From assembly GCA_046497275.1 (NCBI GenBank), contig JAWOFX010000186.1:1-32000 (forward strand): a DNA stretch of 32,000 bases. Reading direction: 5' to 3'. Both the position numbers and the translations under genes were made by a program. How positions within the stretch are numbered: the stretch's first letter is position 1; each line of letters opens with the position of its first letter. Positions 1 to 32,000 of the stretch are shown one piece after another. Source of the stretch: Promethearchaeia archaeon. GTDB lineage: Archaea > Asgardarchaeota > Lokiarchaeia > Sigyniarchaeales > SOKP01. The notes beneath the pieces were generated by a model, which worked only from the letters and a program-made list of their open reading frames with translations, made no database searches and was not told the origin of the DNA.

Positions 1-420
1 TTGGAAGCTGTGAAAAAACTCGGAAAAGATAATTCATGCTTAAAAGGAGAAACAGGAAAAGCAGTAAAAGTGATTTCTCATTTATTAAAATTTATTCCGA
101 AAAACAATGAATATAAAGTAATTTTTATGAATCGGGATATAAATGAAGTGATAAAATCACAACAGAAAATGCTCGGTGATTTCGAGAAAAAATATCCTAA
201 AGTGCTTATGAAAGCGTTTGACAAAGAAGCAAGGTCAATGAAGAAATGGGCACTCGATCAAGAAAATATCAAGTTTTTAGATCTTAATTATACGGATATA
301 ATCAACAATCCATCTCGAGAAGTGAATAAAATAATCAATTTTCTTAATGCCCCGCTTAAGAGAGAAAAAATGATAAGGGTTGTTGATCCCTCTTTATATC
401 GCTCCAAAGTTAAAAAGTAG
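1..420 (+). CDS. Sulfotransferase-family protein, C-terminal part (5' truncated by window edge)
   Basis: AVKVISHLL, YKVIFMNRDINEVIKSQQKML and DPSLYR resemble small P-loop sulfotransferase-like proteins. The ORF runs off the window start, so the TTG at 1 is not a real start call. Confidence 0.6.
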   Translation: MEAVKKLGKDNSCLKGETGKAVKVISHLLKFIPKNNEYKVIFMNRDINEVIKSQQKMLGDFEKKYPKVLMKAFDKEARSMKKWALDQENIKFLDLNYTDIINNPSREVNKIINFLNAPLKREKMIRVVDPSLYRSKVKK

Positions 421-506
421 ATAAATAGAGAATTTTCTTATTAGAATTAATATGTATGATATTTTACCCTAGAATAAAGTAAAAGTAAATAAAAAATAAG
501 AATTAT

Positions 507-1277
507 CTAATCTTGTTCTTCTGCTTCCTCTCTTCCCATTAATCTCATTACGGCGTCGGCAAGTTTATTCTGTCTTTTACTGGTGATTCCTTTAATCTTT
601 CCAACCTTTCCTAGAACTCTTTCCATGATCGCGTTCCACACAGACCCTGGCTCTCCTTTTACATCCATGAACCGATCTCGAAATACTTCAACACTAATAT
701 TTTCATAATTTTTAGCTGCTTCAGAACATTTAAAGCATAAAATGCATAAATCTTTATCCACTACTATTTCACCATCCTCGACTGAAAGCGCTCCGACAGC
801 ACATTCATCAGCAAACTCTTCAAGAACTTTCTTATCCTTTTCTTCGGATGTGATTTTTATGCTACCATCGACAACTTTTCTAACTTTGTTTCCATTTTCA
901 AGTGTTCTTACTTGCTCTTTAAATTTAGGAAGAGAGTCATTCTCCACAAGTGGGATTCTTTCTTCTCCGTTGATATAGAGTTTTAGCGTATATCCTGGAC
1001 AAACCCATGAACAGCTTCCGCACCAGATACAGCGCTCGGTATTAACGACGATTTTTTTATCCGAATCCATTTTCATTTCTTCTGGTGTACCGATTGCAGT
1101 TTTTTTGATCGGTTCATCGTAAATAGAAATCGTGACAGGACACACACGATGACAAAACCCACATTCCAAGCACTTCGATTCGTCATATTCGAGAATCATC
1201 TCGTGATTGAGCATCTTATAAACGTAATGGGTAATATTCTCGTCTACTTCGATAGTTTTTTTGGCTGGTAATGACAT
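507..1277 (-). CDS. Polyferredoxin (about 3 x [4Fe-4S]), FwdF-like
   Basis: CLECGFCHRVCP, CIWCGSCSWVCP, and a split third site (DECAVGA + CILCFKC). Confidence 0.8.
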   Translation of the reverse strand: MSLPAKKTIEVDENITHYVYKMLNHEMILEYDESKCLECGFCHRVCPVTISIYDEPIKKTAIGTPEEMKMDSDKKIVVNTERCIWCGSCSWVCPGYTLKLYINGEERIPLVENDSLPKFKEQVRTLENGNKVRKVVDGSIKITSEEKDKKVLEEFADECAVGALSVEDGEIVVDKDLCILCFKCSEAAKNYENISVEVFRDRFMDVKGEPGSVWNAIMERVLGKVGKIKGITSKRQNKLADAVMRLMGREEAEEQD

Positions 1278-1494
1278 TTTTTTTCAATTAAAGATATTAA
1301 TTTTATTCTTCTATATTGTTAAATGTTAAAGTAAATTAAAATTTATAACTTCACTATAAAAAGTAAAATTAAATCTCATCTTATACTCTTATGGATCTAA
1401 TATTAGAGAATTTTGTTTATTTTACTTTTTATATAATGTATTAAATGCTAGTCCTTTTATAGATTATATTTTCTAAGTTTTAAAAATAGAAATT

Positions 1495-2937
1495 TCATTC
1501 GAGATCTAAGATTTCTTTGGCAAAATCCTTTTTCTCTCCCACATCTGCTTGTCGGGCAATCATAATACGTTGAGCTTGAGGTGATCCTGCTCCGTGCATT
1601 GATTCTGTCCTATAACTCACAGAAGCTACTCCCATTGTTAAATTTTCTATGAACCGAAGAAGTTTAAACCGGTTAAGTACTGGTTCTTCACATGTATCTA
1701 GATATTTTTTCATATAATGACCTATTTCTTCCGAATTGAAATCCTCTTCAGAGGGTAGAGTAGCAATAAGTCCACCTGCTAAATCTTCCGCTAAACGAGC
1801 TATTTCATATGGAAATCTTGTAACATTTTGCTTGCAAACATTAGCCAATAACATATCCATTTCATAATTACCAGCATCTCTTTGAAATCCTAAGGCGCTA
1901 CACGCAATTCCACTGCTAAAAAGTGTTTCATTTAAATGGATCATTTCTACCAATTTATCTTTAATATGAGAGCTTCTTTCAACTCCATGATATTCAGAAA
2001 TAAGAGCCGAAGCACCAATTAAGACATCTCCAACACCAACTTTACACCCCCCATAAGATTGTCGATGAAAGCCAGCAAATCTATTGACCAAATCACTTGC
2101 AAATTCTATTTCTCCATTCATGAAAATATTTTCATATGGAATAAAAACATTATCAAAGATGACAAATATTTCTTGTCCCCCAAATTTATAATTACCTATA
2201 TCTAATTTGCCTTCCTCCATTTTTCGAGTATCGCTAGCTTGTCGTCCATATACCATTGTAATACCTTCAGCATTTGTATCGACTCCACAACTTATAGCAT
2301 ATTCCTCTTCTCCTTCTCTTAATGATAATGTGGGCATGATAATCGCCCTATGAGAATTTAAAAATCCTGTTTGGTGAATTTTAGCTCCTCTAACTATTAT
2401 TCCATCCTCCTTCTCATCCACAACATGTAAGAATGCATCAGGATCTGGTTGATCTTTCGGGCGCATCCCTCTATTTCCCTTTGTATCTGTCATGGCTCCT
2501 CCAACCATCAAATCTTTATTTTGAACATCAATCCAGTATTTTTTAAAGCGCTCATGATAATTAGTTCCGTATTTTTTGTCCAATTCATAAGTTACACTAT
2601 AAAGAGCATTCGCAGTATCAAATCCGACGCATCTTTGAAAACAACATGCAGTTTTCTGACCAAGTAATCGCTGCATTTTAACTTTTTTGATTAAATCATC
2701 AGTAGATTGATGAATATGTGTAAACCGATTTATCGTTTCACCGGTTAAATGTGATGTCGCTGTCATCACATCTTTATATTCTTCCATCTGGGCTAATTCA
2801 TATATTTTCATTACAGTTCTAATAGAGGGCTTGATTATTGGATGGTTCCAAAATTCCTCTACTTTCTTACCAAACATATACAAATTGACGGGTCGTTTAA
2901 TACTTTCCAGATATTCTTCAGGGGTTTTTAATGGCAT
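1495..2937 (-). CDS. abfD: 4-hydroxybutyryl-CoA dehydratase / vinylacetyl-CoA isomerase (480 aa)
   Basis: CCFQRCVG and HRQSYGGC supply the Cys/Cys/His/Cys [4Fe-4S] ligands of AbfD; also MTDTKGNR and HGAGSPQAQR. Start moved from 3003 to the ATG at 2937 (MPLKTPEEY), which matches the family N-terminus. Confidence 0.9.
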   Translation of the reverse strand: MPLKTPEEYLESIKRPVNLYMFGKKVEEFWNHPIIKPSIRTVMKIYELAQMEEYKDVMTATSHLTGETINRFTHIHQSTDDLIKKVKMQRLLGQKTACCFQRCVGFDTANALYSVTYELDKKYGTNYHERFKKYWIDVQNKDLMVGGAMTDTKGNRGMRPKDQPDPDAFLHVVDEKEDGIIVRGAKIHQTGFLNSHRAIIMPTLSLREGEEEYAISCGVDTNAEGITMVYGRQASDTRKMEEGKLDIGNYKFGGQEIFVIFDNVFIPYENIFMNGEIEFASDLVNRFAGFHRQSYGGCKVGVGDVLIGASALISEYHGVERSSHIKDKLVEMIHLNETLFSSGIACSALGFQRDAGNYEMDMLLANVCKQNVTRFPYEIARLAEDLAGGLIATLPSEEDFNSEEIGHYMKKYLDTCEEPVLNRFKLLRFIENLTMGVASVSYRTESMHGAGSPQAQRIMIARQADVGEKKDFAKEILDLE

Positions 2938-3095
2938 ATATAATAACCAAATTGAATTTTTATGTATAAGAAAAATTACTAATAAATAAGGATAATTATT
3001 CATCTTAATAAGGGATTTGAAAAAAATATTTTTAGTTTCTTGACTTTATTCCAAGAGAACCTTGTATATTTATATAAATTTAAGTATTCCAGAAT

Positions 3096-3100
3096 GAGGT
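3096..3100 (+). promoter_or_regulatory. Shine-Dalgarno-like GAGGT upstream of ATA 3108
   Basis: Same motif and same 7-nt spacing as the GAGGT before the mvhD ATG (11932-11936). Confidence 0.55.
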
Positions 3101-3107
3101 AATAAAA

Positions 3108-3878
3108 ATAAAAAAACTAACTTTAGAAGAAGTAAATAAACTGCTATCTTATTGGAGTAATCATAATAACGAACATAAAAATGATATTAAAAAATGGATT
3201 TCTCGAATTAAACCTTCCCTATCTAAGGAATTTATAAACAAATTAGAAAAAGTAATTGAATTATTTGAAGATATGGATGAAATTTTTGAATCTATAAAAT
3301 ATAATGTTGAAAATAGCGCTAAAGAAAGAAATTTAGAAATAAAGAAACCACAAGAAATAGAACACAGAAAAAAAGAAGAAAACAAGTCAGAAAAATTTAA
3401 ATTAAAAAAGATTGGAACGATTCACACGCCATATATAGATACTGCTCCCTATCAACCTGTCAAAGAGGATCAAGCGGAATTTAAAATTACTGTGGATCCT
3501 CAATATATTGAAAGTCTTCATAAACTTGACAAATTTCGCTATATATACGTGCTTTATTATATTCATCTTGTTTCGCGAGAAATTAATGATATCGTTTCAC
3601 CTCCTTGGACAGGTGGAGCTGAGGTTGGAGCTTTTGCTAGCAGATCTCCTTTACGCCCGAATTTGATAGGATTAAGCGTAGTACAATTAAAAAAGATCGA
3701 GGGTAATAATATTTTCATAAGTTCAATAGATTGTTTTGATGGTACTCCTTTGCTTGATATTAAACCTTATATTAAAGATTTAGATTCTAAATCTGATGCG
3801 AATTATGGATGGATTGAGGATTTAGATGGATATGAACATCTTCTTCTACATATAAAGGGAATTCCGCATGATTATTAA
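3108..3878 (+). CDS. trmO: TrmO/TsaA-like SAM-binding methyltransferase with N-terminal His-rich helical extension (proposed ATA start, 256 aa)
   Basis: IGTIHTPY, GAFASRSPLRPNLIGLS and DCFDGTPLLDIKPY are TsaA motifs. The frame is open 55 codons upstream of the ATG at 3273, with GAGGT 7 nt before the ATA at 3108. Family call is firm; start codon is inferred. Confidence 0.8.
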   Translation: MKKLTLEEVNKLLSYWSNHNNEHKNDIKKWISRIKPSLSKEFINKLEKVIELFEDMDEIFESIKYNVENSAKERNLEIKKPQEIEHRKKEENKSEKFKLKKIGTIHTPYIDTAPYQPVKEDQAEFKITVDPQYIESLHKLDKFRYIYVLYYIHLVSREINDIVSPPWTGGAEVGAFASRSPLRPNLIGLSVVQLKKIEGNNIFISSIDCFDGTPLLDIKPYIKDLDSKSDANYGWIEDLDGYEHLLLHIKGIPHDY

Positions 3879-3907
3879 TTAATTTATCAAGAACAAAGAT
3901 AATTTAA

Positions 3908-4453
3908 TCATTTTGTTTTATTTCTGAAGAAGTCCAATAGTTCTTCCATCCAATCTGCTAATTCCACGTTAGAAGGAGAATCGTAAGAAGGATGGTGAAA
4001 TTTTATATCGATTATTGGACTTCTATCAAGAGCATCTAATCCTATTACTTTTAATACCCTGCCATCTCTTTCTAAAAGTTCTACAGTTGTAGAACATATT
4101 GGATTAGGTCTAATAGGGCTTCTTGTAGCAAATACTCCAACCATAGGAAACTCGTTTTTTCCTGCGGGATGAACTTTGTAGACTGAGCGAGCTTCTTCAC
4201 CAACAGTATGGGACCAATATAGAACTATAATATGAGAAAAATCTTCTATCCCTTCTAAACACTCTTCATATGTTTCATAGATAATAAGTTCAGATATCTG
4301 ATCTTTACCGGTTTTTGACCTGGATAAGATATCTTCATCAAGTTTTAGATCGCGATTTTGATATTTAAGAGAAGCTTCTCTATAATTGCTTCTCACTATA
4401 CCTATGGGTTTAATTACAAAATTTTCTACATTCTCCTCTTTATTTTTAGACAT
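3908..4453 (-). CDS. trmO: Second TrmO/TsaA-like methyltransferase
   Basis: IKPIGIVRS, LEGIEDFSHIIVLYW, GVFATRSPIRPNPI, LDALDRSPIIDIK. Confidence 0.85.
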   Translation of the reverse strand: MSKNKEENVENFVIKPIGIVRSNYREASLKYQNRDLKLDEDILSRSKTGKDQISELIIYETYEECLEGIEDFSHIIVLYWSHTVGEEARSVYKVHPAGKNEFPMVGVFATRSPIRPNPICSTTVELLERDGRVLKVIGLDALDRSPIIDIKFHHPSYDSPSNVELADWMEELLDFFRNKTK

Positions 4454-4498
4454 TATAATTTAAACTCTCCATTTAAAGCGCATTTTTTTCTTTTTATT

Positions 4499-5035
4499 TT
4501 ATTCAGATTTTTTTCTAAAATTTAACAAAATTCCTTTTTCTATGTGGTTTTCATGAACAAGTTTTCTATTATATTCACTTTCTAAAATAAACCCCATTTT
4601 TTGCATCGTTTTTTTAAAGCATTCCACGCCATTTGGGCTGGTATGAGTGGGAAACACAGAAATTAAAGAATTTTCCTTTGCTAATTTCTTCATATCCTCA
4701 AATAACTTAACAGTTTTCGCTTCTTTTGCCCCAAAATACCAGAAAATATCATAAAAAAGCATGATATCTACCTTTTTTGGTAGAGAAATTCCTGATTCTA
4801 CATCTTCTTCGATAATTTCTATATTCTGCAAGTTTTTTTCTTTGATTTTCTTTTTTAAATCATCTAGTTTACTACTATTCCGATCGACCGCAAAAACTTT
4901 ACCATTAATCCCAACTAACTCTCCAGCAGGAATTGTGTAAGTACCATTACCACAACAACAATCCAAAACCCATTGGTCTTTAGAAATTCCTACATCTTTT
5001 AGAGTTTGTATAGCATATTTTTTTAAATCGTCCAT
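4499..5035 (-). CDS. Class I SAM-dependent methyltransferase
   Basis: Motif I variant VLDCCCGNG, then GKVFAVD and an acidic post-II region. Confidence 0.8.
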   Translation of the reverse strand: MDDLKKYAIQTLKDVGISKDQWVLDCCCGNGTYTIPAGELVGINGKVFAVDRNSSKLDDLKKKIKEKNLQNIEIIEEDVESGISLPKKVDIMLFYDIFWYFGAKEAKTVKLFEDMKKLAKENSLISVFPTHTSPNGVECFKKTMQKMGFILESEYNRKLVHENHIEKGILLNFRKKSE

Positions 5036-5257
5036 TTTTTAAATTTTTTTAACAAAAATCTCCTTAATATGTAGCAATCTCAAATCTAAATTTATAAACT
5101 AAATTCAAGATTTCTTCTAAGCCTAGTAAGGAATAGAATCCTTAATATTCTTTTTTTAAATTATTTCTTCAAAATTACAAAAATGTAAAAGGTATTTATA
5201 TAAAGGAAAGATTTAAAATTTCAAGTAAGAATTTTTTATAATTTTTGGTCTTATATT

Positions 5258-5722
5258 GTGGTATTTGTGAAGTTTCCAGAAATTACGGGGATGGCTTTAA
5301 ATAATATTCCATTTACTATCCCAAATGATTTAGGGAGTAAACTAAATATTTTAATTCTCCCATGTGGAAAATCTAACAAATTAAATTTGGAAAGATGGAT
5401 ATCCTTCATGGAAACCTTGATTTCTGATATAAATTTCTTGGATTATTACCAAATTCATATCTATAATAAAAAACTTGCAGTTTTGAGAAGATATATGAGT
5501 AGGAGAGCACGAAGACGTATTCTAAATAGAAATATTAACAGAATAATTAATTTTTACCATGATCTAAATACTTTTAAAAATTCTCTCAATCTTGAAAGTT
5601 ACAAAAACGTTTATATCTTTTTGATTAACCAAGAAGGAGATATCCTATGGAGAACCGAAGGTATATACGATCTTGATAAAGCTCAATTATTAAAGCAGAA
5701 AATAATTGAACATATGATCTGA
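5258..5722 (+). CDS. Thioredoxin-like fold protein (ATP10-like family), no CxxC
   Basis: FPEITGxxL...P.D...LNIL and FLINQEGDILWRTEG pattern recalled from ATP10-like proteins; GTG start. Confidence 0.5.
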   Translation: MVFVKFPEITGMALNNIPFTIPNDLGSKLNILILPCGKSNKLNLERWISFMETLISDINFLDYYQIHIYNKKLAVLRRYMSRRARRRILNRNINRIINFYHDLNTFKNSLNLESYKNVYIFLINQEGDILWRTEGIYDLDKAQLLKQKIIEHMI

Positions 5723-5828
5723 ATTCAATGTTTTCTATTAAATTTAGATATTTTCATATAAACTGAAATTTTATTAAGGTTGAAAATTAATTCCAATCAT
5801 AATAAATAATAAATAAAGGTTTAGTAAA

Positions 5829-6866
5829 ATGGGAGATCAAATAGAAATTACAGAATCATCAAAATTATTTAAGGAGGATGGGTCCCTTGTTAAAACAGGA
5901 TGGGCGAGGAAACCATTATTAAAATATAATAAGGAAGATATAGGAAAAAGTTGGTGGAGAATAAAGGAGTGGGATCATTACTCTGTTTTAAATAAAGATT
6001 TTGGATTCCAACTTACTATTGGAGATATTGGATATCTCACTCAAATGAGTTATGTCTGGCTTGATTTCAATAAAAGAGAGCGTGAGGACGTAAGTACCAT
6101 GAAATTTTTTACTAAATCTAAGATATTGCCACTTAGCTCAGTAAAGGATAGTTTAACAGAGTTTCCTACCGATAAATTTAAGGCAACTATAGAAAAAAAA
6201 GGTAATAAAAGAATTCTTACAATTGATGATCCAAATTTCTTAGAAAAAGGAATCAAAGGAACTATTATTCTTGAAGATAAACCAGATTGGGATAATACTG
6301 TTATAGTAACGGGATATGAAAAACCTAAACTATTCTACTATAATCATAAAATCAATATGATGCCTGCTGAAGGAACACTAAAAATTGGTGCACAGGATTA
6401 TACGTTTACACCTGATAAATCATTTGGATTAATGGACTGGGGACGTGGTATCTGGCCATATAACACTCATTGGTTGTGGGGAAGTGCTTGTGGGATGGTT
6501 GATAATATCCCTGTAGCGTTTAATATTGGTTATGGTTTTGGTCAAGTAGGAAGTGAAGAGGGAGCGACACATACGGAAAACATCGTATTTTATAATGGAA
6601 AGGCACATAAACTTGATGAAATTACCTTTCATCATGAGAATCGAGATCCAACAAAACCATGGAAATTCACTAGTAATGATGGGAGATTTAATATGGTATT
6701 AGAACCTCTTATTCCGCATAGAGAGAAACTTAATTTTGGAATTATAAAATTAGATTCATCATTATTGCATGGAGTCTACTCAGGAGATATAATATTAGAT
6801 GATGGAACAAAAATACACATTGAAAATATGCTTGGTCATGCAGAGGATATTTACTGGAAATGGTAA
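5829..6866 (+). CDS. DUF2804-family protein
   Basis: GWARKPL, RIKEWDHY, DWGRGIWPY and HTENIVFYNGKAHKL. Confidence 0.75.
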   Translation: MGDQIEITESSKLFKEDGSLVKTGWARKPLLKYNKEDIGKSWWRIKEWDHYSVLNKDFGFQLTIGDIGYLTQMSYVWLDFNKREREDVSTMKFFTKSKILPLSSVKDSLTEFPTDKFKATIEKKGNKRILTIDDPNFLEKGIKGTIILEDKPDWDNTVIVTGYEKPKLFYYNHKINMMPAEGTLKIGAQDYTFTPDKSFGLMDWGRGIWPYNTHWLWGSACGMVDNIPVAFNIGYGFGQVGSEEGATHTENIVFYNGKAHKLDEITFHHENRDPTKPWKFTSNDGRFNMVLEPLIPHREKLNFGIIKLDSSLLHGVYSGDIILDDGTKIHIENMLGHAEDIYWKW

Positions 6867-6895
6867 AAAAAAAATAAGATAAGATTTATTTAAAT

Positions 6896-7762
6896 TTATA
6901 TACTTCCAAAGAAATAAGCCACAATTACAAAAAACATCCCTATTCTCAACAGAATAAATACTTTCCCATTATATTTTTCTTCGAAATCGTATACCAAATT
7001 TAATATAACTGAAATGACTATGAGAATCATTGCGATTAGCATTGGGAACAAATAAAGAAAATAATTATATATTCCAGTTACAAATGGGATTAAAAGAAAC
7101 AAGATAGTTAGAAACTGTAGTATCAATACTATTTTCTGGGAAACATTGAGACCAAAAATATCAGCAAAGAATCGATATTCTTCATTATTACTTCTCTCTT
7201 GAGCAGATCTTTTACAGCTTTTTAAAATATCTTTCGAGAATTGAAGAGTCAAAACACCAAAAAAGAAGAAATAAAGATATAATGGAATCGAAATATCATT
7301 AAGTATAGCACCAAATATTAATCCAAATGAAACCGCAAAGCCAATATAAATTATCATTAAAATGCTTTTATTTTCCCATTCATCTCCGAAAAAACAAGAA
7401 AAATATAATATTATCCCAATAATTCCTAAAAGGATTAATAATATAATACTTCTCCCATAATAAAACACAAAAAACGATAAAATCCCATACGATATGAGAA
7501 AAAAAACTATGGATACTGTCAATACGATACTCTTTTTAGACAATTTTCTCTCCTTTGTGTCTTGAGGCAGTTTTAGATACAAGACAAGTAGCATCCCTGC
7601 AACAATTACTAGAAAATATATTATTGGTCCAAATACTAGGTTATCGATGAACCAATTATATCCAACATTAAATCGGCTATTTAATAAACCTAGAATAAGG
7701 AAAATTGTTCCTTTAAACCAATTAATTAATTGATATCTTCCGACAAACGCTTTAATTTTAAT
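6896..7762 (-). CDS. UbiA/DGGGP-synthase-like polytopic membrane protein lacking the Asp-rich motifs (proposed ATT start, 288 aa)
   Basis: About 8-9 hydrophobic helices. The frame is open 56 codons upstream of the ATG at 7594 (IKIKAF...GLLNSR...VAGM), with AGGTGA 6 nt before the ATT at 7762. KDILKSC aligns with the second UbiA motif position. Confidence 0.55.
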   Translation of the reverse strand: MKIKAFVGRYQLINWFKGTIFLILGLLNSRFNVGYNWFIDNLVFGPIIYFLVIVAGMLLVLYLKLPQDTKERKLSKKSIVLTVSIVFFLISYGILSFFVFYYGRSIILLILLGIIGIILYFSCFFGDEWENKSILMIIYIGFAVSFGLIFGAILNDISIPLYLYFFFFGVLTLQFSKDILKSCKRSAQERSNNEEYRFFADIFGLNVSQKIVLILQFLTILFLLIPFVTGIYNYFLYLFPMLIAMILIVISVILNLVYDFEEKYNGKVFILLRIGMFFVIVAYFFGSI

Positions 7763-7776
7763 AGTTCATCACCTTT

Positions 7777-9867
7777 TTATGCCCCCTCTATTGTTTTATT
7801 TGCATTTAAAAAATCAAGAGTTAATTTTTGTCCGTTATATTCTATTATGGTTTGCATACTCCCAAATGTCTGATTGCAGTATGGACTTTCAAATCGCTCA
7901 TATGGTCCTAGATCGATTATTTGATCCTCCACCTTCATTTCCCCATCCCAACTTACCCGAATTTTTCCTTTAGAGGGGGAATTGTAAATGATTTCATACC
8001 CTATAGATTTTTTTGAGATTCCAATATTTGCATTCAGAATTTTGGCTATAAAATCTTCATAGGAATCGAAAGCATCATCATCAACACTTCCTAATTCAAC
8101 TATCCATGCATTTTTCTTTCCTTCCGCTCTTAGTTCATAATTGCTTTTCCACTCTGTTGGGTTATTTGAATATAAAGCTACGAAGCTGTCATTTCGCCGT
8201 CCAAATACCCAATTGTTTGATTTATTCCATTCATTAAAAGCCCAACGTGGGAAATATGCGTGTGTATATGATTTCTCTCCTAAAAATTCTTGAACTAATT
8301 CTAATATAAGCGATTGAGCGCGTCGGTCATATTGGATAATACCCACATTTTCATATAAAGTCGCACGGGGTTTCCAACCACTCGTGAATTTTTGATCACT
8401 AGCACTAAGGGCACTTGGAGAGCTAGTAAATATAGTAGCATTTCCGTCCAAGCAAGCTTGCCAGATAAGTTCTTGAAGACCATTCATTCCTTTTTGATGA
8501 TCCTGGACCCCAGACAATTGGTAATAGGGAGTTTTATATGTATAGGTGTTAGCAGTCTCGAGGGACACACCCTGAGTGATATCCTTTATTATATGACTAA
8601 AATCTTTCAGAGAAGTTCCATAAATAGTGGCTCCAATATCAAATAAATCAACAAAAGCTTCATCGTTAAATATCAATGCGGGATCTAACTCATAAGTATT
8701 CATAATTCTTAAAGAAGATTCTAATACTGGAGGAGCTGCAGGAGCAGACATTGGCCACCAAAACATAAGATCTGATTCGGTTTCATATCCAAATCCATAA
8801 TTAGGACCCTCTGAGATATCTATATTATTCCTTGATTTATGAATATGGGTATTTGTATTTGCGGTCGCATTTGCTATATCTTCTAATATTTTAGGAGTGA
8901 AATAATTCCCTGTTGCCATAAATACGGCAGCCCCGTTTTCTCCAGTAGTTATATCATCTGATCCAATACCAAGCATCAACCAAGCTGGTTCTGCAGTTGA
9001 CTCTTTTTCGGGAGGATTAGATGCGGAAGTACCTACTTGTTTTTCATCCTCAGTTCTTCCGTGGGCAGTGGCATAAAAACCTTTATAATAATTATTTGCA
9101 AAATCAAATCCGATTAAATCAATTAGCATTTCTGCTTTTTTTTGAATGGTAGTATTCTGAGCGAAATCCACCAAATTTAATAAAGCAGTTAAATCAAGGC
9201 GATAATAAATATTTGAATGCCACTCTGCAAACCCAAACTTAGCTCTCCAATCAAGCCAACGGTTCACTAAAGGAAGAGCATGTTCGATATGTTGGGATCC
9301 ATTCCATCCTGAATTAGGAAATATGGTATTAGGAAATAATTGACCAGCTAATAATTCCGCCGTATGGAATAAGATCATATGATTTTCAGTCCAAAAGATC
9401 ATCTCATCTGGACCTGATTCTGTAAACCAATACTTAAAATTTAAAATGGCATCTTTTATGCTATCATTCAAGCCAGAGGGGATATTATATTTGCCAAGAT
9501 CTAAATACATCATTCTTAGTAATGTATTCATATCAAAATCCGAACAATCTTCTCTGATATTGATTTTATCGAGGGATTGGTTGATCCTTGCTTCATTATA
9601 TTCTGTCTCATTCAGATATACTTTGGCACATTGAGCATTAAATCCATCGCTATTATTTGCTAAATCCAAATACATATCTTTACGTTCCGTAAAATTTAAA
9701 TCAGAGAGATAATACGAGGATGGATTCGCAAAATCATCAAGATCAGTATTTATCTCCCCTTCTTTAATTATACCAGACGGTTTTGGAATCAAAGTAGGTA
9801 TAAATATTATAATTGGCATAAGCACTAATATTACTGCGATAATAAGAAGTTGAATGTATTTTTTCAT
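7777..9867 (-). CDS. Membrane-anchored extracellular protein, possibly alginate-lyase/heparinase-like (alpha-toroid + beta-sandwich), 696 aa
   Basis: Single N-terminal TM helix, many NxS/T sequons, WTENH and GFAEWHSNIYY segments. ATG 9867 is preferred over TTG 9882 because GGTG lies upstream. Fold assignment is tentative. Confidence 0.45.
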   Translation of the reverse strand: MKKYIQLLIIAVILVLMPIIIFIPTLIPKPSGIIKEGEINTDLDDFANPSSYYLSDLNFTERKDMYLDLANNSDGFNAQCAKVYLNETEYNEARINQSLDKINIREDCSDFDMNTLLRMMYLDLGKYNIPSGLNDSIKDAILNFKYWFTESGPDEMIFWTENHMILFHTAELLAGQLFPNTIFPNSGWNGSQHIEHALPLVNRWLDWRAKFGFAEWHSNIYYRLDLTALLNLVDFAQNTTIQKKAEMLIDLIGFDFANNYYKGFYATAHGRTEDEKQVGTSASNPPEKESTAEPAWLMLGIGSDDITTGENGAAVFMATGNYFTPKILEDIANATANTNTHIHKSRNNIDISEGPNYGFGYETESDLMFWWPMSAPAAPPVLESSLRIMNTYELDPALIFNDEAFVDLFDIGATIYGTSLKDFSHIIKDITQGVSLETANTYTYKTPYYQLSGVQDHQKGMNGLQELIWQACLDGNATIFTSSPSALSASDQKFTSGWKPRATLYENVGIIQYDRRAQSLILELVQEFLGEKSYTHAYFPRWAFNEWNKSNNWVFGRRNDSFVALYSNNPTEWKSNYELRAEGKKNAWIVELGSVDDDAFDSYEDFIAKILNANIGISKKSIGYEIIYNSPSKGKIRVSWDGEMKVEDQIIDLGPYERFESPYCNQTFGSMQTIIEYNGQKLTLDFLNANKTIEGA

Positions 9868-10143
9868 CTTTTTTAACACCAAATTTATTAGATTTTTTAT
9901 TAGATTTTGAGTTTTTTAATAAAAAATTAAAATTATTGTTGTTAATCATTATTTTTGATACAGAACCTAATAAATTTTTTTTTAATGTTTAATAATCCAA
10001 ATAAATTTTGACAGAACTTTTGGTTGTACTTTATTTTCTAAAAATTTTTAGCTCATTAAAATTACTTATAAGGAAGAGATCTTTATAAAACCTGATTTAA
10101 ACATTAATACAATGAAAAATAAATATAAAAAAAGATAAAAAAA

Positions 10144-11292
10144 CTACGTTTTCTCTAATTCCATCTCTCTAATTGCCTTACCACTTCTAAATGGGGTATC
10201 TTCAACCGATTCTCCTGCGCGATACTTAAATTCCTTTTGAAACTGCTCATTTAGAGACTGAAAAATTAGCGAAAGTGGTATATTCATAGGACAATTATTC
10301 GCACAATTTCCACATTCTACACATCGATCAGCAACATGGGCAATGCGCGTTAACTGATAACTTACATTATCAATATTTTTTTCCTTCCGCTTTTTCTGAA
10401 GGATACAATCGACGCAATAACATACTGGACAGCCCCTAATACACATTCCGCACATAGTGCATTTCTGAAGCTGTTCCAGTTTTTCCTTTTGAGATAATTT
10501 ATTCCATTCTTCGAGATCCTTCGCTCGTTTTTCTTCTGCAGTCTTAAGAATCTCAGCCATTTTGTCTTCATGTGCTTTTTTAATATCACTTGGTAGTTTT
10601 TCAGCCTTAATTCCTGATTTATCGATTAATTCGCCTGCAGCATCACTATGAACTTTTAAGATAATATTTTCATCTTCAATAGGAATTCCAATATCACTAA
10701 TAGAAATGTCTGCGATTATAGGTTGCTTTCGAATACATCTCGAGCAATTATCAGCAATTTCGATTCCTACTTGTTTTGTCTTTCCATCATCAAGTAAAAA
10801 TAATAATCCATCATCCGTGATTTTCTCCTTTACGATTTTTGTGGTATCAAGATCCTTCTCGCTTCGAAGTTCCCGTGAGACATTTAATGTCATTCCGCGA
10901 TCTTCAATTCCAATGATAAATAAGTTATCTAAATTCACTTGTTTTATTTTGCTCAATTCTATTAATGCTCTTGTATCGCAAGGTCGAGCTATTAAAGCGA
11001 TTTTCTCATTTTTCGCTCCATCTGCGCTTGCATGTAAGAATTTAGAGGCAGAATCCGTTCGGGCGTATCCATAGGTAATTAAATTAGACACGGGAAAACT
11101 TTCAATCTCCTCGGGTTTTTCCCATAATTTTGGAGAGATTGAAAATCGATCTACTTCACCGGATTTTTTACTTACTTTTACTTCTGCGCCGATTATTTTA
11201 TCAACCATTCCCTCTTTCAATAAGGTCTTTAACAATGTAGGGAAGTCTTTTTCTTTTATGAGATATTCTGCTTGTGTTTCCACAGCTTTCAA
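10144..11292 (-). CDS. FdhB/FrhB-family (F420-binding beta-subunit-like) protein with C-terminal 2x[4Fe-4S]
   Basis: ARPCDTRALIEL, CSRC, CTMCGMCIRGCPVCYCVDC and RCVECGNCANNCP; TTG start. Confidence 0.75.
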   Translation of the reverse strand: MKAVETQAEYLIKEKDFPTLLKTLLKEGMVDKIIGAEVKVSKKSGEVDRFSISPKLWEKPEEIESFPVSNLITYGYARTDSASKFLHASADGAKNEKIALIARPCDTRALIELSKIKQVNLDNLFIIGIEDRGMTLNVSRELRSEKDLDTTKIVKEKITDDGLLFLLDDGKTKQVGIEIADNCSRCIRKQPIIADISISDIGIPIEDENIILKVHSDAAGELIDKSGIKAEKLPSDIKKAHEDKMAEILKTAEEKRAKDLEEWNKLSQKEKLEQLQKCTMCGMCIRGCPVCYCVDCILQKKRKEKNIDNVSYQLTRIAHVADRCVECGNCANNCPMNIPLSLIFQSLNEQFQKEFKYRAGESVEDTPFRSGKAIREMELEKT

Positions 11293-11430
11293 CTCGTAAT
11301 CTTTATAATTTTATAATTTTGAAAAATAATTTATGGTGAGAAACATAAATTCTTAGTTCATATACGTTTCGTTTCTATTATTTTCCAATTTGATTTTTTA
11401 TTTTTTAATTTTATTAAATACTTTATGTGT

Positions 11431-11502
11431 TTAAATGGGGCTTCCATTTCTTCAACAAGATTCTCATTTTTTCAACCTTGTCTCATTAGGACACACATTT
11501 AA
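11431..11502 (-). promoter_or_regulatory. SECIS element, eukaryote-like (AUGA / apical A-run / GA)
   Basis: Minus-strand RNA: UUAAAUG..CCUA-AUGA-GACAAGGUU-GAAAAAAUGAG-AAUCUUGUU-GA-AGAAAUGG..CAUUUAA. Contains a 9-bp upper stem (two G.U), an A6 loop, a tandem G.A core (11483-11486 / 11452-11453) and a 7-bp lower helix. Starts 2 nt after the stop of a UGA-containing gene. Confidence 0.9.
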
Positions 11503-11504
11503 TT

Positions 11505-11924
11505 TTATGAGGAGCTTTCTTTTAAAGGATTTCCACCCAATCCTTTAATAGTATTATAGAATTCTGTGGCTACTTCTTTAAACCTTGCGCCTTCAGCAGA
11601 ACTGCAAAATTCCATTCTAAGTCTCTCAGGTGCGATTCCTGCTGAATTTAACACATCTTTTAGATATTCTACGCTACGATACGCAAATTTATTTCCTGTC
11701 TCGTAATCACACTCTCCTGGATGTCAGCCGACGATTAATACCCCATCAGAACCCCTTCCGAATGCGCGCATAACAAGATCTGCTCCAACTCGTCCGGTAC
11801 ATGGAACAATAATTATTCTATATGCTGTTGGATATTGGGCGCGAATTGTGCCTGCCATATCAGCTCCTCCGTATCCTCATTTTCTACAACAAAATGCGAT
11901 TATCTTAATTCCATTATTTGTCAT
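11505..11924 (-). CDS. mvhD: Selenocysteine-containing MvhD/VhuD ([2Fe-2S] hydrogenase delta subunit), 139 aa, 2 Sec
   Basis: Absent from the ORF track. IAFCCRK-U-GYGGADMAG (TGA 11877-11879, codon 16), CTGRV, GVLIVG-U-HPGECDY (TGA 11724-11726, codon 67), ERLRMEFCSSAEG; ends TAA at 11505-11507. Confidence 0.95.
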
Positions 11925-11931
11925 TTTATTT

Positions 11932-11936
11932 ACCTC
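11932..11936 (-). promoter_or_regulatory. Shine-Dalgarno GAGGT for mvhD in the 13-nt hdrA-mvhD gap
   Basis: TAA-AGAGGTAAATAAA-ATG on the minus strand. Confidence 0.7.
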
Positions 11937-11937
11937 T

Positions 11938-13896
11938 TTACTCTGCAATAGGTAGTAATGCATCAATAAATGCATCATATTGATTATCTTTATAATGTGC
12001 TAATTCTATAGCTTTTGAAGGACACAAGGATTCACAAATTCCGCATCCTCTACAGCTAATGATATCCACTTCTATTAAGTTTTTTCCATTGATTGAAATC
12101 GCACCGTAAGGACATGCCTCAACACATTTATAACATTTCGCACATCGTTCATCATTTGGTTGAGCTCGAATTAGCTCTATTATGTATTCCTCGTTTTTCA
12201 TCGGGATACTTGCTTCAGAGGCTGCTCCTTTTGCTTGACTTACCGTAAGGTCTATTGATTTTTGGGCTTGACAAGAACCCGCAATATAGATTCCCGGAGT
12301 TTTTGTTGATATGGGATCTAATCGTGGATGTGCTTCTTTTAGAAAGCCATCCGGAGTCTTTTCCAAATTCATCACTTTAGCAATTTCATCTGTACCTTTA
12401 GATGGAAGTGATGCTGAAGAGAGTATCACCATATCAAATTCTTTTTCAATGATTGTATCTGTTCCCACCGGTTCTAATTTAACTATGAGATTTTTTGTTT
12501 CGGGATCTTCTTGTATATCTCCCACCATTCCTTTTACAAATAATATGCCTTGATTTCGTGCCCGCCGATAATATTCTTCATACATCTTACCACCAGCACG
12601 AATATCTATATAGCATACCATTATCTCAGAATCGGGATACTCTGATTTGATAAGCTTGGAATTTTTTATCGAAAGATTGCAGCACACCACGCTACAATAT
12701 TCATGTGTTTTTAAACTTCTCGATCCCACGCAATTAATGAAGAGTATCCTTTTAGGTCGTTCTCCATCAGATGGTCGTTTTAAATGTCCTAGTGTTGGTC
12801 CGTTTGGTGCGATTATTCGTTCCAATTGTACTTGTGTTATAACGTTATCATATATTCCATACCCATAATCATCTCCTTGGTAAAGATCCCAACCAGTTGC
12901 AATTATTATTGTTCCTACTTCTAACTCAACAATTTCATCTTGTTGACTAAAATCAATCGATTCATTATCACAAGCGTCTACACATGCAAAACATTCTACA
13001 CATGAATCTCGTTCAATGTTAGAAATTGCAGGAACTGCTTGCGCAAATGCAATATCAATACATTTTCGAGCAGAAAGGTTCTCGTCAAAATAGTTTGGCA
13101 CATATATAGGACATACATCAGTACAAGATCCGCACCCAGTTCAAAGTGTTTCATTAACATATCGCGCTTTGCGTTTTACTTTCACGTTAAAATTCCCAAT
13201 ATATCCATCTACATCTACAACTTCACTATATGATAAAATTTCGACGTTTTTATTACGCTCAACTTCTAGCATTTTAGGTCCCAAGATTCAGATACTGCAA
13301 TCATCAGTTGGAAATGTTCTATCAAGTTGAGCCATTCTTCCTCCTATGGTAGTCTCTTTCTCCACTAAGTACACTTTATATCCCTCATTTGCTAAATCTA
13401 GTGCAGCATTTATTCCCCCAATTCCACCACCGATTACTAGAGCCTCTGGTTTTACGGATACTTTTTTCGTTGGAATATCTTCTAATAACCTAGACCTTCC
13501 AATACCTGCTTTAACTAATTCAATTGCTTTCTCTGTTGCCTCCTCTCGTACATCGGGATCTTGATGAACATAAGAACATTGCTCTCTTATATTAACAAAT
13601 TCAAGATGTCTTGGTGGCAAACCTGCTTCTTTCAAAATATCCATAAATACTGGTTCATGAGTAAGAGGAGTTCAAGCTGCTAAAACTATTCTATCAAAAC
13701 CTTTTTCTGCGATCTGTTCTTTCATGAATTCTGCGCCACCAGACGTACACATGTTTAGATATTCGTATGCGTTTACATTCTCTTCTTTATCAATCTCTTC
13801 GACAATCTTCGGTACATCGAGTATTCCTGCCACGTTTACACCTCAGCGACAGATAAAAGCTCCTACGTTTTCCTTGGTCTGTTCATCATCAGACAT
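11938..13896 (-). CDS. hdrA: Selenocysteine-containing heterodisulfide reductase subunit A, 652 aa, 4 Sec
   Basis: One frame joins track ORFs 13288-13644 and 11938-13101 plus upstream sequence. FICR-U-GVNVAG (TGA 13843-13845, codon 18), LAA-U-TPLTHEP (13672-13674, codon 75), FPTDDCSI-U-ILGPKM (13288-13290, codon 203), ETL-U-TGCGSCTDVCP (13141-13143, codon 252). Also GGGIGG FAD motif, CVGSR, YCSVVCC and C-terminal 2x[4Fe-4S]. Confidence 0.95.
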
Positions 13897-13997
13897 TTTT
13901 CTCACTCTTAGAAAGTAATACCTCCTAATATCTTGAGATTTACTTGTTTTTGATTTATAATTATTATTAGTATTTATTTTAATTGGTAAAATTAAGA

Positions 13998-14020
13998 TTT
14001 GTTCTTAAAATTTGTTCTTA
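13998..14020. repeat. 10-bp direct repeat TTTGTTCTTA (13-bp period) upstream of Sec-hdrA
   Basis: Copies at 13998-14007 and 14011-14020. Confidence 0.6.
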
Positions 14021-14178
14021 TCAAGAATCATTGAATTCTTTAAAATTATCGATATTTCATAATCATCAATCCAGTAAGATAAAGTCTGAATTTTTTGGCT
14101 TTATTTAACTTGAGGATCTTTTTCTGAATTTTTGATCTATTCCATATTTTTTTAATTTGACCTTTCCTATAAAGTATT

Positions 14179-14502
14179 ATGGAAATTATTGCGATGGGAG
14201 AATTACGTGCCTTTTTGAAGGATCAACTCTCAAATTGGAAAGATCCGGTCATCTTCATTAGTTCAGATTTTATCCCTGGATGTCCGAAATGTAATAGTAA
14301 TGCAACTGTTTATTATATTAAATTAACTGAAAGAATATCGATTCCGAATGAACAGAATGTAATAAAAGCAGAGAAGCATAAATTTCCAATTGATATTTAT
14401 GTGAAATATCCTTTCATGAAGGGAATACCTCAGAAAATAGTTATAGGGACAAGAGATTCGAGGGGTGGTTTAGAAATGATTCTAAGACGTGTGATTGATT
14501 GA
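14179..14502 (+). CDS. Hypothetical protein (107 aa) with a single CPKC
   Basis: ORF with ATG start, divergent from hdrA; no family recognised. Confidence 0.5.
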   Translation: MEIIAMGELRAFLKDQLSNWKDPVIFISSDFIPGCPKCNSNATVYYIKLTERISIPNEQNVIKAEKHKFPIDIYVKYPFMKGIPQKIVIGTRDSRGGLEMILRRVID

Positions 14503-14531
14503 ATCTATAGACACAAATATTCAATTAAGTT

Positions 14532-15143
14532 TTATTCGAAGCTTTGATTCTGTTTACTTTTTTGATATTGTTTTAAGATATTATTTGCGATATCTTGATA
14601 TTCTGAAATTGCCTTCTGAGAAAATTCTTCTAATAATTTTTCAAAATCCTTTTTCACATTTGCCCATGCTATTCTATAATTCAAATAATCCCAATCAATG
14701 GAATCAGAGTTTGCAATTAAAATTTGAATAATATCATCAATATCTATCAAAGTTCGATCGGATCTTGCTAGTTTTGTTAATATGAAATCTTCAATTGATA
14801 GAACTCTTATATTTTTGTCGATATGAAATGTTCTCTCTCTCATTTTTTGATCCCAGTCAAATTTATCGCATGGTTTTAACCAAATCTCAGCTTCATTTTT
14901 TTTTCCAAATATTGTGAATAGATCATGATTTATTTTGGGATTTTGTTGTGTTTGAATCCCATATTTAGAGAGAGTCTCAACTAGTCTATTTAATTTTTTT
15001 TGAGATTCAACATATATAGCTATATCTATATCTAATGTAGTTCTACCGACATTATAAGCTGGGAGAGCTAATCCACCTATAAGAACGGAGGTAATATTAA
15101 GTTTAGATCCAATATTAAAAAAGAGCTCAGTTAGACTCATCAT
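14532..15143 (-). CDS. Nucleotidyltransferase (Pol-beta superfamily, DUF6036/AbiEii-like)
   Basis: LIGGLAL...RTTLDIDIAI catalytic motif; LSIEDFILTKL...DIDDI. Confidence 0.75.
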   Translation of the reverse strand: MMSLTELFFNIGSKLNITSVLIGGLALPAYNVGRTTLDIDIAIYVESQKKLNRLVETLSKYGIQTQQNPKINHDLFTIFGKKNEAEIWLKPCDKFDWDQKMRERTFHIDKNIRVLSIEDFILTKLARSDRTLIDIDDIIQILIANSDSIDWDYLNYRIAWANVKKDFEKLLEEFSQKAISEYQDIANNILKQYQKSKQNQSFE

Positions 15144-15297
15144 TTATTTCTATTAATTTAATTAAATCCTTAATAATTTGTTGACGTGTTTTCCCTTTTT
15201 TAAGTAATTTTTGAAAATTCTCTACTTTTTTAAAAGCTCTCTCTATATCAGAAGGGGAAAGAATCATTGGCGCTCGTTCTTTTTTATTTTTAGACAT
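15127..15297 (-). CDS. Small basic helical protein (56 aa), candidate partner/antitoxin of the nucleotidyltransferase
   Basis: MSKNKKERAPMILSPSDIERAFKKVENFQKLLKKGKTRQQIIKDLIKLIEINDESN*. Absent from the track (shorter than any ORF it lists); its 3' end overlaps the NTase start by 17 nt. Confidence 0.55.
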   Translation of the reverse strand: MSKNKKERAPMILSPSDIERAFKKVENFQKLLKKGKTRQQIIKDLIKLIEINDESN

Positions 15298-15532
15298 ATT
15301 AAATCGAATTTTCTCTTGAAACTTTTATATTGAATTATTTTTCTATTTAAAAAAATTCTTGAAATAAATATAATTTTATCCATATTAAAGAATTTCTTTA
15401 ATTAACATATCTTTTCCTTGATATAATAAATTAAAGACCATCCAAATTTTATGTCTTTTATGTATTTTTTCCTTTTGGATAAATTTTAAATAATATTTTA
15501 TAAAAAAAAATCTAAATAAGCAAGACATCATT

Positions 15533-15943
15533 TTAAGATGTTAATTTTTTCATCACTTTTTCTAATTCCTCATCACTCGCTTGCTTTTTAGGAATATTTA
15601 GTGAAATTTTTCTATCTCTTCTATTTCGAGGGATAATATGTACGTGAGAATGTTCTACCATTTGCCCAGCGGCCCTAAAATTATTCTGTATAATGTTATA
15701 TCCATCAATATCTAATTTATCATGGATTAAGGATGCCACTTTTTTAACGGTTTTAAATAGATTAGAGACTTCTTCATCTGGAAGGCTTTCTATGGTTGAA
15801 TAGTGCTTTTGGGGAATCACTATTGTATGGCCTTGCGATATTGGATTAATATCAAGGAACGCCATATTCGTATCATTCTCAAATACAATTTTTGATGGAA
15901 TTTGACCATTTACTATCTTACAAAAAATGCAATCTTCATTCAA
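15533..15943 (-). CDS. HIT-family nucleotide hydrolase
   Basis: DCIFCKI, AFLDINP...GHTIVIP, histidine triad EHSHVHIIP; TTG start. Confidence 0.92.
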   Translation of the reverse strand: MNEDCIFCKIVNGQIPSKIVFENDTNMAFLDINPISQGHTIVIPQKHYSTIESLPDEEVSNLFKTVKKVASLIHDKLDIDGYNIIQNNFRAAGQMVEHSHVHIIPRNRRDRKISLNIPKKQASDEELEKVMKKLTS

Positions 15944-16121
15944 TTCTATTCTTCTCTTTTCATTGAGTAATTGATTATTTTTGAAAATGTCTCGTAGATT
16001 AATAAGTTTTAAGCTTTAAATTTAAATAATAAAATCTCCTTAAATTTAGATACGGGTAGAAGCGATCCTCGTTTTTCAACTCTTAAAAAAATAAAAATTA
16101 AATAATTAGGAGTTTTCAATT

Positions 16122-17042
16122 ATGAATGAATCTAGACTACAGAATTCTAAAACCAGAGAAATAGAAAATAATGACAATATTTATCGAGAAGAAAAATGTT
16201 GCGAAGATCCAAGGATTGAAAAGGTTCGTGGGGAGGAAGTATGTGTGAATTGTGGCACGGTACATCAAAGAGATATTGTTGGATTAAAACAGAGAGCATT
16301 TACTTCTGAAGAGGTGGAGAAACGAAGAATAACTGAACCTCGCTGGAGACAATTTGGACCCAGAACTACGATTCCTTCTGCTAAAAAAGAGGATAAAATG
16401 AGCCCTCAACAAAAATCCCTCTTTTCTCGTTTATCAAAAATTCAAAAATCCTTAATCTCAAGTATTGAGCGCAATTTCTGGGAAGCACGACCCAAACTTA
16501 CCATGCTAACCTCAATGTTAAATATTCCTAAATATATAGAGGAAACTGCTTGGAAAATATATACTGAAGCAGCAAAAAAGAAATTGACTTTAGGAAGAAC
16601 CATAGATGGATTTGTCGCGGCATCTTTATATGCTGCAATTAGAGTACATGAATATCCACGTATTCTTGATGAGATATGCGATGCACTTATGATTTCGCGA
16701 CATAAAGTTATTAAATCACTTGGATTGATATTGAAAAAAATTTTACCTGAATTAGGGTTACGTTATCATCCAATAACCCCAAAAAAACTAATTTATCGGT
16801 TTGGGAGTGAAGCTGAACTGTCATTAAAAACTCAGAAACAAGCATACAACTTACTTTCAACAACATTTCAATCTGGATTACTGATAACTGGAAAGGATCC
16901 CCGTGGATTCGCTGCGGCAGCACTCTATATGGCAGCACAATCTGCTTCCGAACAAATTACTCAAAAAAAAATGGCGGATATCGCTGGAATCACTGAAGTT
17001 ACACTTAGAAATAGACTAAAAGATATGCGTAAACATTTATGA
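16122..17042 (+). CDS. tfb: Transcription initiation factor IIB (TFB paralog)
   Basis: Zn ribbon CCED...CVNCG, two cyclin repeats (GRTIDGFVAASLY, GKDPRGFAAAALY), C-terminal HTH TQKKMADIAGITEVTLRNR. Confidence 0.92.
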   Translation: MNESRLQNSKTREIENNDNIYREEKCCEDPRIEKVRGEEVCVNCGTVHQRDIVGLKQRAFTSEEVEKRRITEPRWRQFGPRTTIPSAKKEDKMSPQQKSLFSRLSKIQKSLISSIERNFWEARPKLTMLTSMLNIPKYIEETAWKIYTEAAKKKLTLGRTIDGFVAASLYAAIRVHEYPRILDEICDALMISRHKVIKSLGLILKKILPELGLRYHPITPKKLIYRFGSEAELSLKTQKQAYNLLSTTFQSGLLITGKDPRGFAAAALYMAAQSASEQITQKKMADIAGITEVTLRNRLKDMRKHL

Positions 17043-17053
17043 AATATTTACTC

Positions 17054-17060
17054 TTTTTTT
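17054..17060 (+). terminator. Oligo-T tract after tfb
   Basis: T7 starting 12 nt after the stop; archaeal termination typically occurs at oligo-T. Confidence 0.4.
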
Positions 17061-17235
17061 GAACTTTAATTTTTCATTCTACTCAACACTGAGAATTAAA
17101 AGGCTCTTTTAATTCTTTCCTATGAAAAAGAACTATAACTTCAAGAAAGGAAAGGTTTTTTAATTTTTCTATTCTATAATTCTTTAACATCTATTTAGAA
17201 AATTAATTAGTAATAAATAATAAAGAAGTGATTAT

Positions 17236-17496
17236 ATGGCTAAGAGTAAGGGTGTCGTAAAGTGGTTCAACAGTAAGAAGGGCTACGGCTTTATCACACC
17301 TGATGATGGCGGAGACGATATATTTGTACACTACTCGGGAATTGCTGGCGATGAAAATAGTTTTAAGGCAATTTATGAAGGTGACAAAGTTGAATATGAG
17401 GTCACTGAAGGCAAGAAAGGTCCACAAGCTACAGAAGTAGAAGTAACCGAGAAAGCTCCCCGAAATAATTATAATAAAAGAGGCTCCTTCTATTAA
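17236..17496 (+). CDS. cspA: Cold-shock domain protein with basic/aromatic C-terminal tail
   Basis: GVVKWFN, RNP1 KGYGFI, RNP2 IFVHYS, VEYEV...KGPQA. Confidence 0.95.
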
Positions 17497-18000
17497 AAAA
17501 AGTGTTAAATTTTAATTAATAAATTAGAATTTCAATAAATTATAAATTAGAGATTTAAAGATATACACGTTTCAAGAAATAAACGGGTTTCCCATCTTTT
17601 TCTCGCTTTTTTCTTTTATAATATAATCCACTAGATTTACCAATCTTCTTTTGCAGGTATCCCAATCGCACTTCCTTTCCAGTAAAGACATCCATTTATG
17701 TCTCTATACTCACTCTTATTGAATTGCGAATTTATCCACTTTCCTTAAATTTACAATCCATTCATTTCCAAAGTTCTTAAATATCAATCTCTCAAATTGA
17801 AACGTAAGCTCTATTTAAGTGGTTTCTGAACCTACTATGATGATTGAATTTCAAAATTAGCAATAAAATCATATTTTATGTACATTAATGTAAAAAATCT
17901 CAGTTAATTACAGAAAATAAACATTTAATTTACCATACGTTTAAGATAGATCTAAATATTTTTATAAACAAAAAAAATAATAATTAAAAATTGTGTTAAA

Positions 18001-20550
18001 ATGAACCTAAAAATAAAAAAACCAATTGTGTTATATCTAACGCTGTCGATTATGCTTATATTTTCAATAAATAGCCTGTTTTTACTTATCGACATTGAAG
18101 ATAATAATAGCACACAGAACAATGATAATTTCAACTTAGAAACTTCACAGACGTGGAATTTAGATCCATTCATTATTTCTCAAACGGGAGGGGGCAATGG
18201 AACGTGGGATTGGGCGGTTAGTCAAGAGTGGTGTGATGGGTCTGGAACTCAAAATGATCCTTATGTTATTGAAAAGGTTGTGATTGATGGTGGAGGTGGA
18301 ATCGGTACAAGCGGTATTACTATTATTGATTCAAATGAATATTTTATCATCCAAAATACTACAATAACCAATACAGGCCTATTATCTGAAGATGCGGGAA
18401 TAAAACTATTAAATACCACTAATGGGGTAATAAAAAACAATAATTTATCCTACAATCTTGGAAACGGGATTTATTTGAACAATTCAGATCATAATGAAAT
18501 TATAACCAATGAGATCCATAATAATGACCGTAATGGCATATATTTCTATCATTATAATGATTATAATCTTATTAGTGAAAATTCGCTATATTCAAATGGA
18601 TTAGCTGGGTTTTATCATGGGATTTATTTGGAGCGTCATTCCAAATATAACATAATAAGCAAGAATAAAGTCATTGATACGGGAGGTTATGGAATTCGAA
18701 TTTATATTGATTGCGGTAATACGACTGTTATTGAAAATGAAGTGAAAAATTCACAATCAGGAATTTTGATAAATGAGGATGATTGTATAGTTACTAAAAA
18801 TATTATTTTAAATAATTCAGAATATGGTTTATTAATTACACTTTCAATGGGTTCTCATTCATCAGTAACAGATAATTATTTTGAACATAACGGGTTTACA
18901 TCAAACGGAAATGCAATATACGCAATAGGATCTAACTTTTTAACCATAATAAATAATACTCTTATAGATAATTATCGCGGTATATACCTAAAAAATTGCC
19001 AAAATAATATTCTTTCTAACAATCAAATTTCAGATACATTAGATTATGCAATTAATATTATCGACACTTTTGGCGATGAACCTGAAAACGACATAATAAA
19101 AAACAATTATATTTTTAAATGTGGAAATGGAATCAAATTGGAAAAGTGGGCTAATAATATCGAGATAATAAACAATACAATTATCAAACAGAGAGGATAT
19201 GGTATCAGTATTGACAGGTATTGCAAGAATAATATAGTGAAAAACAATTACTTACTCAATAATGGCAGGGGAATACTAATTGGAGATGAATCAAATTATA
19301 ATAATATCACGAAAAATATTATTCAAGGCTCTGAATATGAGGGCTTAGAAATATACCCAACTGCAATTAATACTACGGTATATCAAAACTATTTTGTTTT
19401 TAATGATATCCAAGTTTTAAATTATGCGGGCTCAACCATGTGGAATTATACAACTTTAGGTAATTATTGGTCAAATTATACAGGATATGATTTAGATGAT
19501 GATGGTATAGGAGATATTCCTCATCCAATCATTAGCGTTGCAAATGGAATGGATTATTACCCTATTTTCAAAAAGATTACCCCAATATTCATTGATGATT
19601 ATACAGATTATGATTGGGAATGGGCAGCTCAGCAATTTTGGGTAAACGGTTCAGGTACTGAAGAAGATCCTTATATTATTCAAAATAAAATAATTGATAA
19701 ACAATGGCAGGCAGCTTGCATTGAGATTAGAAATTCTGAAAAACATTTCATTATCTCTGATTGTACCCTAAACACTAATGATGCGATTTTTCCGGGAATT
19801 ACTTTATATAACGTTAAAAATGGAGAGATCAAGAATAACTCTATCACCACCAGCCATACGGGACTTGAGATATATGGAAGTAGTGAGGTAAATATTTCAC
19901 GAAATCACATTAATTATAATTATATCGGTATAGATTTAGCTCATAGTGAAAAGATAAATGTTTCAAACAATAATATTGATCATAACAATATTGGACTCAG
20001 TATCCACCAAAGTAATAACAATTTATTCCAGGAAAATTCTCTATTAAACACAGATTCTTGCATTATTGAATATGAATCTGAGAATAATACATTTGACGGT
20101 AATATTTGTGATCCGCCACCTTTACAGAAGCTTTATATGACTATGACCGATCAACTTTTCACTGTGGATGAGTTTACCATCACTTTCTTCATTTCTAATG
20201 CGACCTATCATGGAGTTGAAGAGGTTTCAATAACCGCGTATTGGAATGGTACTGATGTTTCGGCAAATATAACCGAGCTCGGGAGTGGGTATTATATGAT
20301 TTCACTCGATCCTATTTTTATAGCTCCTGGAGAATCTGGAATCGATTTTGAAGCCTCACTCTCAAAAAATGGTTTTGAAGAGCTTTCTTACTCTTCCGAA
20401 TTTTCAATTGACCCAGAGGCTCTCCAAAAGGATGAAACGCCTTCTACACCCGGTGGAGCAATTCCTTGGTCGACTCCAGCTATTTTAACCTCAACGCTCA
20501 TCGCGATTATTGGGCTACTACTATTTCTTCGCAAAAAACAATTTAACTAA
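18001..20550 (+). CDS. Cell-surface right-handed beta-helix (NosD/CASH-like) glycoprotein with C-terminal membrane anchor
   Basis: N-terminal hydrophobic signal, Asn-ladder GI.L...NN.I..N repeats, GNYWSNYTG.D.DDDGIGD.P motif, more than 20 NxS/T sequons, C-terminal IPW + TM + RKK. Confidence 0.85.
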   Translation: MNLKIKKPIVLYLTLSIMLIFSINSLFLLIDIEDNNSTQNNDNFNLETSQTWNLDPFIISQTGGGNGTWDWAVSQEWCDGSGTQNDPYVIEKVVIDGGGGIGTSGITIIDSNEYFIIQNTTITNTGLLSEDAGIKLLNTTNGVIKNNNLSYNLGNGIYLNNSDHNEIITNEIHNNDRNGIYFYHYNDYNLISENSLYSNGLAGFYHGIYLERHSKYNIISKNKVIDTGGYGIRIYIDCGNTTVIENEVKNSQSGILINEDDCIVTKNIILNNSEYGLLITLSMGSHSSVTDNYFEHNGFTSNGNAIYAIGSNFLTIINNTLIDNYRGIYLKNCQNNILSNNQISDTLDYAINIIDTFGDEPENDIIKNNYIFKCGNGIKLEKWANNIEIINNTIIKQRGYGISIDRYCKNNIVKNNYLLNNGRGILIGDESNYNNITKNIIQGSEYEGLEIYPTAINTTVYQNYFVFNDIQVLNYAGSTMWNYTTLGNYWSNYTGYDLDDDGIGDIPHPIISVANGMDYYPIFKKITPIFIDDYTDYDWEWAAQQFWVNGSGTEEDPYIIQNKIIDKQWQAACIEIRNSEKHFIISDCTLNTNDAIFPGITLYNVKNGEIKNNSITTSHTGLEIYGSSEVNISRNHINYNYIGIDLAHSEKINVSNNNIDHNNIGLSIHQSNNNLFQENSLLNTDSCIIEYESENNTFDGNICDPPPLQKLYMTMTDQLFTVDEFTITFFISNATYHGVEEVSITAYWNGTDVSANITELGSGYYMISLDPIFIAPGESGIDFEASLSKNGFEELSYSSEFSIDPEALQKDETPSTPGGAIPWSTPAILTSTLIAIIGLLLFLRKKQFN

Positions 20551-20555
20551 TTCTA

Positions 20556-20564
20556 TTTTTTTTT
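20556..20564 (+). terminator. Oligo-T tract after surface-protein gene
   Basis: T9 starting 6 nt after the stop. Confidence 0.45.
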
Positions 20565-20847
20565 ATTAAATAAAATTGATAAAAATAGGTATCCTTTGAT
20601 ATAAACATCAAATTATATCTCTCTAAATTTTAATCAGAAAGAAATTAGAATAGTAGGAAATAAAAATAATAATTAATACAAATAAGTTTTAAAAAAAAGA
20701 TGAAAAAATAAAAGGAATTAAAATTGTTTAATGGCAATATGCTTCAAATTTGAAGTAAATCGGATTTCTTTTGAACGGAACTTTTATATATAAACCTATA
20801 ATCTTTTTCCTTGAAATTCAATTAAGAATAAAAATTCACTGATTACT

Positions 20848-21357
20848 ATGGCAAATGGAAAAGAATTAGCTGTTGCAGGCTTAATTCTAGGATTAATTGG
20901 AGCAGGCTTAGGAGGATATGTATTCTTCGACAATATCTTAGCGCCTGAATTGGACAATGGAGACACAACCTCTGAGATAAAAACTTATTATGTCGAAGAT
21001 CATGGCAGTGCAATATCTGTAGAATGGACCATAACCCCTCTTTCTGGAATGAATATTACTTTCACGACGAATCAAACTATGAAACTGCATGCTTTATTTA
21101 CTTGCTACTTGATCTATGACACTTCAGAAGCTGATATTACGAAAATTTATTTATATCTTAATGAATTTTCTATGACTCCCTCTCCTTATTTTATAGATGA
21201 TTTTGATTATGCCAGTTCTGAACGATATTACGTGAGTATGCAAGCATATAATAATTCTCTCCCACCAGGAACGTATAGTATAACTGTTAGAGGAAAGGTT
21301 GATGACATCTCGACTGTTTTTGCTATACCCTCTTTATTCGCAGAAGTATATAATTAA
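20848..21357 (+). CDS. Hypothetical N-terminally membrane-anchored beta-sandwich protein
   Basis: Gly-rich TM helix LAVAGLILGLIGAGLGG; C-terminal PPGTYSITVRG strand pattern. Confidence 0.7.
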   Translation: MANGKELAVAGLILGLIGAGLGGYVFFDNILAPELDNGDTTSEIKTYYVEDHGSAISVEWTITPLSGMNITFTTNQTMKLHALFTCYLIYDTSEADITKIYLYLNEFSMTPSPYFIDDFDYASSERYYVSMQAYNNSLPPGTYSITVRGKVDDISTVFAIPSLFAEVYN

Positions 21358-21376
21358 AAAATCATAATTAATTCCA

Positions 21377-21384
21377 TTTTTTTT
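21377..21384 (+). terminator. Oligo-T tract
   Basis: T8 about 20 nt after the stop, in the convergent intergenic gap. Confidence 0.4.
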
Positions 21385-21499
21385 ATTTTAATTGAACATA
21401 ATTCCATAATGAAAGAATAAACACATTAAAAACAAGGTATATTAAAAATAAAAAATCTAAAAAAAAATTAAAAAGATAAGTAAAAAGAATTAAACAGAA

Positions 21500-22063
21500 T
21501 TAGCTTTCATATTCTTCAAGTTGCTCGGAAAAGAGACGCTTAACTGCCTCAATCCTGGTTTCCTCTCCAATTTGTTCAACATTCTTGAGTGATATGGCTT
21601 CTTTTGGACACACAGCGATACATTGTGGCTCAGGCTCTCCTACTTCAGGATCTATGAACTCTTCTCGCATATTTTCACATAAATCACACACAAGTGCTTT
21701 CTGTGTATTTATATTAAGTGAAATAACACCGAAATCGCATGCTCTTATACAGAATCCGCACCCATTGCATTTATCCTCATCCACAATTATGCTTCCTGTG
21801 GCATCATCTTGCTCTAGTGCTTTTTCGGGGCAACTTCGAACACATGGTGAATCTTCACATTTTTGACACGCTAATGCGATATTGAACACCGGTTCGATAC
21901 GTACTCTATGAATTCTAGTATTGATAGGGTTAAAAGTCCCTTCATGAACAAAAGAGCATACACTTTCACAAGTTTCGCAACCAGTACAGAGATCTGGATC
22001 AACCATTATGAATTGATGCATCCTTCCGCCTCTTTTTTTAGTCTTGGATCTTGCAGTAGCCAT
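21500..22063 (-). CDS. 4 x [4Fe-4S] electron-transfer subunit associated with AOR
   Basis: CTGCETCESVC, CQKCEDSPCVRSCP, CNGCGFCIRAC, CDLC...CIAVCP; 3 nt downstream of aor. Confidence 0.9.
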   Translation of the reverse strand: MATARSKTKKRGGRMHQFIMVDPDLCTGCETCESVCSFVHEGTFNPINTRIHRVRIEPVFNIALACQKCEDSPCVRSCPEKALEQDDATGSIIVDEDKCNGCGFCIRACDFGVISLNINTQKALVCDLCENMREEFIDPEVGEPEPQCIAVCPKEAISLKNVEQIGEETRIEAVKRLFSEQLEEYES

Positions 22064-22066
22064 TGG

Positions 22067-24001
22067 TTATTTTTTCCCCCCTTTTTTCTTTGGTGGTTCT
22101 AAATTTCCAATAACAAAATCCAAACCCAAACTTTTGAGAGTTTCTTCAGTAGGAATACCTGTTTCTGTATCCCATCCTCGAGCTTCATAATACCCACTCA
22201 ATAATTTTTGATATCCTTTTTCCTCTAGGGTTACTCCTTTAGCAGGTCCTTTAGTATGTGCTTCTTTGAAGAATCGCTCAGGAGGATGGTCATCTGCTCT
22301 TGTCCATCCTTCACGGATATTAAAGCACTTCGATAAGGTTACTATTGCATTTCCTCGTTCTTTCATAGAATCTCCAGTATGAGGGATGCCAGTTACTAAT
22401 TCATAGACTTTCGCCATCTCATCATCATCCTCATAGACTCCACGAGTGAATTTACAAATAATATAGGAATCAATAACGGCATAGATATCCTCTACATCAA
22501 TTATTGCGTTTCCTCGTTCAACGGGTTTATCATAGGCAAACCTATCAAACTTTCCTTTAGCATCAAGTCCATAAGCTCCATTTCGTAAGTGGCACGCTCC
22601 GCGAATTGAAACACTCTCTCCCACGGCAAAAGAAGTCATGCCATGAAGATCGAATGCAGGCATTTCCAATCCTTTAATATTCATTGCATGAAAACTAGCA
22701 TTTTCGCGTCCCATTTCTTCTAAACGTTTTCCTGCCATTAAAGTTCCATCACCAAAAACTTCCCCAGCAAAACCCTCTCCTCGTATCATCTCTTCGGTAA
22801 ATCGGACTAGATTTTTTGTAGAGCCAAATGGTAATTCATATCCCAAGTCTTTTTTAGTGATAATTCCCTCTTCAAATAAATCACACGCCATAGCCGCAGT
22901 AACGCCACCTGATATTCCATCAATGCCTAAATCATCACATAATTCAATACATTTAAACACAGTAGGCCAATCAGCATTACCACAAGCTGTACCAAAAGAA
23001 TATAAAAGTTCTATATCTGTACTTGCAACTAAATTTGGATAATCAGGATGGTTTTTTGATACTCTTGCTAAATGATCGCAAGCAACGGAGCATTGAGAAC
23101 ATGCTACTTTCTTTACGACCCAATCTTCATTAAGAGTTTCTCCTGTATACTCACCATTCGTTATTTTTTCCCAAGTGCCCTCCTTATAATTATACGTGGG
23201 CATCATTCCAAGTTTATTATAACTCGTAAGTCCAGCTGGGGTTCCTAAATCTCGATATTTCGAAGTTGCAGGTCCGTTAGCAACTTTAATTAGTTTTTTA
23301 GCTAATTGATAAAATTCTTTAGGTTTTGCTACAGAAATAGGTTTCGTGCCTCTAAAGGCAATAGCTTTTAGGTTTTTGGAGCCCATTACCGTTCCCATAC
23401 CAGTTCTACCCGCCTGACGATTTCGATCATTAGTGATACATCCCAATCGACTCATCCTCTCTCCACCGGGACCGATTGCCATCACAGCTAATCTTTGATC
23501 TTGAAATTCTTCTCTTAGTATTTCTTCTGTATCCCAACATCCCTTGCCCCACAATAAATCTTCGCACGACATGCTATATCTATCATCATCATCCACAACA
23601 AATACAACCGGTTCTGGTGCTTTACCCTTAAAAACTATCATATTAACACCAGCACGTCTTGCTTGGGCACCAACTGATCCCGAGGAAATAGACATACCGA
23701 ACATATTTGTTAGAGGTGATTTTGCAAACACACCATATTTTGAACTTGTTGGTAAAATGGTTCCCGGAAATGGACCTATTGCCCAAACGAAAATATTATC
23801 AGGACTTAAAGGATCAATACCTGGTTCTAATTCATCCCATAATACTTTTGCTCCAAAACCATAACCACCTATCCAGTTTGCGAGAAAATCATTTGATAAT
23901 TTAGTTTCTGTTATCTTTCCCGTAGTTAAGTCGACATCGAGTCTTGTCTGCGTGTAACCCTTTACTTCATCTGGAATTGTTAAATTTTTTGCTTCGGTCA
24001 T
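22067..24001 (-). CDS. aor: Tungsten-dependent aldehyde:ferredoxin oxidoreductase
   Basis: AGRTGMGTVMGSKNLKAI, CSQCSVAC, CDDLGID, RGACHLR, YYEARGWD. ATG 24001 is preferred over GTG 24013 because a GTGTGA SD-like motif lies upstream. Confidence 0.93.
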   Translation of the reverse strand: MTEAKNLTIPDEVKGYTQTRLDVDLTTGKITETKLSNDFLANWIGGYGFGAKVLWDELEPGIDPLSPDNIFVWAIGPFPGTILPTSSKYGVFAKSPLTNMFGMSISSGSVGAQARRAGVNMIVFKGKAPEPVVFVVDDDDRYSMSCEDLLWGKGCWDTEEILREEFQDQRLAVMAIGPGGERMSRLGCITNDRNRQAGRTGMGTVMGSKNLKAIAFRGTKPISVAKPKEFYQLAKKLIKVANGPATSKYRDLGTPAGLTSYNKLGMMPTYNYKEGTWEKITNGEYTGETLNEDWVVKKVACSQCSVACDHLARVSKNHPDYPNLVASTDIELLYSFGTACGNADWPTVFKCIELCDDLGIDGISGGVTAAMACDLFEEGIITKKDLGYELPFGSTKNLVRFTEEMIRGEGFAGEVFGDGTLMAGKRLEEMGRENASFHAMNIKGLEMPAFDLHGMTSFAVGESVSIRGACHLRNGAYGLDAKGKFDRFAYDKPVERGNAIIDVEDIYAVIDSYIICKFTRGVYEDDDEMAKVYELVTGIPHTGDSMKERGNAIVTLSKCFNIREGWTRADDHPPERFFKEAHTKGPAKGVTLEEKGYQKLLSGYYEARGWDTETGIPTEETLKSLGLDFVIGNLEPPKKKGGKK

Positions 24002-24050
24002 TTCTATATTCACACTTAATTATTGGTTCTAGTTTATTAAAATATTTATC

Positions 24051-24072
24051 TCAATTCATATAAGAGAATTGA
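24051..24072. promoter_or_regulatory. Inverted repeat TCAATTC-N8-GAATTGA flanking a TATA-like element upstream of aor
   Basis: 7-bp perfect arms; the spacer reads TCTTATAT on the minus strand, about 60 nt before the aor ATG. Confidence 0.4.
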
Positions 24073-24193
24073 ACTTTATTAGTTTGATTATTAACTCATA
24101 TAACTCTATGAACGATATATAACGTAATTTCCGTCTCTTATATTGTTTTAATCTTCAATTGATTTATATTTTTTTTATGATATTAGGATATAA

Positions 24194-24219
24194 TTTAAAA
24201 TTAGTATTTAAAATTAGTA
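24194..24219. repeat. 13-bp tandem duplication TTTAAAATTAGTA x2
   Basis: Copies at 24194-24206 and 24207-24219. Confidence 0.6.
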
Positions 24220-24511
24220 TATGGAAGAGCTTGAAGATCGATATGTATATTCATCCATTTCAGAGAAAGTCATATTTCCTCAAAGCAGAATTAATGATTT
24301 ATAATTTTAATATGAATCTCTGATTCTGATCATAAAGAAAATAGAATTATTTATATTTCTGATTGATCAATATATATACTAAAAGTTTTCGAAATCCGAA
24401 ATTATTCAAAAAAATCTTATCAATTCCAAAATATAATGACAGAGATTCGATAAGATTTCATTCACTTTTAATATTTAATTTTTAAAAAAATAAATAAAGT
24501 AGAAATTAGGA

Positions 24512-25195
24512 ATGAATTTAAAATCAGATATAGATTTTAAGGAATATTTGAAACCAACAAATTATTGTGATCATAATAATAAAAAGATCATCGCAAAAGT
24601 AAATGAACTTAATAAAAATGATGATTCTCCTAAGGAAAAGGCTCTAAGTATTTTTTATTTTGTAAGAGATAAGGTAAAATTCATGTTGAATGATTTTATT
24701 AAAGCTTCTGAAGTACTTAAGAGAGGAAATGGAGATTGTGGTGGGAAATCTAATCTTCAAGTTGCTCTACTCAGGGCAGCGAGTATTCCAGCTCGGTTCC
24801 ATATTTTTTCTTTAACTAAAGAGAGTCTTAAAGGTGTGGTGCCGAATACTATTTATAAAATAATGCCTCTTTTGATAGAAAATCATCCTTGCTGTGAATG
24901 TTATCTTTCCGAAAATTGGATAGCGTGTGACACTTTATTTGATAAATCTCTTATGCAGGGATTTTTAAAAAAGGAAATTTACACCAAAGAGCAAATTCCA
25001 ATGATTGATTGGGATGGTGAAAATGATTTGAATACTATGGTTCCGTGGATTATTAAGGATAAAGGTATATATCCCTCTCTTGATGAGATAATTGATAAAG
25101 CAGAAACGCAATCCCAAGATATGCCCGAAGATCTTAAGAATATGTTAACTCAAAAATTAACTAAGCATTTAGAGAAATTACGAAATCTTAGATAA
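24512..25195 (+). CDS. Transglutaminase-like cysteine protease domain protein
   Basis: Catalytic triad positions GDCGGKS, ENHPCCECY, WIACDT. Confidence 0.8.
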   Translation: MNLKSDIDFKEYLKPTNYCDHNNKKIIAKVNELNKNDDSPKEKALSIFYFVRDKVKFMLNDFIKASEVLKRGNGDCGGKSNLQVALLRAASIPARFHIFSLTKESLKGVVPNTIYKIMPLLIENHPCCECYLSENWIACDTLFDKSLMQGFLKKEIYTKEQIPMIDWDGENDLNTMVPWIIKDKGIYPSLDEIIDKAETQSQDMPEDLKNMLTQKLTKHLEKLRNLR

Positions 25196-25260
25196 AACAA
25201 GTACTCTATTAATTCATCTATAGCAAATTTTTACTATATAATTTACTAGCCTTTAAAGTT

Positions 25261-26118
25261 TTAGGGCTTAAGAGTTTTTATATTAGAATATTTTAAAACT
25301 TCTCCAGAAATAAAGAATAATCCTTTCTGTCCTACATCTCTACCTTGATCATGATTATCTGCCCAATCTACTGAAACTTTCCATCCACTTTTTTTAAAAT
25401 AATTAGTTATCTTTTCTTTTTCTATTCCCCATTTAAAATGTTTGGAAAATGGCCCTAATCTCACCTCAGCATATACAGGGACACATAGATCTGTAAATAT
25501 TCGGCTCTTTTTTGAGCTAATCTCGCTAATTTTTTTTAATACTAAACTAGCTTCATTTTTTTCCAAGTAATACATGACTCCCTCTAAAACCCAAAAGGTT
25601 GGGATATCTTTCGAATAACCATAGTGAAAAAGTTTATCAATCCAATTAAGATTCGAGAGATTTTCACTTATTCGTATTAATTCACACAAAGATTTTTCTC
25701 CTTTTAATATTTCTTTTTTATACTCCATTAACTCAGGCAAATCTATTTCAAACAAAGTGTGCAAGTTTTTTGATAATGGAGTGAATCGATACGCGCGTGT
25801 ATCTAATCCTGCACCTAATAAAACTACTTGAGATCTATTTCTTTCATAACACCATAGTTTCAATAAATTTTCCTCGATATAGTAGGATCTCACTATGCTA
25901 TAATCCATTTTTGAATATCTCCCATGATCTTTAAAATATTCAGTTAAGTCGCCAGCTAAACTTTTTGCATACGGATCAATAATCAATGCATCTTTCAATT
26001 CAAATTCTTGAGCACGATAATATGCCATAAGTCTCGCTGTAAAAGGAATAGGTGCTCTGTCTTGATCCACTCTGTTATATTTATTATTGAACCTTTCAAA
26101 AGAAGGATTCTTTTTCAT
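25261..26118 (-). CDS. SAM-dependent methyltransferase, leucine-carboxyl-methyltransferase (LCM/ML2640-like) family
   Basis: TARLMAYYRAQE, DPYAKSLAG, QVVLLGAGLDTRAYR, FEIDLP, EGVMYYL. Confidence 0.85.
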   Translation of the reverse strand: MKKNPSFERFNNKYNRVDQDRAPIPFTARLMAYYRAQEFELKDALIIDPYAKSLAGDLTEYFKDHGRYSKMDYSIVRSYYIEENLLKLWCYERNRSQVVLLGAGLDTRAYRFTPLSKNLHTLFEIDLPELMEYKKEILKGEKSLCELIRISENLSNLNWIDKLFHYGYSKDIPTFWVLEGVMYYLEKNEASLVLKKISEISSKKSRIFTDLCVPVYAEVRLGPFSKHFKWGIEKEKITNYFKKSGWKVSVDWADNHDQGRDVGQKGLFFISGEVLKYSNIKTLKP

Positions 26119-26234
26119 AATTTTAAAATCATGTATACATATAAATTTTTTAACGAGTAATATAATTTATTAAAAATTCTTGAATTTTATTAATTTAAAC
26201 CCTAGCTAGTAAAATAAGTATAGAACTTGAAAAA

Positions 26235-27344
26235 TTATTTTGATTTTCTAGAAATCATTTTCCTGAAGAAATTCTTTCTTTTTTCTCTCCAATCAGTCTC
26301 TTTATCTCTGGGAGGGATATATTGATCAATATATTTTTGTGATAATAAAGTCTCTATCAATTTTTGCCCTGGTTCCGTTCTGGTAATAATTATCGAATAA
26401 TTTTCCGGTGCACCTGTGGATCCTACACTTATATCAGAAAATCTACCAGCAAAATCATCACAGACTTTGCAATGGGATCTTACAGCAGGGTCTAAATTCT
26501 TAATATTAACTTCTAAGGTATCACCTTTCTCACTTTCAACAAAAAAGTTCTTCTTTATATATGTTTTTTTAATATCTGAAGGTTTTATTCCTTTATCCTT
26601 CCTTATTAACTCATAAAGCGTGGAATACTCAAAGTTTTCAAAACAGAATAAACTGATAATATATTTGACAACATGAGCAGGTTTTATACTGAGCAATTTC
26701 ATTTTCCTTAAGGCTTTTACTTGACAAGGCGTTCCTACAAAAGCCACACGGATTTGGTCAATGTCATAAATACCTTTTTCTTTTTGAATTTGTAAGGGAA
26801 TATTGTACAAGTCTTTTAATGGTAAAACTTGACTAGATATAGAATATCGTGTTCCGGCAGATTTTAAGAGTTCCTCTTTGTCAAATATTAATTTTGGTTT
26901 TGGGTGAAGTTCCTCATCATATTCAGAAACAACAGCAGCATCGATTTTATTTTTCTCGAATAGATAAGATAAGATAGTAGTAACTATTCCTCCATCTTGT
27001 CCAACCTTATTTATTGCTTCTCTTGTTGTTTTTGCAGCGATTATATCAATTATATGCCCTAATTCATCTTGTATTTCAAGATTTTCGACTAATAATTCCT
27101 CCAACGTGTCTGTTTGAGGACAAATATAATAACAAAGTCCACATTCTGTGCAATTATCTTCATTTTTTTTTGATTTGAATTTAGGAATATATTCATCTAA
27201 CTTAATCACATCAAAGCTTTGGCTTTCACAATAAGCTACACATGCCCCACATGCGCAACATAAATCTTTTTGAATTACTTCCTTATCTAAATCTTTAAAT
27301 GTTTTTACTTCCTCTTGCTCACTATTAGATAATGATTCTGTCAT
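26235..27344 (-). CDS. Coenzyme F420 hydrogenase/dehydrogenase beta-subunit family protein with N-terminal 2x[4Fe-4S]
   Basis: CCACGACVAYC, CTECGLCYYICP, QDGGIVT, AGTRYS, VGTPCQ, CFENF, CKVCDDF, DISVGS. Confidence 0.88.
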   Translation of the reverse strand: MTESLSNSEQEEVKTFKDLDKEVIQKDLCCACGACVAYCESQSFDVIKLDEYIPKFKSKKNEDNCTECGLCYYICPQTDTLEELLVENLEIQDELGHIIDIIAAKTTREAINKVGQDGGIVTTILSYLFEKNKIDAAVVSEYDEELHPKPKLIFDKEELLKSAGTRYSISSQVLPLKDLYNIPLQIQKEKGIYDIDQIRVAFVGTPCQVKALRKMKLLSIKPAHVVKYIISLFCFENFEYSTLYELIRKDKGIKPSDIKKTYIKKNFFVESEKGDTLEVNIKNLDPAVRSHCKVCDDFAGRFSDISVGSTGAPENYSIIITRTEPGQKLIETLLSQKYIDQYIPPRDKETDWREKRKNFFRKMISRKSK

Positions 27345-27353
27345 TTTTTATCC

Positions 27354-27818
27354 TTATTCCTTTTTTAGTTCAATCTTTCCAAATTTTTTGGGAAAAGATG
27401 AGGGACCTAAATTTGAAATAATCTCATTAAATTCCCGTATTAATTCAGCAAATTGTTTTCCTTCACTAGCTGAAATCCATTCTAATCGAAATCTATTAGG
27501 ATTAATTCCTATTTTTTTCAATAAAGTTTTCATATGATTCATTCTTTCTCTTGCTAATTCATTACCACTAATATAATGGCAATCACCGATATGACATCCT
27601 GTAACTAAAACACCATCTATACCATTTTTAAATGCAGTTAAAATAAATGAGGGTTCTACCCTTCCTGAACACATCACTCGTACTATTCTGATACTTGGAG
27701 GATATTGAAATCTTGAAACTCCCGCTAAGTCTGCTCCGGCATAAGAACACCAGTTACAGCAGAAAACTAAAATTTCTGGAAGAAAGGCTTCTTTCTCTTT
27801 AATTTTTGTTTTACTCAT
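27354..27818 (-). CDS. mvhD: MvhD, all-cysteine form
   Basis: FCCNWCSYAGADLAG, MCSGRV, GCHIGDCHY, WISASEG. Confidence 0.95.
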   Translation of the reverse strand: MSKTKIKEKEAFLPEILVFCCNWCSYAGADLAGVSRFQYPPSIRIVRVMCSGRVEPSFILTAFKNGIDGVLVTGCHIGDCHYISGNELARERMNHMKTLLKKIGINPNRFRLEWISASEGKQFAELIREFNEIISNLGPSSFPKKFGKIELKKE

Positions 27819-27847
27819 TATTAATTTAATCCCTCAAATATTGGATA

Positions 27848-30800
27848 TTATTCTAAATTAATGCCTGGTAATAATTCAATCTGTTTTCTAATCTGAAAAT
27901 TACTGAAATGTCTCTGATTAATAGCCCCTAATGGACATTCAGCCGCACATGCCCCGCATCCTTTACAGAGTGCTTTAATTACATGTGCTTTTTTCTCATT
28001 GACAGTATAAAGACCAATCTGTTTAGTAATTTCTAACATTTCTATCGCATTGTAAGGACATATCTCTGCACATGCACCACATCCTATACATTTCTCCTCA
28101 TTCACATAACAAGTTATCCCCTCCGTCTCGACTTCTCCTTTAACCATTAAAGAAGCGGCTCTCCCGGCAGCTCCATATGCTTGTGTTATTGCTTCATCTA
28201 TCCATTTTGGCCAGTGTGCTCCGCCACATAAGAAAATCCCATCAGTTGCAAAATCAACTGGACGAAGTTTAACATGAGCCTCCAAAAAGAATCCATCTTT
28301 AGTGGTAGGGACTTTAAGCATTTTAGCGAGTTCATTAGTTCCCCTCCCCGGAATTTCAGGGGTTGCAAGAACTAATAGGTCTGTATCATATTCAACTTCA
28401 CAATTCGCACCAAGATTATTATAATTTATGTGAAATGCTCCATTATTCTCTGAAATCGTTATTTCTTTGATGGATTTATATCTTTCAAAAGAAACTTTTT
28501 TCCTTAAATCACGCCATAATCGCTCAGCATTCAAGTCAGAAAATTGTAATTCTCTATATAGAATATGGATATGTGCTTCTGGATTGATATCCAAGAGTTT
28601 TTCAATATTTTTAAGCGCTACTTTACAACAAATATTACTACAATAGGTTTTTATAGTCTCACCTTGATTAAATTCATTCCGTCTTTGATCCACACATAAT
28701 ATAATTGTAGCATCATTAAAACCTGGTACTTTTGTATCTTGCGTAGCTTCTAATTCATTTTGAGTGAAAACTTTATTTGGATGCTTTTTAATAGCATCTT
28801 TCCATCTATCTGTATCTGATTGACTAGTTCCCGTAGCCACAATGATAGTTCCAACTATGAAATCAAAAGTGTCTGATTCATTTTGGACATTTTGGGTTTT
28901 AATTTCATAATTTCCTACGTATCCGGTTATATCTGTGATTATAGAGCTCGTTAATAAATGAACATTTGATTTTGTCTTTAAATCATTAATATCCTTCAAA
29001 ATATCTTGTTTATGCATAGGAATATCATATAAATCAATGAATTCTAAAGAATTCCCTCCTAAACTTGGCTTTTTCTCAACAAGATATAATTCAAATCCTT
29101 GATTAGCAAGATTATGAGCTGCCACTATACCAGCAATTCCGCCACCTATTATCATAGCTGATTTTTCAACCTTAACTTTGATTTTTTCAAGAGGTTGAAG
29201 ATTAACGACTTTAGCCAAATACATTCTGATTAAGTCGCAAGCTTTTTTAGTCGCTTTTTCAGGCTCATTATGGTGTACCCAAGAATCTTGATCTCTAATA
29301 TTAACCAATTCAAATAAAAATGGATTTAATCCAGCTTCTTTTAAAGTATTTCTAAATAATGGTTCATGAGTTCTTGGAGTACATGATGCTACCATAAATC
29401 TATTTAATTTATATTCTTTAATCATTTCCTTGATTCTCTCTTGAGAATCCGAACTGCATGAATACATATTTTCTTCGGCATGTGTTACATAAGGAAGCTT
29501 AGAAACATAATCAACCACCGCTGAAGTATCAACAACCCCCGCGATATTTATTCCACATTGGCATACAAGAACACCTACTCTTGGTTCATCATCTATACCT
29601 ACAGGAATTTCTGGGGGATAAACAACCTCTTTTATATTATTAAATCTAACGGGATTGAGTTTTTCACTTATTTTGGCGGCGCAAGCACTTCCCTCAGCAA
29701 CCGCTACAGGTATATCTTTTGGTTTCCTTGAATAACCAGTAAAAAATATGTTATTTTCTTCTGATTTAATCAATCCCTCTTCATTAATAAAACCAAATTC
29801 ATTATAGTCAACATTAATGCAATCTAATAAATCATAATAAGAATCATTTGGAAATAAAGCACTTGCTAATACAACCATATCATATTCATCATTTTCAACT
29901 TTATTTTTATCAATATCTTCATAAAATAAAGTCAATTTACCATTTTGCGGATTCTCCTTAACCAAGGAAACTCTACCATTAACATAATTTACTCCGTATT
30001 CCTCTTTACTTTTTACTATAAATTCATAAAAATTCTTACCTTTTGCTCTTATCTCTGTATTGAATATAGCACATTCAGTATCTGGAGCATGTTCTTTAGC
30101 CACGATTGCTTGTTTAGCAGAGGACATACAACAAATTGAAGAACAATATTTTTTACAATCTGGATGATGGAAATCTCGCGATCCAACACATTGTAGAAAA
30201 GCAATCTTATGAGGATGTTTTTTATCATCGAAACATATTAATTCTCCACCTGTTGGCCCATTAGCAGATAATAATCTTTCAAATTGCATACTTGAAAGAA
30301 CATTTGGATTTGAACCCGCCAGTAGAGAATAAAACTCTGGGTACTGCTGTTCATAACCAGTGGCTATAACGATCGCTCCAACATTTATATCAATTTCTTT
30401 GGGTTTTTGAGTGAAATCAATCGCGTCTGCTTTACACCCTGTAGCACATAGTTTACAAATTCCATGATTCAAATAAAGACATTTGTTTTCATCAATTAAA
30501 TAGATTGGAGGAACTGAAGAGGGAAATGAGATATGAGCAGCACTACGAGTAGTTAAGTGAGCATCAAATTCACTTGGAATTCCTTTTACGGGACAAATTG
30601 TAGCACAATCTCCACAACCCTTACATTTTGTCTCATCAACATACCTTGGTTTTCGAATTACTTTCACATTATAATTTCCAGCCGTTCCATTAATTTTTTC
30701 TACATGTGAATAGGTTAGTAGCTCAATATTAGGATTTCTATATACTTCCACCATTTTTGGAGCTAAAATACACAAAGAACAATCTAACGTAGGAAATGTC

Positions 30801-30949
30801 TTATCTAATTGTGCCATTGTACCTCCAATTGTAGGCTTTTTTTCTACTAAGTATACTTTAAACCCTAATTCAGTTAGATCTAAAGAAGTTTGGATACCCG
30901 CTATACCAGCACCTATCACTAGAACGGAACTTGATAATGCTTCTGTCAT
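27848..30949 (-). CDS. hdrA: Large two-module HdrA-family flavoprotein, all-cysteine form (1033 aa)
   Basis: Two FAD motifs (GAGIAG, GGGIAG), FPTLDCSLC, CKGCGDCATICP, CVGSR, internal VCQCGINIAG / ASCTPRTHEP, C-terminal 2x[4Fe-4S]. Confidence 0.93.
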   Translation of the reverse strand: MTEALSSSVLVIGAGIAGIQTSLDLTELGFKVYLVEKKPTIGGTMAQLDKTFPTLDCSLCILAPKMVEVYRNPNIELLTYSHVEKINGTAGNYNVKVIRKPRYVDETKCKGCGDCATICPVKGIPSEFDAHLTTRSAAHISFPSSVPPIYLIDENKCLYLNHGICKLCATGCKADAIDFTQKPKEIDINVGAIVIATGYEQQYPEFYSLLAGSNPNVLSSMQFERLLSANGPTGGELICFDDKKHPHKIAFLQCVGSRDFHHPDCKKYCSSICCMSSAKQAIVAKEHAPDTECAIFNTEIRAKGKNFYEFIVKSKEEYGVNYVNGRVSLVKENPQNGKLTLFYEDIDKNKVENDEYDMVVLASALFPNDSYYDLLDCINVDYNEFGFINEEGLIKSEENNIFFTGYSRKPKDIPVAVAEGSACAAKISEKLNPVRFNNIKEVVYPPEIPVGIDDEPRVGVLVCQCGINIAGVVDTSAVVDYVSKLPYVTHAEENMYSCSSDSQERIKEMIKEYKLNRFMVASCTPRTHEPLFRNTLKEAGLNPFLFELVNIRDQDSWVHHNEPEKATKKACDLIRMYLAKVVNLQPLEKIKVKVEKSAMIIGGGIAGIVAAHNLANQGFELYLVEKKPSLGGNSLEFIDLYDIPMHKQDILKDINDLKTKSNVHLLTSSIITDITGYVGNYEIKTQNVQNESDTFDFIVGTIIVATGTSQSDTDRWKDAIKKHPNKVFTQNELEATQDTKVPGFNDATIILCVDQRRNEFNQGETIKTYCSNICCKVALKNIEKLLDINPEAHIHILYRELQFSDLNAERLWRDLRKKVSFERYKSIKEITISENNGAFHINYNNLGANCEVEYDTDLLVLATPEIPGRGTNELAKMLKVPTTKDGFFLEAHVKLRPVDFATDGIFLCGGAHWPKWIDEAITQAYGAAGRAASLMVKGEVETEGITCYVNEEKCIGCGACAEICPYNAIEMLEITKQIGLYTVNEKKAHVIKALCKGCGACAAECPLGAINQRHFSNFQIRKQIELLPGINLE

Positions 30950-31185
30950 ATTACATAAATCAGCTTAAAAATTAATTGAATTGAATAAACTCTTGTAAGA
31001 TATAAAAATAGTTTTTGAATTTTTAATTTAAGTATTTATTTTCAAAACATTTGCCCCTAAATAATTGATTTTTTAGAGGCTTTAAAATGTTCTTTTTACT
31101 TAAAAAACATTCGAAACAAAGATTCAAAAATTCTTTATTTTATTAAAATAATATATTAATCATAAATTAAGGAACGGGAAAAAAA

Positions 31186-31854
31186 ATAGAGTCTTCAATA
31201 AGAAGAAAGTTCTATAGTCAAGATAATGAGTTGTTATGTATTTTAGATTATTATAATTTTTCAAATGTGAAGATAAAATTTACTAACCCGGAACTTTTAA
31301 ACCTTTCAAAGTCTTCTGAAACTTTTGATTCTCTATTTCTGAAAGACATAAAAGAGAATTTAGCAGTCGATAATGAACGTTTAGAAATTAATATTGATTG
31401 TTATGGTGATACCAATTTAATTGAATATATCAAAATCATTAGTCTTCAAACTATTGAAGAATATAACTACATAACGCATAAGATTGTGGATTTACTCTCA
31501 AAAGTTCGAGAATCAGTGATCACATCTAAAATTGAGAGAAAATTTTATTCAAAAAATGATGAATTGTTATGTGTTGTGAATTATCTTGATTTTAATCGGG
31601 TTAATATAACTTTTGTGAATCCAGATCAATTTAAACTCGAAAAAAGTTCTAAAATTTTTAAGAACATTTTTAGCGAAAAAATAATCTCAGATCTGAAGCA
31701 GAAAAATCCAGAAATAAAGATCAATTATAACTTACATGAGAATTCTGAAATTATCGAGTCTATCGATATTTTAAATATTGGAAATATATCTAATTATAAC
31801 TATATCTGTGAGAAATTAATGGAATTATTATCAGAAAAAGCTGTTATGCAATAA
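31186..31854 (+). CDS. Hypothetical protein made of two tandem copies of an approximately 105-aa domain (proposed ATA start, 222 aa)
   Basis: RRKFYSQDNELLCILDY...YNYITHKIVDLLS aligns with ERKFYSKNDELLCVVNY...YNYICEKLMELLS. The first repeat extends upstream of the TTG at 31231 to the ATA at 31186. Confidence 0.7.
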   Translation: MESSIRRKFYSQDNELLCILDYYNFSNVKIKFTNPELLNLSKSSETFDSLFLKDIKENLAVDNERLEINIDCYGDTNLIEYIKIISLQTIEEYNYITHKIVDLLSKVRESVITSKIERKFYSKNDELLCVVNYLDFNRVNITFVNPDQFKLEKSSKIFKNIFSEKIISDLKQKNPEIKINYNLHENSEIIESIDILNIGNISNYNYICEKLMELLSEKAVMQ

Positions 31855-32000
31855 TTTTTCTCCTATTTTTACAGATTTATTTTGCATTTTCACTATTAAT
31901 CTTAATCCTCTTTTACTTTTAAAAAATATAAATGCTATTTTAAGACAATTTGACATTAAAATATTTATTTCTCATGAGTATTATGTAACATAACTAATGA

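Follow-up and report, generated by a model that had tools for sequence, protein, structure and literature searches.

The gene at positions 3108–3878 of the window raises two linked questions: where does its translation start, and what does the N-terminal part that public gene calls leave out contribute to the protein? The window is the whole stretch of 32,000 nucleotides that was analysed, from contig JAWOFX010000186.1 of a Promethearchaeia archaeon. Public calls place the start at an ATG at 3273–3275 on the forward strand, which gives a 201-aa product. The reading frame extends further upstream; it is closed on that side by an in-frame TAA (3081–3083, forward strand) and is open from 3084. 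The original prediction had placed the start at an ATA within this open stretch and proposed that a His-rich, metal-binding domain is fused there to TrmO. We favour a related explanation, to which a probability of about 0.72 is assigned as a whole: the gene encodes an ATA-started protein of 256 residues, in which a CooJ-like helical hairpin, predicted to bind a metal, is fused to a TrmO-like barrel.

None of the 63 codons between TAA 3081–3083 and ATG 3273 is ATG, GTG or TTG. Counted from the ATA at 3108–3110 (forward strand), 55 such open codons precede ATG 3273, as predicted, and the peptide quoted for them (IKKLTLEEVNKLLSYWSNHNNEHKNDIKKW...) is the correct translation. The predicted Shine-Dalgarno (SD) sequence GAGGT was located at 3096–3100 (forward strand), 7 nt before ATA 3108, and GAGGTaAT matches 7 of the 8 bases of GAGGTGAT. 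The 3´ end of the 16S rRNA of the same genome is GGATCACCTCCT, so that GAGGT is a true anti-SD match. Across this genome, the spacing between GAGGT and ATG has its mode at 7 nt (17 of 70 cases) and falls within 6–9 nt in 48 of the 70. The only other ATA in question, at 3102, lies 1 nt from GAGGT, and no SD sequence was present before ATG 3273.

If the public call were right, the 55–63 upstream codons would form an untranslated leader that stays open by chance. In favour of this call, no canonical start precedes ATG 3273 in the frame, and the product deposited in the databases is the 201-aa form. In AT-rich coding DNA, 60 codons without ATG, GTG or TTG are expected by chance at a few per cent; in this genome, 29 of 2825 long ORFs (1%) have at least 60 startless open codons upstream of their first canonical start. 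The extension itself, however, behaves as protein. Orthologs were collected by a six-frame search of first 40 relatives and then 400 Promethearchaeota genomes, and the fused form of N-terminal domain and barrel was found in 14 genomes, where the match runs from the start of the extension to the C-terminus at 50–62% identity. In alignment A1, which comprises eight orthologs with 48–60% identity along the whole length, and likewise in alignment A2, Trp16, His19, Asn20, His23 and Trp30 are invariant; Ile34 and Leu46 of the extension are also invariant in the alignment. Pairwise dN/dS values of the extension range from 0.22 to 0.68, with the fewest changes at codon position 2. A search for homologs of the extension had been proposed as a check, and beyond the 14 fused orthologs it yielded 736 representative clusters of one protein family. 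The Met residue of ATG 3273 is replaced by Ile in two orthologs of alignment A1 (G006 and G037), and a start at this codon would leave approximately 40 residues of half a hairpin and linker before the barrel. ATG 3273 is thus best described as an internal Met codon that is not conserved as a start. Because the extension is conserved, Met 3273 is Ile in two orthologs and no SD sequence precedes it, the public product is truncated, and an untranslated leader is highly improbable.

The orthologs also locate the start. The second proposed check concerned an ATG at the codon equivalent to 3108. Six orthologs (G006, G037, G030, G003, G029 and G259) bear an ATG at or within a few codons of this site. 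In G006 and G037, the ATG occupies the exact column of ATA 3108, with M-N-D-L aligned to I-K-K-L of the window protein; the remaining four start 0–5 codons upstream of that column. The other eight genomes (G000, G013, G020, G277, G166, G194, G236 and G204) carry ATA at the equivalent position and share the context (G)AGGT-N7-ATA, with GAGGT or AGGTG as the SD motif. The ATA of G236 and of G204 directly follows an in-frame TGA, so that no start further upstream is possible there. The first canonical codon of the ATA-bearing orthologs is situated at or behind the W-x2-H-N motif, except in G204, in which a TTG is found four codons before the motif Trp, within the conserved KLLSFW segment. In G236, the next canonical codon lies 3´ of the conserved motif Trp. 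The alignment of ATG and ATA among orthologs, together with the SD spacing, makes ATA 3108 the most likely initiation codon, and both the coding nature of the extension and this position of its start are well supported, with little doubt remaining on either.

A start elsewhere was considered as well: either ATA 3102, or the ATG at 3094 (ATG-AGG-TAA), which is out of frame and would have to be followed by reinitiation or frameshifting. This ATG overlaps the SD sequence, and G236 and G204 have similar out-of-frame ATG codons. Five ATA orthologs (G013, G020, G277, G166 and G194) lack such a codon, and reinitiation or frameshifting from ATG 3094 was rejected because the ATG is not conserved. ATA 3102 leaves too short a spacing to the SD sequence, and the stop codon that precedes the ATA in G236 and G204 also speaks against a start elsewhere. 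Hardly any weight is given to this explanation.

The ATA could alternatively be the relic of a lost start codon (ATG to ATA), in which case the long form would be dead or made only in traces and the gene would be decaying towards a short form or a pseudogene. In the bacteria in which it was tested, as is established for E. coli, ATA initiates poorly, and short orthologs that lack the N-terminal domain exist in other families. Against such decay, the ATA has been retained in eight genomes, which represent two families and at least five genera, together with an intact, constrained N-terminal domain and the SD sequence. Neither relaxed constraint (dN/dS near 1) nor frame disruption was seen in the N-terminal domain of the ATA-bearing orthologs. 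The fused forms are monophyletic with support of 99/98, in a tree that supports the fused clade as a whole and not the branching order inside it. The short, hairpin-less forms branch outside this clade and hence are not derived from fused forms. The lineage moreover uses ATH starts for core enzymes. Start-codon loss is accordingly very unlikely as an account of the gene, and initiation at ATA 3108 is retained.

This use of ATH codons was followed across the genome by counting the codons behind SD sequences in the open, startless regions that precede first canonical starts. ATT follows 5-mer SD matches in 48 of 1763 cases, compared with a background of 1.4% (odds ratio 2.2, p = 6e-6), and the odds ratio rises to 4.0 behind 6-mer matches (p = 2e-6). 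ATT is the only common codon that is enriched behind SD sequences, with CTG and ACG weakly enriched. ATA shows no genome-wide enrichment behind SD sequences (odds ratio 0.66–1.1), which makes the present gene one of few ATA cases among starts that are mostly ATT. Seven candidate genes with an SD sequence and ATT were compared with Pfam. In six of these, the Pfam domain begins upstream of any canonical start. Position 1 of the Thiolase_N profile falls at residue 13 of one candidate, whose first canonical codon is at residue 48; position 1 of ABC_tran and of GDPD falls at residues 20 and 6 of two others, and DUF6513 positions 2–86 match residues 2–86 of a fourth. The other two contain adh_short and an N-terminal wHTH. 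The seventh candidate (L114, a TPP enzyme) adds little, because its domain starts only six residues before the first canonical codon.

In bacteria, infC (IF3) and pcnB have SD-led AUU starts, and NCBI table 11 includes ATT, ATC and ATA as rare initiators. The present gene resembles infC and pcnB in that a third-position near-cognate codon is placed at the canonical distance behind a good SD sequence, with ATG in orthologs. It differs from them in that its archaeal host has initiation factors of eukaryote type (aIF1 and aIF2), that ATA rather than ATT is conserved across genera, and that no autoregulatory logic is evident. Translation would thus start at ATA 3108, positioned by the GAGGT 7 nt upstream, presumably with the initiator tRNA reading the third-position near-cognate codon; such a start fits an ATT/ATA initiation that this Lokiarchaeal lineage appears to use for a minority of its genes. 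No published description of non-AUG starts in Asgard or other archaea was found in the literature.

Started at ATA 3108, the coding sequence (3108–3878, forward strand) consists of 256 codons and a TAA stop at 3876–3878 and comprises a hairpin, a linker, a barrel and a His-containing tail, as aligned in A1. The N-terminal domain (residues 1–71; 3108–3320, forward strand) was predicted by AlphaFold2 from an alignment of 103 sequences (model mcd5e17d13cf9) as a helical hairpin with a pLDDT of 94.7 and helices at residues 6–37 and 40–70, in agreement with the helical character expected from the original prediction. The first helix contains the motif Tyr15-Trp16-x2-His19-Asn20-x2-His23 (3150–3176, forward strand), followed by Trp30 (3195–3197); the anticipated W-x-x-H-N-x-x-H...W pattern is therefore present, and its residues are those invariant among the orthologs. 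The description of the domain as His-rich was loose. The domain has only three His residues, His19 (3162), His23 (3174) and His26 (3183), and only the first two are invariant; His-rich tracts do occur in its relatives.

These relatives form a large family. An exhaustive HMMER profile search with the domain retrieved the 736 clusters, whose members are mostly 63–130 residues long. Of the top 150 relatives, 102 have the motif as H-W-x2-H-x3-H and 34 as Y-W-x2-H-x3-H; in 41, a His-rich tract with six or more His within 20 residues lies before or after the motif. One relative, from an Omnitrophota MAG, is fused to a Ni-binding CooT domain (PF10133, 6.8e-12), and another combines a zinc ribbon with a His/Glu-rich tract. 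Two non-Asgard proteins (P0057 and P0145) join the hairpin to TrmO_N barrels of a different subtype. The nearest clusters in the ESM Atlas all belong to DUF8180 (PF26551, Pfam 38.1), at 0.93 for a bacterial member and 0.85 for the window domain. The identity of the hairpin family with DUF8180 is a lead, and no mention of DUF8180 was found in the literature. The Pfam and NCBIfam model sets searched, which did not include PF26551, assigned no family to the N-terminal domain; weak matches to Spectrin_5, Exonuc_VII_S and the SelU C-terminal region (14.5 bits) were rejected as coiled-coil noise. A word-indexed protein search with the extended protein returned only its own 201-aa form, a result that is uninformative on the absence of relatives.

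The motif of this family is that of CooJ, a Ni-binding accessory protein of carbon monoxide dehydrogenase (CODH) known from Rhodospirillum rubrum (6HK5), Shewanella fodinae and Clostridium pasteurianum BC1. The Ni site of CooJ is HWXXHXXXH, located on helix 1 of a helical protein (PDB 6HK5) that has a His-rich region at either terminus; CooJ is hard to recognise by sequence and is poorly conserved outside the motif (bioRxiv 10.64898/2026.03.10.710785). Like the window domain, CooJ is a small helical hairpin, and it dimerises. The wider hairpin family shares with CooJ the motif, His-rich tracts at either end, fusion to CooT and adjacency to CODH. The window domain departs from CooJ in several respects: its motif reads Y-W-S-N-H-N-N-E-H, in which Tyr takes the place of the first His and the second and third His are kept, no His-rich or poly-His tract is present in the fused protein, an enzyme-like barrel is attached, and no CODH gene is adjacent. 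The first motif His is absent, with Tyr in its place, in 13 of the 14 fused orthologs, and G037 alone keeps it.

Direct sequence similarity to CooJ was sought in the PDB. Searches with the N-terminal domain family gave nothing significant, and the natural His tails of the family draw His-tagged entries. Chain B of 6HK5 was matched with an E value of 0.98 by a 136-sequence profile and of 1.2 by a single family member; neither value is significant, and the former match is colinear over 60 residues. Foldseek and VIA-align returned only generic hairpins for the domain model (EsxA/B, ROP variants, designed bundles and PadR C-terminal helices), and 6HK5 was not among the fold-search matches listed; such searches cannot discriminate a helical hairpin and neither support nor exclude CooJ. 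Because the similarity to 6HK5 is not significant and the structure searches do not discriminate, the domain is called CooJ-like by motif, architecture, fusion partners and context, and its homology to the characterised CooJ proteins is plausible but unproven.

A genomic link to CODH was found with stand-alone copies of the hairpin. A 68-aa copy with the full HWxEHNxSH motif occurs in every Asgard genome that was looked at, including that of the window. In 59 of 70 Promethearchaeota loci retrieved with alignment A4, which is the Asgard stand-alone subset, the copy immediately follows, in the same direction, a 781-aa gene of the Prismane/CODH family (of CdhA size). In the genome of the window, the stand-alone copy and the CODH-family gene are 4.4 kb apart on contig C46. 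The small W..HN..H..W proteins near Ni/Co genes that the original prediction mentions thus correspond to a real family, as the CooJ motif, the CooT fusion and the CODH adjacency in Asgard genomes indicate. No CODH, cooC, cooT or Ni-transport gene was found among the neighbours of the fusion gene itself.

A Lys/Glu-rich linker of variable length and sequence (3321–3392, forward strand) connects the hairpin to the barrel; it has a pLDDT below 50 in the full-length model and corresponds to gapped columns in A1. The barrel (3393–3800, forward strand) is a β-barrel of the TrmO family (UPF0066, class VIII AdoMet methyltransferase). It matches Pfam TrmO_N (PF01980) at 1.5e-33 and TIGR00104 with 120.5 bits against a cut-off of 93.25. 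It also matches AF0241 (2nv4) at 2e-21, and the full-length AlphaFold2 model, which was built from eight sequences, renders it poorly (pLDDT 51). The AdoMet ligands of AF0241 are Gln22, Arg82, Asp111 and Lys122, the last of which completes the AdoMet pocket of the partner subunit in barrels that are obligate dimers (Kimura et al., PMC4132733). All four align in the window protein as Gln, Arg, Asp and Lys and are invariant in A1, so that the protein shares both fold family and ligands with TrmO/YaeB/TsaA and AF0241.

Fusion to TrmO, as originally proposed, holds for the barrel family; the domain for the known reaction of TrmO is absent. E. coli TrmO requires a C-terminal DPRxxY domain for m6t6A formation, and archaeal YaeB homologs have none (PMC4132733). 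Neither the DPRxxY motif nor TrmO_C was found in the window protein, which ends 20 residues past the DANYGW segment of the barrel, in ...YEHLLLHIKGIPHDY. The barrel is therefore TrmO-like and not TrmO. In lacking this domain, and in having several paralogs per genome (six matches in G000), it resembles the archaeal YaeB homologs. No detection of m6t6A in archaea is on record, and a different methylation target is possible for the archaeal paralogs (PMC4132733); for this reason, the substrate of the window barrel is probably other than tRNA t6A.

Two features set the window protein apart from TrmO/YaeB and AF0241, namely the N-terminal CooJ-like hairpin and a C-terminal HxxxHx5HDY tail. In this tail (YEHLLLHIKGIPHDY; 3831–3875, forward strand), His244, His248 and His254 are invariant, and the subfamily ends in the invariant E-H-L-L-L-H-I-K-G-I-P-H-D-Y. 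The tail also occurs in short orthologs without a hairpin (G035, G032, G025, G038 and G039), and the His tail and the hairpin thus need not form one site. Since the short forms fall outside the fused clade, the barrel already had its His tail when it gained the hairpin, in a single event.

Downstream of the fusion gene, a second TrmO-family paralog of 181 aa is encoded convergently (3908–4453, reverse strand; Pfam TrmO_N, 6.6e-27), followed by a class I SAM methyltransferase of 178 aa (4499–5035, reverse strand; Pfam Methyltransf_31/25). A TrmO paralog that bears a Zn-ribbon adjoins the fused ortholog in G013, and a similar methyltransferase is found beside it in G020. Recurring next to the fused gene, besides the second TrmO paralog and class I SAM methyltransferases of two kinds, are genes for a small 2x[4Fe-4S] ferredoxin and for a weakly DsrE-like protein.

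The candidate metal ligands of the hairpin are His19 and His23; Tyr15 occupies the position that the first His has in HWxxHxxxH. Both CooJ hairpins and TrmO barrels function as homodimers; the hairpins of the fusion would probably pair into a four-helix bundle. Such a pair, with two sets of His19 and His23 and with Tyr15, could hold one divalent metal per dimer, which could stabilise or orient the barrel dimer or be passed to a site that involves the His tail. The metal status would in this way be linked to how a class VIII AdoMet-dependent transferase assembles or how active it is. That the hairpin binds a metal is held to be somewhat more likely than not. Ni(II) is the best guess for the metal because of the links to CooJ, CooT and CODH, with Zn or Co also possible. 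A regulatory link between the metal and AdoMet chemistry is held with less confidence than metal binding.

The long, ATA-started protein could also be real and its hairpin only a coiled-coil module for dimerisation or docking, devoid of a metal site. The Tyr in place of the first CooJ-motif His, the lack of a poly-His tract and the generic hairpins among the fold matches speak for such a module, and TrmO barrels need dimerisation (PMC4132733). Against it, His19, Asn20 and His23 are invariant in the fused forms as well as in the stand-alone ones, in the midst of surface residues that vary. The YWxxHxxxH form is common in the family, as its 34 occurrences among the top 150 relatives illustrate, and the subfamily retains its three-His C-terminal tail. 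A purely structural hairpin is thus unlikely, even if it deserves more weight than the alternatives that concern the start codon, and the metal-binding hairpin is kept as the preferred reading. The fuller statement, that a Lokiarchaeia clade joined a CooJ-type nickel-binding hairpin to a class VIII AdoMet transferase and expresses the product from a conserved ATA start, is judged less likely than not.

The components of this protein are of known kinds, namely SD-led near-cognate initiation, a CooJ-type hairpin and a TrmO-family barrel; no description of a fusion between a CooJ-like hairpin and a TrmO-family barrel was found anywhere. The databases hold the 201-aa form because standard gene callers truncate the window protein, as they do further genes of this lineage. 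The N-terminal domain is consequently invisible in public protein sets, and the fusion cannot be found by protein search. The large hairpin family, provisionally DUF8180, is, through the motif and context described above, linked to CooJ-type nickel handling and archaeal CODH. If the hairpin senses or delivers Ni(II), the protein would be without precedent as an enzyme whose TrmO-family AdoMet barrel is controlled by, or receives metal from, a CODH-type nickel chaperone module. The enigmatic archaeal YaeB/TrmO paralogs would then have a metal-linked, non-tRNA function, and the metal would provide the first functional handle on them. The family-wide ATA start and the many ATT starts, which apparently include that of the aIF1 gene, suggest that Asgard archaea, the prokaryotes whose initiation machinery comes closest to a model of that of eukaryotes, select start codons less strictly or with a different tuning.

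The stand-alone hairpin of the Asgard archaea, a 68-aa protein with an HWxEHNxSH motif whose sole annotation is 'hypothetical', was surveyed at 80 Promethearchaeota loci (L033-L112), and adjacency was counted over 70. In 59 of these 70 Asgard loci, its gene comes immediately 3´ of one for a 781-aa Prismane/CODH protein. RagA/Arf-like GTPases, a VWA-RING protein and an MtrH-like gene are conserved in the flanks. The entry of the genome under study (G000) comprises C46:543-752 on the minus strand for the hairpin and C46:5166-7533 on the plus strand for the CODH. The CdhA-like gene of G000 is matched in two pieces that lie in different frames, C46:5166-5372 and C46:5404-7533, which cover residues 4-72 and 73-781; a frameshift, misassembly or recoding could account for this split.

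Near-identical genes joining the hairpin to the TrmO-family barrel (L002, L127 and L130-L132, in genomes G013, G277, G194, G236 and G204) occur in three genera (g8, g2 and g11) and are separated by tree branches of 0.02-0.1. In genomes of G000's own genus, the fused gene is more divergent or absent. It is present in only 14 of 400 genomes, and this patchy distribution suggests that it spread laterally among Lokiarchaeia. Outside the Asgard clade, three metagenome proteins (P0057, P0145 and P0123) also fuse a hairpin to TrmO_N. Their hairpins are of the stand-alone type, with a G-containing loop, and they lack the His tail; the linker of P0145 is His-rich. Fusion of the hairpin with TrmO_N may have happened on more than one occasion.

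The UbiA-like paralog in the window (6899-7762, minus strand) most likely starts at ATT 7762-7760. AGGTGAT is located 5 nt 5´ of this codon, an in-frame TGA stands two codons before it, and the first canonical start is reached only 56 codons 3´ of it. Across G000, ATT is over-represented behind Shine-Dalgarno (SD) motifs (odds ratio 2-4, p about 1e-6), and seven genes exhibit an ATT start with an SD 5-8 nt upstream (loci L113-L120; C156:40283, C98:8271, C20:10126, C136:23802(-), C111:14193(-), C172:42780 and C69:5354(-)). Their products are an SDR, a TPP enzyme, a thiolase, an ABC ATPase, a DUF6513/pterin-binding protein, a wHTH regulator and a GDPD. The Pfam domain begins 5´ of every ATG, GTG or TTG in six of the seven; in the TPP enzyme gene, its onset is just 6 residues before the first canonical start.

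Relatives provide two more likely ATT starts. In G038, the short TrmO-like ortholog (C1:115844-116332, L012) runs for 113 codons without a canonical start and carries AGGTGA-N6-ATT, and the stand-alone hairpin gene of G010 (C100, L029) has GTGAT-N2-ATT immediately 3´ of a stop. The SD of the ATA-started gene is overlapped by a tiny out-of-frame ORF, ATG-AGG-TAA (window 3094-3102). Similar out-of-frame ATGs overlap the SD in the start regions of G236 and G204, and also the SD of the UbiA-like gene with its ATT start (7768 region).

The aIF1/SUI1 gene of G000 (C118:66902-67234, plus strand, L139) likely starts with ATT at codon 3; its first canonical start, a TTG at codon 15, falls within the N-terminal CPVCG...CVC zinc knuckle. 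The start-codon proofreading factor, aIF1, seems itself to be begun at a near-cognate codon in this organism.

Follow-up and report, generated by a model that had tools for sequence, protein, structure and literature searches.

The window, a 32,000-nucleotide stretch of a single contig (C124) from a Lokiarchaeia-type Asgard archaeon, carries a gene triad for HdrA, MvhD and an FdhB-like protein; on balance, we take the three to form the core of a complex that bifurcates or confurcates electrons at a flavin. Its HdrA and MvhD are selenoproteins, the third subunit would be a flavin-less iron-sulfur adaptor, and HdrBC and VhuAG would be supplied in trans. The preliminary description had placed the triad correctly, as translation with TGA read as selenocysteine (Sec) and Pfam matches confirm, and its second, all-Cys cluster is also real (Pfam matches to HdrA, MvhD and FrhB). 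Genome-wide searches bear out the reported lack of hdrB/C, mvhA/G and fdhA in the window, and found no CCG (HdrB/D) domain or NiFe large subunit on the contig. Coordinates are collected in Table 1.

Table 1. Features of the window, with positions counted from its first nucleotide.
Feature	Position	Strand	Remarks
hdrA	11938-13905	minus	655 aa, TGA read as Sec, four in-frame UGA
mvhD/vhuD, [2Fe-2S] connector subunit	11505-11924	minus	139 aa, two UGA read as Sec
lokiSECIS core	11452-11486	minus	single such element serving all six UGAs
FdhB/ElpB-like iron-sulfur protein gene	10144-11283	minus	379 aa
Polyferredoxin, FwdF/VhuB-like	507-1277	minus	256 aa
Tungsten-type aldehyde:ferredoxin oxidoreductase (AOR)	22067-24013	minus	648 aa; AFOR_N, AFOR_C
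AOR 4-cluster ferredoxin subunit (Fd187)	21500-22063	minus	187 aa; Fer4_11
All-Cys cluster, whole	26235-30949	minus	Pfam matches
Tandem-fused HdrA of all-Cys cluster	27848-30949	minus	1033 aa
MvhD of all-Cys cluster	27354-27818	minus	154 aa
FrhB of all-Cys cluster	26235-27344	minus	369 aa, N-terminal 2x[4Fe-4S] domain

HdrA is of the canonical type with a bifurcating FAD domain, and contains four Sec residues at Cys positions. Its reading frame starts with the GTG at 13905 (or, alternatively, with an ATG at 13896), and the UGA codons at 13843-13845, 13672-13674, 13288-13290 and 13141-13143 encode residues 21, 78, 206 and 255. The protein aligns over its full length with Methanothermobacter wolfeii HdrA (5odc_A, E 2e-205); each Sec lies opposite a Cys, U206 facing Cys197. 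An N-terminal Fe-S domain, a TrxR-like FAD domain with GxGxxG, the Cys194/Cys197 pair and the inserted and C-terminal 2x[4Fe-4S] ferredoxin domains are all present, with four ligand-type positions occupied by Sec instead of Cys; the motifs include GGGIGG at 159, DCSIU at 202-206 and four CxxCxxCxxxC. Orthologues at 77 loci contain two or three Sec, at unchanged positions.

MvhD/VhuD is a [2Fe-2S] connector of the FlpD family with two Sec, at codons 16 and 67 (UGA at 11877-11879 and 11724-11726). It has the family's length of about 140 residues and its two Sec/Cys positions, matches PF02662 (FlpD) over 123 of 123 profile positions with 155 bits, and is encoded directly downstream of hdrA after a 13-nt gap. 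The NCBIfam VhuD model gives it 140 bits, under that model's 215-bit exception cut-off. Relatives with a complete mvhD have two Sec, at the same positions as here.

About 19 nt past the mvhD stop codon begins a lokiSECIS element, which together with its lower helix spans about 11431-11502. In its core, AUGA precedes a stem of 9 bp that encloses an A-rich loop of 11 nt, and the closing stem arm is followed by GA. The lokiSECIS described in PMC4989117 lies just 3' of vhuD and has an 11-nt apical loop on a 9-bp stem flanked by AUGA and GA; each of these elements is found here, the loop starting with a run of A. The pattern recurs in the spacer between mvhD and the FdhB-like gene in 67 of 77 relatives, with compensatory changes in the stem, while no Rfam family matches it.

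The third gene starts with the GTG at 11283, or alternatively with the TTG at 11292 (382 aa). In relatives, a Shine-Dalgarno-like GAGTTGG lies 10 nt 5' of its start, pointing to a leadered or polycistronic mRNA; the spacer of 200-250 nt behind mvhD could contain a separate promoter. The protein itself is free of Sec and thus lends itself to direct expression. It matches FrhB_FdhB_C and a 4Fe-4S dicluster domain in Pfam, and aligns with PDB entries 9t1s_M, 7bkb_E and 8rvu_E (E 1e-37 to 1e-46) and with ElpB (E 3e-29 to 3e-39). Its AlphaFold2 model, which is of moderate confidence (pLDDT 74.6) and poor over the C-terminal Fe-S region, superimposes on FdhB (7bkb_E) and ElpB (8rvu_E) with TM-scores of 0.67-0.71 (0.67 for ElpB).

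The iron-sulfur wiring of this protein appears to be kept. FdhB and ElpB have three [4Fe-4S] clusters in addition to the FrhB-type one with its four Cys ligands. In the protein of the window fourteen Cys are invariant, enough for a C-terminal 2x[4Fe-4S] domain, a cluster at CPxCxCxxC and all but one of the four FrhB-type ligands, and the C-terminal motifs CxxCxxCxxxCPxCxCxxC and CxxCxxCxxxCP do not vary. Of the FrhB-type [4Fe-4S] ligands C105, C183 and C186 remain, while the position of the second is occupied by Asp131 (EDRG versus NCGG). Comparison with the FrhB residues that PMC3591093 ascribes to the FAD, F420 and Fe-S sites gives a different picture for the flavin. At the FAD site the protein reads EKDFPTLL versus the canonical (Q/E)xGG(I/A)V, whose conserved GG, at the point where the first helix begins, contacts the pyrophosphate (PMC3591093). 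The FAD loop (Lys75-Tyr76 in FrhB) is FPVSNL versus AG(S/T)x(H/Y), the F420 site ITDDGLL versus IDKGK or IDRGK in FdhB and ElpB, and the loop after CxxC is ENIILKV versus the small residues of FrhB-type GWSTVIV. The motifs diverge across the protein's clade: the helix N-terminal GG has become DF/FP, the AGS(L/K)(H/Y) loop FP(V/L)SN, the Cys of NCGG is lost to EDRG, and the D(K/R)GK turn is TDDG. Pfam and NCBIfam scans gave no match to FrhB_FdhB_N (PF04422), frhB or FpoF. In the phylogeny the protein falls into a clade with 98% support, all twelve members of which are without the GG and without the second Cys; this clade is separate from the FdhB group with GG, in which a Methanobrevibacter FdhB is placed.

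From motifs and model scans, the F420/flavin site thus seems to be lost. F420H2 oxidation by this protein is unlikely, because it has neither the FAD/F420 motifs nor one of the Fe-S cysteines and belongs to the motif-less clade; the third subunit probably serves as an Fe-S adaptor and not as an F420 dehydrogenase. A divergent flavin site, instead of a loss, is possible, since the segment YGYARTDSASK(Y/F)LH is invariant.

The preliminary description had suggested a bifurcating or confurcating unit that may be linked to F420H2 or another carrier. Its wider setting holds: the genome encodes F420 biosynthesis (CofG/H, CofD and CofE) and also Mtd, it has no Frh-type hydrogenase for F420 reduction, and Elp-Hdr is a proven precedent (PMC12350162) for a bifurcating unit in which an FdhB homologue oxidises F420H2 at its flavin and feeds MvhD and HdrA. 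The homology of the third protein to ElpB, and to FdhB of the solved Hdr complexes, fits such an arrangement. We nevertheless consider it unlikely for the Sec cluster, as all four FAD/F420 signature positions diverge clade-wide next to an Fe-S ligand Cys replaced by Asp, and no gene for ElpA (a truncated FdhA) or an FdhA-like protein was found within or next to the triad, either in the window or at 80 loci. The Sec-cluster module is, judged by these motifs, probably not F420-driven. The idea of an F420 link fits the FrhB of the all-Cys cluster much better: its QDGG, AGTRY, TPCQ, FC and CxxC..DISVGS motifs are intact, it scores 135-201 bits on the PF04422, frhB and FpoF models that the Sec-cluster protein fails to match, and its best matches are 8rja_E and 8riu_B, F420-reducing Fmd/CODH subunits (E 4e-50). 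The two halves of the tandem-fused HdrA encoded in the same cluster are complementary.

The order and orientation of the triad are the same at 77 of 77 assessable loci in Asgard metagenome-assembled genomes, across 62-82% identity. It is hardly credible, then, that the FdhB-like gene is just a conserved neighbour and that the HdrA-VhuD pair serves solely a conventional Vhu-Hdr, even though the spacer is 200-250 nt long, genomes of the same order contain a 39-42% identical FdhB-like homologue alone with no HdrA close by, and six genomes of the family have MvhA but no FdhB-like match. The homologues FdhB and ElpB dock physically on HdrA and MvhD, and a distant Asgard family retains the triad in one cluster, in the order polyferredoxin, HdrA, MvhD, FdhB-like protein, HdrD-like (CCG) protein and HdrA. 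Conversely, the FdhB-like gene is present in other genomes of the family in which MvhA was not found (one, for example, is 99% complete), and with these exceptions in both directions strict co-dependence is not established.

The Sec and Cys clusters belong to one conserved nine-gene order, described here for the first time, which includes a tungsten AOR and two polyferredoxins: tandem HdrA, MvhD, FrhB, AOR, 4-cluster ferredoxin, Sec-HdrA, Sec-MvhD, FdhB-like protein and polyferredoxin. The triad and the all-Cys cluster are contiguous in two relatives (L052 and L087). Orthologues of the AOR and Fd187 (76-80% identity) lie directly upstream of hdrA at about 28 of 55 assessable loci; the other AOR paralogues of the source genome reach at most 33% identity. 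The polyferredoxin, whose best NCBIfam matches are FwdF and VhuB, has a 76% identical orthologue directly downstream of the FdhB-like gene at 29 of 76 loci, in many relatives at a distance of 50-95 nt; in the window it lies on the same strand, 8.9 kb away.

Such an arrangement might indicate that AOR, Fd187, HdrA, MvhD, the FdhB-like protein and the polyferredoxin form one assembly, in which polyferredoxins would wire the AOR to the bifurcating flavin. The gene order has been retained in the window despite three insertions, and Hdr-Fmd complexes with the polyferredoxins MvhB and FmdF offer a precedent (PMC12350162, PMC13580544). Yet both adjacencies occur at just 40-50% or so of the loci and are interrupted in the window, the intergenic distances of about 250 nt point to transcription as separate units, and aldehyde oxidation reduces ferredoxin without bifurcation anyway, so we regard this assembly as rather improbable. 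An equally tentative extension would make the nine-gene island a selenium- and tungsten-dependent supercomplex, with aldehyde/acid chemistry and F420 wired via polyferredoxins to bifurcation or confurcation with a non-CoM disulfide partner.

The host is a non-methanogen, as had been supposed: McrA, ComA and ComD were not found in the source genome, which is 98.9% complete, and no CoM pathway was seen. CoM-S-S-CoB is therefore an unlikely acceptor, in line with the earlier proposal of another high-potential partner. The lack of hdrBC and mvhAG does not extend beyond the contig. The genes mvhA, mvhG, hdrB and hdrC form two mvhG-mvhA-hdrC-hdrB loci elsewhere in the genome, one of them (on contig C44) with a Sec-containing vhuU; the genome as a whole encodes roughly 12 HdrA paralogues. 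Half of what the preliminary description had named as evidence against its reading, these genes being encoded elsewhere and co-purifying as a conventional complex, is thus present; both loci are without an hdrA and mvhD of their own, so that a conventional complex could assemble in trans.

For fdhA, the reported absence is correct within the window, but a 650-residue FdhA-like Mo/W enzyme is encoded just outside it (C124:32687-34639), 1.7 kb past the Cys cluster. If this enzyme, or another supplied in trans, paired with the FdhB-like protein, a formate-linked Fdh-MvhD-HdrA complex would result. Its presence on the same contig is compatible with this, but it scores 243 bits against a cut-off of 666 bits for the NCBIfam Fdh-alpha model, and its candidate active-site Cys lies in the context SICTKSGHK, not in the C/U-H motif of formate dehydrogenases. 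No orthologue occurs in the two relatives with the contiguous cluster, homologues elsewhere are 27-31% identical, and none of 80 loci has a same-strand molybdopterin enzyme beside the triad (two have one upstream on the opposite strand). The formate-linked complex is accordingly very unlikely.

In the reading we favour, that of a selenoprotein core with a flavin-less adaptor, the FdhB-like protein would relay electrons between the arm of HdrA/MvhD and partners of the ferredoxin type. Judging from gene order, the likeliest of these are the triad's neighbours in relatives, namely the FwdF/VhuB-like polyferredoxin and the AOR with its ferredoxin. HdrBC, or else an HdrD-like CCG protein, would form the high-potential arm and, like the hydrogenase VhuAG (with VhuU in the case of the C44 locus), would come from elsewhere in the genome, the two mvhG-mvhA-hdrC-hdrB loci being candidate sources, and the disulfide substrate would be one other than CoM-S-S-CoB. 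By analogy with the cultured relative MK-D1, for which a confurcating Mvh-Hdr has been proposed (PMC7015854), the complex may work as a confurcating one in an organism that lives by fermentation and syntrophy.

What Hdr-type bifurcating modules do in Asgard archaea, which are not methanogenic, bears on all metabolic models of the archaeal ancestor of eukaryotes, be it hydrogen dependence, syntrophy or 'reverse flow'. The analysis defines a strictly conserved, selenium-dependent HdrA-MvhD-FdhB-like unit and names concrete candidate partners for it: the polyferredoxin, the AOR, and VhuAG-HdrBC in trans.

The closest characterised system is the Elp-Hdr complex of methanogens (ElpABC-HdrABC of Methanothermobacter marburgensis; Nomura et al. 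2025, PMC12350162; PDB 8rvu). Both combine an FdhB homologue, an MvhD homologue and HdrA, and neither combination includes a hydrogenase or an active formate dehydrogenase. ElpB is an FAD-binding protein that oxidises F420H2, but the Asgard protein is without the flavin/F420 motifs; in the Asgard module, furthermore, HdrA and MvhD each contain more than one Sec, hdrBC does not adjoin the triad, and the host is a non-methanogen.

Multi-Sec HdrA-VhuD tandems with a single lokiSECIS have been reported from Lokiarchaeota (Mariotti et al. 2016, PMC4989117; Huang et al. 2024, PMC11227280). These papers concern the same gene pair, with up to six UGA and a single element 3' of vhuD, and assign it to Vhu-Hdr; in the text consulted the conserved third gene is not treated, and 'FdhB' and 'FrhB' occur zero times in PMC11227280. 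In ANME archaea and Methanoperedens (Chadwick et al. 2022, PMC9012536), HdrA-FrhB/FdhB-MvhD clusters with tandem-fused HdrA occur; HdrA paralogues likewise outnumber hdrBC, some clusters have FdhB without FdhA, and the fused HdrA of about 1000 residues has complementary halves like that of the window's Cys cluster, although the order of the halves is reversed in the latter. The FrhB/FdhB paralogues there are discussed as F420-reactive and the hosts use CoM and CoB, unlike the Asgard Sec cluster, whose FdhB-like protein appears to have no F420 site.

In the Fdh-Hdr-Fmd supercomplex of Methanospirillum hungatei (PDB 7bkb) and the Mvh-Hdr-Fmd complexes (PMC13580544), FdhB docks on the mobile arm of MvhD/HdrA, and low-potential electrons travel through the polyferredoxins FmdF and MvhB. 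The Asgard triad, too, has an FwdF/VhuB-like polyferredoxin as a conserved neighbour, but the Asgard cluster has neither an FdhA partner nor Fmd, and its neighbouring pterin enzyme is a tungsten enzyme of the AOR family, whose putative link to the triad is suggested by gene order. If the nine-gene island does encode a single supercomplex, it would be the Asgard counterpart of the methanogen Hdr-Fmd supercomplex.

Under the standard code, positions 10144-13896 appear as a single open reading frame of 382 amino acids plus fragments. When TGA is read as selenocysteine, the minus-strand fragments join into hdrA and mvhD/vhuD, the first two genes of a triad completed by a FdhB-like gene (see table). 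MvhD matches the whole of Pfam profile PF02662, while HdrA aligns end to end with the solved methanogen HdrA 5odc_A (E-value 2e-205), all its selenocysteines occupying conserved cysteine positions and Sec206 corresponding to Cys197. Cys197 is reported to complete the partner subunit's N-terminal [4Fe-4S] cluster. Sec21, Sec78 and Sec206 (13843-13845, 13672-13674 and 13288-13290) each align either with this residue or with a cysteine in the N-terminal domain, an arrangement in which one cluster could carry several selenolate ligands.

Positions and properties of the features discussed; coordinates without a contig or locus name are those of the window, which belongs to contig C124 of genome G000
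Feature	Location	Strand	Properties
hdrA	11938-13905	-	655 aa; Sec at codons 21, 78, 206, 255
mvhD/vhuD	11505-11924	-	139 aa; Sec at codons 16, 67
lokiSECIS hairpin	11452-11486	-	AUGA / 9-bp stem / 11-nt A-rich loop / GA
FdhB-like gene	10144-11283	-	379 aa from likely GTG start at 11283
Cys cluster (tandem HdrA, MvhD, FrhB)	26235-30949	-	all-Cys
FdhA-like Mo/W bis-pterin enzyme	C124:32687-34639 (L018 1788-3740)		650 aa; a short way beyond the window; divergent to the Cys cluster
mvhG-mvhA-hdrC-hdrB locus	G000:C44, ~70000-74300 (L101)		small Sec vhuU between mvhA and hdrC, motif RCYDCULSCAAH
mvhG-mvhA-hdrC-hdrB locus	G000:C100, ~67600-71900 (L100)		40 nt between mvhA and hdrC, no vhuU
hdr array	G000:C100:33000-52000 (L099)		
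mvhD-fwd stretch	G000:C44:137972-140094 (L103)		
tRNA-Sec match	G000:C33:11-129		49.4 bits
tRNA-Sec match	G000:C165:63-181		49.4 bits
917-aa fusion gene	L057 544-3297		

The hairpin starts about 19 nt past the mvhD stop codon and fits exactly the description of the lokiSECIS of Lokiarchaeota, where one such element serves up to six UGAs of an HdrA-VhuD pair (PMC4989117; PMC11227280). There is no Rfam family for it, and the sole match in an Rfam search was a spurious lncRNA (E-value 0.8). A tRNA-Sec was detected in the genome, which comprises 3.85 Mb in 188 contigs, with 30% G+C and 98.9% completeness. Its two matches are both located at contig ends and are 119 nt long against a model of 91 positions, pointing to an intron or other insert and to a repeat that the assembly did not resolve.

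The third protein is genuinely homologous to the FdhB/ElpB subunit of solved Hdr complexes. It matches 9t1s_M (E-value 1e-37) and 8rvu_E, the ElpB of the Elp-Hdr complex (E-value 3e-29), with better scores in profile searches; the first structure matches of its AlphaFold model (pLDDT 74.6) are 7bkb_E and 8rvu_E, with TM-scores of 0.67-0.71, followed by F420 subunits of the FrhB type. Its closest named relatives come from Promethearchaeota and Lokiarchaeota metagenome-assembled genomes (MAGs). The GTG start is consistent with the orthologues, and a conserved Shine-Dalgarno-like GAGTTGG 10 nt upstream fits it too; this was the only conserved motif when the uniformly A/T-rich spacer was searched for a fixed TATA box; no stable RNA structure was found 3' of the gene (9883-10150, z +0.83). 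A literature search, with subscription journals mostly outside its reach, found no paper linking ElpB or the FdhB-like gene to Asgard archaea.

In the FrhB family, the FAD pyrophosphate lies where the first helix begins, among the most conserved regions of the family; the Lys75-Tyr76 loop packs against the flavin, four cysteines (104, 134, 192 and 195) hold the adjacent cluster, and F420 is contacted by the IGKGK turn and by the loop at S209-V210 (Mills et al., PMC3591093). We compared these sites with canonical members, among them a Methanobrevibacter FdhB and the FrhB of the Cys cluster. Where these have (Q/E)xGG(I/A)V at the first-helix N-terminus, AG(S/T)x(H/Y) in the flavin loop, NCGG or FC at the second Fe-S ligand and D(K/R)GK in the F420 turn, the window protein has EKDFPT, FPVSN, EDRG and TDDG, respectively, and these differences are invariant or nearly so across 15 orthologues. 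FrhB_FdhB_C is matched weakly (32 bits), with no match to FrhB_FdhB_N in Pfam or to frhB, FpoF or FdhB in NCBIfam; the FrhB of the Cys cluster scores 135-201 bits on those models. A quick maximum-likelihood tree (IQ-TREE, SH-aLRT support) places the protein in a clade of 12 rows with 98% support, every one of them without the GG and the second cysteine. The clade branches within a set of other GG-less proteins and is separate from the FdhB group that carries the GG. Fourteen cysteines are invariant in the orthologues, including those of CxxCxxCxxxCPxCxCxxC and CxxCxxCxxxCP. From these sequences we infer that the Fe-S wire has been retained and the flavin/F420 site lost.

A pattern scan with one genome per species yielded 80 loci, nearly all from entries titled as Asgard MAGs, with upstream sequence available in 77. 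All 77 show hdrA, mvhD, a spacer and the FdhB-like gene in this order on one strand; the spacer measures 190-260 nt (1.5 kb in one locus) and contains the lokiSECIS pattern, with compensatory stem variants, in 67. Full-length HdrA proteins have 2-3 selenocysteines and complete MvhD proteins two. The preliminary description had noted that neither cluster contains hdrB, hdrC, mvhA/G or fdhA; this observation stands, and in none of the 80 loci does hdrB/C, mvhA/G or FdhA lie beside the triad on the same strand. The FdhA-like Mo/W enzyme near the Cys cluster scores below the Fdh-alpha cut-off; it was rejected as a conserved partner, since it is not conserved beside the cluster in relatives. Close orthologues of the FdhB-like protein (>500 bits) are confined to the GTDB family of the window (39/45 genomes); genomes of the same order have a standalone homologue (39-42% identity), and one cluster in a distant Asgard family encodes a polyferredoxin, HdrA, MvhD, an FdhB-like protein, an HdrD-like protein (Fer4 plus two CCG domains) and HdrA. 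Co-occurrence of FdhB-like, MvhA and CofH in 61 family and 201 phylum genomes did not discriminate, being uninformative because nearly every family genome has each of them (39/45, 54/61 and 54/61, respectively) and the MAGs are incomplete.

Clustering of neighbouring genes revealed recurring flanks. One specific tungsten aldehyde:ferredoxin oxidoreductase (AOR) orthologue (76-80% identity) and its four-cluster ferredoxin (Fd187, 187 aa) immediately precede hdrA in about 28 of the 55 loci that could be assessed, and a 256-aa FwdF/VhuB-like polyferredoxin directly follows the FdhB-like gene in 29 of 76 loci. Two related loci, L052 and L087, have the Cys cluster ahead of AOR, giving nine contiguous genes: tandem HdrA (HdrA2x), MvhD, FrhB, AOR, Fd187, Sec-HdrA, Sec-MvhD, FdhB-like and polyferredoxin. 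The minus strand of the window, from 30949 down to 507, has exactly this order, split at three points by inserted unrelated genes. In relatives the AOR-HdrA region is often preceded, at a distance of a few kb, by a gene for a 917-aa fusion of 2x[4Fe-4S], GltD-like Fer4_20, pyridine-nucleotide disulfide oxidoreductase and CCG domains. This protein, encoded in L057 and some 17 further related loci, may be an HdrD-like partner linked to NAD(P)H.

Elsewhere in the genome there are about 12 HdrA and about 12 MvhD paralogues, with four selenoprotein HdrA-MvhD pairs. CCG domains (HdrB/D-type) are matched 43 times, over more than 20 frames, and never on the 39-kb contig of which the window covers the first 32 kb. 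The L099 array starts with hdrC, hdrB and two partial hdrA genes, continues with two tandem units that each pair a fused HdrA of 1003 aa with an MvhD-like protein of 256 aa, and ends with MvhD, a paralogue of the FdhB-like protein (27% identity), two further open reading frames and FrhB. In L103, mvhD is followed by a FwdF-like polyferredoxin, apparent fwdD and fwdB and the contig end, a link in gene order between mvhD and formylmethanofuran dehydrogenase that resembles methanogen Hdr-Fmd supercomplexes.

The preliminary description proposed that the module may be an F420H2- or other carrier-linked bifurcating or confurcating unit. Genes for HdrBC and a hydrogenase are present elsewhere: the only two NiFe large subunits of the genome each belong to an mvhG-mvhA-hdrC-hdrB locus. 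Because these loci themselves contain neither hdrA nor mvhD, the parsimonious baseline is a Vhu-Hdr-type complex assembled in trans. The same separation has been noted for Lokiarchaeota (PMC4989117), and work on MK-D1 proposes a Vhu-Hdr-type complex operating as a confurcating hydrogenase (PMC7015854). McrA, ComA and ComD were not found in a search of the 98.9% complete genome, and a bifurcating or confurcating unit with a non-CoM acceptor in a non-methanogen is a reasonable reading. The F420H2 link through the FdhB-like protein fares worse, its flavin-site motifs being missing. CofH/G, CofD, two CofE and Mtd are encoded in the genome, and an F420 link, if anywhere, would be carried by the canonical FrhB of the Cys cluster.

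The closest characterised analogue of the triad is Elp-Hdr, a precedent that gives the F420 idea a concrete form: ElpB oxidises F420H2 at its FAD, and electrons pass from the ElpB clusters through the N-terminal clusters of HdrA to ElpC/MvhD (PMC12350162). In the window protein the motifs of that flavin site are missing; with the HdrBC and hydrogenase loci available in trans, this difference favours a role in which the FdhB-like protein would serve as an Fe-S adaptor between the HdrA/MvhD arm and ferredoxin-type partners.

Follow-up and report, generated by a model that had tools for sequence, protein, structure and literature searches.

The question raised by this locus is how six in-frame UGA codons, distributed over two adjacent genes of a Promethearchaeia archaeon, might be read as selenocysteine (Sec) rather than as stops, and whether the short structured RNA that follows the second gene is the signal responsible. 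The stretch analyzed, referred to here as the window, is the first 32,000 nucleotides of contig JAWOFX010000186.1, and hdrA, mvhD (also vhuD), the structured element, and the next gene are all on its minus strand. A preliminary description of this DNA had proposed a eukaryote-type SECIS downstream of mvhD in an Asgard archaeon and had stated that similar elements were already described in Lokiarchaeota. The second statement is correct (Mariotti 2016, PMC4989117; Huang 2024, PMC11227280), and the first stands, as the element has every feature by which the texts of these papers define lokiSECIS and Asgard type I elements. We consider it highly probable (about 90%) that the element is the SECIS of the hdrA-mvhD selenoprotein pair and belongs to this published, eukaryote-like kind. 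Because all of the text-defined features are present, the kind of element is already known, and the identification is correct rather than new.

The hdrA-mvhD pair and the element that follows it

The hdrA gene carries four in-frame UGA codons (first bases 13845, 13674, 13290, and 13143), all of which align to cysteines of a Cys-only paralog at 27848-30949 within the window, and its product matches NCBIfam HdrA2 at 753 bits. Another ORF (22067-24013) was considered as the Cys paralog of hdrA and rejected, being without similarity. Thirteen nucleotides separate the hdrA stop from the start of mvhD, in which two in-frame UGA codons, with first bases at 11879 and 11726, align to cysteines of a second Cys-only paralog in the window (27354-27818); the mvhD product matches Pfam FlpD at 155 bits and NCBIfam VhuD at 140 bits. 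The pair has six in-frame UGA codons in total, each at a Cys position of the paralogs, and the distances from the UGA first bases to the AUGA of the element are 240 and 393 nt for mvhD and 1657, 1804, 2188, and 2359 nt for hdrA. When 121 genomes of the same order were searched with the MvhD protein, 120 gave homologues; of the ∼150 matches listed, all except three carry exactly two TGA codons.

The mvhD stop is followed after 18 nt by the AUGA of the element (Table 1), and this AUGA, the 9-position stem, and the GA reported in the preliminary description are all present, on the minus strand (11486-11452). The apical loop, given there as AAAAAA, does have an A-rich start, but the full loop is 11 nt (GAAAAAAUGAG). 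The 3' boundary proposed at 11431 cuts off the closing strand ACACAU and is replaced here by an extent of 11498-11425. For the 80 nt of 11501-11422 the predicted fold has an energy of −16.9 kcal/mol and a z score of −3.63, whereas the 86-nt stretch of the preliminary description, taken alone, reaches only −2.33 (MFE). In this copy, helix I could also pair in a one-base-shifted register (UGUGUGU), and helix III is extendable to AAAUGG/CCAUUU. The start codon of the next gene (11292) lies 132 nt past the end of the element (11425).

Table 1. Features of the hdrA-mvhD locus and of its SECIS element, in window coordinates
Feature	Position	Strand	Remarks
hdrA (HdrA/HdrA2-like heterodisulfide reductase subunit A)	11938..13905	-	655 codons; open only with TGA readthrough
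mvhD/vhuD (FlpD family)	11505..11924	-	139 codons; stop TAA 11507-11505
Whole SECIS element (probable lokiSECIS, hdrA-vhuD "type 1")	11425..11498	-	74 nt; folds as three-way junction
Helix I, 5' strand AUGUGU	11493..11498	-	pairs with 11430-11425
5' internal loop GUCCUA	11487..11492	-	unpaired in predicted fold
AUGA, 5' half of SECIS core (k-turn-type quartet)	11483..11486	-	U, G, and A invariant in 29 orthologues
Helix II, 5' strand GACAAGGUU	11474..11482	-	9-position stem directly after AUGA
Apical loop GAAAAAAUGAG	11463..11473	-	11 nt, A-rich start, ends in AG
Helix II, 3' strand AAUCUUGUU	11454..11462	-	pairs with GACAAGGUU
GA, 3' half of SECIS core	11452..11453	-	invariant in 29 orthologues
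Helix III, 3' mini-hairpin AUGG-AAGCC-CCAU	11435..11447	-	AUGG 11447-11444 / CCAU 11438-11435
Linkers flanking helix III	AGAA 11451-11448; UUAA 11434-11431	-	
Helix I, 3' strand ACACAU	11425..11430	-	outside the coordinates of the preliminary description
Lower-helix 5' strand UUAAAUG of the preliminary description	11496..11502	-	partner CAUUUAA 11437-11431; complementary here, not a conserved pairing
FrhB/FdhB-like iron-sulfur protein, next gene	10144..11292	-	382 codons, no in-frame UGA; Pfam FrhB_FdhB_C and Fer4 families

Covariation and the lower part of the element

The element is retained in 29 of the 30 best orthologous loci (58 to 71% protein identity, each with two TGA codons), starting 11 to 21 nt past the stop; these loci are relatives, and such conservation counts are not independent. 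Those relatives that are named are MAGs of Promethearchaeota or Promethearchaeia, the current name of the Lokiarchaeota lineage. Pairing was scored on two alignments, one made with MAFFT and one fitted to a covariance model, and over both helix II is 93 to 99% paired, with its eight inner pairs at 99.1%. Its covariation score is 0.35 to 0.37, compared with ∼0.19 in shuffled alignments and at most 0.10 when the pairing partners are slid. Compensatory changes on both sides occur at seven of the eight inner pairs; covariation across hdrA-mvhD loci had been put forward as a check in the preliminary description. The unpaired UGA, GA, and AAA and the loop-final AG are invariant; the first A of the AUGA is kept in at least 90% of the 29 orthologues, one locus (L013) having UUGA. 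In the orthologue alignment, the 5' internal loop has an invariant C (C12) and a nearly invariant U (T13), and the apical loops are 11 to 12 nt, occasionally 13. The stem position directly after AUGA behaves differently from those above it: the first G of GACAAGGUU can form only a G.U pair, with U11454, and because this position is unpaired in 15 of the 29 sequences it fits the variable fourth pair of the SECIS quartet better than a Watson-Crick pair.

The alternative that survives best is a SECIS with a simple two-helix, eukaryote-style fold, in which the lower helix is UUAAAUG/CAUUUAA and both the 3' hairpin and the ACACAU pairing are incidental. This is the lower helix of the preliminary description; its strands are complementary in this copy, it is exactly the helix in the RNAfold MFE structure of the 86-nt stretch (−15.8 kcal/mol), and the inner AUG/CAU pairs are possible in 27 to 28 of the 29 orthologues. 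As a conserved helix, however, it does not hold: it is 70.6% paired overall, most orthologues either lack its four outer pairs (UUAA/UUAA) or have them unpaired, and in many loci AUGUGU comes immediately after the stop codon, leaving no UUAA, while the inner AUG/CAU overlaps two other conserved helices. Once the full 3' strand is included, the MFE structure and the centroid are both the three-way junction (−16.9 kcal/mol), and a fold constrained to UUAAAUG/CAUUUAA reaches −15.8 kcal/mol as against −16.9/−16.2 for the three-way form. Helix III is predicted by RNAalifold unaided and is 99% paired; its one swap, U-A to A-U, is in locus L021, where AUGG and not the 5' AUG carries the change that compensates for the one in CCAU. 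Helix I is only 86 to 87% paired by tool count, with some 3' strands misaligned by both MAFFT and the covariance model, and reading by eye finds both-side changes in five loci: AUGUUU/AACAU (L007), AUGUUC/GAGCAU (L011), AUGUGC/GCACAU (L021), UUGUGU/ACACAA (L031), and UGUGUUG/CAACACA (L013). The two-helix fold also accords poorly with a second type of hdrA-mvhD SECIS, present on another contig of this genome (C109) and in 22 further loci, which has three arms as in type 1 but with different letters. This type is laid out as CCGA ... AUGA, stem, GA C ... ACCAU-(loop with GCA)-AUGGU ... UCGG, with an invariant GAC after helix II and with covariation at the helix III pair 54/64 (AU 13, UA 6, UG 2). 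We therefore regard the two-helix fold as improbable and describe the element as a three-way junction.

The third arm is retained across SECIS types and gene families. Of 107 unique elements, 106 have a hairpin with a stem of 4 bp or more that begins no further than 8 nt from the core GA, compared with 9% of shuffled flanks, although the 107 elements are relatives gathered mostly via one gene family and the count overstates their independence. There are 37 distinct helix III stems among them, and the loops nearly always contain GC. We propose, tentatively, that the Lokiarchaeial SECIS may be an obligate three-way junction rather than a shortened eukaryotic stem-loop, with the core and A-loop arm clamped by the closing helix and by a conserved GC(R)-loop 3' mini-hairpin, and with the third arm as a second recognition determinant; in this strong form the proposal is possible and somewhat doubtful. 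The running text of PMC4989117, PMC11227280, and a 2026 review (PMC13188914) makes no mention of a third helix, a hairpin, or a three-way junction, and the conserved three-way junction is the only part of the element that may go beyond these descriptions.

Specificity of the motif and presence of the locus in RNA libraries

Defined strictly as AUGA, at least eight of nine pairs, an 11-nt A-rich loop ending in G, and GA, the motif has six occurrences in the genome (3.85 Mb) and none or one in the controls, namely the reversed genome and five locally shuffled genomes. The remaining copies in the genome also sit behind UGA-containing genes, such as the second hdrA-mvhD pair on contig C109. There is no second strict motif in the window, where the only loose match on the same strand is at 12372, inside hdrA, with a loop that is not A-rich. 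A covariance model (R1) built from the orthologous element sequences finds 11425-11498 in its own genome at 84.9 bits (E 1e-19) as the sole strong match, and is too family-specific for the other SECIS types of the genome. Its weaker matches, at C60:22093-22155 (E 0.07; inside a 151-codon ORF), C104 (E 0.33), and C1 (E 3), were judged not to be SECIS elements. Of 101 genomes sampled from the same family, 76 have R1 copies, mostly one and up to three per genome; 19 genomes of other families of the order have none. Three small ORFs on other contigs, which contain UGA codons or are adjacent to SECIS elements, have no Pfam match.

These distributions bear on two further alternatives, both of which dispense with Sec decoding. 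The AT-rich spacer between two genes is a place where hairpins are common, and the element could be a generic hairpin, intercistronic or at the 3' end of an mRNA, with a role in stability, processing, or termination. Such a hairpin would not hold the unpaired AUGA, GA, AAA, and AG invariant while the stem letters vary freely, however, nor would it be tied to in-frame-UGA genes both in this genome and in its relatives, and the element is placed exclusively behind Sec-containing mvhD. This reading is further disfavored by the lack of an oligo-U tract directly 3' of the element and by contigs from RNA libraries that read through it, and we consider a generic hairpin very unlikely.

The locus occurs in salt-lake metatranscriptome libraries of several studies, in two of which assembled contigs bridge hdrA, mvhD, the element, and the FrhB/FdhB-like gene (10144-11292). 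A single 3830-nt contig of one run (X2, study P2) covers 10173-13980, and overlapping contigs of another (X3, study P3) cover 10163-13980, one of which (10805-13439) spans the element; beyond both ends, a DNA run continues and the RNA libraries have no contig. As assembled contigs, these leave a single transcript, its strand, and its ends unproven, and DNA carry-over is possible. In a third run (X11) the contigs leave 11288-11581 uncovered, a gap to which we attach no weight. The RNA contigs end at ∼13960-13990 in adapter or T-rich loose letters, and the apparent common 5' end is a weak hint. As the RNA contigs continue past the element into the following gene, the element may be intercistronic in an RNA of ∼3.8 kb rather than in a terminal 3' UTR; the preliminary placement in the 3' UTR is right in that the element lies just after the mvhD stop, but is possibly too narrow.

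Archaeal L7Ae binds many k-turns, and the element could in principle be an L7Ae-binding k-turn RNA with another job, either as a C/D-box-like sRNA or as a translational operator of the FrhB-like gene. A weak cmscan match to SNORD79 (18.1 bits, E 2.5) reflects the shared UGA...GA k-turn signature, but it is the best match to any C/D family and is far under the gathering score of 47 bits, and the element lacks a RUGAUGA C box (having AAUGAGA only), a CUGA D box, and a guide region. An operator is likewise at odds with the orthologous loci, in which the downstream gene varies and the element follows mvhD in all, and we give either role hardly any credence compared with that of a SECIS.

Relation to known SECIS elements and candidate readers

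The closest known relative is lokiSECIS, described in the text of Mariotti et al. (2016, Mol Biol Evol 33:2441, PMC4989117) as an AUGA before a 9-bp stem with GA (rarely AA) after it, and a loop of 11 nt that starts with adenines and closes with an ultraconserved G, usually preceded by A. The same text reports one lokiSECIS after vhuD, common to a tandem multi-Sec hdrA and a two-Sec vhuD. All of these defining features are shared by the element described here, including the position just after the stop and the single copy after vhuD; the lokiSECIS text has neither the closing helix I nor the 3' mini-hairpin, both of which are conserved in this element. In a survey of more than 400 Asgard genomes, Huang, Xiao, and Zhang (2024, ISME J 18:wrae111, PMC11227280) describe in their text a "type I eSECIS-like" structure, nearly always one common element for hdrA and frhD/mvhD, which are always neighbors, with AUGA_GA and AAAAA as the norm in Lokiarchaeia. 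The element fits their type I model as worded (core GA_[G/A]A, an upper stem of 7 to 15 bp with at most two mismatches, and a loop of 8 to 20 nt). Their text finds no highly conserved nucleotides in either the internal loop or the lower stem across families, whereas in the hdrA-mvhD family analyzed here AUGUGU, CU, GAAGAAAUGG, GC, CCAU, and ACACAU are strongly conserved and structured.

The SECIS models of Rfam do not recover the element. A check against eukaryotic models had been suggested in the preliminary description, and Rfam SECIS_1 (RF00031, gathering score 35 bits) leaves the element unmatched even at E values up to 10; genome-wide it has one unrelated match only, at 17.1 bits on contig C95. 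At gathering thresholds Rfam has no match in the whole window, and at E values up to 10 the region 11300-11620 has no SECIS family and only chance-level matches to SNORD79, potC, bxd_6, and SNORD108. The text of PMC4989117 likewise reports that lokiSECIS is missed by existing SECIS models, eukaryotic and archaeal, and that its genome has no SBP2. Because SECIS_1 gives the element no score, the "eukaryote-type" label is best read as a motif-level resemblance, in the AUGA...GA core of k-turn type and the A-rich apical loop, and not as a model match. Compared with eukaryotic SECIS form 1, the upper helix is shorter here (9 positions), there is an extra third helix on the 3' side of the internal loop, the host genome has no SBP2, and the element is probably between cistrons of a prokaryotic operon.

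Euryarchaeal SECIS elements (Methanococcales and Methanopyrus) are alike in lying 3' of an orthologous vhuD, and the text of PMC4989117 gives AUGA and GAC/AAC as flanking the main stem of the methanococcal VhuD SECIS. The latter may be compared with the invariant GAC after helix II in the second hdrA-mvhD type here. On inspection of the fold, the element differs from euryarchaeal SECIS elements in having neither a two-helix stem with a GAA_A bulge nor a G-C-rich upper helix. A GAA does precede helix III in type 1, though without a paired lower stem around it; the idea that helix III and this GAA are what is left of a euryarchaeal GAA_A SECIS was considered and rejected as a general reading, as neither type 2 nor the genome's other SECIS types have the GAA. 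A further likeness may be to kink-turns and to the "k-junction," an RNA motif from Lilley-lab work, which have tandem G.A-capable UGA/GA strands next to a helix and a third helix at the junction; compared by sequence, the 5'-strand loop here is 6 nt plus AU and not a 3-nt bulge. Huang and Lilley (2013) on the kink-turn is cited in Mariotti 2016 (PMC4989117).

The host genome (3.85 Mb, 98.9% complete) codes for a full set of Sec functions. A tRNA-Sec is found at 49.4 bits and spans 119 nt compared with the 91 positions of the model, an extra length that would fit an intron as in Loki. SepSecS (486 bits), a PSTK-like protein (173 bits), and SelD, which has one in-frame TGA, are also present, together with a SelB of 472 residues with the archaeal domain III (aSelB_III) and no bacterial-type C-terminal extension. 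A PF01248 search finds the L7Ae domain in two small ORFs only, named by NCBIfam as L7Ae and L30e, and no SBP2-like protein in the 98.9%-complete genome, in agreement with the earlier expectation that none would be present. With no L7Ae-domain protein other than L7Ae (contig C43) and L30e (C83), and with a SelB (C165) of the short archaeal kind, the genome is compatible with L7Ae/L30e or SelB as a candidate reader of the element. The discussion in PMC4989117 raises L30 or an unknown protein as a possible reader.

The element is on the same mRNA as, and downstream of, both mvhD UGA codons and all four hdrA UGA codons in the mechanism that we envisage, in which it would act over both cistrons and let SelB-GTP-Sec-tRNA(Sec) decode all six as Sec instead of stop. 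The recognition surface would be the AUGA...GA core and, 9 positions above it, the A-rich apical loop. The core is expected to form tandem sheared G.A pairs and a k-turn with its characteristic kink, and, unlike in the textbook eukaryotic drawing with a coaxial helix on either side, would be set in a three-way junction where, on the 3' side, the short GC-loop helix III separates the core GA from closing helix I. L7Ae, L30e, SelB, or another protein are all candidates for the factor that binds it.

For the biology of this group, the element confirms published work in that Asgard archaea have eukaryote-like SECIS elements and that one copy would be able to serve a whole hdrA-vhuD pair. The locus adds to this an element of 74 nt with clear boundaries and strong covariation support, from a genome that is 98.9% complete and has complete Sec machinery. 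The RNA-library contigs suggest that the signal may work inside a polycistronic RNA, over distances of up to 2.4 kb and across a stop and a start codon. If the Lokiarchaeial SECIS is indeed an obligate three-way junction, the third arm could be, for example, a docking site for an archaeal SECIS-binding factor or for SelB, and the junction would be a structural intermediate omitted from the published two-helix models. A three-way base also changes which RNA is to be taken as bait or as a reporter insert in the search for the archaeal SECIS reader.

A second selenoprotein pair and stop codons within SECIS elements

The genome to which the window belongs codes for a second hdrA-mvhD selenoprotein pair, with three UGA codons in hdrA and two in mvhD, and this pair has a SECIS of its own (contig C109). 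Its flanks differ in type, reading CCUCC...AUGA...GA CUCCCUUGCGAAGGGAG...GGAGG, and the mvhD frame runs into a UGA immediately 5' of the AUGA core, such that this UGA may be the mvhD stop codon. In the type 2 hdrA-mvhD elements, which share the three arms of the window's SECIS but not its flank letters (loci L151-L170 and L129-L150), a stop codon (UAG or UGA) falls within the 5' internal loop of the SECIS, after CCGA and before AUGA, so that CCGA, which forms the 5' side of the closing helix, is coding sequence. In some of these elements the AUGA core may itself supply the stop through its UGA.

Sec-related and paralogous features of the host genome (contigs, C; extracted loci, L) and of the window. 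The lokiSECIS pattern is AUGA, a ~9-bp stem, an 11-nt A-rich loop, and GA; U in peptides denotes in-frame UGA.
Feature	Location	Strand	Remarks
SECIS of second hdrA-mvhD pair	C109:18297-18331	-	lokiSECIS pattern
hdrA, second pair	L067:691-2673	-	
mvhD, second pair	L067:about 230-688	-	
Hairpins	C185:8705-8739 and 9275-9309	+	lokiSECIS pattern; 570 nt apart
Small ORFs preceding C185 hairpins	L069:2329-2787 and 3064-3342		
Hairpin	C100:58478-58512	-	lokiSECIS pattern; 21 nt 3' of 66-codon ORF
66-codon ORF	L066:235-435	-	one in-frame UGA, ..EPSGU AYIM..
Hairpin	C167:631-665 (L068)	-	lokiSECIS pattern; behind tiny ORF
selD	C114:629-1420	-	one TGA
Longer type II-like element, 3' of selD	C114:about 300-628	-	by-eye reading only
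tRNA-Sec match, contig ends	C33:11-129 and C165:63-181		
SelB	C165:3437-4855		
SepSecS	C33:2126-3427		
Cys-only paralogous module	window 27354-30949, plus 26235-27344	-	

Candidate small selenoprotein loci

Hairpins of the same pattern are also associated with small open reading frames elsewhere in the genome. Each of the two on C185 is directly 3' of a small ORF that reads in frame into the AUGA core at its UGA, an internal UGA is present in the first ORF (..NSTU TTFFCG..), and the 3' mini-hairpins are ACGG-UGCGU-CCGU and CAGG-UUGCG-CCUG. Neither ORF has a significant Pfam family, with a single chance-level match (E 0.088), and the same is true of the 66-codon ORF on C100 (E 0.098), a candidate small selenoprotein whose product looks hydrophobic and membrane-like. 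The tiny C167 ORF codes for a zinc-ribbon-like CxxC...CxxC arrangement and ends in ..FKU followed by UAA, from which a C-terminal selenocysteine is conceivable.

The selD 3' region and tRNA-Sec

By-eye reading alone places a core of AUGA...ministem GCAAU/AUUGC...GA in the selD element, with a closing helix of UUGAUGAC/GUCAUCAA and, again 3' of the core, a small hairpin (CACC-CGCAA-GGUG). Because tRNA-Sec is matched at the ends of both C33 and C165, these contigs probably overlap, which would place tRNA-Sec between SelB and SepSecS; its 119-nt span would fit the presence of an intron.

A Cys-only module and RNA contig ends in the window

The window also carries a Cys-only module that parallels its Sec-containing hdrA-mvhD-frhB-like module, in the order of an HdrA-like protein of 1033 residues in which HdrA segments are duplicated or rearranged, a Cys MvhD-like gene, and a 369-codon ORF (26235-27344). 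At the Sec-containing module, RNA-library contigs from three studies stop near 13960-13990, 55 to 85 nt 5' of the hdrA start, and those from two studies stop near 10163-10173, just inside the FrhB-like gene at its 3' end; sequence from a DNA run extends beyond both ends. It is possible that these ends are the transcript boundaries of a three-gene operon.

Follow-up and report, generated by a model that had tools for sequence, protein, structure and literature searches.

Organization of the hdrA-mvhD locus

The window (the whole 32-kb stretch of DNA that we analysed, from an uncultured Asgard archaeon of the Loki type) contains hdrA immediately upstream of mvhD/vhuD, on one strand and with a very short junction between them (13 nt; Table 1). 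The preliminary description of this DNA had stated that this gap is filled by a ribosome-binding site, which leaves hdrA without a 3' UTR of its own, and that six in-frame UGA codons are spread over the two cistrons, four in hdrA and two in mvhD. Both statements describe the minus strand correctly. The product of hdrA has FAD/pyridine-nucleotide oxidoreductase and 4Fe-4S domains (Pfam), and its top match among solved structures is the HdrA of PDB 5ODC (E = 1.9e-205). Its orthologs share 71-82% identity with it along the entire length. The gene is thus predicted to encode a flavo-iron-sulfur protein of the heterodisulfide-reductase subunit A type. The second gene belongs to the FlpD family (Pfam FlpD, E = 1e-45).

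This layout is widely conserved. The AGAGG motif directly follows the hdrA stop codon, with the start codon 7-10 nt further on, in 10 of the 12 orthologs. The two genes are separated by 12-19 nt or overlap in 76 of 80 relatives, and in the other four no start was placed. The hdrA stop codon, TAA in the window, is TAA at 46 and TAG at 34 of the 80 related loci, and TGA at none.

Table 1. Features of the hdrA-mvhD locus. Positions are those of the window; RNA structures are predicted.
Feature	Position	Strand	Details
hdrA	13896-11938	minus	ATG 13896, TAA 11940-11938, 652 aa
Hairpin on hdrA start codon	13894-13877	minus	GUCUG, loop, CAGAC; RNA fold
hdrA UGA codon 18	13845-13843	minus	2359 nt upstream of SECIS core
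hdrA UGA codon 75	13674-13672	minus	2188 nt upstream of SECIS core
hdrA UGA codon 203	13290-13288	minus	1804 nt upstream of SECIS core
hdrA UGA codon 252	13143-13141	minus	1657 nt upstream of SECIS core
Intercistronic spacer	11937-11925	minus	13 nt, AGAGGTAAATAAA, contains AGAGGT ribosome-binding site
mvhD/vhuD	11924-11505	minus	ATG 11924, TAA 11507-11505, 139 aa
mvhD UGA codon 16	11879-11877	minus	393 nt to SECIS core
mvhD UGA codon 67	11726-11724	minus	240 nt to SECIS core
Extended SECIS	11498-11425	minus	lower helix 11498-11492 with 11431-11425, closes junction with 3' mini-hairpin
lokiSECIS (type I eukaryote-like SECIS)	11494-11444	minus	AUGA 11486-11483, 9-bp stem, 11-nt A-rich loop, GA 11453-11452
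SECIS 3' mini-hairpin	11447-11444 and 11438-11435	minus	AUGG, loop, CCAU; RNA folds

Conservation of the in-frame UGA codons

Each of the six TGAs is aligned with a TGA or a Cys codon in the relatives. Codons 18 and 203 of hdrA are TGA in all 12 orthologs and in all 73 related loci (for codon 18, those with a complete 5' end). The former is aligned to Cys13 of 5ODC. The latter is the canonical HdrA Sec position and is aligned to Cys197, a ligand of the N-terminal 4Fe-4S cluster of the partner protomer (PMC9012536). Since TGA-18 and TGA-203 are kept in every relative with the 5' end of hdrA on the contig, they must be decoded. Codon 75 is more variable: TGA occurs in 2 of the 12 orthologs (TGT or TGC otherwise), in 8 of 73 related genome loci and in 13 metagenome relatives. 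In mvhD, codons 16 and 67 are TGA in 11/11 aligned orthologs and 80/80 related loci. Comparison with an independent, 97.6%-identical contig revealed 54 synonymous and 7 non-synonymous changes in hdrA and none in the extended SECIS or the spacer. From these alignments, we infer that the six UGAs are almost certainly selenocysteine codons, with Sec inserted at each of them.

A single SECIS element downstream of mvhD

The putative SECIS lies close behind mvhD, with about 18-19 nt between the TAA and the AUGA. Its stem (GACAAGGUU/AAUCUUGUU) has 9 bp and no mismatches, and its 11-nt apical loop (GAAAAAAUGAG) starts with an A-run and ends with G. The AUGA is immediately 5' of the main stem and the GA immediately 3'; both are invariant in an alignment of 61 sequences. 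Compensatory changes were found among relatives at all 11 modelled pairs, including all nine of the stem. Scored with a covariance model that we trained on SECIS elements from 61 related species but not on its own sequence, the window element reached 62.6 bits (E = 4.5e-13), within the range of the relatives' own elements (39-77 bits). It is therefore a predicted member of the lokiSECIS, or Asgard type I eSECIS-like, family. The fold extends further on the 3' side: in a 71-sequence alignment, base pairing reaches 94.6% in the lower helix and 99.6% in the mini-hairpin, figures to which covariation adds little support because both structures are nearly invariant.

The preliminary description had found, by eye, no second hairpin of this kind. 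When the whole window was scanned with the covariance model and filters off, the element of Table 1 was the single match, all others having at most 12 bits and E values of at least 1. The scan covered coding sequences and the 5' UTR and revealed no further SECIS. The best other match in the operon (11.2 bits, E = 1.6) is an AUGA-stem-GA arrangement inside hdrA (12372-12335) that we attribute to chance: six of 12 orthologs lack the AUGA, the stem is not maintained and there is no compensation. A loose AUGA-stem-GA pattern finds about 25 chance sites in the window.

Other types of signal were sought as well. The strict euryarchaeal GAA_A element has no match in 11293-14150. A looser version matches at 13430-13403, within the sequence coding for the GxGxxG (GGGIGG) FAD motif, which we also regard as chance (0.39 matches expected). 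For a bacterial-type hairpin, the 60 nt following each UGA fold no better than shuffled sequences (z from -0.5 to +1.2). A consensus-fold scan of the hdrA and mvhD codon alignments revealed no conserved structure inside the genes: the best value was -4.4 kcal/mol, against -13.5 for the SECIS, a comparison made on energies only because shuffles often had zero energy and z-scores were unstable. The best in-gene hairpin, near 12698, is a product of the Cys-codon palindrome of YCSVVCCN. Rfam gave no match in the window at gathering thresholds. At E up to 10 over 10000-14400, its SECIS families had no match and just four chance matches were obtained; one of these, a 'RAGATH-1 hammerhead' at 13877-13919, is the hairpin on the hdrA start codon. 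Synonymous sites show peaks of conservation at the start and at the 3' end of hdrA and none elsewhere. These searches modelled known SECIS types, and a wholly new, weakly structured element could escape them.

Every one of the 80 related loci has exactly one SECIS, always 10-20 nt behind mvhD. The Cys-type copies of hdrA and mvhD, one of which is within the window, have neither TGA nor SECIS.

A probable single SECIS for two cistrons

These data suggest the following model. The hdrA and mvhD genes would be transcribed into one mRNA ending in the lokiSECIS. This element, presumably with the archaeal Sec-specific elongation factor and tRNA-Sec, would cause all six in-frame UGAs to be read as selenocysteine: the two of mvhD at 0.24-0.39 kb and, across the cistron boundary, the four of hdrA at 1.66-2.36 kb upstream. 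The UAA stops of both genes would remain unrecoded, and translation of mvhD would begin at the conserved AGAGGT site just past the hdrA stop. We consider it likely, from sequence and its conservation, that this single 3' element serves all six codons. The action of one SECIS over a cistron boundary, as initially proposed, is supported by several observations: it is the only element found by four different searches, the layout is kept in 80/80 loci, TGA-18 and TGA-203 are conserved, hdrA lacks a 3' UTR and its stop is never TGA. The range proposed with it, about 0.24 to about 2.4 kb, agrees with the measured 240-2359 nt. We infer co-transcription and the identity of the SECIS-binding factor; it is plausible that decoding is processive and that the output of both proteins depends on selenium supply. 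Genes for tRNA-Sec, SepSecS and a SelB-like factor are present in the genome. The tRNA-Sec was detected by the Rfam model; aragorn gave few tRNAs and no tRNA-Sec.

To our knowledge, there is no experimental proof of function for any lokiSECIS. One lokiarchaeal SECIS was inactive in Methanococcus maripaludis (PMC11881835). In archaea, UGA-to-SECIS distances have been tested up to 679 nt (PMC9622424); those of the window extend to 2359 nt, which counts against service of both genes by one element. If translation is coupled to transcription, the leading ribosome would arrive at codon 18 well ahead of the synthesis of the SECIS.

A probable selenocysteine codon private to the lineage

Codon 252 of hdrA corresponds to the first Cys of the CxxCxxCxxxCP motif in the inserted ferredoxin domain. 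It is TGT or TGC in 11/11 other orthologs and in 54 of 55 metagenome loci, and TGA in none of 80 related genome loci. An exact-pattern scan of metagenome contigs around this codon gave zero matches. A protein-guided scan of such contigs retrieved TGA-252 in L112, the 97.6%-identical contig mentioned above. Downstream of the codon, the window and L112 differ by 16 synonymous changes and a single non-synonymous one. Hence, the frame is still under purifying selection.

This codon raises the possibility that not all six UGAs are read as Sec. Codon 252, and perhaps codon 75, might be a recent Cys-to-stop change that is poorly read or truncating, in which case the number of codons served would be four or five. 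Among about 145 relatives examined, TGA-252 is confined to the window and a single near-identical contig, which fits this explanation, as does the place of the codon at a canonical cluster ligand of the ferredoxin motif. Yet, the codon is common to two non-identical sequences, selection persists past it, and an mRNA with a SECIS is expected to have every in-frame UGA recoded. Many independent relatives have TGA at codon 75, and the canonical Sec203 is likewise a cluster ligand (PMC9012536). We thus regard a smaller number of recoded codons as unlikely. Sec at codon 252 would place selenium at a canonical ligand position of the ferredoxin motif. The HdrA Sec positions given by Mariotti et al. 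(2016; PMC4989117) are Cys without a cluster-binding role, plus one in the last 4Fe-4S motif with an extra Cys after it; codon 252 matches none of these.

A conserved hairpin on the hdrA start codon

The predicted hairpin on the hdrA start codon recurs at 66 of 74 related loci, where the start codon is mostly TTG, and in three of the four Sec-type and neither of the two Cys-type hdrA paralogs of the genome. It is built from rare codons that are invariant there. Because this hairpin is conserved, hdrA cannot be considered devoid of other RNA signals, a point against the one-SECIS model. It could be a second cis-element of the system, usually accompanying a weak TTG start and kept at synonymous sites, an idea to which we give little credence. 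It might, for example, gate initiation and so hold ribosomes back from UGA-18 until synthesis and loading of the distant SECIS are complete; the conserved 3' mini-hairpin of that element may contribute to this mechanism. In four paralogs, inspection by eye revealed no consistent base-pairing potential of the start hairpin with the sequences flanking the SECIS.

In an alternative explanation, the 3' SECIS would serve mvhD only, while the UGAs of hdrA would use another, unrecognized element of this gene. The start-codon hairpin is one candidate, given its maintenance through invariant rare codons, its bias towards Sec-type paralogs and its location some 35 nt before the first UGA. However, it has no kink-turn core and gives no match with the SECIS model. 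It also lies upstream of the UGAs, where known recoding signals are never placed, and no other conserved structure was found in hdrA. The hairpin is missing from eight relatives and from the paralog C109. The seven of these relatives with the 5' end of hdrA present, as well as C109, keep both TGA-18 and TGA-203, and the eighth, in which hdrA is cut at the 5' end, keeps TGA-203. We consider a separate decoding signal in hdrA very unlikely.

Service of both genes in cis also requires that they share a transcript. Were hdrA and mvhD transcribed separately, the SECIS would be out of reach of hdrA. The last 20 hdrA codons show some conservation of synonymous sites (z = 3.3) and contain an A/T-rich run, a possible internal promoter. 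Such a promoter would add an mvhD transcript; it would not end that of hdrA. The 13-nt spacer has neither a T-run nor a transcription-ending hairpin, nearly all relatives keep the spacing and the ribosome-binding site right after the stop, and hdrA would still require a SECIS when no other exists. Separate transcripts are for these reasons highly improbable. Genome-wide readthrough or reassignment of UGA, which would make the SECIS unneeded and for which stop-codon recoding reported in some Asgard lineages (PMC9723677) could speak, is effectively refuted by stop-codon usage: TGA terminates 217 of the 1555 genome frames of at least 300 codons and mvhD at 10 of 80 loci, in-frame TGAs are confined to Cys-aligned positions, and a SECIS accompanies each Sec-type pair and no Cys-type pair.

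Relation to known selenocysteine-decoding systems

If the model is true, one 3' RNA element on a prokaryotic polycistronic mRNA recodes six stops in two proteins, up to 2.4 kb away. It would exceed all known Sec decoding in range and in number of sites, and it bears on the origin of the eukaryotic SECIS system. The idea is supported but not original, since the shared-SECIS arrangement is already published for this lineage. Mariotti et al. (2016, Mol Biol Evol; PMC4989117) described tandem HdrA-VhuD genes of Lokiarchaeota with one common lokiSECIS and "up to six UGA codons" over ~2 kb. Their operon and that of the window have in common the gene order, the strand and the very short spacer, two Sec in VhuD and up to four in a multi-Sec HdrA, a lone lokiSECIS downstream of VhuD and an hdrA stop that is never UGA. 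Huang, Xiao and Zhang (2024, ISME J; PMC11227280) extended the arrangement across Asgard archaea, with type I eSECIS-like structures that share the AUGA_GA core, the upper stem and the unpaired A-run opening the apical loop. We see no material difference between these and the window element, which is one more instance. As the significance of the arrangement has been in the literature since 2016, the locus adds an instance and not a discovery. The codon-252 Sec, the hairpin on the hdrA start codon and the 3' extension of the SECIS are additions that we consider modest leads. The text of Mariotti et al. (PMC4989117) makes no mention of the hairpin, the lower helix or the 3' mini-hairpin.

Eukaryotic SECIS elements (Rfam SECIS_1), including those of multi-UGA mRNAs such as that of selenoprotein P, share with the window element the 3' position, the kink-turn AUGA/GA core and the apical adenines. 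They also share with our model the reach over kilobases and the service of several UGAs. The window element differs in its shorter stem and in being on a presumably polycistronic mRNA. According to Mariotti et al. (PMC4989117), selenoprotein P has two SECIS elements; these authors found no homologue of SBP2. The euryarchaeal SECIS (Methanococcales/Methanopyrus), which has a GAA_A internal loop that the window lacks, has a similar position in the 3' UTR near the stop codon, and there too VhuD has two Sec on one element. Methanogens have separate SECIS elements for hdrA and vhuD (PMC11227280), whereas in the window one would serve both.

Layout of the locus

HdrA carries FAD/pyridine-nucleotide and 4Fe-4S ferredoxin domains and aligns along its full length with the solved HdrA structure in PDB 5ODC (E 1.9e-205). 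Its gene is followed by mvhD (vhuD) and an FrhB/FdhB-like gene. The hdrA-mvhD spacer, read directly in the sequence, has the 13 nt that the preliminary description had claimed. Upstream of hdrA, a very A/T-rich gap of 626 nt (13906-14531) holds no convincing gene; a conserved GGAGG lies about 30 nt before the hdrA start, besides a GGTG-type site closer to the start codon. Downstream of the FrhB/FdhB-like gene, a 701-aa open frame (7777-9882, minus strand) matched no Pfam family at E 0.001.

Features of the hdrA-mvhD locus and of the Cys-type pair
Feature	Position	Strand	Remarks
hdrA	ATG 13896 to TAA 11940-11938	minus	652 residues with TGA read as Sec
Start-codon hairpin GUCUG-loop-CAGAC	13877-13894	minus	overlaps the hdrA start codon at its G
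HdrA Sec (U)	residues 18, 75, 203, 252	minus	translation with TGA = Sec
Sec codon 252	13141-13143	minus	first Cys of CxxCxxCxxxCP motif, inserted ferredoxin domain
hdrA-mvhD spacer	13 bases, AGAGGTAAATAAA	minus	between hdrA stop and mvhD ATG
mvhD/vhuD	11924-11505	minus	FlpD family, E 1e-45
MvhD Sec (U)	residues 16, 67	minus	
SECIS core	AUGA 11486-11483; GA 11453-11452	minus	perfect 9-bp stem, 11-nt loop
Extended SECIS	11425-11498	minus	lower helix AUGUGU/ACACAU and 3' mini-hairpin AUGG, 5-6 nt, CCAU
FrhB/FdhB-like gene	10144-11292	minus	
Fused HdrA-like protein, 1033 aa	27848-30949	minus	precedes Cys-type MvhD paralog
Cys-type MvhD paralog	27354-27818	minus	behind fused HdrA-like protein

In-frame UGA codons and the Sec machinery of the genome

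Every one of the 12 close orthologs (71-82% identical) has TGA at hdrA codons 18 and 203, as do all 73 more distant loci whose 5' end is complete. In mvhD, TGA stands at codons 16 and 67 in 11/11 alignable close orthologs. Codon 203 aligns with Cys197 of the solved enzyme (5ODC), a ligand of the N-terminal 4Fe-4S cluster of the partner protomer (PMC9012536). The other two positions vary. Codon 75 is TGA in two of the 12 close orthologs (TGT/TGC in the others) and in 8 of the 73 distant loci, of which 10 have TGA at codon 50. Codon 252 is TGA in the window only in the 12-ortholog comparison (TGT/TGC in the other close orthologs) and in none of the 73 loci; about 145 relatives lack this TGA, which is confined to the window's lineage and a near-identical contig.

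That contig, Ga0102944_1000090, came from a protein-guided metagenome scan as the one independent contig with all four hdrA TGAs; its identity to the window is 97.6% across 2.95 kb. Between the two hdrA genes there are 54 synonymous and 7 non-synonymous changes. Because the contig shares TGA-252 and the changes past this codon are 16 synonymous to 1 non-synonymous, TGA-252 appears not to be an assembly slip, and selection still acts on the frame behind it. The residue is presumably a cluster ligand, the role expected from its motif. Sec there would mean that selenium serves as ligand in a canonical ferredoxin position. It is a small addition to the positions described in the 2016 text (PMC4989117), where it is missing. 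The differences from the contig are 44 codons in the first 251 of hdrA (13141-13896) and 17 in the remaining 400 (11938-13140, both minus strand), and divergence is about 1% in mvhD, the leader and the 3' region. Recombination may have replaced the 5' third of hdrA.

The window's genome (3.85 Mb, 188 contigs) encodes tRNA-Sec; SepSecS adjoins one copy and a SelB-like elongation factor the second. Both matches (C33:11-129 and C165:63-181) lie at contig ends, have identical scores and span 119 nt against a 91-position model; they may be one locus split by assembly. The genome holds four Sec-type hdrA-mvhD pairs, with in-frame TGAs (4+2, 3+2, 3+2 and 2+2), besides Cys-type copies. TGA is also an ordinary stop here, terminating 217 of 1555 long frames.

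A single SECIS per locus

Between the mvhD TAA and the AUGA of the SECIS lie 18 bases, and the apical loop of the element starts with a run of A and ends with AG. To search for others, we built a covariance model from 61 distinct elements behind mvhD of relatives, excluding the window's own. Compensatory changes occur at all 11 modelled pairs, a result to be read with caution, since the sequences had been chosen by a pattern requiring pairing. With filters off, the whole 32-kb window gave one element (11494-11444, 62.6 bits, E 4.5e-13) and nothing else above 12 bits, bearing out what had previously been judged by eye. The second-best match in the operon (12380-12327, 11.2 bits) has lost its AUGA in half of the orthologs, with no compensation. 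The region 11293-14150 contains no strict euryarchaeal GAA_A element, the 60 nt downstream of each UGA are no more stably folded than shuffled sequences, and synonymous sites within hdrA and mvhD show no conservation peak save at the hdrA start and 3' end. The best in-gene consensus fold (-4.4 kcal/mol, against -13.5 for the SECIS) reflects Cys-codon symmetry. The Cys-type pair (27354-30949, minus strand), used as an internal control, has neither in-frame TGA nor SECIS and may be a selenium-independent counterpart.

The related loci found with MvhD all come from Asgard MAGs (80/80; labelled Promethearchaeota, Hodarchaeota, Hermodarchaeota and similar). Each has exactly one element, always directly behind mvhD. 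The hdrA stop is TAA or TAG in all 80, and that of mvhD is TGA in 10.

The lower helix and 3' mini-hairpin of the extended element form a junction that is nearly invariant in the window's ortholog group (71 sequences). Because the sequence hardly varies, covariation support for the extension is weak. A small hairpin a few nt 3' of GA also occurs in other SECIS of this genome (contigs C167, C109, C100, C24 and C171). The extension, of which the available part of the 2016 paper's text makes no mention (PMC4989117), is a small addition.

Proposed decoding across two cistrons

The six UGAs lie upstream of the SECIS core, at 2359, 2188, 1804 and 1657 nt (hdrA) and 393 and 240 nt (mvhD), in agreement with the range of about 0.24 to 2.4 kb proposed earlier. 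Most likely, hdrA and mvhD would share one mRNA with the SECIS at its 3' end; the 13-nt spacer is too small for a terminator. The SECIS, the Sec elongation factor and tRNA-Sec would recode all in-frame UGAs at permissive distance in both cistrons, and mvhD would initiate at AGAGGT, a site that nearly all relatives have directly 3' of the hdrA stop. Since hdrA contains conserved TGAs yet lacks its own element, the logic of a shared SECIS is tight, and these sequence comparisons, with one element per locus in 80/80 relatives, favour the proposed service of both cistrons by a single SECIS. In archaea, the longest UGA-SECIS distance tested is 679 nt (PMC9622424), and one lokiarchaeal SECIS proved non-functional in M. 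maripaludis (PMC11881835).

The arrangement is the one published for HdrA-VhuD tandems. Mariotti et al. 2016 (PMC4989117) describe a very short spacer, multi-Sec HdrA, a single lokiSECIS (9-bp stem, 11-nt loop) behind VhuD only, and UGA never as the hdrA stop, and are explicit on 'up to six UGA codons' across about 2 kb. The arrangement was extended to hundreds of Asgard MAGs by Huang et al. 2024 (PMC11227280). Hence, the finding, one SECIS apparently serving six UGAs over two cistrons, is correct and already known.

The hairpin at the hdrA start is the sole unexplained RNA signal in this gene and a small addition. It is conserved in 66 of the 74 related loci, where the start is mostly TTG, and occurs in 3/4 Sec-type and 0/2 Cys-type hdrA paralogs of the genome. 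The single-SECIS reading stands despite this hairpin, which is not SECIS-like and is missing from some Sec-type genes. It accounts for a weak Rfam 'RAGATH-1 hammerhead' match at the hdrA start, and consists of codons seldom used here (CAG 20%, ACC 16%, TCT 24%).

Follow-up and report, generated by a model that had tools for sequence, protein, structure and literature searches.

Does the minus-strand stretch upstream of vhuD in the DNA analysed here (32,000 nucleotides, hereafter the window) hold a decayed gene, a gene written in a deviating genetic code, or an intact gene for a selenoprotein of the HdrA family? A preliminary description of this DNA had favoured the last of these readings and proposed a hidden HdrA with four selenocysteine (Sec, U) residues. 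It had further proposed that each TGA falls on a conserved Cys of the family, and that three of the Sec residues surround one iron-sulfur cluster while the fourth ligates another. We followed up this proposal by computational analysis of the locus, of the genome and of related genomes.

Multi-Sec proteins of this kind have been reported previously. In the Lokiarchaeota described by Mariotti et al. (2016, PMC4989117), HdrA is always followed by a two-Sec VhuD, and a lone SECIS element located past VhuD, the lokiSECIS, goes with up to six UGAs across about 2 kb. The stop codon of HdrA is always UAA or UAG, and HdrA itself has up to four Sec residues distributed over five positions, the canonical one always being among those used, which bears out the background on multi-Sec Lokiarchaeota selenoproteins given in the preliminary description. 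The lokiSECIS combines an AUGA...GA core with a stem of 9 bp, an apical loop of 11 nt and an A run (PMC4989117). Huang et al. (2024, PMC11227280) later carried this survey further, to 1439 selenoprotein sequences from Asgard archaea.

Results

An uninterrupted hdrA frame

Translation with TGA read as U yielded a single open frame of 652 residues with exactly four in-frame TGAs, zero frameshifts and zero other stops (Table 1). With translation table 11, the same stretch was broken up into ORFs of 53, 118, 47 and 387 amino acids, from which it follows that an ordinary gene caller would split hdrA. The two earlier claims about the frame, namely that the four TGAs lie in one uninterrupted frame and that the gene is fragmented by the ORF caller, were thus both reproduced.

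Table 1. Positions of the genes, Sec codons and SECIS element in the window.
Feature	Coordinates	Strand	Description
hdrA CDS	11938..13896	-	652 codons + TAA stop (11938-11940)
hdrA alternative start	13905	-	GTG, three codons upstream
U18 TGA (hdrA)	13843..13845	-	CxU motif, N-terminal domain; TGA in 42/51 homologues and in 55/55 orthologues with the column
U75 TGA (hdrA)	13672..13674	-	AAUTP motif, N-terminal domain; TGA in 24/51 homologues and 19/56 orthologues, TGT/TGC in the rest
U203 TGA (hdrA)	13288..13290	-	canonical DCxxU, methanogen Cys197/Sec197; TGA in 49/51 homologues and 56/56 orthologues
U252 TGA (hdrA)	13141..13143	-	first Cys of UxxCxxCxxxCP, inserted ferredoxin domain; singleton site
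vhuD/mvhD CDS	11505..11924	-	139 codons + TAA; ATG start 13 nt past the hdrA stop
U16 TGA (vhuD)	11877..11879	-	CCxxU motif; opposite Cys in MvhD structures
U67 TGA (vhuD)	11724..11726	-	GUHPGEC motif; Cys column
lokiSECIS-type hairpin	11431..11502	-	core 11452-11486; begins 18 nt past the vhuD stop
lokiSECIS core	11452-11486		AUGA 11486-11483; 9-bp stem 11482-11474 with 11462-11454; 11-nt A-rich loop GAAAAAAUGAG; GA 11453-11452
next gene	10144..11292	-	Pfam FrhB_FdhB_C (1e-07) and Fer4_8 (2.2e-07; 4Fe-4S dicluster)

The product belongs to the HdrA family

With regard to family identity, the 652-residue protein scored 753 bits on the NCBIfam model HdrA2 and 630 bits on HdrA, whereas the respective equivalog cut-offs are 1100 and 1400 bits. 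These models comprise 771-777 positions, are of the methanogen type and include a fused MvhD part. As the cut-offs are not reached, the protein is to be regarded as a homologue of the HdrA family and not as a certified equivalog of the CoB-CoM enzyme known from methanogens. In Pfam, the FAD/NAD(P) fold was recognised through Pyr_redox_2/FAD domains near residue 152, while residues 246-311 and 581-633 matched Fer4 domains.

Five solved HdrA chains match the protein end to end, with 8rvu_a and 7bkb_A among the full-length ones. The best structural relative by sequence is PDB 5odc_A (E 1.9e-205, residues 9-641), and 9sfi_A aligns with residues 10-650 (E 2.4e-200). The domain order is that of the solved chains: an N-terminal cluster domain, a thioredoxin-reductase-like FAD domain, an inserted ferredoxin and a C-terminal ferredoxin. 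No hdrBC was recognised among the scanned ORFs of the 32-kb window, and none adjoins hdrA.

Sec codons coincide with conserved Cys columns

For the comparison of the Sec sites, 51 HdrA sequences from the genome under study and 40 relatives were aligned with stops read through. A further 55 orthologues with 67-82% identity were added from species-representative genomes, all of them MAGs labelled Promethearchaeota or Promethearchaeia, the present name of the Lokiarchaeota lineage. Twenty-six Cys/Sec columns are at least 90% conserved in the 51 homologues, and every one of them holds Cys or Sec in the 652-residue protein. They comprise the Cys residues of the N-terminal domain, the C200/C203 pair, two CxxCxxCxxxCP pairs per ferredoxin domain and the C389/C401/C405/C406 motif.

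All four Sec residues fall on such columns, each with 100% conservation, in agreement with the preliminary description: each U lies opposite a Cys in the solved chains, or, in the case of U203 in 9sfi_A, opposite an X, which is Sec. The alignment of HdrA orthologues with UGA read as U, which had been suggested as a check, likewise places the TGAs on Cys columns and not at random positions, and among the 51 homologues as a whole 129 of the 130 in-frame TGAs are found on conserved Cys columns. The orthologues with TGA at position 75 belong mainly to a nearer subclade. Position 252, by comparison, is TGT or TGC in the other 50 of 50 homologues and in the other 55 of 55 orthologues.

Sec-HdrA genes are present in nearly all of the 40 relatives, and in all related genes examined the stop codon of Sec-HdrA is TAA or TAG. 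The genome under study itself contains three paralogous Sec-HdrA genes, with 3, 3 and 2 TGAs.

A two-Sec vhuD and a single SECIS element lie downstream

The gene that follows hdrA was identified as vhuD (also mvhD) by Pfam FlpD (1.5e-45), NCBIfam VhuD (4.2e-41) and the MvhD chains of the PDB (E 1e-39). It contains two in-frame TGAs, and the CxKUGY motif is kept in the VhuD downstream of nearly all related Sec-HdrA genes examined. Judging from the CCxxC motif, the counterpart of VhuD U16 in MvhD seems to be Cys16, an "additional" residue that is not a ligand. A weak alignment of HdrA's N-terminal domain with VhuD (E 0.003) sets U18 opposite U16 and U75 opposite U67, which suggests that these paralogous domains have homologous Sec sites.

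The hairpin past vhuD has a perfect 9-bp stem and a minimum free energy of -15.8 kcal/mol (z -3.6). Neither strand of the window contains a second element of this kind, shuffled sequences yielding 0.15 per window, and the six UGAs of hdrA and vhuD precede the hairpin by 240 to 2359 nt. Among the related loci examined, 29 show an identical geometry downstream of VhuD. In the stem alignment of these 29 loci, 92.7% of the cells are paired, against 49.6% after shuffling, and both partners vary in 9 of 9 pairs. Covariation is strong: the score of 1.12 (0.26 in shuffles) was matched by 0 of 500 shuffles, and slid registers came nowhere near the observed values. The lokiSECIS is an element without a curated Rfam family; an Rfam search over the window returned no family at gathering thresholds, and only chance-level matches across the SECIS region.

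The next gene on the same strand encodes a product resembling FrhB/FdhB, which may be an electron-input partner. It is predicted to be co-transcribed with hdrA and vhuD.

Selenocysteine machinery and the meaning of TGA

The genome (188 contigs totalling 3.85 Mb; completeness 98.9%) encodes the machinery for Sec, the presence of which the preliminary description had put forward as a further check. A tRNA-Sec was detected at 49.4 bits, above the Rfam threshold, with the anticodon UCA in the loop CUUCAAA and with an insertion of 30 nt; ARAGORN did not call tRNA-Sec in the genome, probably because of this insertion. A SepSecS gene (381 bits) adjoins the tRNA-Sec. A SelB-like factor of 472 amino acids, encoded at a distance of 3 kb from a copy of tRNA-Sec, scored 234 bits on the selB model (TIGR00475) versus 132 on EF-1alpha, the former value being slightly under the bacterial selB cut-off of 242 bits. 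Pfam PF21208, which represents domain III of eukaryotic SelB, had no match in this genome, and none in the control genomes either. A SelD gene with one in-frame TGA is also present, and a PSTK-like match is weak (54 bits, one TAG inside).

The open frame alone could also be obtained if TGA were read as a sense codon throughout the genome, for instance as Trp, Gly or Cys, in which case the protein would contain no selenocysteines, since frames indeed remain open under TGA readthrough. However, TGA terminates 4 of the 24 long frames in the window, and the large genes at 18001-20550, 22067-24013 and 27848-30949 have no internal in-frame TGA, both of which argue against a genome-wide reassignment. 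Such a code would also leave many in-frame TGAs at non-Cys positions of conserved housekeeping genes, but none were seen; in-frame TGAs are instead restricted to Cys columns of known selenoprotein families. As the genome moreover possesses a dedicated tRNA-Sec, SepSecS, SelD and a SelB-like gene, the probability of a sense reading is minute. The same holds for the view that hdrA is a pseudogene carrying four inactivating nonsense mutations, which would account for the four interruptions of the frame under the standard code but is strongly disfavoured and scarcely credible. TGA is the codon at all four stops, and each of them coincides with an invariant Cys column, whereas four random codons would all hit the conserved ones (26 of 652) with P ~2.5e-6. 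Other stops and frameshifts are absent from hdrA, at two of the sites the orthologues from 56 genomes have TGA without exception, and a SECIS element and Sec machinery exist. The four in-frame UGAs of hdrA almost certainly encode Sec, to judge from this sequence evidence.

The singleton site U252

U252 deserves separate consideration. When 400 Asgard genomes were searched for a TGA within the motif U-T-G-C-G-x-C-xxx-C-P, in that spelling only, this returned the hdrA described here and one other match, a distant HdrA-MvhD fusion with Sec in its C-terminal ferredoxin domain. Rare Sec residues were found in relatives at other Cys columns of ferredoxin motifs or clusters, namely 302 (two species of one genus), 595 and 618, and one five-Sec relative gene has Sec at columns 405, 406 and 621 together. 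These rare cases argue that an mRNA already equipped with a long-range SECIS tolerates replacements of this type.

It could be argued that U18, U75 and U203 are genuine Sec residues and that U252 alone reflects a mistake in assembly or sequencing, or a TGY-to-TGA change so recent that it has not yet been purged. In that event, either the working protein would contain Cys at position 252 or the allele would be slightly defective. The consistent TGT or TGC at this position in every one of the other 50 homologues and 55 orthologues speaks for this explanation, a single third-base change is sufficient to produce TGA, and Sec is unusual at Fe-S ligand positions such as 252. Nevertheless, Sec recurs in relatives at other cluster Cys columns (302, 595, 618, 621, 405/406), a Sec in a C-terminal ferredoxin motif occurs in the distant family, and one such site is given as Sec in PMC4989117. 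Furthermore, a new UGA at a Cys codon of an mRNA served by a SECIS would be Sec, and need not be defective. We therefore consider this explanation unlikely on the whole, and we would likewise bet against an assembly error at the U252 TGA, while allowing it some weight. With four genuine Sec residues as the preferred reading, U252 could be a recent Cys-to-Sec change.

Discussion

A member of a described class with one new site

We conclude with high confidence that this locus contains an intact Asgard hdrA of the Lokiarchaeota type, in which the four UGAs are read as Sec by means of a SECIS element shared with the downstream two-UGA vhuD. The earlier proposal of a hidden four-Sec HdrA is thus upheld in its main point: the family assignment, the Cys columns, the Sec machinery, the two-Sec VhuD, the shared SECIS and the relatives all agree with it. 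The locus resembles the HdrA-VhuD pairs of Lokiarchaeota in having a multi-Sec HdrA that includes the canonical site, Sec at conserved Cys positions, a two-Sec VhuD downstream on the same strand, a UAA or UAG stop in HdrA, and one SECIS of the same geometry after VhuD only. As it displays every feature of these pairs listed here, it belongs to the class already described. It differs from them in U252, since Sec was encountered at that position in no other genome examined. In the text of PMC4989117, the only Sec site of the ligand type lies in the last [4Fe-4S] motif, with an extra Cys following, and apparently is another position than U252. The novelty of the locus is limited to this fourth site.

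Comparison with the HdrA proteins of methanogens shows both common and distinct features. HdrA of the Methanococcales (M. maripaludis, Sec197; PDB 9sfi, PMC13518236) shares the domain order, the DCxxU site and a two-Sec VhuD partner. In contrast to the protein described here, it has a single Sec, and each selenoprotein gene has its own SECIS of the archaeal type (PMC4989117). It is also part of a methanogenic Hdr-Vhu-Fwd assembly together with HdrBC, whereas hdrA has no adjacent hdrBC in the present locus; the host lineage is not methanogenic according to the literature. HdrA of Methanothermococcus thermolithotrophicus, known from the HdrABC-MvhAGD complex (5odc), has all of the cluster-binding and extra Cys columns in common with the present protein, but Cys at all four of the Sec positions.

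Proposed route from gene to protein

hdrA and vhuD would very probably be carried on one mRNA. The eukaryote-like SECIS past vhuD would recruit a Sec-specific elongation factor together with Sec-tRNA(Sec), and this single element would recode all six UGAs as Sec. hdrA itself would terminate at UAA, a codon outside recoding. The expected product is an electron-bifurcating HdrA subunit with flavin and iron-sulfur clusters, accompanied by an MvhD-type [2Fe-2S] partner. Most likely, the two proteins constitute an electron-bifurcating or confurcating flavoprotein module, as their domain composition suggests.

Possible roles of the Sec residues

The preliminary description had suggested that U18, U75 and U203 may all surround the cluster of the N-terminal domain and that U252 would ligate a cluster of the inserted ferredoxin. 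This suggestion is partly backed: as regards the N-terminal cluster, literature support concerns U203 alone, and the CxxCxxCxxxCP motif supports a ligand role for U252. U18 and U75 are located in the N-terminal cluster domain, where C16, U18, C50 and U75 are candidate direct ligands of the cluster; together with U203 they are the counterparts of C11, C13, C46, C71 and C197 (from the partner HdrA) in M. thermolithotrophicus. A selenium-rich N-terminal cluster formed by U18, U75 and U203 would be plausible.

The residue equivalent to U203 has been captured in several states. In the 2017 crystal structure, Cys197 of one HdrA ligates the N-terminal cluster of the partner HdrA, according to the summary by Chadwick et al. 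(PMC9012536). A cryo-EM study from 2026 shows Sec197 and a Cys in selenylsulfide-like density between cluster A3 and FAD (PMC13518236), and another study of 2026 reports the Cys202/Cys205 pair with an unknown bound ligand and with Cys16 of MvhD close by (PMC13580544). These differing states point to a dynamic role. In the present protein, the C200/U203 pair would lie between the FAD and either the [2Fe-2S] cluster of MvhD or the N-terminal [4Fe-4S] cluster (HA3), and in the state seen in the crystal U203 would ligate HA3 of the partner HdrA. U252 takes the place of the leading Cys in a classical CxxCxxCxxxCP motif and, by ferredoxin logic, would be a direct [4Fe-4S] ligand. In chemical terms, it would stand in for the first Cys ligand of the ferredoxin-type [4Fe-4S] motif.

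A more far-reaching reading is put forward here tentatively and with somewhat more doubt than conviction. U252 would be a genuine Sec that gives rise to a selenolate-ligated ferredoxin-type [4Fe-4S] cluster, while U18, U75 and the U203 of the partner would make HA3 and the gating Cys pair largely selenium-based, and the HdrA proteins of Asgard archaea would sample Sec at many Fe-S ligand positions. If one long-range SECIS recodes every UGA of hdrA and vhuD, a change from TGY to TGA would be viable at once, at whichever Cys codon it arose. Were this reading correct, the relatives would offer a natural series of Cys-to-Sec variants of cluster ligands (252, 302, 405/406, 595, 618, 621), which has gone unanalysed since the HdrA structures appeared.

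Significance

For annotation, hdrA illustrates clearly how standard callers cut a selenoprotein gene into four pieces, and its neighbour vhuD is likewise split. As another six-UGA hdrA-vhuD operon with one eukaryote-like SECIS acting over 2.4 kb, the locus adds little to the surveys of Mariotti et al. (2016) and Huang et al. (2024). The role of selenium in flavin-based electron bifurcation is named as an unresolved question in PMC13518236, and, after the HdrA structures of 2017-2026, the natural variation in Sec content could serve to probe it. The pattern of Sec sites may be useful in this regard. The recurrent Sec columns 18, 50, 75 and 203 correspond to invariant Cys residues that belong to the N-terminal shuttle-cluster domain or dock onto it, and Sec is found rarely at classical ligand positions of ferredoxins, U252 being one of them. 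The relatives include genes with Sec at all four of the recurrent columns.

HdrA homologues with in-frame TGA codons

A related genome was found to encode an HdrA homologue with five in-frame TGA codons (L061, G021:C12:39500-43300); Mariotti 2016 (PMC4989117) gives four as the maximum, so this gene exceeds it by one. All five fall on Cys columns of the HdrA alignment, namely 18, 203, 405, 406 and 621 in the residue numbering of the window HdrA, and those at 405 and 406 form a neighbouring UU within a CC motif. No VhuD was recognised 3' of this gene. In three HdrA paralogues, L057 (G015:C54), L058 (G019:C26) and L060 (G021:C16), Sec occupies all four recurrent columns (18, 50, 75 and 203), so that, among the invariant Cys associated with the N-terminal domain, only C16 and C200 are not replaced by Sec.

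In a distant Asgard HdrA-MvhD fusion (L079, G146:C6:17728-20762, minus strand 999-3017), the N-terminal domain is missing and the canonical site is occupied by Cys. Its only TGA corresponds to the first Cys of the CxxCxxCxxxCP motif of the C-terminal ferredoxin.

With regard to the 130 in-frame TGA codons found among the 51 aligned HdrA homologues, a single one lies off the Cys columns, at column 166 of L062 (G023:C125), where the remaining sequences have Leu or Ile. This codon may be an error, a genuine stop, or Sec at a non-Cys position.

Sec machinery and other genes of the window

The two tRNA-Sec copies of the window genome are one and the same tRNA, with equal scores; around its T-arm it carries an insertion of 30 nt. 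Contig C33 also holds SepSecS, and contig C165 a SelB-like gene; these contigs are probably connected at the tRNA-Sec, giving a single Sec-machinery cluster.

A second HdrA-type cluster of the window, devoid of TGA codons, resembles the Sec locus in its gene order (hdrA-vhuD-frhB-like). The 701-aa ORF gave no match in Pfam or NCBIfam.

Coordinates of the tRNA-Sec copies and of further genes in the window
Feature	Location	Strand	Remark
tRNA-Sec copy	contig C33, 11-129		contig end
tRNA-Sec copy	contig C165, 63-181		contig end
ORF, 701 aa	window 7777-9882	-	downstream of hdrA-vhuD-frhB-like genes
Aldehyde:ferredoxin oxidoreductase, 648 aa	within window 21500-24013	-	AFOR_N and AFOR_C domains
Polyferredoxin, 187 aa	within window 21500-24013	-	after aldehyde:ferredoxin oxidoreductase gene
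FrhB/FdhB-like protein	window 26235-27344	-	N- and C-terminal domains plus ferredoxin; TGA-free cluster 25261-30949
Cys-type MvhD/FlpD	window 27354-27818	-	same cluster
Fused double HdrA, 1033 aa	window 27848-30949	-	same cluster
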